IMG/VR virus record: IMGVR_UViG_3300012232_000037
Coordinates: 1 to 31,950 of that record
Direction: 5' to 3' (one strand)
Length of the DNA: 31,950 nt
From: a virus
Taxonomy: Duplodnaviria; Caudoviricetes
Shown here: piece after piece, positions 1 to 31,950 of the stretch
How positions within the stretch are numbered: position 1 is the first letter of the stretch
Layout: every line of letters starts with the position of its first letter
Made by a program: the position numbers and the translations under genes
Notes under the pieces: model-generated
Seen by the model: only the letters and a program-made list of their open reading frames with translations
What the model was told of the DNA's origin: nothing
Database searches by the model: none

Positions 1-4
1 CAGG

Positions 5-46
5 CAGCAGCCACCCGGTCGAAAGGCCGGGTGGCTCGCGTAGTTG
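5..46 (+). promoter_or_regulatory. Bulged GNRA stem-loop, copy 1 (candidate cis-acting RNA element)
   Basis: CAGC-AGCCACCCGGTC-GAAA-GGCCGGGTGGCT-CGCGTA-GTTG. 12-bp stem with one G-U pair, GAAA loop, 6-nt bulge, 4-bp basal stem. Abuts the GGAGG RBS (46-50). 36/42 identical to 27048-27089 on the - strand. Confidence 0.7.
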
Positions 47-55
47 GAGGGTCGC

Positions 56-1948
56 ATGCCAGTTGTGAAGCTGAAGGCTGGCGGCTTCCTAGTTCCCTGC
101 CAGATCGAGGAGTCTGGAGAGAACTGGGAGTTGACGTTCGCCTATAATCGCGGTCTGCTCGATGAGGTGAAGAACCTCGAGGGTGCCCGCTGGAATCCCA
201 GCAAGCGCACCTGGACTGTGAAGCGCTCGATGCGCAACAAGTTCGCGCTGGGCTTCATGCTTGGCAAGCCTGTGTTCGCCGCGTACGATGCGCCTCTCCC
301 GTACGTGAAGCCGAACCGCCCCGAACCCTGCGGCCACAAGATGCACCCGAACGGCCCGTGCCCGGAGTGCGGCTGCCTCTTCTGTCTGGGTAAGCACCAG
401 ATGGTCATGCTCTCCCACGTGATCACTCGCAAGCGCTCCATCCTGGCAGGTAAGCCCGGAACTGGAAAGACGCTCGTGGCCATGGAGTTCATGGAGCTGA
501 CCGATCAGGGTGATATACCCTGGTACATCGCTCCGGACTCAGGCATCCAAGCCGTGATCGCAGACTTCCGGAAGCACAAGCTCCTCATCAAGCCCAAGCT
601 CATCACGTATGACGGGCTGAAGCGTGAGATGTCCACGTGGAAGGAAGGAACTCCTCCTCCCCGCCGTGTGATCATGGACGAGTGCTCCCGCGTGAAGGGT
701 CACAAGACCCAACGATCGGAGGCTGCGCTCTACCTCTCCCAGAACATGGAAGCCTTCTGGAAGGGCGAGGAGTTCCTGATCGAGATGTCCGGAACCCCGG
801 ACCCCAACGAGCCGGTCGACTGGTGGATGCCGTGTGAGATCGCGCGTCCCGGTTACCTGAAGGAACCTTCCTGGTACGCGGAACGCAAGCGACTGGCCGT
901 CACTGAGGAAAGGTTGGGGATGCATGGCAAGTATCCGCACCATGTGCAGTGGAAGGATGGAAGCGACTGTGTGTCCTGCAAGGAGAAGCGCACCGCCGCT
1001 GAGAACCAGCTCGAGGGGATCCGGAAGGAACTCGAGAGCATGCACAAGTTGGCGCTCGAGTCGGGCGTGCAGATGTCCGAGGAGAAGAAGCGTGAGGTAG
1101 AGGAACTGATCAACGTCAACAAGCGTGGTCAGATGGAACAGATGCTGATGAAGGAGTTCGACTCCGAGAACTGCGACTACTGCAAGGGAACTGGCAAGGT
1201 CGCGGACGAGGTCGGTCTCCTTTCGAAGCGGCTAGACGGCCTCGTCCTGAAGGTCGAGAAGCCGGATCTTCCCGCGAAGATCTACCGCAGGATCCAGTGC
1301 GACGTACCGCCGGACCTGATCCGCGCTGCCGAGATGATCGCGATGAACTCGGAGAACGCGCTCGATGCGCTGAACCGCCTCCGCCAACTGAGCGACGGCT
1401 TCCTCTACGACAAGGAGACCCATGAGCCGAAGTACGCGGGTGGGGCGAAGGAAGCGGTTCTCCGCCAGCTCCTTGACGAGTACTCGGAGCAAGGGCGTGT
1501 CATCATCTACGCCGCGTATACCGCGTCGATCAACCGAATCAAGGCGGTCTGCGAAGAGGAAGGATGGTTGGTCTGGAAGTATGACGGTAAGTCCCTCGAG
1601 ACGTGGGATGGTCGTGACTTTCAATCTGCCTACGCAGCTTTCCAGAACCGCAAGGGTTTCCCTCCGAAGGTTGCTTACGTCGCTCACCCCAAGAAAGGGG
1701 CGATGGCACTCACTCTTACTGCCGCAGTCTGTGCGATCTTCTTCAGTAACGATTTCGAGGGCGAGAGTCGCGAGCAAGGGGAAGACCGTATTCATCGAAT
1801 TGGAATGGACATGGAACTCGGCGCGACGATCATCGACATCCTGAACCTCGGCACCGACATCCTCGTCCTCGAACGGCTGCTGACCAAGCGCCACATGTCG
1901 GGTCTCACGATCAAGCACGTCACCAGCGCGCTGAAGCAGGCGGCATAA
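56..1948 (+). CDS. SNF2-family helicase/ATPase with N-terminal HARP-like domain
   Basis: Walker A GKPGTGKT, motif II IMDECS, motif III MSGTP, motif VI QGEDRIHRIG. N-terminal FAYNRGLLDEVKNLEGARWNPSKRTW is HARP-like. Start placed at ATG 56 after GGAGG. Confidence 0.9.
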   Translation: MPVVKLKAGGFLVPCQIEESGENWELTFAYNRGLLDEVKNLEGARWNPSKRTWTVKRSMRNKFALGFMLGKPVFAAYDAPLPYVKPNRPEPCGHKMHPNGPCPECGCLFCLGKHQMVMLSHVITRKRSILAGKPGTGKTLVAMEFMELTDQGDIPWYIAPDSGIQAVIADFRKHKLLIKPKLITYDGLKREMSTWKEGTPPPRRVIMDECSRVKGHKTQRSEAALYLSQNMEAFWKGEEFLIEMSGTPDPNEPVDWWMPCEIARPGYLKEPSWYAERKRLAVTEERLGMHGKYPHHVQWKDGSDCVSCKEKRTAAENQLEGIRKELESMHKLALESGVQMSEEKKREVEELINVNKRGQMEQMLMKEFDSENCDYCKGTGKVADEVGLLSKRLDGLVLKVEKPDLPAKIYRRIQCDVPPDLIRAAEMIAMNSENALDALNRLRQLSDGFLYDKETHEPKYAGGAKEAVLRQLLDEYSEQGRVIIYAAYTASINRIKAVCEEEGWLVWKYDGKSLETWDGRDFQSAYAAFQNRKGFPPKVAYVAHPKKGAMALTLTAAVCAIFFSNDFEGESREQGEDRIHRIGMDMELGATIIDILNLGTDILVLERLLTKRHMSGLTIKHVTSALKQAA

Positions 1949-1968
1949 TGCGCCAAGGAACTACGTGA

Positions 1969-2175
1969 GTGGCGAACGTATCCTTCGGAGCGGGCGGGTC
2001 GGTGAGGCTCGTGATGCGGTGTCCAATGAAGGACTGCATCCACCGGTTCGTCCTGACGTGGTGGCCGGGCGAGAAGCAGAAGAACCTCACGGTTCCACCG
2101 TTCAAGCGCCTGAACACAGCTCTCCTCAAGAAGGTTCACGACCACATCGGGGAACACCTGGCGGAGAACACGTGA
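1969..2175 (+). CDS. Hypothetical protein (68 aa)
   Basis: Fills the gap after the helicase, AAGGA upstream, stop overlaps the next GTG start (GTGA). Cys/His residues could bind metal. Confidence 0.6.
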   Translation: MANVSFGAGGSVRLVMRCPMKDCIHRFVLTWWPGEKQKNLTVPPFKRLNTALLKKVHDHIGEHLAENT

Positions 2176-2636
2176 TCACATTCCTCCCCTCCCGAGTCTT
2201 CACCGTTTGTGCGAAGGCGCTCGACGATCAGCGGCTACTTGCCCAGGTCGGTGAGGCGCGCATCATCCTCGAGGCCATCCTCGACAAGAAACAGATCGGT
2301 CAGCCGGCCTTCGACATGTGGCGACCGTACCCCGGCCACCTGGCGATCTACGGCAAGATCATGAGCGACGAACGCCATGTTCGTTGGGGAACTCGGACCG
2401 AAGCCTTCTTCGTCCACCACATTCCCGACTGGTTCATGATCGCCGGGGAGCACTACAGCCGCCGCGAAGATCCGCCGTGGCTCGGCGATCAGCGTCTCCA
2501 CCTCTCCCATATCCGTGCTCTCTACCACAAGAACCCCACCGTCTATGCGAAGTGGGGTGACATAGTCAACAGACCCGCCACGTATTGCTGCGTAGGCTGC
2601 AACTACTGGTGGCCAACCCACGCAGGAGTCATATGA
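2172..2636 (+). CDS. Pyrimidine dimer DNA glycosylase / T4 endonuclease V-like protein (MSMEG_6728-type)
   Basis: From GTG 2172: MITFLP...LDDQRLLAQVGEARIIL...MWRPY...PPWLGDQRLHLSH...KNPTVY...YWWP, matching the family pattern TFLP, LDxxRL, MW, PPWLG, SH, WP. GGAG RBS upstream. Confidence 0.8.
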   Translation: MITFLPSRVFTVCAKALDDQRLLAQVGEARIILEAILDKKQIGQPAFDMWRPYPGHLAIYGKIMSDERHVRWGTRTEAFFVHHIPDWFMIAGEHYSRREDPPWLGDQRLHLSHIRALYHKNPTVYAKWGDIVNRPATYCCVGCNYWWPTHAGVI

Positions 2637-3205
2637 GGACCGATCTCGCTGTCAAGATGAAGCCGTACTGGGACGACAACCCGGGCAAGTTCGCGTGGCC
2701 GCCGCGCGAGAACTACTACGAGCACTACATGACGTGGTCGGCTCTCGTCCGCCCGCGTTCGTTCCTCGAGATCGGCGTGATGTACGGGTGGTCGGCGATG
2801 GCCGTCCTCGCGGGCTTCGCCGGCATCAAGCGGATGGTACTCATCGACTCGGAGCTGTACAAGATCCCGGTCGAGGAAGCCCGCCGCCGAGTGGTGGCGT
2901 TCTGCATCGACCAGGGCATCCCCGTCCTGGACATCACCGCGATGAAGTTCGACACGAACACCCTCACCGAGCTCCCGCTGGCCGGGATGTTCGACCTCGT
3001 CCACGTCGACGGTGAGCACAGCGAGTGGGCCGCGTACCACGACCTCTGCCTGGTCGCGCCCTTCGCTTCCCACTGCATCATCGTGGACGACCTCAAGCTC
3101 CCGGGCATCAAGGACGGCGCCGACCGGTTCCTCCGCGAGCACCCCGAGTGGGAGGCGCAGATCCACCGGGATCACCAGGACCACTACGTGATGTGGCGCA
3201 AGTGA
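2633..3205 (+). CDS. Class I SAM-dependent methyltransferase (Methyltransf_24-like)
   Basis: FLEIGVMYGWSA (motif I), FDLVHVDGEH, IIVDD. ATGA overlap with the upstream stop. Confidence 0.85.
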   Translation: MRTDLAVKMKPYWDDNPGKFAWPPRENYYEHYMTWSALVRPRSFLEIGVMYGWSAMAVLAGFAGIKRMVLIDSELYKIPVEEARRRVVAFCIDQGIPVLDITAMKFDTNTLTELPLAGMFDLVHVDGEHSEWAAYHDLCLVAPFASHCIIVDDLKLPGIKDGADRFLREHPEWEAQIHRDHQDHYVMWRK

Positions 3206-3588
3206 GCGAACATCACCATCTGTATGGTCGCGACGCTTGCCCGCACGAGGACTGCGTCAGCAAGTTCAGTCGACCGATGATCAAGGTCCTGCCTCCGCGA
3301 CGGAGCGGTAGGACCTTCCGCATGCTGGACGAAGCCGACCGACTCGCGAAAGCGGGTAAGGCGGTCTACGTGATCTTCGCCACCAAAGATCAGGGCGAGG
3401 TCTTCCGTACACCGTGGCGCGATGAGAACGGCATCAAGTTCGAGACGTTCGACTCGCTGCGGAACTTCAACCCACGGACGTTCCAACTCCAGGGGTCTAA
3501 GAATTGCGAGGTCCTCATCGATCACCACGCGATCGAGCAGCACTTCGGGAAGCTCATTGCTGAGATGCACAGGTGGGACTACCAATGA
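3202..3588 (+). CDS. Hypothetical protein with degenerate P-loop-like motif
   Basis: GTGA-coupled start. PRRSGRT followed by a helix and VYVIF strand, later VLIDH (Walker B-like). Confidence 0.6.
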   Translation: MSEHHHLYGRDACPHEDCVSKFSRPMIKVLPPRRSGRTFRMLDEADRLAKAGKAVYVIFATKDQGEVFRTPWRDENGIKFETFDSLRNFNPRTFQLQGSKNCEVLIDHHAIEQHFGKLIAEMHRWDYQ

Positions 3589-3854
3589 AGGAGAGGGACA
3601 TCCCTGAGGTGATGAAGCTCATCGAGAAGCGGGACAAGATCAACATCGTCCTGCGCGATCTCGAGGAGTCGGACACCTGGTTCCTCTCCTACTCCAAGGG
3701 CCAGGTTCCTGGCCACGTCAACTGCGAGGCTATCCGGTTCATGCGATCGGATAGCCACCCGCTGTTCCACCAGATGCGGGACATGGCCAGCAAGTACTGG
3801 CTCGAGCAGTACCGCATCGTCAAGGACCGTCTGACGGAGCTCGGCCTCAAATGA
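3585..3854 (+). CDS. Hypothetical protein
   Basis: ATGA-coupled at both ends, with codon usage like neighbouring genes. Confidence 0.7.
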   Translation: MKERDIPEVMKLIEKRDKINIVLRDLEESDTWFLSYSKGQVPGHVNCEAIRFMRSDSHPLFHQMRDMASKYWLEQYRIVKDRLTELGLK

Positions 3855-4147
3855 GCAACTACATCGACGTCGAAGGGATGCGCTCCGCCGCATCCCGGAT
3901 GTGCTCAGCCGCCGAGGGCATGAAGACCGCCGCCGGCTGGATGGGCGAGTACGTCCTCACCTACAAGCGAACGGTGGAGGAACAGACCGAAGAACGGCAA
4001 CGAGCTCTCGATCGAGAGGTCCAACTGCTCGCTTGTCGGACCGAGCTCGAGATGATGATCGCGCACGACGCTGGTCTCGAGGGTCAGGCCGGCCGCTACG
4101 CCGAGTCCGCGTATGACGATCTGCGCAAGAGGATTGCAGCACTATGA
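3851..4147 (+). CDS. Hypothetical helical protein
   Basis: ATGA-coupled at both ends. Confidence 0.7.
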   Translation: MSNYIDVEGMRSAASRMCSAAEGMKTAAGWMGEYVLTYKRTVEEQTEERQRALDREVQLLACRTELEMMIAHDAGLEGQAGRYAESAYDDLRKRIAAL

Positions 4148-4410
4148 GTAACGAGTTCAAGACCTACAACGTGCTCGCGTCTCCCGACATCGGGATCGTT
4201 CTCATCTGCACAGTGTGCAATGAGAAGCTATCGGTCACGATGGAGGCGCTCGCCTACAACCACATGGTCGGCGTCCACAAGTGGCTGGAGGATCACCGTG
4301 ACCATTGGATCTCCACGCCGGGTGGGACCATCGTAAGGAAGACGCCATGTAGTCACGGCGGTGTTTTCCGCGGTGAGAAGTGTCCTAAGTGTGGGGTGGA
4401 TGTGAGATGA
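4144..4410 (+). CDS. Hypothetical protein, probable Zn-binding
   Basis: CTVC...H...H and CSH...CPKC motifs. ATGA-coupled. Confidence 0.65.
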   Translation: MSNEFKTYNVLASPDIGIVLICTVCNEKLSVTMEALAYNHMVGVHKWLEDHRDHWISTPGGTIVRKTPCSHGGVFRGEKCPKCGVDVR

Positions 4411-4652
4411 GTGATCCTGACAGGGACCGACGCATCGCTGAGCACGCAGCTCGCGTTGCTGTTCCAGCCGCTGCAGAGCGCGAACCCGAGGATCTCAAGA
4501 AGGGAGACGTGGTCCAGTTGGTGAGCGGTGGCCCGTTAATGTCGGTAAACAAGAAGACCGTGAAGTTCGTCACGTGCCAATGGTTCAACCGACGCGGTGT
4601 CTTGGATACCGCGAAGTTCCCAATTGAGATGGTGAGGTTGGTCACACCGTGA
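4407..4652 (+). CDS. YodC/DUF2158-like small protein
   Basis: LKKGDVVQLVSGGPLMSV...VTCQWF matches the family signature GDVVxLxSGGPxMxV...CxWF. Confidence 0.8.
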   Translation: MSDPDRDRRIAEHAARVAVPAAAEREPEDLKKGDVVQLVSGGPLMSVNKKTVKFVTCQWFNRRGVLDTAKFPIEMVRLVTP

Positions 4653-6832
4653 GGTTCCTCGACTCCGAGACCGCTGGGTTCGTAGGACCCGCCGTAATCT
4701 GGCAGCACGCGATCGACAACGACCCGATCCAGATCCACCACGTGTGGCGACGGCCGGTTCGTGAGACCCTGCAACTGCTGGAGGACTTCACCAACTCGGA
4801 GATCTGCGGCTTCAACCTGACGTTCGACTGGTTCATGGCGAACAAGGACTACAATGTCTTCCGACACTTCAAGGATCTCAGCGATCCTCCGACAGTGGCA
4901 GAGTGGCGAGCCAATGAACTCCGCGGCTCCCGAGAAGCTCTCTGTCTCAAGCCCGCCTCAGCTCTTGACCTCTACCTGCACGCACTTCGCGGGCCCATGC
5001 AGGTGCTTATGGACCGAGATCCCATTGCTATACGCCGTGTACCTAAGCTACTCGCCCCTCTTCTCTGCGAAGAGCTTGCGCGCCTTGTCTCGCTCGATAA
5101 GATCCACTTCAAGTACGGCAAAGACTGGTACGTGGACGACAAGAAGGACCCCGACTTTCCAGACATTGTACTGGCCTTCGGAGCCACCGCCGCTCTGAAG
5201 CCGCTGATCCAACACATCTTCGGTATCGAGACCATCGACTTCCCGCTCCCCGACGAACTCAAGACTACGGACGACAAGAAGACGCAGTACTTCCCCTGGT
5301 CCGCCAAGCGTCAGTGGCCGGAGAAACTTCCCGGCTTGATCGACTACTGGTACACCAACAAGAAGGCGCAAGAGTATGCCACAGAAGACGTCGAACACCT
5401 CCGGCGACTGTGGTTCCACTGGGGACGACCACCAGCCGGAGACGACGACTCCATCCTGGCTTGCCAAGTTGCTGCAACACGGTGGCGAGGCTTCAACCTT
5501 GATCGAGACCGAGCCCTCGCTCTCTACAAGTCCCAGATTGACCTGGCTCGAAGTGCTGTACGCTCTCCAACGCAGGTCAAGGCCGGGCTCATGCCCCTTC
5601 TGTCTGACGTCGAGAAACTGGTCGTCCAAGATACAAAGGCAGAGACACTTGAGCAGGTTGTGCATTGGAACAATGACGGATCGCACACGGGATCTCTGGA
5701 TGATGGTACTGCAATCGTGGGAGACCATCGAGCTGCGCAATTCGCTGCAGGAGTCATTGCTGCCCGAACTGCGGAGAAGCGAGCTAATCTTGCCGGTAAG
5801 CTATGGCGAGTTGGCAGCTTTCATCCGGACTTCAAAGTCCTTGGGGCTAAATCCGCTCGGATGTCTGGAGCTGGTGGCCTCAATGCACATGGCATTGATA
5901 ACTGGGGACCCATGCGGGCCGTCTTTCTATATGGTTTCCCAGGTGAAGACTTCTCCGGTGGAGACTTCGACTCCTTCGAACCCTTCATAGGAGACGCAGC
6001 CTACAATGACCCAGCACTCCGACGAGACCTCACCTCAGGCAAGAAGATCCACGGTCTCTTCGGGGAGATGGCATTCGAGCTCGACTACTCGGTCGTCGTT
6101 GCGAACAAGGCTGCTGGTAGCCTTTATGACCGCGCTAAGAAGGGGTACCTCGCCTTCTCGTATGGCGCACAGGCTGGTAAGCTCTCTACGGTTCTTGACA
6201 AACAGGAAGCGGAGATAACGCAGTTCTTCACCCGCATCTCTCAGCGTTACCCTCAGATGATGGCGTACCGAGAGAAGCGAGCGATGGAGTTCTGCTCGAT
6301 GCGGCAGCCGCATGGACTCGGTACCCGGGTGATCTGGCACAAGCCCGCAGAGTACGTGAACAGTCTACTCGGTGACCGCCGCTACTTCACGCTCGAGAAC
6401 CAGATCACTGAGGCGTTGTTCAACCTGGCGCAAGACATGCCGCCGGTTTTCGCTGATCTAGGTAAGTTCCAGGTCAAGCGGCGCGACAGGACGCAGACCG
6501 CTACCGGAGCTTGTCAGACCGCGCTCTACGCAGCCGCGTTCGGCATCCAAGGTTCGAACATGCGAGCCGCCTTGAACCACGAGATCCAGTCCACGGGCGC
6601 CAGAATCACGAAGGGTACGCAGCGCCGGGTCTGGGACATCCAACCGTGTGGCATCCACCCGTGGATCGTCCGCGTCATGCAGGTCCACGATGAACTGCTG
6701 GTCGTCCACGCTAACATCGCTCAAGCAGTTGAGGACGCGGTACAGGAAGCCGTGTCTCGCTATAGGGCAACCGTTCCGCTTCTGCGCATCTCGTGGAAGC
6801 AGAGCATGAAGGACTGGAGTGAGATGAAATGA
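4649..6832 (+). CDS. Family A DNA polymerase with 3'-5' exonuclease domain (divergent)
   Basis: ExoI FLDSET, ExoII GFNLTFD, ExoIII YATEDV. Motif 2 SARMSG, motif A DFDSFE, KIH, motif B RAKKGYLAFSYG, NHEIQSTG, motif C QVHDEL. Confidence 0.9.
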   Translation: MRFLDSETAGFVGPAVIWQHAIDNDPIQIHHVWRRPVRETLQLLEDFTNSEICGFNLTFDWFMANKDYNVFRHFKDLSDPPTVAEWRANELRGSREALCLKPASALDLYLHALRGPMQVLMDRDPIAIRRVPKLLAPLLCEELARLVSLDKIHFKYGKDWYVDDKKDPDFPDIVLAFGATAALKPLIQHIFGIETIDFPLPDELKTTDDKKTQYFPWSAKRQWPEKLPGLIDYWYTNKKAQEYATEDVEHLRRLWFHWGRPPAGDDDSILACQVAATRWRGFNLDRDRALALYKSQIDLARSAVRSPTQVKAGLMPLLSDVEKLVVQDTKAETLEQVVHWNNDGSHTGSLDDGTAIVGDHRAAQFAAGVIAARTAEKRANLAGKLWRVGSFHPDFKVLGAKSARMSGAGGLNAHGIDNWGPMRAVFLYGFPGEDFSGGDFDSFEPFIGDAAYNDPALRRDLTSGKKIHGLFGEMAFELDYSVVVANKAAGSLYDRAKKGYLAFSYGAQAGKLSTVLDKQEAEITQFFTRISQRYPQMMAYREKRAMEFCSMRQPHGLGTRVIWHKPAEYVNSLLGDRRYFTLENQITEALFNLAQDMPPVFADLGKFQVKRRDRTQTATGACQTALYAAAFGIQGSNMRAALNHEIQSTGARITKGTQRRVWDIQPCGIHPWIVRVMQVHDELLVVHANIAQAVEDAVQEAVSRYRATVPLLRISWKQSMKDWSEMK

Positions 6833-7149
6833 GCAACGGCAAGCCGCTGATCGAGGTGTTCATCGTCAGCACGGATGGCGAGAGCATGACCAAGACCACG
6901 TTCGACTTCGACATGGTCATGGGTGTCTCACCGTTCACCCACAAGATGCGTAACGCCGAGGGCAAGTTCCAGCCCGTCATGGGTTCCATGCTGATGCTGA
7001 AGAACAACCGCGAGATCTTCGTGAACAACGAGTACTCCACGCTCTGCGACCAGTGGATCAACTTGACGCACGCCTGCGTCCTGAACGACGAGTTCACCGG
7101 GACGTGCAAGTGCGGGGAGAAGTACACGATCCGGAACCGCAAGCCGTGA
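6829..7149 (+). CDS. Hypothetical protein
   Basis: ATGA-coupled to the polymerase stop. C-terminal H-x-C...C-K-C cluster. Confidence 0.7.
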   Translation: MSNGKPLIEVFIVSTDGESMTKTTFDFDMVMGVSPFTHKMRNAEGKFQPVMGSMLMLKNNREIFVNNEYSTLCDQWINLTHACVLNDEFTGTCKCGEKYTIRNRKP

Positions 7150-7433
7150 ACCGCTACCTCATCCTGCTCGAGAAGCAGTCCTACGACGGTGACACCTGCG
7201 CCCGCTGGTGCATCGCCGGGGTACGCAAGCACGAGCTGAACCACGCTGAGGCGACCTGTCAGATCAAGGGCGACCGCTTCGGCAAGACGAAGAACGGTGG
7301 ACCTGTGGCGTTCATCGCCCAGTGCCTCGTGATCTGGGAGTGCTCTGACGAACCGGACCTTCGCCCACAGACCCGGTTCATCATCGAGAAGTGGGCCAAC
7401 GGCGACTTCGTCGTAGATGCGAGCATGGAATGA
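7146..7433 (+). CDS. Hypothetical protein
   Basis: GTGA-coupled start (MNRYLILLEK...). Stop overlaps the ligase ATG. Confidence 0.65.
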   Translation: MNRYLILLEKQSYDGDTCARWCIAGVRKHELNHAEATCQIKGDRFGKTKNGGPVAFIAQCLVIWECSDEPDLRPQTRFIIEKWANGDFVVDASME

Positions 7434-8365
7434 ACTACGCACCAATGCTGGCGACCACGTTGGACTACGAGGTGGACGACGACCTGAAACCTAAGTTCAC
7501 CGAGCAGCAGTTCCAGTGGGACGCCGAGATCAAGCTCGACGGCGTTCGCGTGGTTCTCTACCTGGAGAAGAACTGCAACTACACGCGGGCGCTGACCCGT
7601 GTGAAGGGCAAGCACACCGGGGAGTACGCCGACAAGGCGACGCACCTCGCCTGGACGCGGAGCGATGGCCTCGTAGAGGGGACCACCGTGATCGACGGCG
7701 AGGTCACGTGGGGCAAGAACTCGCGGACCACGATGGAGATCCTCGGCTGCCACACCGCTGAGTCACTCAAGCGTCAGATCGCTACCGAGCCGCTGAAGTT
7801 CACCGCGTTCGATCTGCTGATGAACAACGGCAGGGACACGCGCTACCTGACCTTCGAGAGGCGACGGCAGACCCTGCAGCTCGTCATGTTCGGCTTCATG
7901 GAGAAGTACAAGGACGAGGTGGACATGGTGTTCCCCGGTCCTGCGCGCATTCTGTGGACGCAACCGTGGGCTCGCGAAGGTTTGATGCTCAAGGAGCCGA
8001 ACCACTACTACCAGGACGGCAAGCGATCCAAGTCCTGGCTGAAGGTCAAGCGGTTCAAGAAGTATATCGCGGTGGTCACCGGCTACAACGCCGGCAAGGA
8101 AGGCAAGACGGGTCAGATGCTGGGAAAGATGGGGAGTCTCTGGCTCGGCATGCTTGACAGTAGAGGAATTCTGAAGCCGGTCGGAGCCGCTGGTACGGGC
8201 TTCGGCATGAGCGAACGTAGTCCCCTCGCTTGGCCAGTACATACCGTCGTTGAGGTTGCCTCATCCGACGTAACCGAGGATGGAAAGCTGTGGCATCCCC
8301 GGTTCCTGAAGCGGCGTCCCGATCTGAGAGTCGAGGACGCACTACTGTCACAGCTGGAGGTCTGA
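7430..8365 (+). CDS. ATP-dependent DNA ligase
   Basis: Motif I EIKLDGVR (KxDG), III VIDGEV, IIIa AFDLL, IV EGLMLK, V WLKVK, OB-fold GTGF and LWHPRF (VI). Confidence 0.95.
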   Translation: MNYAPMLATTLDYEVDDDLKPKFTEQQFQWDAEIKLDGVRVVLYLEKNCNYTRALTRVKGKHTGEYADKATHLAWTRSDGLVEGTTVIDGEVTWGKNSRTTMEILGCHTAESLKRQIATEPLKFTAFDLLMNNGRDTRYLTFERRRQTLQLVMFGFMEKYKDEVDMVFPGPARILWTQPWAREGLMLKEPNHYYQDGKRSKSWLKVKRFKKYIAVVTGYNAGKEGKTGQMLGKMGSLWLGMLDSRGILKPVGAAGTGFGMSERSPLAWPVHTVVEVASSDVTEDGKLWHPRFLKRRPDLRVEDALLSQLEV

Positions 8366-8366
8366 C

Positions 8367-8582
8367 ATGGCGAAGAAGAAGGCCGACCTCGCAACGCTCG
8401 AGGTCGAGCTGCGTGATTCGTTCCAGAAGTACCGCCGTCGCATCGACATGCTCGTGAGGTTCCGCGCCTTGGGCAAGGTGTCGGAAGAGCAGGTCGAGGA
8501 GTTCATCAAGGCAATGAACGATGACGACGAGCTGGCGGCCCGCAAGGTCATGAAGATCATCGAGGTGCAGCGTGGCAAGTAG
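8367..8582 (+). CDS. Hypothetical protein (71 aa)
   Basis: GGAGG RBS upstream of ATG 8367. Charged, helical sequence. Confidence 0.7.
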   Translation: MAKKKADLATLEVELRDSFQKYRRRIDMLVRFRALGKVSEEQVEEFIKAMNDDDELAARKVMKIIEVQRGK

Positions 8583-8745
8583 CGACCTGTTGAAGACCAA
8601 CGCCAAGCTGGCGTACCGGTTCTTCGACCTCCCCAAGGAGGTTCGTCAGGGCAAGTACATGGAGTTCTGCAGGCTGTGGGACTCCGGCCGCTACCACGAG
8701 GCCGAGCTCATGCTCGAGAAGCTCGAGAAGGCGGCAGGCAAATGA
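8572..8745 (+). CDS. Hypothetical protein (57 aa, absent from the ORF track)
   Basis: GAGGT upstream of GTG 8572. Translates MASSDLLKTNAKLAYRFFDLPKEVRQGKYMEFCRLWDSGRYHEAELMLEKLEKAAGK. Its TGA overlaps the next ATG and it fills the gap exactly. Confidence 0.7.
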   Translation: MASSDLLKTNAKLAYRFFDLPKEVRQGKYMEFCRLWDSGRYHEAELMLEKLEKAAGK

Positions 8746-9044
8746 ACCGCAAGAAGCTGCTCGAGCGGTTCGAGGGATGCATCCCGATCCTCGAGCGTAG
8801 CGGCGTGAAGATCGAGAAGATCGGTCTCATGAAGGACACGATCGAGAAGCTCGATGGTCCCGGCATCTCGAAGCGGGTGAAGTGGTTGCACCGCGTCGAG
8901 GTCGCCTGCAAGTACGAGACGGAGCACTACGGCGACATGTCGCCCACGGCCTGGCTCAACATCGCGATGCTGTCCCCCGGCTCGCAGGACTTGAAGAAGC
9001 TCAAGTCCTATCGAGCCGAGGTCAAGAAGGCGTTCAAGTCGTAG
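8742..9044 (+). CDS. Hypothetical protein, last gene of the + arm
   Basis: ATGA-coupled start MNRKKLLERF, Lys-rich, ends at TAG 9042-9044. Confidence 0.7.
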   Translation: MNRKKLLERFEGCIPILERSGVKIEKIGLMKDTIEKLDGPGISKRVKWLHRVEVACKYETEHYGDMSPTAWLNIAMLSPGSQDLKKLKSYRAEVKKAFKS

Positions 9045-9065
9045 CTGCAGTTCTCAAGTCGTAGC
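9034..9065. repeat. 12-bp direct repeat TCAAGTCGTAGC at the junction of the convergent arms
   Basis: Exact copies at 9034-9045 and 9054-9065. Confidence 0.75.
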
Positions 9066-9836
9066 AGTTGTCCCGGTGGCCCGGGGTTTGGCGAGCCGAG
9101 TGCGACCCTCCAAGTTGCCAGCGCTCCCGCCCCGGTGCCACCACACGAGGTTCAGGTTGTGGATCAACGCTGCGCGGTCGATGTTCTTGTTGACCGTGGC
9201 GTAGTTCCCCTCGGAGTTGGGACGCGGAGGTATGGCCAGACTCTTCGCGTAGTCGTCCTTGCCCGAGTCGTAACCGTCGAACCCGACCATGACGAACGTC
9301 TTGATGCCGAAGACGCCGGCCGCGATCTCAAGCGCCACCGGTGCGGTCTCGTACCCCGGTGAAGCGTGGATACCCCACTCCCAGATCGCCAGATTGGCGA
9401 ACGGCTGGTGAGACTGCTTCGGCTCCACGCAGGCGATCGCCTTCGTCCCACTCTTCGCGAGCGAGAGCAGCGGACCCTCGTCCAGCGCGAAGACGTACTT
9501 GCAGGGGTACATCAGCCCCGCCTCGTTGATCCCGATCGGGACGACGTGCCAGCGGTGACGCTTCTGCTCGACGAGGAAGTTGTCGAGGCTCGGTCCCTTC
9601 CCGAGCATCAGACCGATCATCCCGTCGTGGGCGTTCTTGTACTGCTCGATCGCGAGGCTCATGCGTTCTCCCGGCTCGATCTGCCGCCAGCGTCGGGTCC
9701 CAGGCCGAAGCCTGATCATCGAACGATCGAGGTAGGCTTCCACCTGCTTGTTGGCTTTCGTCAGCCAGATCGTCCCGTCCTCGTCTCGACGAAGACCGTC
9801 GCAGTTGCTGCAACCCGGGAGGTTCACCCTGCTCAT
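9054..9836 (-). CDS. Maf_flag10/MptE-like (DUF115-type) putative sugar transferase
   Basis: YKNAHDG-MIGLMLGKGPSL, IGINEA, YVFALD, ETAPVALEIA, GIKTFVMVGFD follow the family motif order (GxGPSL, N, D, TA..A, GxD). N-terminal CSNC extension. Confidence 0.7.
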   Translation of the reverse strand: MSRVNLPGCSNCDGLRRDEDGTIWLTKANKQVEAYLDRSMIRLRPGTRRWRQIEPGERMSLAIEQYKNAHDGMIGLMLGKGPSLDNFLVEQKRHRWHVVPIGINEAGLMYPCKYVFALDEGPLLSLAKSGTKAIACVEPKQSHQPFANLAIWEWGIHASPGYETAPVALEIAAGVFGIKTFVMVGFDGYDSGKDDYAKSLAIPPRPNSEGNYATVNKNIDRAALIHNLNLVWWHRGGSAGNLEGRTRLAKPRATGTTATT

Positions 9837-10033
9837 ATCGTAGCCGCCTTCCATTTGGCTAGGACCGCGTCGTAGGTCTCGTTCGTGTCGTACCGCTTCT
9901 CCGGCCTCGTCTTGATCACCACGATCGCCGCACCGTTCTTGTTCTTCGCGATCGCGAGGATCTCTCGAGCGTCGACGCTCAACACCCCGAACTCAGTGGT
10001 GTCGACAGTGATGATGTGACTGGGAGCCGGCAT
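9833..10033 (-). CDS. Small hypothetical protein, FlbD/SwrD-like pattern
   Basis: 66 aa, coupled at both ends. Beta-rich pattern ending in ETYDAVLAKW, reminiscent of FlbD-family proteins. The family call is weak. Confidence 0.55.
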   Translation of the reverse strand: MPAPSHIITVDTTEFGVLSVDAREILAIAKNKNGAAIVVIKTRPEKRYDTNETYDAVLAKWKAATI

Positions 10034-10555
10034 CTAAGCCTCCGCGTAATGCTTCTTGTCGAGGTTCTCCGGTTGCGGTGGCGCGATCTGCCCAACCAAG
10101 GGCAACGGCTCCTCCAAGTTATCGTTGCGAAGACCGTGTCTGATGAGGAACTGCTTCACCATCCCGGGTGTGCTCAGCGACGAGTAGGGGATCAGCTCGA
10201 CCCGCATTCCCATGATGAGAGCCAGCGAGAGGTTCGCGGCCACCACGGTGTTGATGTGCTTGAGCGCCGACTCGTAGCTCGACGCATGCCCGGTCTTCAC
10301 CATCGACGACGCGCAGGCGTGGGCTTCCCTGATGGGGATCAGCATCGTTACCTGATGACCATTGGCGTTGAAGTACGCGATCCACTCGCGGATCCGGTTC
10401 CAGTGGTTGATGATCACCCACTCCTTCGAGTAGTTGATGTTGTAGTCCGTTGGTTGGTCCGTGCTCCCCGAACCACTGAGTCCGGCGCGGGTTAGGATCG
10501 CCGCTACGAGTCTGTTGCCACTGCTCTGGGGACCGCAGACGATGAAAGATCTCAT
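10034..10555 (-). CDS. PAPS-dependent sulfotransferase-like protein
   Basis: FIVCGPQSSGNRLVAAIL (5'-PSB-like loop), LIPIREAHACASS (3'-PB-like R...S), LIPYSSLSTP...FL...GL (YEDL-like). Start ATG 10555 overlaps the upstream stop. Confidence 0.7.
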   Translation of the reverse strand: MRSFIVCGPQSSGNRLVAAILTRAGLSGSGSTDQPTDYNINYSKEWVIINHWNRIREWIAYFNANGHQVTMLIPIREAHACASSMVKTGHASSYESALKHINTVVAANLSLALIMGMRVELIPYSSLSTPGMVKQFLIRHGLRNDNLEEPLPLVGQIAPPQPENLDKKHYAEA

Positions 10556-11328
10556 AGGTCGGGCGGCGGATCCGGTGGGACGTATCCGCCTTGTCCTGTA
10601 AATGGGCAACCACCCTGAGCGATCACGTTCGGGGCGTTTGCCAGTCCATTGAAGCACGCGTAGTTCGGGTTCCAAGCCCTATAGCCCAACAGGTCTGTTC
10701 CTAGTCCGGACGTATACGCAGGCCAGTTCAAGGTTGCAGCAGGGTTCGACATACCATCGAAAGGGTTGCCGTATCCGAGCTCGATCTGAAAGTTGATGGG
10801 GAAGTAGATGTCCTGATTACCACCGGTCCAGAAGTACTGGTTCCCGACCTTGACGATCAGGTTGGTGGAGTTCAGTCCCAGTGCGAAGCCGTTACCTACC
10901 GGCGTGAAGTTCTGTGCACCGTGCCCAATCGTGCTGATGCTGGGTGTGAACCCCACATTGGGGTTAGTCCCGTAGTACGCGATCATGTACCCCGAACGCC
11001 ACATCCCTCGGATGCGCCATGCGTTGTACACGACCTCCGAACCGATGATCTGCGCCTGCGTGAAGAACGGGGTGAGGTCGATCGTGGCGATGTTATCGAC
11101 CCAGAGGTTCGACCACGTGAACCCACCAATGACCGCAGGTCCGGGACCGCTGAACAGATTGAACGGCGTGTTCTCGAAGTACTGGTAGAAGTCCTCAGCG
11201 ATCAGTCGCCTACCAGTCGCCTGATAGAACGAGAGCTCGTCAGGGATGTGGAGCGGCTCGTCTTCCCGCATCCCGAGCAGATGCCCGGGTTCGTCGACGT
11301 ACCTCTCCTTGGTCACATGAACCGTCAT
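10552..11328 (-). CDS. Hypothetical protein, probable minor tail or tail-tip component
   Basis: 258 aa, Gly/Asn/aromatic-rich and beta-type, coupled within the tail operon. Confidence 0.6.
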   Translation of the reverse strand: MTVHVTKERYVDEPGHLLGMREDEPLHIPDELSFYQATGRRLIAEDFYQYFENTPFNLFSGPGPAVIGGFTWSNLWVDNIATIDLTPFFTQAQIIGSEVVYNAWRIRGMWRSGYMIAYYGTNPNVGFTPSISTIGHGAQNFTPVGNGFALGLNSTNLIVKVGNQYFWTGGNQDIYFPINFQIELGYGNPFDGMSNPAATLNWPAYTSGLGTDLLGYRAWNPNYACFNGLANAPNVIAQGGCPFTGQGGYVPPDPPPDL

Positions 11329-11540
11329 GGTTGTACGTTGACCTCACCGTTCGTCACAGTGAAGTGACACCCGTGGTTCGGTCGGAGATCGACCGACGGG
11401 CGAATGGTGACGTTGTCTCCCGGCCAATTCTCAACGATCCACCTGTCCGTAGGCAACCGGACCCTCGACCCGTTCTTACACGGGCAGTCGAAGACCAGAA
11501 CGCCAGTTCCGGTATACGGGTCGAGCTCGAGAAACCTCAT
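11325..11540 (-). CDS. DUF6527-like small Cys/His protein
   Basis: MRFLELDP...VFDCPC...W...VTIRPSV...GCHFTVTNGEV. ATGA-coupled at both ends. Confidence 0.6.
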   Translation of the reverse strand: MRFLELDPYTGTGVLVFDCPCKNGSRVRLPTDRWIVENWPGDNVTIRPSVDLRPNHGCHFTVTNGEVNVQP

Positions 11541-14500
11541 GCCGGGACTCGCGGACGGATGAGCGGCAGGTAGCCGCACCACGAGTCCGCAACTCGCATG
11601 ACGACCAGGATCGTCCCGGCCGAGATCTTGGCGGTGGATTGCAGACGCGGCGTCTTGACGGTGATCACCTCTGCGAGGCTCTCCGTGAAGGCCGAGTCCT
11701 TGTACAGCTTGGCAGGGATGTTGTCCTTGTCCGCGGAGTCTTGAGTCACGATCGCGAGCCCGTACGGGTTGTCGATCGGGAGCACCCACGCGGTACCGTC
11801 ATTGGCGAGGTAGACCGGGAGAACCTGACCGGCAAAGACCTTTGAAGATCCGATCTTCCGACCAATCCGGTTTCCAGTCGACGAGCTAAAGGCTGATCCG
11901 ACTTGGAACAGCTCCATGCTCACGTAGTGGTCCTTGTTCTGGTCAGGAGATACGTAGACGTCGTGGTTCGTCCCGGTCCAGTATCCCGCGTAGTGAGGCA
12001 TGAGGTAGGCGTACTTGGACTCATTAGAGAAGGTCGGGTGGTTAGGCTTCTTGAAGGTGTCGGGCCAGTGACCGGTGTTGGGATCTGCGAGGATCCCAGC
12101 GAGGAACGCGCCACGGTAGTCGTAGTCGATGCCCGAGTCCGACGGTGCGTTCTCGCTTTTCCAGGTGACGTACTTGCTCTCCTGATCCACGGTCAAGGCG
12201 GTATTCCACCGGACATCGTTCGGATCGATGGCGTCATCGAAGCCGGTCGGATCACCGTCCTCGTCCACCGCCATCACACCGAACTGCGTCCCACCTCGAG
12301 CGGTGGTGGTTCCGCTTCCCGAACCCTTGGTCGCGTAGAACGTCCCGTCCTCCGCGCGGTGGATGATGACCTGATCGCCCTCGACGATCGGCGTGCCTGA
12401 GATGTTCTGGACCCTCACGTCGTCGAGATAGACCTCGCCATCGACGTTGTTGCTCCGGTAGAGCTTGGCGTTGAAGACGCCACCGATCGAACCAGCCGGC
12501 GTCTCGGAGGTGACCGCTACACCGAGGTGCGTCTCCTTCTCCGAGAGACCGAGGTCGAGTGCCGAGACCTCGATGATCTCAGCGACGTAGTAGTCGTCAG
12601 TGATGATGATATCGGCTGGAGCCTCATCGTCATCGTCTTCGAGGTAGGCGAGGTTGGAAGGGGTGCTGTTTCCCACAACGACCGGGGTCCACAGAAGCGC
12701 GGTGATCTGATTCTCTTCCGTGTCGTGCTCGAGCTGCTCGATCATCGCGTCCGTAACGAGTTCCGACAGCGTCGACTTCACATCGTCGTACACCGTCATC
12801 GCGATCGCATCGGTGTCACCGATGACACGCAGCTTCCGCCACGCGTTCGACCAGCGGTTGAACCAGAACTGCGCGGTCTTCTGAACGAGCCTCCGGTGGC
12901 GGTAGACCCAGATCTCGAGGTCCTTCTTCTTCCGCCCGTACGCGAGGATCGACACGACGCTCTTGTAGTGCAACCGTTCCGGGTGCTGCTGGCTACCACG
13001 CCGATGCCACGTTACCCAGAGATCGTTGGAGATGTTAGTGGTCTCGGTGGAGGTGACCTGGACCGTTCCTTCGAGGGTGGTGTCCTCGTTGTAGGTGAAG
13101 TCCACCGAGGTGGGAGCGAGCGAGAGGTACTTCAGGTACGCGGTGGCTCCCAGTACGGACAGCGCGCAGCGACCCTGGAACGCGATCTCCGCGGCCACCG
13201 CAAGCGCGTCACGCTGCTGGGTGAACGAGAAGTTCATCGGGTACTTCTCACACTCGGTGGCTACGTTGTCAAACGAGGTGGCGTCAACCGCGATGCCGGC
13301 TTCGGTCATCAGGTCTTCGATGATGTCGGCGACGTTCGACCCTACCGTCGTCACGAGGGTGACGTACAGATCGTCCTGCCATCCCGTTCCCCGGGCAGAC
13401 AGCGGCTTCTCGAGCGTGATCGTCGTACACGACCTACCGGCCACCGTGTCGTTCAGGTTGACGGTGTACCACGAGCTGGGGACGACTACCAGCTCCCGCG
13501 TCCTCCCTCCACGAGCATCCAGCTGAACCTCGCGCCAGGCCCGAACGCGTAGCACAGACTGGCTCGGAACGTCGTTGGCGACGTAGACCACGTCGGTGAC
13601 CAGGCGAATCTGAGTCCCAGCTGGCCAGAGGGTCTCGTTGACATCGTGCACGCCACGGATATCTGCAATGGCCCCACTGGTGACGTAATACAGTCCAGAG
13701 GGAACGATCCAAGGGAACTGGCCACGGGTAGCATCACCCTTCTGGTACAGGATGTAGTTCTTGTTGCCCACGAAGCTGGGGACCGTGAACGACCCGTAGA
13801 TTGTACCGGATCCAGGGATGTTGATGCCCGAGAGGATACCACCCTCTGAGGCAGAGTCGAAGTTGAGGAGGTAGAGCCAGTTGCCCGCAAGGATCTTGCC
13901 CTGCGTATCCCATGCCGCGTAGCGCGGATCAGACTCCCACGAGTTGTAGTTGTTGGGGTCCTGCTCGATGGTGGTCAGCTCGCTTCGGAGCTTGGAGTGA
14001 ACCTGACCCTTGCTCTCGTTGCGGGTGCGGATGTGGAAGCGAAGGACCACGGTGGGGTCGAGCGACAGGACGGTGAACGTCCCGGTGATGTACTCGTTCC
14101 CGATCTCGACGAGCACCTCTTCGTTCAGAGGGAACTCCACGTCGTCCGCAACCTCGATGTCGACGTGATCGTAGGTGGGCTGGAGCTCGTAGATCAGCGT
14201 GCCTTTCGGGGCATCCACCACGAGGACCGCTGGCGCATCGACCGGCGTACCGTAGCACCGAGGCCACGGCTTGTTCCACGCGAACTCCTGTAGACCCGAG
14301 TCCTCGTCAGGAGCGAACGGGACCTCGGTGTCCGAGTTCGATTCGTAAAACGCCACGATGTCGAACTCGAACGTCCGGTCCTCTTCGTTCCAGACCAGTG
14401 GGCTTCCTACCCGCCCGACCATCAGCTCGATGGGGTCTTCGACGACTCCGTCAAAGATCTGCAGCACCCTCGCCGTCCGACCTTCGAGCCGCGTAGTTCC

Positions 14501-14749
14501 GATCAGGTCAAGCAGGTACTTGTCCTCGTCGCTGAGCTTCACGGAGATGGAACCCGCCGTTGCCGGCGAATTCTCCGCGATCTGCATGCTGACGTTCGCC
14601 AGCTCCATGATGCGGCCGTCGCAACCATCGAGGTCGCGATCCGAGAAGGTCAGCAGGCCGGAGCCGGTATCGATCTCAACCAGGATTTGAGACTCGTGCC
14701 CGTCGTCAGCCATCGCCTTGGCGAGGTTGGCTGCAGATACGGTTCTCAC
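11537..14749 (-). CDS. Tail tip / baseplate hub (Tal-like) protein, 1070 aa
   Basis: Position after the tape measure and Dit-like genes. N-terminal hub-like region (VEID...FSDR...SVKLSD...G.V), WPRCYG, NVADIIEDL, SILAYGRKK, then acidic C-terminal domains. Confidence 0.7.
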   Translation of the reverse strand: MRTVSAANLAKAMADDGHESQILVEIDTGSGLLTFSDRDLDGCDGRIMELANVSMQIAENSPATAGSISVKLSDEDKYLLDLIGTTRLEGRTARVLQIFDGVVEDPIELMVGRVGSPLVWNEEDRTFEFDIVAFYESNSDTEVPFAPDEDSGLQEFAWNKPWPRCYGTPVDAPAVLVVDAPKGTLIYELQPTYDHVDIEVADDVEFPLNEEVLVEIGNEYITGTFTVLSLDPTVVLRFHIRTRNESKGQVHSKLRSELTTIEQDPNNYNSWESDPRYAAWDTQGKILAGNWLYLLNFDSASEGGILSGINIPGSGTIYGSFTVPSFVGNKNYILYQKGDATRGQFPWIVPSGLYYVTSGAIADIRGVHDVNETLWPAGTQIRLVTDVVYVANDVPSQSVLRVRAWREVQLDARGGRTRELVVVPSSWYTVNLNDTVAGRSCTTITLEKPLSARGTGWQDDLYVTLVTTVGSNVADIIEDLMTEAGIAVDATSFDNVATECEKYPMNFSFTQQRDALAVAAEIAFQGRCALSVLGATAYLKYLSLAPTSVDFTYNEDTTLEGTVQVTSTETTNISNDLWVTWHRRGSQQHPERLHYKSVVSILAYGRKKKDLEIWVYRHRRLVQKTAQFWFNRWSNAWRKLRVIGDTDAIAMTVYDDVKSTLSELVTDAMIEQLEHDTEENQITALLWTPVVVGNSTPSNLAYLEDDDDEAPADIIITDDYYVAEIIEVSALDLGLSEKETHLGVAVTSETPAGSIGGVFNAKLYRSNNVDGEVYLDDVRVQNISGTPIVEGDQVIIHRAEDGTFYATKGSGSGTTTARGGTQFGVMAVDEDGDPTGFDDAIDPNDVRWNTALTVDQESKYVTWKSENAPSDSGIDYDYRGAFLAGILADPNTGHWPDTFKKPNHPTFSNESKYAYLMPHYAGYWTGTNHDVYVSPDQNKDHYVSMELFQVGSAFSSSTGNRIGRKIGSSKVFAGQVLPVYLANDGTAWVLPIDNPYGLAIVTQDSADKDNIPAKLYKDSAFTESLAEVITVKTPRLQSTAKISAGTILVVMRVADSWCGYLPLIRPRVPA

Positions 14750-14762
14750 ACCGTCACCCTAG

Positions 14763-17700
14763 TCATACTGTGAGTACCCCTTCGAAGTCCATCTGGAACG
14801 TTCCGCCCTTCTCAAACGCCTCGTCCGCCAAGTCGATGTCGGAGCTGGTCGAGTAACCGACCCACTTGCGACCTCGCTCGTCGATGTAGTAGATCTTCTT
14901 GCCCTTGCATACCCTGAGGAAGTTACGGACCTCCTCGAGCTTGAGGTACGAGAGTTCGTTCCACGTCAACGGCTGCGGTTCGTAGGTCGGGGTACGCGCG
15001 TGCGGGCGAAGCTTACCTCCACGGGTTCGGTTGACCTTGACCTGCAGGGACTGCCTTCTAGCGTTCCCGTACTCCGGCTTCTTGAGCTGGACCGTGAGCT
15101 GCAGATCGGGGAGAGGACCGATCAGGTAGACGAAGTCGAGATCGTTGGGGTCCGCGATCGGTCGCTCAGGGGTGAAGGCCGGTTCGCAGCCCTCGTCGGC
15201 CTTCATCGCCACGAGACCGACGATGAAGTTGATGATGCCGGTCAACGGCTTCCGCAGGGTGAAGTTCAGCCCGAGCACCGACCCGAAGTTGATGGTCTGA
15301 GTGATGGTCAGGTTCTTGACGACGCTCGTGGACAGGACGCCGGAGAACGTGATGGTGTTCTCCATGTCTGCTTCCAGCACCCTGTTCAACGACGAGGTGA
15401 AGTGGATCGTGTGAGACAGAGCCTTGACCGGATCCTTGTTGCCCTGCAGCTCGTGGGTGAAGTGGATCGTCTGGGTGATAGGGGTGTGGATCGTTCCTTC
15501 CAAGTGTTGCGTGAAGTGGATCACCCCAGGCGTGAGGACCTTTGTCCTCGCGAAGTTGAGCTGCTGAGTGAAGTGGATCGTCGACCGGAGACCGATGCCA
15601 CGGATCGCAGAGAGCAAGCTGGTGAACGTGATCCCGTTCGACATGACGCGCTGCTGCGTCGACAGGATCGAGGTGAAGTTGATCGTGTTCTCCATCGCGG
15701 CTGCGTTGCCCGAGATGATGTCCGTGGAGTAGAAGTACTCCTCCGAACCACGCATCGAACCGACCACACCGCGGGTGTAGTTCAGCGAAGATCCATACCC
15801 CGGACCGTGGACGGTCTGGATGTTGTCCCGCGTATTGGAGGTGATCGTCGTCTTCGCCCAGGTCCCGTCTGAACCACGGCGAGCGTGGACTACGCCGAGT
15901 CCCAGCCCGGAGGACGCGAAGCAAATGATCGCGGTCCTGAGGTTCAGCGACAGCGACGGGTAACCCTGGTCCGCATCTACATCGTCGTGGACGTACTCAA
16001 CCGCCGCCCAGACGGTCGTCCGCTTGAAGTACGCCAGCCTCACCCGACCGGTGTAGATCGTTCCACGGACGCGGCAGGCGACATGCACCTGACCGAGATC
16101 GTCGATCGCGATCGAGAGGCCAGTGTGGAAGTCCGTGATGTTGTTGCCGCTCGAGGCGGTGTGGATCAGCTCCTCGGTTCCCCACGAACCGGTGTACTTC
16201 CGGTAGTAGAGCTTGTGCGTTCCACCGGAGCGGATGCTGTAGACCGCGTGCACGTAGCCGTTGGTGTCCGTGCAGGCCGCAACGCGGCGATACCTCTGAG
16301 GACCGGTACCCGCCGTGTCACCGTCCTTGATCAGGAGCGAGGTCCACGTGGTCAAGTTGGAGGAGGTCCATGAGAAGACGCGCCGGTCACTGGAGGTGTT
16401 GATGAAGCCTGACACGAGCATGTAGATCGAGCCCGTGTAGACGATCTGCATCGACTCGGACTCGGCCAGCGGAGAGTTCAGCTGCTTCTTCAGGACCCAC
16501 GTGCTACCGTTCCACTGGTAGATGTAGAAGTCGTCGTTCGAGGCTCGGGTGAGCACGAGGACCGGGGCATCACCTGCGCCGATCGCCATGCACGCCCCGA
16601 AGGGAACCCACGTGGGTCCGACAGCCACCACCGTCCAAGTGGTTCCGTTGTCCGAGGAGTACGAGGTCTTGATCGAACCGCCGCTGTAGTACACGTGCCA
16701 GATCACACCAGCGGCCGTCTTCACGATCTGACGTCCACCACCAGGGATGAAGTTCACCGCAGCCGAGGTGACCTCACGGATGACGAAGCCCTGGGTCGAG
16801 AGCTGCTGGTTGAACCGGATCGTCTGGGAGATCGTCTGGTTGTAGATCGCCGTGCCTTCGTCCCAGTCGATGTCAGTCGCGATGCGGAACAGGAGGTTCG
16901 CCGTGTTGGTCGACTTGGTCGCGATGTACGCGAAACCGGTATCGTACTGAGTGCACTTGAACGCGGCGTGATACAGACCACCACCACCTGCGTTGTCATC
17001 GTAGGTGTTCTGGTTTGTCCAAGCCGTCCGCGCAGCTCCCGTGACCGTCCCGTGCTCGTGGTTGAACTTCGTGTTGCCGTCACGGCGAGGTGAGATGTAG
17101 TGGATGTACGGAACGCCACCGACGACGTTTGCTTCGATGCAGTAGTCACCGTCAGCGGTCGTATCACTCTCAGGGATCCGACCTGCGGTTGACCAGGAAC
17201 CCGAGGACTTGTTGATTCCCCACGCCTGATTGATCGCGGAGCCGCTACCGGCGCGCCAGGTCCAGTAGATGTATGGAGCACCGCTCGAGTTCAGGACGAT
17301 GCTCACACCGATCATCGCGTAGGCGTCGGTGGTTCCCGCGCTGACGTACGCTTCCTCGACGCTGTACGACGGGGAGCCAGAGGGCGTGCTGATCTTCCCG
17401 TAGAACATCGTGTAGACCGAGCTACCGCTGTTCCTACCGCCAGCGGCAGCGAAGTGGATGTCACCAGCCGCGTCAATGATCGGGTTGACTCGGCGTGTCG
17501 CGTAGCACGCGAACTGGCCGCCACCATTGGAGTAGTTGCTCAACGCAAACGGGCTGCCGGTGATCGCCGTACCTACCCACGGACTTCCAGGTACGTACCT
17601 GGTTACCGCGATGCGGTTGGTTCCCGAGTTACCACCGCCAGAGCTCGCCGGCTGGATCAGGAAGAAAACGTCCGTCAGAGGCGAGCCGAGCATGTAGAAG

Positions 17701-18095
17701 TGCTCTTGGCTGTTGCTGGAGTACTGGCTGCCGACCGTGATGACGGAGGTCCAGGATCCGGTGGAGGTCGGGGTCGACCTCTCATAGACGTTCATCTGGT
17801 TCGCTGCGGTGCCGGAGACGATGCACACCAGTCTTCCAGAGACATTGAACGACATGCCGCAGGATCGGATCACCGCGCCGCCGCTACCAGCATCGAACAC
17901 CGTCTCAGCCGCGGACCACGTGGCACCCGAGTCGTCCGAATAGCGAGCCTTGATGTACCGACCGTCGCTGGTGGCGTACGCGACCCACAGACGACCACCC
18001 ACCAACCTGACGAGGTTGTTGCCGAACTGCGAGCCGTAGCTCATAGTCGCGGCGCCATGATCAGTCGTGATCGTCGTTTCGGTGAAGGTCGGCAT
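14763..18095 (-). CDS. Tail protein: two BNR/sialidase-like beta-propeller regions, repeat linker, C-terminal Dit-like domain
   Basis: Asp-box motifs SDDSGATW and SSDNGTTW each open a region of about 380-400 aa with repeated GxxHxxY / W-S/T blades. The C-terminal ~110 aa (VNRTRGG...LEEVRNFL...GKKIYYIDERGRKWVG...FEG) resembles a distal tail protein. Confidence 0.7.
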   Translation of the reverse strand: MPTFTETTITTDHGAATMSYGSQFGNNLVRLVGGRLWVAYATSDGRYIKARYSDDSGATWSAAETVFDAGSGGAVIRSCGMSFNVSGRLVCIVSGTAANQMNVYERSTPTSTGSWTSVITVGSQYSSNSQEHFYMLGSPLTDVFFLIQPASSGGGNSGTNRIAVTRYVPGSPWVGTAITGSPFALSNYSNGGGQFACYATRRVNPIIDAAGDIHFAAAGGRNSGSSVYTMFYGKISTPSGSPSYSVEEAYVSAGTTDAYAMIGVSIVLNSSGAPYIYWTWRAGSGSAINQAWGINKSSGSWSTAGRIPESDTTADGDYCIEANVVGGVPYIHYISPRRDGNTKFNHEHGTVTGAARTAWTNQNTYDDNAGGGGLYHAAFKCTQYDTGFAYIATKSTNTANLLFRIATDIDWDEGTAIYNQTISQTIRFNQQLSTQGFVIREVTSAAVNFIPGGGRQIVKTAAGVIWHVYYSGGSIKTSYSSDNGTTWTVVAVGPTWVPFGACMAIGAGDAPVLVLTRASNDDFYIYQWNGSTWVLKKQLNSPLAESESMQIVYTGSIYMLVSGFINTSSDRRVFSWTSSNLTTWTSLLIKDGDTAGTGPQRYRRVAACTDTNGYVHAVYSIRSGGTHKLYYRKYTGSWGTEELIHTASSGNNITDFHTGLSIAIDDLGQVHVACRVRGTIYTGRVRLAYFKRTTVWAAVEYVHDDVDADQGYPSLSLNLRTAIICFASSGLGLGVVHARRGSDGTWAKTTITSNTRDNIQTVHGPGYGSSLNYTRGVVGSMRGSEEYFYSTDIISGNAAAMENTINFTSILSTQQRVMSNGITFTSLLSAIRGIGLRSTIHFTQQLNFARTKVLTPGVIHFTQHLEGTIHTPITQTIHFTHELQGNKDPVKALSHTIHFTSSLNRVLEADMENTITFSGVLSTSVVKNLTITQTINFGSVLGLNFTLRKPLTGIINFIVGLVAMKADEGCEPAFTPERPIADPNDLDFVYLIGPLPDLQLTVQLKKPEYGNARRQSLQVKVNRTRGGKLRPHARTPTYEPQPLTWNELSYLKLEEVRNFLRVCKGKKIYYIDERGRKWVGYSTSSDIDLADEAFEKGGTFQMDFEGVLTV
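15210..15695 (-). repeat. Nine tandem 17-20 aa repeats, consensus hydrophobic-x-x-T-I-x-F-T-x-x-L
   Basis: MENTINFTSIL, MSNGITFTSLL, LRSTIHFTQQL, TPGVIHFTQHL, ITQTIHFTHEL, LSHTIHFTSSL, MENTITFSGVL, ITQTINFGSVL, LTGIINFIVGL. A tenth copy, ISQTIRFNQQL, lies at 16797-16832. Confidence 0.9.
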
Positions 18096-18111
18096 TGCTC
18101 ACCCTTGGAAG

Positions 18112-18171
18112 CCGGCGCCCAGTTTTACCCGAGCGCCGGTGAAGAGAGGGAAACGGCGCCGTGCCGCCGTT
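18112..18171 (-). terminator. Two intergenic hairpins, possible terminator or attenuator
   Basis: Minus strand: AACGGCG-GCACGG-CGCCGTT followed by TCCCTCTCTTC, then CCGGCGCTCGG-GTAAAA-CTGGGCGCCGG. The U-tract is poor. Confidence 0.45.
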
Positions 18172-18183
18172 AGACGACGAGGT

Positions 18184-19029
18184 CTAGCTCGCCGTCGTGC
18201 TCAGGGTGTACGTGAGCTTGAGGGTGTCGAGGTTCGACACCGTCTGGTTGCCGCCCGAGAACGTCGCCGTCATGAACAGCGTGCCGGTGTTCCCGCTCTT
18301 CGTGGACACGGACGTCAGGAAGCCACCGGCCACCGTGCCGGATCCGCTCATCGAGAAGTCCGACGTCGTGGTCGACGTCATCGATCCCGAGGACGCCGCA
18401 GTCTCGTCCCACGCGACGCGGTTCGTCTGGGAGTACGTCGTGTACTCCGTCCAGCCGGCGTGGCTGGCCATCGTGTCCGCGGCCGAGAGGGTCGGAGTCG
18501 AGCTGCCGTTGATCAGACCGAGGTACCACGTGGTCACCGGCGTTCCCGCGTGGAACTCCGTGTCCAGGATGTGGTTCAACCCGGCCGTCGTGATGCCGTT
18601 GATCTCGGCCGTGCGGATCGAGATCAGCTTCCCCTCGCGCCACTGCTCCGACGTCAGCGCGCCTCCGACGACGAGCGCACACGCGATCCCGGTGCGGATC
18701 ACGAACGCCTTCGTCCAGTTCCACGGCATCAGCTTCCTGACGAAGTTGATGAACGACTTCGCCGCAGCGACCATCGCTCCCTTCGTCAGGGCGAACGCGC
18801 CGATCATCGCCAGGCCCGTCTTGGCCTTCGACTCGATCTCCGCGCGGTTCATGAGGTGGGTCACCTCGTCCTCGCTCAGGTTGCCGAACTCGGCCTTGAG
18901 CTCGAGGAACTTCGAGAACCGGATCGTGCGGAGACGGTCCTCGCGCTCCGCAGTCCGCTTCGCGAGAGCGATCTGGCGCTCGCGCTCCTGTTCCGGCGTG
19001 AGCCGGACCACTTCCGCATCCATCCTCAT
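18184..19029 (-). CDS. Virion fibre/decoration-like protein: Ser/Thr-rich beta domain with charged N-terminal extension (281 aa)
   Basis: GGAGG RBS before ATG 19029. The C-terminal domain NGITTAGLNHILD...WYLGLI...DTMASHAGWTE...RVAW...F..SGSGTVAGGFL...GTLF...DTLKLTYTL is a pattern I recognise from phage structural proteins. Confidence 0.7.
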   Translation of the reverse strand: MRMDAEVVRLTPEQERERQIALAKRTAEREDRLRTIRFSKFLELKAEFGNLSEDEVTHLMNRAEIESKAKTGLAMIGAFALTKGAMVAAAKSFINFVRKLMPWNWTKAFVIRTGIACALVVGGALTSEQWREGKLISIRTAEINGITTAGLNHILDTEFHAGTPVTTWYLGLINGSSTPTLSAADTMASHAGWTEYTTYSQTNRVAWDETAASSGSMTSTTTSDFSMSGSGTVAGGFLTSVSTKSGNTGTLFMTATFSGGNQTVSNLDTLKLTYTLSTTAS

Positions 19030-19030
19030 G

Positions 19031-22000
19031 TCACTTCCTCCGGGTAAGAGCGGGTGCCTCGCCACGCTCGATGTGTCTCTTGAGAACCCTCGCCAGCTTC
19101 CGAGCATCAGCCTTCTTCGGTCCACCACCCTCGGAGCCGGCATTGATCGTGGTGCCCCGCATGTCAACGTTCGTCGTGTTCGTCGTGTTGTTGCTTGTGC
19201 TGCTGGTTCCGACCGGAGCTACCGTTGCGCCGGTGCCCTGCAGCAGCATGTTCTTCGTAGCCTCGTCATTGGCCAGAGCCTTGAGCAGGAAGTCCGGAAC
19301 CGTGGAGAGTTCCATCTTGACGGCCTTGATCTTCTCGATCGTCCGATCCAGGGCTTCGATCGCAGGGTCCTCTTGGATGTCGAGGAAGAACTGGGACTCC
19401 TCCATCAGCTCCATGATCCGGGTCTTGAAGCCCTCGAGCGCCTGTTGGTCCGGAGCCTGACCGAGCTTCTGCATGTCACGCGTCAGGTCGATGATGCTCT
19501 GAGAGAAGGCCTTGAACCGCGTCTCGATGACGTTGGCGTTGTTGAGGAAGGCTGCGGTTGCCTGCTCCGAGAGCGCCATCTTGTCTTCGATCGCGGTCTG
19601 CTCGGCCTGGTAGACCTTGTCCATCTCGGTCCGGAGTCGCTCGAGGGCGTCGACCACCGTCTCACGATTCTTCTTCGTGTTGAGGGTGTCGATGCCGAGG
19701 ATCGACTCGTAGATGCTGGACGCCTCTCCGATCAGCCGCTGAACCTCGTCACGGTCTCCCAGACCGGCGGCGATATTGGCTCGCTTCTCGAGCAGCTCGC
19801 CCCGTTCGATGCGGGACTTCATGATCTCGCCCGGAGTCTTGTCCTGCTCCTCGATCCGGTCGATGGACTGTTGAACCGCGTCGTCGTATCGCTCGCGGTC
19901 CTTGGTCAGGTCCTTGAGCTGACGCTGCAGGTTCTTGGTCAGCTGCTCTTGCTCGGTGGCCATCTTGCGATAGCCACTGATGATGTTCTTGATCGAGTCA
20001 GAGTTGTCGTGGACCCACTGCTTCAGCAGGACCTCACCGTCCTTGACCTGCTCCTTCAACTTGTTGATCACCAGTTCCTTGACCGCAGCAGCCTGATCCC
20101 TGATCGCCTCGGTCGCCGTGGAGGTCTTGATCTTGAGGGACTCCTGGAACTTGAGCAGGGCTTCGTGGTCCGCCTTGCTGTTTTCGATGATCGTGTCGAG
20201 GTCCCTGATCTCCTGCTGCAGCTCGTGGATCTTGTCAGCGTTGTCGCCCAGCGCCTTGGCAGAAGCCTTGGCGGGCTCGAAGATCATCCCGATGCCCTTG
20301 CCCCATTCCTGGAACGTCTGCTCGACCTTCTTGTCGTTCTCACGGATCTTGTCGTTGGCTTCGGTGATCTTGGCCTGGAGCTCGTTCCGCTTGGCGGTCA
20401 GCTCCTGGATCTTGGGAGCGTCGTCGCTGGCTCCGCGGTTCTTCATCGACTTGATCGTCTCGTCGATGCCTCGCAGCTCGGCCAGCCAGATCTTCGCGGC
20501 CGTCATGTTGAACGCGGTGGAGGTCGCAGTGGCGAGACCCTGCATACCCTTCCAGACCGAGTACACCGCAGCAGCCACGATGCCCATCAGAGCAGCCACA
20601 CCAGTTGCGACGAACTGGATCGTGCCGAGGAAGTAGCGAGAAGCGAGCTCGAGGGTCTTGAACTTCTGCTGGATCCCGAGCATCGCCGCTTCCACACCGC
20701 CCGACTTGTCGATCCACTCCCTAAAGCCTTCCATCAGGCCGGAACCCATCTCCATCGCGGAGATGCGCATCTGCGCCATCAGCCTGTTCCACCGGACCTC
20801 GGTGGTGTTCATCATCTCGCCGAGGTGGATGTCTCCCTCACCGACGGAAGCGAACATGTCTTCGAAGATCGACTTGAGAGCTTCGAACTGGGAGCCGGTG
20901 ATCTCACCCCAGGCCCGCAGCTCACGGAAGTCCTCGGTCATCTGCTCGATCAGCGCGGGGTTCTTGGCGAGAGCTTCGCGGATCTTCTCGATCTGCTTGA
21001 TGAACCCTTCGGCCTTCGTCTGCTCCGGCGAGAGCGTGATGCCCAAATCGCGGAGGATCTTCTTGGCCTCAGGTCCCTGCTTCGTGATCAGCTTGAAGAG
21101 GTTGATCAGCATCGTGCCCGCTTGCTCAGGTCCCTTGGTGCGGGACAGGGCTGCGAAGCCCGCGAGCATCTCCTGCATGTTCACGCCAGCCAGGGCGGCG
21201 ACGGAGGAGATCTTGCCGATTTCACCAGCGAACTGGTCGACCTCAACGCGACCACGATCGGTCATCACGAAGATCATGTCGCGAAGGCGGCTCATGTCCT
21301 CGGTGGTGAGCTTGAACGCGTTGCGCATCATGGACATCATGTCCGCGGTCTTCTCGATGGAAGTCGAGTGCGTAACCGCGAGTTTGCCCGCCTCGTCCAT
21401 GAACTTGCGGATTTCACCGGGAGGCACGTCGCTCGAGATGGCGATGCGGAAGCCTTCAGCCGAGGCCATCGGCGACATGCCGAATGCCTTCGAGAACTCC
21501 TTCACCTGGGAGGTCAGACGCGGCAGATCGGACTCGCCCTTCTTGACGAGGATCATGATCTTCTGCATCGCGTGCTCGAAGTCGCTGGCCATCTTGAACG
21601 TAGCGCCGAGCGTAGCACCGGTCACGAGAGCGAACAGACCGGAGATCGACGCGGTCATGAATGCCATCGAGCTACCGGCCGAGGAGAGCGAGCGAACGAG
21701 GGACATGACGCCCTTCGCGGCGGTCTGGCTGCCTCGTTCGATCGCGCTGAACGTACCGGCGACCATCTTGCTTTCGAGCTTCCCACCCACCCCGAACAGC
21801 GATCCGAAGAGACCACTGGTGTCGGGCTTGGTGATGTACTTCCTCGCGGTCGCGGCTTCCATGTGGACGAACATCTGGTTCATCTCACGGTTCGCATCGA
21901 CGCGTCGGACCTGGAGCTTCTCGGCCTTCTCCTTCTCGATCATCTTGAGGAGCTTCATCCGGTACGTCTGCTCCATCTCGATGCCAGCGAGGGTGCGCTT

Positions 22001-22975
22001 CAGACGGGCGTCGTCCTTGGCCTGGATCTCCGCCTTCTCCTTCTCGATCATTCCGAGCAGGGTGAGACGGTAGTCCTCGACCTCCTTCATCCGGGCCTGG
22101 GTACGCTTGAGCTCAGCGTCCTCCTGGTCCTGGATCTTCTTCTTTTCCTTACGGATGTCCTTGAGCAGCTTGAGGCGATAGGCCTCGGTCTCCTCCATGA
22201 GCTGGATGTTGCGCTTCAGACGAGCGTCGTCCTCGGCCTGATGCTGATCCTTGATGCGCTTCAGCTTCGCGATCTTGTCCTTGACGATGTCGATCGCAGC
22301 GCCGATCTTCGAGAGGTTCTTGGCTGCGTCGTCCTCACCGAAGCCCAGCGAGAACTTGGGGATCTTGACGCCAGCCACGTCGGCCATCTGGACGAGCTTG
22401 CGGTAGCGCTTCGCCTGCTGGAGAAGTCCCTGCTCCGCGAGGAAGTCGATGTCCTTCGTGAGGAGGATGTCCGGCGACATCCCGCGCTTCTTCTTGCCGG
22501 TGGTGGGGTCCACCGCATCGCGCATCTGACCGGGGCCGAGCTTGTCCTTCAGGGTCTCAGCCATGCTGAGAACCTTACGCCGCGCCTCTACGAAGAGGCC
22601 TTCGTCGATCGCCTGCTTCTTGAAGGCGAGACCGAGCTTGGCGAGGGACTGTTCGACGTTCGAGTTACCGACGATGAGCTTCATCACCTGGGCGTTAACC
22701 GCCTCTGAGGTGGAACCCATCGCGGCCATGATCTTGCCGGCTTCGGCACCCGAGGCGAGGAGGTTCGAGAGGGTGGCTTGCGTCTCGGCGCTCACGCCAC
22801 CGATTGCGGCGATGCCCGCACCCGCCTCCATGCTTCCGCCTGCCAGCTTCAGCAGGACGGCGTTCATGTTCTCCATGAACCCCATGAAGGCGACGGTGTG
22901 ACGCTGAGCCTGGCTCAGTCCCTCCGCCCACTTGGCGGAGTCTATTCCTAAACGAGCAGAGACCTCGTCACTCAT
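19031..22975 (-). CDS. Tail tape measure protein (TP901-type core)
   Basis: 1314 aa, helical, rich in Ala/Lys/Glu, directly after the chaperone pair. Core FEHAMQKI...FGMSPMASAEG...GVNMQEMLAGFAALS...AGTMLINL. Confidence 0.93.
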   Translation of the reverse strand: MSDEVSARLGIDSAKWAEGLSQAQRHTVAFMGFMENMNAVLLKLAGGSMEAGAGIAAIGGVSAETQATLSNLLASGAEAGKIMAAMGSTSEAVNAQVMKLIVGNSNVEQSLAKLGLAFKKQAIDEGLFVEARRKVLSMAETLKDKLGPGQMRDAVDPTTGKKKRGMSPDILLTKDIDFLAEQGLLQQAKRYRKLVQMADVAGVKIPKFSLGFGEDDAAKNLSKIGAAIDIVKDKIAKLKRIKDQHQAEDDARLKRNIQLMEETEAYRLKLLKDIRKEKKKIQDQEDAELKRTQARMKEVEDYRLTLLGMIEKEKAEIQAKDDARLKRTLAGIEMEQTYRMKLLKMIEKEKAEKLQVRRVDANREMNQMFVHMEAATARKYITKPDTSGLFGSLFGVGGKLESKMVAGTFSAIERGSQTAAKGVMSLVRSLSSAGSSMAFMTASISGLFALVTGATLGATFKMASDFEHAMQKIMILVKKGESDLPRLTSQVKEFSKAFGMSPMASAEGFRIAISSDVPPGEIRKFMDEAGKLAVTHSTSIEKTADMMSMMRNAFKLTTEDMSRLRDMIFVMTDRGRVEVDQFAGEIGKISSVAALAGVNMQEMLAGFAALSRTKGPEQAGTMLINLFKLITKQGPEAKKILRDLGITLSPEQTKAEGFIKQIEKIREALAKNPALIEQMTEDFRELRAWGEITGSQFEALKSIFEDMFASVGEGDIHLGEMMNTTEVRWNRLMAQMRISAMEMGSGLMEGFREWIDKSGGVEAAMLGIQQKFKTLELASRYFLGTIQFVATGVAALMGIVAAAVYSVWKGMQGLATATSTAFNMTAAKIWLAELRGIDETIKSMKNRGASDDAPKIQELTAKRNELQAKITEANDKIRENDKKVEQTFQEWGKGIGMIFEPAKASAKALGDNADKIHELQQEIRDLDTIIENSKADHEALLKFQESLKIKTSTATEAIRDQAAAVKELVINKLKEQVKDGEVLLKQWVHDNSDSIKNIISGYRKMATEQEQLTKNLQRQLKDLTKDRERYDDAVQQSIDRIEEQDKTPGEIMKSRIERGELLEKRANIAAGLGDRDEVQRLIGEASSIYESILGIDTLNTKKNRETVVDALERLRTEMDKVYQAEQTAIEDKMALSEQATAAFLNNANVIETRFKAFSQSIIDLTRDMQKLGQAPDQQALEGFKTRIMELMEESQFFLDIQEDPAIEALDRTIEKIKAVKMELSTVPDFLLKALANDEATKNMLLQGTGATVAPVGTSSTSNNTTNTTNVDMRGTTINAGSEGGGPKKADARKLARVLKRHIERGEAPALTRRK
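21917..22240 (-). repeat. Three 36-aa (108-bp) tandem repeats in the tape measure protein
   Basis: QAEDDARLKR...YRLKLLKDIRKEKKKI / QDQEDAELKR...YRLTLLGMIEKEKAEI / QAKDDARLKR...YRMKLLKMIEKEKAEK. Confidence 0.85.
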
Positions 22976-23186
22976 CCTCGGGTCCAGCCTTCTCCAGCAT
23001 TCTCAGCTGGGAGTACGCAAGGAGCAGAACCTGCTGGTTGTACGTCAGGTCATTCCACGGCTTTCCGTAGTAGCTGCGCGGGTCGACCAGCTCGACCGCG
23101 CGCAGCTGCCAGTAGTCCATGCTGCGACCGGAGTGCTTGGGCAGCTTCTCCGGCTGCCCGTGAACACCCCGGACGATCAGTTTCCC
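22968..23186 (-). CDS. Tail assembly chaperone frameshift extension (gpT-like), reached by a -1 shift
   Basis: The -1 frame is open from the slippery site: GKLIVRGVHGQPEKLPKHSGRSMDYWQLRAVELVDPRSYYGKPWNDLTYNQQVLLLAYSQLRMLEKAGPEDE, ending at TGA 22968-22970, which overlaps the first codons of the tape measure gene. Confidence 0.85.
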   Translation of the reverse strand, partial: GKLIVRGVHGQPEKLPKHSGRSMDYWQLRAVELVDPRSYYGKPWNDLTYNQQVLLLAYSQLRMLEKAGPEDE

Positions 23187-23695
23187 TTGGAAGTCTCGAT
23201 GTCCTCCGAGAGGTTCATGAGGCCGGTGATCTCACCCATGAGCTTGGTCAGATCGCCCATGGTCAGGCCGAACTCCACGAACCGATCGAACAGGCCGTAG
23301 AAGAACTCGGCCTTCGTGACGTCGGCGCCGTTCGCTTCGAAGTCCACGGACGGATCGTCGATCCCGTGGAAGAGGATGTAGGCCATGCGGCCGTGGATGA
23401 TCTTCGAGTTCGCCTCACGCCACTCCTTCGTCTCGACGTCGACGATGGTGGTCTTCTTCGTCTCCGGATCCCGCATGATGACGCCGGACGCGTTCTTCAG
23501 GTAGTCCTGCGGCTTCACGGGTTCCGGGAACAGCTCGAACATCTTCTGGTCGATGCCCATCGCGAGGGCACGGACCCTGATCTGGATCACTTCCTGCTGC
23601 TCGACCTGCTTGCCATCGACCTCCTCGGAGGTCGTACGCACGAGCGTGACGACCTTCCGAGGGGTGTTGAGCTTCGCCTTGCCACGGATCTTCAT
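23177..23695 (-). CDS. Tail assembly chaperone (gpG-like), 172 aa
   Basis: AAGGAG RBS, start MKIRGKAK, between tail tube and tape measure genes, ends ...SKGN at the slippery site. Confidence 0.85.
   Translation of the reverse strand: MKIRGKAKLNTPRKVVTLVRTTSEEVDGKQVEQQEVIQIRVRALAMGIDQKMFELFPEPVKPQDYLKNASGVIMRDPETKKTTIVDVETKEWREANSKIIHGRMAYILFHGIDDPSVDFEANGADVTKAEFFYGLFDRFVEFGLTMGDLTKLMGEITGLMNLSEDIETSKGN
23180..23186 (-). promoter_or_regulatory. Programmed -1 ribosomal frameshift site G GGA AAC
   Basis: X XXY YYZ heptamer in the correct phase, directly before the chaperone stop. The lambda G/GT site is GGGAAAG. Confidence 0.88.
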
Positions 23696-23745
23696 GTTCA
23701 GTTCTCCTTCTCTTCGGTGAAGCGGCCTAGACGCCGCGGTTGTAG

Positions 23746-24258
23746 CTAGACGCCTCGGGTGCTGGTGGGCTCGAGCGACGCGCAGATGCCCGTGTACGTC
23801 GTCATGTCCGCGTTGTCGCCCTCTTCGAAGGCGATGTCGTCGCAGTGGAAGTCCGGCAGAACGATGCGCTCGTTCTGGTCGATGCCGTTCGCCTCGCACG
23901 GGTTGTCGAGATCGAAGCGGATGTCGACGCAGTACGGACCGCAGTCCAGCGTGCTGACCCAGTCCGCCGCGTTGCCCACTCGGCGCATCGCGTCGGGAAC
24001 GGAGGGAACGGTCGCGAACGCCGTGAGCGTCCTGCCCGTCCACTCCTCGAACTTCGCCGAGAACGAGGCGTTCATCGGCTCTTCGTTGCCCTCGGCGAGT
24101 CCGGCGACTCGGCCGCGGTTCATGATCACCTTCGCCGGGCGGCGGACGTTGAACCGGAGGTTCCCGTCCTCGATCGGAACCACGAGGGTCTTCGGCGTCG
24201 TGCTGCCGTCGACCAGCGTGATCTGCCCGTGCGTCAGGTTTCTCGTCCTCTGACTCAC
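23746..24258 (-). CDS. Major tail tube protein
   Basis: AGGAGG RBS before GTG 24258 (MSQRTRNLTHGQITLVDG...). 170 aa, beta-rich, canonical position upstream of the chaperone. Confidence 0.75.
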   Translation of the reverse strand: MSQRTRNLTHGQITLVDGSTTPKTLVVPIEDGNLRFNVRRPAKVIMNRGRVAGLAEGNEEPMNASFSAKFEEWTGRTLTAFATVPSVPDAMRRVGNAADWVSTLDCGPYCVDIRFDLDNPCEANGIDQNERIVLPDFHCDDIAFEEGDNADMTTYTGICASLEPTSTRGV

Positions 24259-24268
24259 TGTTCTCCTC

Positions 24269-24757
24269 CTAGCTGGCGATGAGCACAGCCTGGAACGTGA
24301 CAACCACACTGTGGGTGTTACCCTGCTCCACAGCGAAATTGCCTTCACCTTGGAACGTGATGTTACGACGCGGCAGGTAACTTTGCCGTGCCTCTTTGAT
24401 CTGGAGAACTCCTATGACCGGCTCGGGAGCGACACCGATCGTTCTGATCGGGACATCCGTCTTCTCGAGCGCGGTGCGGAGTCTGGACGCCATCTTGAAT
24501 GGCGCCAGTGTGTCGTGGTCCTCTCGAGCTTCCTCGAGCTTGGAGCAGCAGGCGACCTGCCACACCATCATTCCACCCCAGACGGCCTTGCGCGTACGCA
24601 TACGGGCGTCACCGATCGGGGTGAAATCGAACCACTCCTCTGCTTCGTTGTTCGGTCGAACGCCTACTGAGTTGATCGTGGAATTGGGGAACGCGGCCTT
24701 GAGAGCTGCGAGGAACGACAGGTGAGCGTAGGGCTCGATCAGGTCGAGGTCACTCAT
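24269..24757 (-). CDS. Probable tail terminator / completion protein
   Basis: Start MSDLDLIEPY, 162 aa, positioned between the gp10-like gene and the tail tube. Call rests on synteny. Confidence 0.6.
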   Translation of the reverse strand: MSDLDLIEPYAHLSFLAALKAAFPNSTINSVGVRPNNEAEEWFDFTPIGDARMRTRKAVWGGMMVWQVACCSKLEEAREDHDTLAPFKMASRLRTALEKTDVPIRTIGVAPEPVIGVLQIKEARQSYLPRRNITFQGEGNFAVEQGNTHSVVVTFQAVLIAS

Positions 24758-25988
24758 GCTCGCGCTCCTGCTTCGAGAACGAGCCCCAGGTCTTCTGCAG
24801 GTCGCGTGCCTGTCTCTCGAGCATGTCCTGAGCAAGCGACTTGCCCTGCTGTTTCACTCCCTCCGAGGGACCCATCCTGACGTGCTCCACCTCTTCGATC
24901 ACCCGGCTCATGACGCCAGAGCGTTCGAAGGTGTGGCCGACGTAGTTGACCGAGATCCGACGAACCCTGCTCTCGAAGATCGCGTTCCTCTCGGGGAGAT
25001 CTCCGACCGTGTGCCAGTCCTTGGGGTCATCGGTCCGCAAGGCCATGTACGCCATCGCGTTCAGGTGAGCCACGGGCTTGTCGAGCGGCAGGCGGATCTC
25101 GAGGCGCGACATGAGTTCACGCCACGCCATCGAGGGAAGCTTGCGCTCCATCTTCTGAGGATCGAACGGCACACCGGCCTTCTGCTCCTCATCGTAGGTG
25201 AAGCCGCGAAGCGCGAACTGCTTCTCCTTCCAGAAGGCGATGAGCTCGTCCATCAGGTTCCGGAGTTCGGTCCGGGCCTGGAGCATCGTGGTCCGCACCA
25301 TGCCCTGCGGAGCCTTGTCCGAGTGCCCGTGCTCGAGGAAGATCACGTACGGGACCGAGGTGGAGATCCGGAAGCCCACGTGACCGTAGCCACGACCCTT
25401 GCCTCGCAGCTGCGGCGAGATCGTCCAGCCAGCAGCCGCTTCACCGGTATCGTACGGCGTCTTCCACACAATCTCCATCAGCGCCCAGCGTCCCACGTGC
25501 CAGACCACGAAGCGCGCACCGATGAAGGGGATACCGGTGATTGCCAGCAGTCTGTTGAGCGGAGCGCGGATCGCCTTGATGTTGACGAGCTGCGCCTTCT
25601 TGCCGAACCGATCCATGCGGGTCGAGAGGCGCATCTGCGAGCCAGCGGAGATGTACGGCAGCAACCCGAAGGCGGGGAACTCCTGGAAGCCGTGGAAGTC
25701 CCTCGGACCCTTCGCCTTGTGGGTGAGGGTGCTCCCGGGCATCTGGACCTTCTTCCCGCTGGAGGTGCGGAACGTCGGGCCAGAGATCTTCGTCGTGGCA
25801 GGCATCATCCGGGTGTGGGACGAGGGAATCGTTGAGGGGACCGACCGAGCCAGAGCCTTCATCTGACGAGAGCGGGCGATGTGCGCCATCGCGGTCTTCG
25901 CCAGACTGGCAGCGCGAGACGAGCCGGCACGAGGGTAAGTACCAGTGGTCTTACCCTTGTTCCCGCCAGTGTCGCGGACGATGCTCAC
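24750..25988 (-). CDS. HK97 gp10-like tail completion protein with long extensions (412 aa)
   Basis: Central TPYDTGEAAAGW...STSVPYVIFLEHGHSDKAPQGMV matches the gp10 family pattern (PxDTG...W...YxxxLExG). GGAGG RBS. Confidence 0.75.
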   Translation of the reverse strand: MSIVRDTGGNKGKTTGTYPRAGSSRAASLAKTAMAHIARSRQMKALARSVPSTIPSSHTRMMPATTKISGPTFRTSSGKKVQMPGSTLTHKAKGPRDFHGFQEFPAFGLLPYISAGSQMRLSTRMDRFGKKAQLVNIKAIRAPLNRLLAITGIPFIGARFVVWHVGRWALMEIVWKTPYDTGEAAAGWTISPQLRGKGRGYGHVGFRISTSVPYVIFLEHGHSDKAPQGMVRTTMLQARTELRNLMDELIAFWKEKQFALRGFTYDEEQKAGVPFDPQKMERKLPSMAWRELMSRLEIRLPLDKPVAHLNAMAYMALRTDDPKDWHTVGDLPERNAIFESRVRRISVNYVGHTFERSGVMSRVIEEVEHVRMGPSEGVKQQGKSLAQDMLERQARDLQKTWGSFSKQEREHE

Positions 25989-26003
25989 GTCTTCAGAACC
26001 TCC

Positions 26004-26420
26004 CTATTCTCTGCACCACAGGATGTACATGTAGCTCATCGGGTCTCTGTCGATGCCCAGCACGTGGTACGTCTTGTCGGAGAACTTCAGCTCATCGCCG
26101 ATCTTCGGCTCGATCTGCATCTCCTTGATTGAGACCTCAGCACGGATATCACCGACCTTCAGGTGGCCGTTAGCCACGTCGAGGAGGTCTCGGAAGTTGA
26201 TCACGTATCGACCGACGTGGCAGAGGCTGACCTTCTGCTCGGTGGTGTTCATCTTCCCGTCACGACCGAGCGTCTTCGTGTACCGGGTGAACATCGCCTC
26301 TTCCGGATTGTCGAACATCAGGTAGTCGTTAGACACATCCATGAACATGGCAGGCTCACGACACACCGCGAGATTCGAGGTGAAGTCGATCGAGCCGGTC
26401 AGGTCCTTGGTGTAGTCCAT
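26004..26420 (-). CDS. Head closure / head-tail adaptor (gpFII or SPP1 gp16-like)
   Basis: EPKIGDELKFSDKTYHVLGIDRD...YILWC beta-barrel pattern, and synteny. Confidence 0.7.
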   Translation of the reverse strand: MDYTKDLTGSIDFTSNLAVCREPAMFMDVSNDYLMFDNPEEAMFTRYTKTLGRDGKMNTTEQKVSLCHVGRYVINFRDLLDVANGHLKVGDIRAEVSIKEMQIEPKIGDELKFSDKTYHVLGIDRDPMSYMYILWCRE

Positions 26421-26439
26421 ATGTGTTGGCCTTTCGGCC

Positions 26440-26673
26440 TCAGTAGATCGGACTATCCGGAGTTACGAACTCCGTCTCCACGTACATCGGGTCTTCCGCG
26501 ACGAGGAGCGCGTTGATCTCCACAAGCTGCTGACGGAGCTCGCGCAGGTAACCGTTCCAGTCCACCTGCTGACCCGTGGCCGTCTTGTAGGACGCCTTCG
26601 GGGACGCGGTCACCTCCTTGATCCTTGCGATGATCTGGGACTTGATCGCGGCGAGCTCCGTAGCATCGCTCAT
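26440..26673 (-). CDS. Head completion / adaptor protein (gpW-like)
   Basis: 77 aa with helix, hairpin (SYKTATGQQVDW), helix (YLRELRQQL) layout, and synteny. Confidence 0.65.
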   Translation of the reverse strand: MSDATELAAIKSQIIARIKEVTASPKASYKTATGQQVDWNGYLRELRQQLVEINALLVAEDPMYVETEFVTPDSPIY

Positions 26674-26675
26674 CG

Positions 26676-27011
26676 CTAGACGGCCTTCGCCGGCTCGCGG
26701 AGACGGGTGTTCTCACCCGTCAGGACCTTCGTGTTCGCCGTCGCCTGACCCGAGTGCTCACCGGGCTTCTGCGACGTGATCGACACCGAGACCTCGTGCT
26801 GCGTGCCCTTGATGCCGAAGAACTCGTGCCACTTCTGGCGGGCTTCGCCCTCGTTGGCGGCCTTGACCACGCACCAGTCGTGCTTGGACTCGACCTTGTA
26901 GGCCCTGCCCTCTTCGGCCTTCGGCGTCGGACCGGGAGCCGGCGTCTCCTTCGGCGTCTCCTTCGGCGTCGGACCAGCTGCCGCACTCGCGGCGGGATTC
27001 GGGGTAACCAT
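26676..27011 (-). CDS. Hypothetical protein downstream of the capsid gene, with Pro/Thr/Lys repeats
   Basis: GAGGT RBS, start MVTPNPAAS. PTPKETPKETPAPGPTPK is encoded by 12-bp tandem repeats. Confidence 0.7.
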   Translation of the reverse strand: MVTPNPAASAAAGPTPKETPKETPAPGPTPKAEEGRAYKVESKHDWCVVKAANEGEARQKWHEFFGIKGTQHEVSVSITSQKPGEHSGQATANTKVLTGENTRLREPAKAV

Positions 27012-27047
27012 GCGTGCACCTCTCTTGTGTTGGGACTCCAGTCCCGT

Positions 27048-27089
27048 CAACTACCCGAGCCACCAGGCCTTGCGGCCTGGTGGCTGTTG
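27048..27089 (-). promoter_or_regulatory. Bulged GNRA stem-loop, copy 2, downstream of the capsid gene
   Basis: CAAC-AGCCACCAGGCC-GCAA-GGCCTGGTGGCT-CGGGTA-GTTG with a perfect 12-bp stem. Flanked by small hairpins CCAGC-CTC-GCTGG and GGGAC-TGGA-GTCCC. Confidence 0.75.
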
Positions 27090-27106
27090 GGGTCCAGCGA
27101 GGCTGG

Positions 27107-28288
27107 TCAGGCCTGCGGCTGGCTGAAGATCACGTAGCGCGGGTTGCCGACGGCGGCCACACCCATCTCCGAGCAGCGCCACGCGCCGATCACGTCCCGG
27201 GTGAACTCCTCCGGGTTGTTCGGCGGGGCCTGGATGACCGTGATCGGCCAGTTCTCCATGTACCAGAACGCCTGCTTGAAGTCGCCCGCGATGATCGTGC
27301 CGCCGGCTTCGGCCGACGAGAACGACAGCTCGGACTGCAGGAGGAGGTACAGGAAACGGGAGACGATCGGGTCCTGCCAACCCTGGAGCGGGTTCGCTCC
27401 GCGGGTCGACGCCTTGGTGCTGTCGGTCGTGTCCTCGTAGCCCACTTCCGTCGCGTGGAGGATGCGGCGGATCGTGTGCTTCAGCGCCGGGGTGCAGAGC
27501 ACCTCGAGGCTGGCCGCGAGGTCGATCGGGTTCTGCGTGTCCGGGTCGAGCATGTCGGCCCAGAGCAGTTCCATGTCCTGGAAGTCGGTCCAGTCCACGA
27601 TCGCGTGGCTCGGGATCTTGTTGATCCAGTTGCCGCTGGTGAGGTACGTGTTGTACGCCGTACCGCGCCAGTTGTAGTTGTTGATCGCGCCGATGACCAC
27701 CTTGAGCAGCCGCTTGAGGCGGCCGGTGGCCTGACGAGCGCCGATCGTCGAGCACTGGCGCAGGAGCAGACCCGTCCTGTCGAAGAAGATGGTCTCCTTC
27801 AGGATCTTGATCATCTCGCCGCGCTTGGTCGTCTGCGGCGTCTCCTGGTAGTCCTCGCCGAACCCGGTCTCCGGGAACTCCTTGCCCGGGTGGACCTCGA
27901 ACTCCTCGTCCTTGACCTTCTGGACGCCGGGGATCTTCTCACCCGAGAACTCCGTCGGGATGACGGTGCAGAGGCGGTTGAACAACCCGCCGTCGGCCTC
28001 GTTGTACCCCGCGAGCGTCTTCGAGTAGACGATCTGGCCGGTGATGTTCGAGAAGGCGGTGACGTCGACCGCGTCTTCCGCCGCGGTGATCAGCTGCGAG
28101 CCCGCGTGACGCGGGTGCAGCTTCTTCACCCAGTCGTGACCGCAGAACGCCTCCGCGATCTCCCGCACCGAGAAGTCCTCGGGCTTGAGCTCGCCGTCGG
28201 CCAGCGCGGTCCCGAGCTTGTCGCAGGTGGCCTGTGCGCCCTCGGAGGCGTACAGCTGCTTGAGGTTGACTCCGTGATTGCGCAGCAT
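27107..28288 (-). CDS. Major capsid protein (HK97 fold inferred)
   Basis: 393 aa after the protease and cement genes. TAFSNITGQIVYSK...GEKIPG...GFGEDY.ETPQTTKRG...KETIFFDRTG...NNYNWRG. Strong codon bias. Confidence 0.9.
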   Translation of the reverse strand: MLRNHGVNLKQLYASEGAQATCDKLGTALADGELKPEDFSVREIAEAFCGHDWVKKLHPRHAGSQLITAAEDAVDVTAFSNITGQIVYSKTLAGYNEADGGLFNRLCTVIPTEFSGEKIPGVQKVKDEEFEVHPGKEFPETGFGEDYQETPQTTKRGEMIKILKETIFFDRTGLLLRQCSTIGARQATGRLKRLLKVVIGAINNYNWRGTAYNTYLTSGNWINKIPSHAIVDWTDFQDMELLWADMLDPDTQNPIDLAASLEVLCTPALKHTIRRILHATEVGYEDTTDSTKASTRGANPLQGWQDPIVSRFLYLLLQSELSFSSAEAGGTIIAGDFKQAFWYMENWPITVIQAPPNNPEEFTRDVIGAWRCSEMGVAAVGNPRYVIFSQPQA

Positions 28289-28319
28289 TGTAGTGTGTGC
28301 TGTCCCTTCTGGGCCGCCC

Positions 28320-28799
28320 TTAGGCGGCCGCCTGCTCGCCGCCGTCCATGACGCGCGACTTGATCTTGACCATGACCTTCGTCAGACCCGTCCCGCGCCC
28401 CGCGCAGCGACCGATCGAACGCGCCTCGAGACCCGACGCGAAGGTGCCCAGTCGGACGACCTTCTGATCCTCGAGAGCGAAAGCGGAGGACTCCGCCACG
28501 CCCACGAGATCGCCGATCTCCCAGTTGGTGGAGTCGCACGGGAACTCGTGCACTCCGCCCGTGTCGAAACGGATCGGATCCGTGTCGTCGGCGCGGGACC
28601 GCTGAGCGGCCACACCGGCGAACTTGTCGTGGAACGTCTCCTGCGTGCCGGCGAGCGAGGAGCCCGCGGCCTGCGAAGACGCCGGACGGAGATCGTCCGT
28701 ATTGAGGTACAGCAGATCGCCGATTTCGACGACGATCGCTGCGTCAACGGCGCCCACCATCGGGGCGGGATCGCCGTACCTGTGCCTCTGCGTGTCCAT
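28320..28799 (-). CDS. Capsid cement / decoration protein
   Basis: 159 aa between scaffold and capsid genes. VEIGDLL, FAGVA, GVHEF, WEIGDLV, SIGRC pattern typical of cement proteins. Confidence 0.75.
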   Translation of the reverse strand: MDTQRHRYGDPAPMVGAVDAAIVVEIGDLLYLNTDDLRPASSQAAGSSLAGTQETFHDKFAGVAAQRSRADDTDPIRFDTGGVHEFPCDSTNWEIGDLVGVAESSAFALEDQKVVRLGTFASGLEARSIGRCAGRGTGLTKVMVKIKSRVMDGGEQAAA

Positions 28800-28805
28800 G
28801 GAGTG

Positions 28806-29819
28806 TTAGCTCCCCTTCCCGATGGCCTTGGCGAAGCCCTTCGACGTGGACGTGTCGTTCGTCGGGGCGCCGGCGTGCTCGCCGACTCCCTTCGCGATCG
28901 AGCGCGGCGTCGAGATCTTGCCGGTGGTCTTGTCCGCCAGTTCCTTGCGTTCGGCGAGCAGGGCGGTGAACCGCTCGTCGGACGTGCTCGACTCCAGGCA
29001 CATGGCCTGGAAGACGGGCGTGTTGAGGTGCTCGGGGAGCTTGGCTTCCCCGATCTTCGTCTTCCTGGTCTCGTCGCGCGTGGCCTTGGCGGTGACCGCC
29101 TTGTGCCCGTCGATCTCGACCTTGAGCTTCCCGTTCTCCGCCTCGGCGGCCGTGACCTTCGTCTCGAGCTCCTTGAGACGCTGGTCATTCGCGAGAGCTT
29201 CCGCGACGGTCAAGACCTTGAGGTCCTGACGCGCCGCCTGGATCGCCTCACGCGTCATGGAGTTGAGCTCCACGGGGTGATCTCCTTCCTGCATGGCGGC
29301 GCTTTCGTAAAGGCCGGCCGTGGTACCGCCATTGCTTACCACGTCGACCGAGTGAACCTTGGCGATTCTGTGCGTGTGGAACCAGCCGCTCTCGAGATGT
29401 CCCTCGAGGTCGGCCAGGTGAGACAGGGCGTAGGACGCCGGATCGTTCTCCGCGGCCCACTTGACCGCGTTCGCGAACGGGTGTCCGGGGTTGAGGTGGA
29501 GATCTCCGACGATGCCCCGCGACTCGTCGACGCGGGCGTTCCGGATCCGGCCGAACGAGGAGGTCGTGGCCGAACGCGGGACGTTCTTCTTCGCGGGTTC
29601 GTACAGCCCGGCGGGGTGATCGAAGTTCACCATCGCGTTCTCGTACAGCGAGACCGACGCCCGCATCGCGGCGACCGGGTACTTCCGCTTGTGAGACGGC
29701 GATTCGAAGCCGAGGACCTTCACGCCGGTGATGACGTTCGAGCCTTCGGCGATCTTCGTACCGGGTGCCGACCATTCGGCGACCGTCTCGCGCATGGGTC
29801 GTTCAGCGACTGAAGACAT
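28806..29819 (-). CDS. Prohead protease - scaffold fusion
   Basis: Protease-like N-terminus (GVKVLGFES, VNFDHP, GDLHL, ALSH, VHSVDVVSNGGTT), then a coiled-coil scaffold region. Confidence 0.85.
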   Translation of the reverse strand: MSSVAERPMRETVAEWSAPGTKIAEGSNVITGVKVLGFESPSHKRKYPVAAMRASVSLYENAMVNFDHPAGLYEPAKKNVPRSATTSSFGRIRNARVDESRGIVGDLHLNPGHPFANAVKWAAENDPASYALSHLADLEGHLESGWFHTHRIAKVHSVDVVSNGGTTAGLYESAAMQEGDHPVELNSMTREAIQAARQDLKVLTVAEALANDQRLKELETKVTAAEAENGKLKVEIDGHKAVTAKATRDETRKTKIGEAKLPEHLNTPVFQAMCLESSTSDERFTALLAERKELADKTTGKISTPRSIAKGVGEHAGAPTNDTSTSKGFAKAIGKGS

Positions 29820-31284
29820 AGGTCATCACTCCTTCCCGTCCGAGCATCTGCTCGGTCGCGGTCTTGGCCTTGAACTTGAAGCCCTTGCTGGCCATGAACA
29901 GGACGAACCCGTCGTCTGTCCAGTAGTGGAAATGCTCGTCGGGGCGGAAGTGCTTCGAACTCAGAGCATGCTCCCGGTCCTTGAAGATCGGCAGCGTGAC
30001 CACCACTCCCCTCTTGATCCTGTCGAGGATCTCGAAGTTCTCCAGGTGTTCCAGGCTGTCCCAGAACGTGGCCACGTCAACCGAAGCGAGGAGATCCGGG
30101 TTAGCCCAGCGACCGATGCTCTTCAGGTACTCGTTCGTGTGGGGATTGATGTCGTAGCCCAGGGCGTTGGTGGACCTCACGAACTGACAGGAACCGGGAC
30201 CCACGTCGAGCAGTTGTGCGTCGGGGAAGAACTCGTTGACGATGTCGATGCGGAAGTTGTTGAGCTGTCGGCCGAGTGGGGTCTGCTCGTAACCCGCGTA
30301 CTTGTCGAAGTACGCCTTGCCGTACTGGCCGTTCAGGTGGACGGGGTAGTAGCCGTAGCCCTTCTCGTCGTCCCACTTGAGAAGCGCCTTGCAGGCGACC
30401 TCCTTGAACTTAGCCTCGAGTTCGACGGAGTCGAGCACCTTGTTGCACGGCGGGTTGTTGCCGGGGTGACGCGAGGTGATCCCGCACTCGCACATCGGCT
30501 TGGGCTCGACGGCCGCGTACGGGGCACCGAGCATCCACTTCTCGACGAGCAAACGGTCAGGGACGTCGCCACCGTACAGGCAGAGAACCGGGGTCCTCAG
30601 AGCGATCCCCAGCGGAAGCATGAAGCCCACACTGGTGACGATGACGTCGGCGACAGCCATCAGTCCGATGAGCTGTTCCGTGGTGAACTGACCGTGCATC
30701 ACGGACCGGGCGACGCCCGTGAGGGGAGCGCCGAGCCGGACCTCTTCGGGTTCCTTGAGCCACCCGAGTTCCCACCACTCGAATTCCTGGTGCTGGTCGA
30801 TGAGCTGCTGCATGTACTTCGGGTCGTTGCCGCGGGCCGCGTTGGGCCACTCGGTCCGAACCGTTGCGGGGTGAACGATGGCGAACGGCTTGCCCTTCGG
30901 CTTGACACTGTTGGCCCACTCGATCCACTCGGGCTTCGCGATGTACTTGAAGTCCACCGGACCGGGGTTGAAGCCGGTGGAGTGGTACAGAGCCTCGGGG
31001 ATCGTCTGGCCTGCGCGGAAGTTACTGGTGGAGTAGCCTGGACGCTTGCGGTCGTACGGGGACTCCGGCGGATCGTCGTAGGGCTCGGAGTACGTCTCGA
31101 GATTCGCCGCCTGGGTTCGGAGCTGAGTCTCGGCCTTGAGGATCTTGACGGGGAGATCCCACCAGAGTTGGGGCCACGAGGTGCGGACCCAGACCTCCCA
31201 TCCCTGTGCGAGACAAGCCAGTGCAACGACACGCTGGTACGCGTTGTCGCCCATCCCATGCATCGTCTCGAGGATGACCCTCAT
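29803..31284 (-). CDS. GT9-like (GT-B) glycosyltransferase fused to a class I SAM methyltransferase
   Basis: N-terminal HGMGDN, IVHPAT, LIGLMAVADVIVTSVGFMLPLGIALRTPVLCLYGG and CEC...C (heptosyltransferase-like). C-terminal LLDVGPGSC, GYDINP, TFWDSLEHL, DEHFHYWT (Methyltransf_23-like). Confidence 0.85.
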   Translation of the reverse strand: MRVILETMHGMGDNAYQRVVALACLAQGWEVWVRTSWPQLWWDLPVKILKAETQLRTQAANLETYSEPYDDPPESPYDRKRPGYSTSNFRAGQTIPEALYHSTGFNPGPVDFKYIAKPEWIEWANSVKPKGKPFAIVHPATVRTEWPNAARGNDPKYMQQLIDQHQEFEWWELGWLKEPEEVRLGAPLTGVARSVMHGQFTTEQLIGLMAVADVIVTSVGFMLPLGIALRTPVLCLYGGDVPDRLLVEKWMLGAPYAAVEPKPMCECGITSRHPGNNPPCNKVLDSVELEAKFKEVACKALLKWDDEKGYGYYPVHLNGQYGKAYFDKYAGYEQTPLGRQLNNFRIDIVNEFFPDAQLLDVGPGSCQFVRSTNALGYDINPHTNEYLKSIGRWANPDLLASVDVATFWDSLEHLENFEILDRIKRGVVVTLPIFKDREHALSSKHFRPDEHFHYWTDDGFVLFMASKGFKFKAKTATEQMLGREGVMTYVFSR

Positions 31285-31445
31285 TTTCCGAAGATCCTTT
31301 CGAACCGAACCCGTTCCTCTGGGCTGGCATCCTTCAGGTACTCTCTGGCGTAGATCGAGAACACGTGCCAGATCCGCGGGTAGAGGAAGATCGACTTCAG
31401 AAGTCCCCTACCAAACTTCTTCTGAAGCGCTCCGCGAAGGGTCAC
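31281..31445 (-). CDS. Small hypothetical protein (54 aa)
   Basis: GTG 31445 overlaps the upstream stop and its own stop overlaps the GT9 start. MTLRGALQKKFGRG... Confidence 0.55.
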   Translation of the reverse strand: MTLRGALQKKFGRGLLKSIFLYPRIWHVFSIYAREYLKDASPEERVRFERIFGK

Positions 31446-31950
31446 GCTTCGACGGCCGTTACCTTGGTGGAGGCAGCCTTGTCGCTGTTCGGCGGCGGAG
31501 GCACGTCCTTGCCTGGCGAGTTCCACCACCGGAGGAAGTGACCCTTGCCACGGGTGAGACCGTAGAGTCCGACCAGACCGGAGGCGATCGCTTCCCACGA
31601 GTCGAGGATCTTCTTGCCGAGCGGAGTGCCCTCGGCCGCCGCCATGTAGGTCTTCCGCTTCGTATCCTGACCCGCGAGCTTGCTGGAGTGCAGGAACGCG
31701 TTCTCGGCTTCCGGTTCACCGGGGATCGAGGAAGCGAGCTTGTTGATGTGCAGCGTGTTCGCCTCGATCAGCGCCGATGGGATGCCGAGCATGAGGATCT
31801 GCCAGATGGGCGAACTGGCGTGGACGATTTCGCCGGCGTTCGACAGGGCCTCGTCGGCCTCGGCGGCGTTCGCGGGATCGGCCAAGACAGCGGCGTTGGC
31901 GAGCGCGTCGACCGCGTCGAAGTTCGCCTTCGCGAGCTGACCAGACACGC
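31442..31950 (-). CDS. Hypothetical protein, probably 5'-truncated by the window edge
   Basis: Open to the window end, Ala-rich and helical, with a weakly hydrophobic segment AIASGLVGLYGL near the C-terminus. Confidence 0.6.
   Translation of the reverse strand, partial: VSGQLAKANFDAVDALANAAVLADPANAAEADEALSNAGEIVHASSPIWQILMLGIPSALIEANTLHINKLASSIPGEPEAENAFLHSSKLAGQDTKRKTYMAAAEGTPLGKKILDSWEAIASGLVGLYGLTRGKGHFLRWWNSPGKDVPPPPNSDKAASTKVTAVEA

Follow-up and report, generated by a model that had tools for sequence, protein, structure and literature searches.

Genes and domains of the locus

The window, i.e., the whole 31,950-nucleotide stretch of viral DNA analyzed here (Caudoviricetes, an uncultured long-tailed phage; record IMGVR_UViG_3300012232_000037), carries genes for a distal-tail (Dit-like) protein, an adjacent fibre subunit ("bead") and a head-closure protein, with copies of a short peptide motif in the first and the last of these. 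The features considered below are:

14763..18095, minus strand: rope-bearing distal-tail (Dit-like) protein, 1110 aa
14766..15200, minus strand: Dit-like core (residues 966-1110), putative anchor at the tail-tube end
15213..15695, minus strand: rope with nine docking motifs at 17-20-residue spacing, in ORF 14763-18095
15705..16790, minus strand: conserved middle domain, 63-75% identical in the related loci L001-L004
16794..16844, minus strand: single docking motif, extended form YNQTISQTIRFNQQLST, between the two N-terminal domains of the Dit-like protein
16851..18095, minus strand: variable N-terminal domain, candidate receptor-binding tip (weak BNR_2 match)
18085..18183, minus strand: intergenic hairpins downstream of the bead gene (folding z -2.84)
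18184..19029, minus strand: bead gene, gp80/gp41-type fibre subunit, 281 aa
18187..18597, minus strand: bead domain (residues 145-281), matching GP4 gp80 from gp80 residue 3
18598..18675, minus strand: conserved beta-hairpin 119-143 plus Asn144, candidate propeptide boundary
18691..19029, minus strand: lineage-specific helical leader with two chance IxFxxxL matches
26004..26420, minus strand: head-closure protein, 138 aa (phrog_161 Hc1, E 0.0029, and gene position)
26364..26414, minus strand: N-terminal docking tag YTKDLTGSIDFTSNLAV of the head-closure protein (core LTGSIDFTSNL, 26370-26402)
29803-31284: glycosyltransferase-like/methyltransferase fusion (methyltransferase by phrog_6564)

From N- to C-terminus, the Dit-like protein consists of the variable N-terminal domain, one motif site, the conserved middle domain, the nine-site rope and the Dit-like core, and its gene lies between those for the TMP and the tail tip. 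ESM Atlas neighbours of the core include lambda gpM-type PF05939 (11% of members) and DUF6711; Foldseek matches were weak (all E > 0.01) and nearly all to tail tube, Dit or terminator folds (including p2 Dit 2WZP, E 0.055), and a Sipho_tail match was found in 1 of 36 relatives. These weak matches and the gene order weakly suggest the Dit identity and the oligomer number. In the monomer model, pLDDT was 73-93 in the core as compared to mostly <50 in the rope, which showed no confident fold, with some low-confidence strands assigned by the model. The only match behind the "propellers" of a preliminary description of this DNA was a sub-threshold one to BNR_2 (E 0.004), and a propeller fold of the middle domain is weakly suggested by a reading of its sequence. 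The variable N-terminal domain had no tblastn match in L001-L004, where matches start at residues 395-422, and the single motif site is kept in all four loci despite exchange of the domain preceding it. Neither the Dit-like protein nor a profile of rope plus core had a significant match among PDB sequences, and an NCBIfam search with 11 proteins yielded nothing useful.

Motif copies, their conservation and their distribution among relatives

The nine tandem motif copies begin at residues 801, 818, 836, 855, 873, 893, 911, 931 and 951 of the Dit-like protein and the single copy at residue 422 (nt 16800-16832); these and the head-closure copy are present where the preliminary description had placed them. 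The strict consensus that it proposed (hydrophobic-x-x-[TS]-I-x-F-T-x-x-L) holds for four of the nine tandem copies and the head-closure copy, while the remaining copies fit the looser IxFxxxL, a pattern found 19 times across the six frames, including 6 occurrences at unrelated places. A profile built from the ten Dit copies alone scored the head-closure copy at 16.0 bits, as compared to 6.6 bits for the runner-up among 4231 sequence windows of 11 other structural proteins, and this copy is thus beyond chance. Two further matches in the N-terminal extension of the bead, LRTIRFSKFL and SFINFVRKL, had been flagged as possibly fortuitous. They scored 5.8 and 3.8 bits, respectively, and fall within predicted helices 12-48 and 83-100 of the bead model; among 20 close bead homologues, [IL]xFxxxL is retained in just 2 and 5, respectively. 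Given these helices and the lack of conservation, both are chance matches.

Among 45 motif copies in five related ropes, F7 was present in 44 and a hydrophobic residue in all 45 at both positions 5 and 11; position 4 was S/T in 32 copies and position 8 in 28, and NxS/T occurred in 14. In the head-closure tag, F7 and L11 were invariant and position 4 was S/T in all 18 homologues (48-83% identity), and the sequences indicate that this copy is under selection. The objection that the gene might start at the downstream Met of MFMDVS, leaving the motif untranslated, is not borne out: that Met occurs in just 5 of the 18 homologues. In its hydrophobic register and its extended Y-x-K lead-in, the head-closure tag matches the single Dit site.

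Scanning viral sequences with the head-closure protein of the window turned up no relative, and an alignment of tail tips contained no conserved stretch on which to base such a scan. In a distant group of proteins at the head-closure position, 3 of 10 matched Hc1 (E 0.003-0.07), and profile comparison of the two head-closure groups gave no significant alignment (hhalign probability 0.8%). The tag sits at a protein end in both lineages, i.e., at the N-terminus of the head-closure protein in one and at the C-terminus in these distant relatives. The C-terminal tails of 68 distinct distant proteins measured 0-8 (13 proteins), 22-29 (47), 46-49 (5) or >250 residues (3), so that lengths mostly step by ~22 residues. 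The mean best motif score of these tails was 5.07 as compared to -1.99 (sd 0.49) in shuffled tails; scores of at least 7 bits were reached by just 20 of the 68 tails and by none of the 68 barrels. A terminal tag of at least 7 bits was found in 8 of 14 head-closure proteins as compared to 0 of 38 control neck and tail proteins, and in 4 of 5 tagged head-closure cases the best-scoring rope profile was that of the protein's own locus.

In loci selected by their tail tip, a Dit rope was present in 27 of 27, a set that includes three contigs from profile training as well as duplicates, and a bead in 23 of 23 with sufficient flank. Locus L231 has neither bead nor rope. The co-occurrence of motif and bead proposed as a check in the preliminary description was found in these loci but not throughout: L205, L216, L126, L143 and L272 have a bead but lack both a Dit rope and a head-closure tail, L024 has a bead gene and no Dit rope, and a motif cluster was found in only 10 of 44 bead loci (genomes, loci of at least 15 kb). 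Most of the co-occurrence is shared inheritance, and the bead-less control is at n = 1. A profile built from the window only detected motif clusters in 5 of 80 viral loci and therefore does not carry over to distant ropes. L122 was excluded from alignment A6 because its sequence contains unknown residues. The rope-and-bead module was also found in prophages of Planctomycetota assemblies (L119, L153); phages of Planctomycetota are poorly known.

The bead gene and solved rope-and-bead fibres

The bead gene is homologous to A1002 gp41 (chain 26LA_U/44NX; phmmer E 3.8e-13, profile E 6.1e-24), and its model (pLDDT 88) has an N-terminal helix and an incomplete beta-sandwich, i.e., the gp80 fold. The top fold match was GP4 fibre I (8JOU; VIA Z 9.9, rmsd 2.6, 119 aligned residues, model range 145-277; Foldseek E 2.5e-4). 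The model thus matches the fibre fold of GP4 gp80 and A1002 gp41 rather than the pilin-like subunit initially proposed; pilins were absent among the fold matches listed for the bead model, which leaves a remote relation possible. PF23140 (Gp80) matched 27 of 111 bead homologues at E 0.01, and the window bead had no match at E 0.05. The N-terminal extension includes a conserved hairpin with a near-invariant Asn at its end (position 144; 107 of 111 homologues). Searched by tblastn against cultured phages, the window bead found nothing, while a bead homologue as query returned 10 records. By homology to the solved fibre beads, the bead domain presumably dimerises.

Codon adaptation of the bead gene (0.75, as compared to 0.56 for the Dit-like gene and 0.53 for the tail tip) fits a high-copy subunit. 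The strong RBS noted earlier was confirmed as GGAGG 7 nt upstream of the ATG, and it is retained in L001 and L003; the downstream hairpins were borne out in that the region folds better than shuffled sequences, but a canonical or T-tract terminator was not found.

Solved structures of rope-and-bead fibres are recent and come from a few podo- and myophages; no sequence rule for the rope is given in the accessible text of these reports (PMC13730344, PMC12609058, PMC11821841, PMC13433997). In the chain-like fibre of the Pseudomonas podophage A1002 (PDB 44NX, 26LA), dimers of gp40/gp41 (gp41 being the 171-aa chain 26LA_U/44NX) augment a sheet with the rope gp39, of which 225 residues serve 11 dimers at a period of ~20 residues per dimer; gp41 residues 1-33 are unseen in the virion map, and the word "repeat" is absent from the main text of the article (PMC13730344). 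As in the window (spacing 17-20), the A1002 rope forms part of a structural tail protein and its period is ~20 residues. The unseen gp41 N-terminus, equivalent to the hairpin region of the window bead, ends beside the same conserved Asn. The A1002 rope, however, is on a podophage nozzle and served by two bead genes, whereas the window has a single bead gene, a rope on a Dit-like protein of a siphophage-type tail module that bears two large terminal domains, and a second site on the head-closure protein. KPP25 ORF005 aligns to gp39 across all 620 residues with no visible difference. When gp39 was scored with a profile trained solely on the Dit ropes, a set of four sites emerged at residue 390 with a spacing of 20, which none of 300 shuffles reached by a periodic statistic chosen after the sequence had been seen; the four sites score 2.3-4.5 bits each, and the general-profile cluster test was not significant (287 of 500 shuffles; A1002/KPP25).

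Fibre I of the Ralstonia podophage GP4 consists of gp80 dimers (PF23140) on a rope (PDB 8JOU; Zheng 2023, doi 10.1016/j.jmb.2023.168258, as cited in PMC13730344 and PMC12609058); as described there, this rope is a separate gene product with five dimers that docks on the capsid, and gp80 lacks a leader, unlike the window bead. The neck whiskers of Bas63 and Sf14 carry dimers; those of Bas63 are described as sitting "like beads on a string", and their incomplete sandwiches are completed by the rope (PMC12609058, PMC11821841). As far as these accounts go, they resemble the arrangement proposed here in that a terminal extension of a neck protein carries the bead dimers, and differ in that the rope is on a dedicated myophage collar protein and holds two dimers, as compared to one tag on the head-closure protein itself; Sf14 9C39_K matched the bead model at Z 7.0. 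In the phi812 baseplate arm, the scaffold gp117 is threaded through dimers of the arm segment gp118, its linkers filling the gaps between dimers, and the arm carries receptor-binding parts (PMC13433997). This is likewise an arm made by threading; according to the text of the same article, it belongs to a contractile-tail baseplate wedge and its receptor-binding proteins are separate trimers. The group of phi812 gp118, A511 gp105 and T4 gp8 showed fold similarity to the window bead at Z 6.3-6.5, and the phi812 segments retain an N-terminal part that aligns with the hairpin region of the bead. Other arrangements are described in the parts of further reports that were accessible (PMC13252515, PMC13033339, 10.1101/2024.12.09.627619, PMC10966104, PMC13250141). 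A siphophage Dit-fused rope or a head-closure tag was not found in the literature searched (mostly open-access articles).

Proposed docking mechanism and alternatives

As the repeats adjoin a gene related to the bead of solved beads-on-a-rope fibres, the peptide they repeat is probably a movable docking tag by which bead dimers would be recruited to the tail end and the neck. We consider with considerable confidence that the product of 18184-19029 is a homologue of the A1002/GP4 fibre beads and that the peptide is likely the rope strand on which bead dimers would dock. Since dimers of GP4, A1002, Bas63 and phi812 thread on a separate rope by beta-strand augmentation, this mechanism is already published for podo- and myophages. 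The core of the preliminary description is supported by homology to solved fibres and by tag behaviour in relatives: the motif probably serves as a beta-strand to which the domain of 18184-19029 binds, as beads on a string, and the neck has such a site as well. Its pilin-type details are not supported.

The analysis shows the homology, the fold of the model, and the conservation of the motif and its location at protein ends; the steps that follow are inferred. Each 17-20-residue repeat would form a beta-strand paired to edge strands of the bead, with its hydrophobic positions 1, 5, 7 and 11 buried; there would be about one dimer to each repeat, and the strand would lie within a dimer or, as in phi812, link adjacent dimers. 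Situated between the Dit-like core on one side and the two N-terminal domains on the other, the nine-site rope would thereby become a stiffened arm, ~25 nm long by scaling from A1002, that may keep the swappable receptor-binding domain away from the tail tip; the single Dit site may brace the joint of the two N-terminal domains, and the head-closure tag may recruit beads to the neck as short whiskers. If the Dit-like and head-closure proteins are hexamers, a virion would have ~66 sites and carry some 130 bead chains. More tentatively, and on balance doubtfully, the 17-20-residue peptide might be a portable, genome-specific address label, appended in whole-number copies to either end of neck and distal-tail proteins in a siphophage clade, with bead and tag dialect co-evolving and bead number and position readable from sequence, and the bead might be synthesised as a pro-protein that loses its leader and hairpin by cleavage at the conserved Asn before docking.

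It is unlikely that the rope docks beads while the head-closure copy binds something else, e.g., the sheet edge of a neck neighbour, with no bead recruitment. In favour of this reading, 13 of the 68 distant relatives have no head-closure tag, and several of these 13 have a bead and three (L005, L027, L153) a rope; moreover, one strand by itself might fail to hold a dimer if, as reported for phi812 (PMC13433997), strands bridge two dimers. Against this stand the register and Y-x-K lead-in shared with the single Dit site, a tag that is N-terminal in one lineage and C-terminal in another and, in 4 of 5 cases, follows the dialect of the rope in the same genome, and the neck whiskers of the rope-and-bead family in Bas63 and Sf14, as described in PMC12609058 and PMC11821841. 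We judge it very improbable that the repeats fold alone, as a homo-oligomeric beta-helix or solenoid stalk, with the bead sitting elsewhere. The alternating hydrophobic pattern is also compatible with beta-solenoids, and the monomer model assigned some strands to the rope; on the other hand, pLDDT was low in the rope as compared to the core, lone copies at protein ends would be unable to form a solenoid, and the 17-22 spacing matches the ~20 residues per dimer of the A1002 rope.

The other option raised in the preliminary description, a sequon for phage-encoded glycosyltransferases, has little to recommend it. The window does encode a fusion whose glycosyltransferase part we presume from a reading of its motifs, and position 4 is S/T in every head-closure tag; the fixed positions of the motif, however, are hydrophobic, S/T and NxS/T are inconsistent in the ropes, and position 4 is not S/T in any of the candidate gp41 sites of gp39. 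We give almost no credence to a pilin-like, self-polymerising subunit that would donate a strand from its own N-terminal extension. In pili of the chaperone-usher and type V kinds, the sheet of a subunit is completed or extended by a foreign beta-strand. Each pilin provides this strand for its successor, and no ruler limits polymerisation, whereas the solved relatives of the bead take it from a separate, finite scaffold. While the bead does have an N-terminal extension, with its conserved hairpin and near-invariant Asn, the two loose matches there, as candidate donor strands, are helical and unconserved, and the fold matches are to gp80-type fibre proteins.

If docking of bead dimers on the repeated peptide is correct, the rope-and-bead design would extend to siphophage-type tails, where it would form an arm defined by a ruler and bearing an exchangeable receptor-binding tip. 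The recruitment of a stable dimer by a short peptide would be readily testable in vitro and, if the tag is a rule, fibre length, bead count and attachment points would be predictable from genomes.

Motif copies and the rope of the Dit-like protein

The completeness of the 31,950-base virus record was estimated at 59%. Its minus-strand structural module runs from capsid and neck through tail tube, chaperone and tape measure (PF10145) to 18184-19029, 14763-18095 and a tail-tip gene of 1070 aa. It contains no sheath gene, from which we infer that the phage is a siphophage. A replication block occupies window 44-8365 (+) and encodes an SNF2-like helicase, a pyrimidine-dimer glycosylase, a methyltransferase, a family A polymerase and an ATP-dependent ligase. 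Among the ORFs flanking the structural module, a profile match was obtained for the methyltransferase only:

29803-31284 (-): glycosyltransferase-like/methyltransferase fusion, the former part presumed from its motifs
10034-10675 and 9054-9854 (-): presumably a sulfotransferase and a sugar-modifying enzyme, which they resemble in their motifs

The preliminary description had placed ten copies of the motif hydrophobic-x-x-[TS]-I-x-F-T-x-x-L in the Dit-like protein (14763-18095; nine in tandem at 15210-15695, one at 16797-16832) and one in the head-closure protein (26004-26420; copy at 26370-26402), and all were recovered, although the strict consensus fits only four of the nine tandem copies and the head-closure copy. 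With a profile built from the ten Dit copies, the head-closure copy scored 16.0 bits, as compared to 6.6 for the next best of 4231 windows. All 18 head-closure homologues retain F7 and L11 and have a hydrophobic residue at position 5; the downstream Met, a start at which would leave the motif untranslated, is kept in only 5/18, which supports translation of the motif. An extended form, Y-x-K-x-hydrophobic-x-H/Q-T-I-x-F-x-S/Q-x-L, is common to the head-closure site and the single Dit site. The two loose IxFxxxL matches proposed in 18184-19029 are chance occurrences: they score 5.8 and 3.8 bits, are retained in 2/20 and 5/20 close homologues, and lie in predicted helices. These two excepted, the original observation is confirmed.

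In a monomer model, the tandem repeats (the rope) showed no confident fold, and the C-terminal core, which folds confidently, is weakly assigned to the tube/Dit fold. Four close relatives have exchanged the N-terminal domain and kept the single site and the middle domain, along with the nine-site rope and the core. Distant members (n = 7, the training set of the profile) carry 10-14 motifs at a spacing of about 16-22 on the same Dit-like core. Among loci picked by the tail-tip gene, which include some duplicates and three contigs overlapping the training set, the rope was present in 27/27 and the product of 18184-19029 (the bead) in 23/23 with enough flank. A rope of the window's register (9 matches), with two bead genes nearby, was also seen in Methanosarcina virus MetMV (L083:13412-14812).

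The bead and its candidate propeptide

The bead's C-terminal domain matches PDB 26LA_U/44NX (E 3.8e-13 for the single sequence; 6.1e-24 for a profile of 111 homologues), a 171-aa chain that is fibre gp41 of phage A1002 (PMC13730344). PF23140 (Gp80) matches 27/111 bead homologues and not the window bead itself. The AlphaFold2 model (pLDDT 88) comprises a helical leader, a hairpin (119-143), and a helix plus sandwich. Among its fold matches, GP4 fibre I ranks first (8JOU; Z 9.9 and rmsd 2.6 for model residues 145-277), ahead of a domain of the HFTV1 baseplate (Z 9.8), neck chains of Bas63 and Sf14 (Z 7.2 and 7.0), and both A511 gp105 and the arm segment of phi812 (Z 6.5). By sequence and predicted fold, the bead belongs to the A1002/GP4/Bas63/phi812 rope-and-bead family. 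The RBS, downstream hairpins and capsid-like codon use fit high expression, the codon value being 0.75 vs 0.56 for Dit and near that of the capsid gene, itself part of the reference set.

The conserved hairpin (window 18598-18675, -) ends at a near-invariant Asn (Asn144, retained in 107/111 homologues), where GP4 gp80 and A1002 gp41 density begin, and the GP4 gp80 alignment to the model starts at residue 145. Residues 1-33 of A1002 gp41 are invisible in the virion, the authors proposing possible cleavage (PMC13730344). The hairpin is a possible processed propeptide; cleavage is a lead only, because phi812 and A511 relatives retain an N-terminal part aligning with the hairpin region. Only the window's lineage has the 113-residue helical leader ahead of it.

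The last strand of the window bead (18190-18225, -; DTLKLTYTL type) resembles the rope motif, and that of the related locus L024 scores 13.5 bits; in phi812, it is the C-terminal strands that pair with the scaffold. Second bead genes were seen close to head genes at L214:3191-5147, L218:1965-4240 and L250:888-1466, adjoining a second rope protein in L214 and L218.

Terminal tags on head-closure proteins

In the distant clade, the motif lies at the C-terminus of the gene product in head-closure position. Terminal matches of at least 7 bits occurred in 8/14 head-closure-position proteins (3 N-terminal, 5 C-terminal) vs 0/38 controls, whose seven matches were all internal. Among 68 distinct head-closure-position proteins, from loci picked mostly by the tail-tube gene, tails measured 0-8 (13 proteins, one mis-estimated), 22-29 (47), 46-49 (5) or >250 residues (3); the mean best tail score was 5.07 vs -1.99 for shuffled tails, and 7 bits was reached by 20/68 tails vs 0/68 barrels. 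The tag was scored best by its own genome's rope profile in four of five tagged cases, the exception being L008. Both head-closure groups weakly match phrog_161, and their alignment with each other was not significant. As the Dit-like proteins of L008, L019, L020, L027 and L044 bear one to three extra motif-like strands C-terminal to the core, the tag appears to have been appended to both ends.

Three head-closure-like barrels are fused to long C-terminal domains of 263-1501 residues (L231:7444-8679, L233:5547-7463, L234:2122-7059), possibly neck-borne fibres or binding domains. L024, whose Dit has no rope, encodes a tail-terminator-position protein (L024:3381-4115) that has gained one strong motif (12.7 bits) and an additional domain at its N-terminus.

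Against the rope-and-bead reading, L205, L216, L126, L143 and L272 have the bead with neither a rope on Dit nor a neck tail, L024 has it without rope, and only 10/44 long bead loci from genomes hold a motif cluster. L231 lacks both, a single member being too few for a co-loss test.

Relation to known rope-and-bead systems

The preliminary description had proposed that each motif is a strand that completes or binds a bead, with pili as the precedent. Such a mechanism is already in print, although not as a pilus, since A1002, Bas63 and phi812 use rope- or scaffold-threaded dimers. Eleven A1002 dimers augment a beta-sheet with a rope of ~225 residues, the four at the C-terminal end being gp41 (PMC13730344); the Bas63 collar extension is wrapped by whisker dimers like beads on a string, the rope completing incomplete sandwiches (PMC12609058); and in phi812 arms bearing receptor-binding proteins, linkers of the scaffold occupy the gaps that separate segment dimers (PMC13433997).

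KPP25 ORF005 aligns with A1002 gp39 across all 620 residues. The cluster test of the motif failed on these proteins and individual sites are weak (2.3-4.5 bits); by a post hoc statistic, the best four-site periodic set of ORF005 begins at residue 390 with a spacing of 20 and was reached by 0/300 shuffles. This periodicity suggests, at the sequence level, one repeat per bead dimer. The gp39 rope (L081:5949-7811) shows seven LP/IP/VP-type repeats followed by four in the window's register, numbers matching seven gp40 and four gp41 dimers, as for two tag codes on one rope.

L119 and L153 have the tail module (bead, rope-Dit, tip and head closure) embedded in long assemblies of Pirellulales and Thermoguttaceae, which points to Planctomycetota as hosts of the distant clade. 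For the window phage, we consider it likely that the Dit-like protein of a siphophage carries a rope-and-bead fibre and that its docking tag is portable, occurring on the head-closure protein as well; the fibre would work like the A1002, GP4, Bas63 and phi812 systems, in which case the beads would dimerise and bind the motif.
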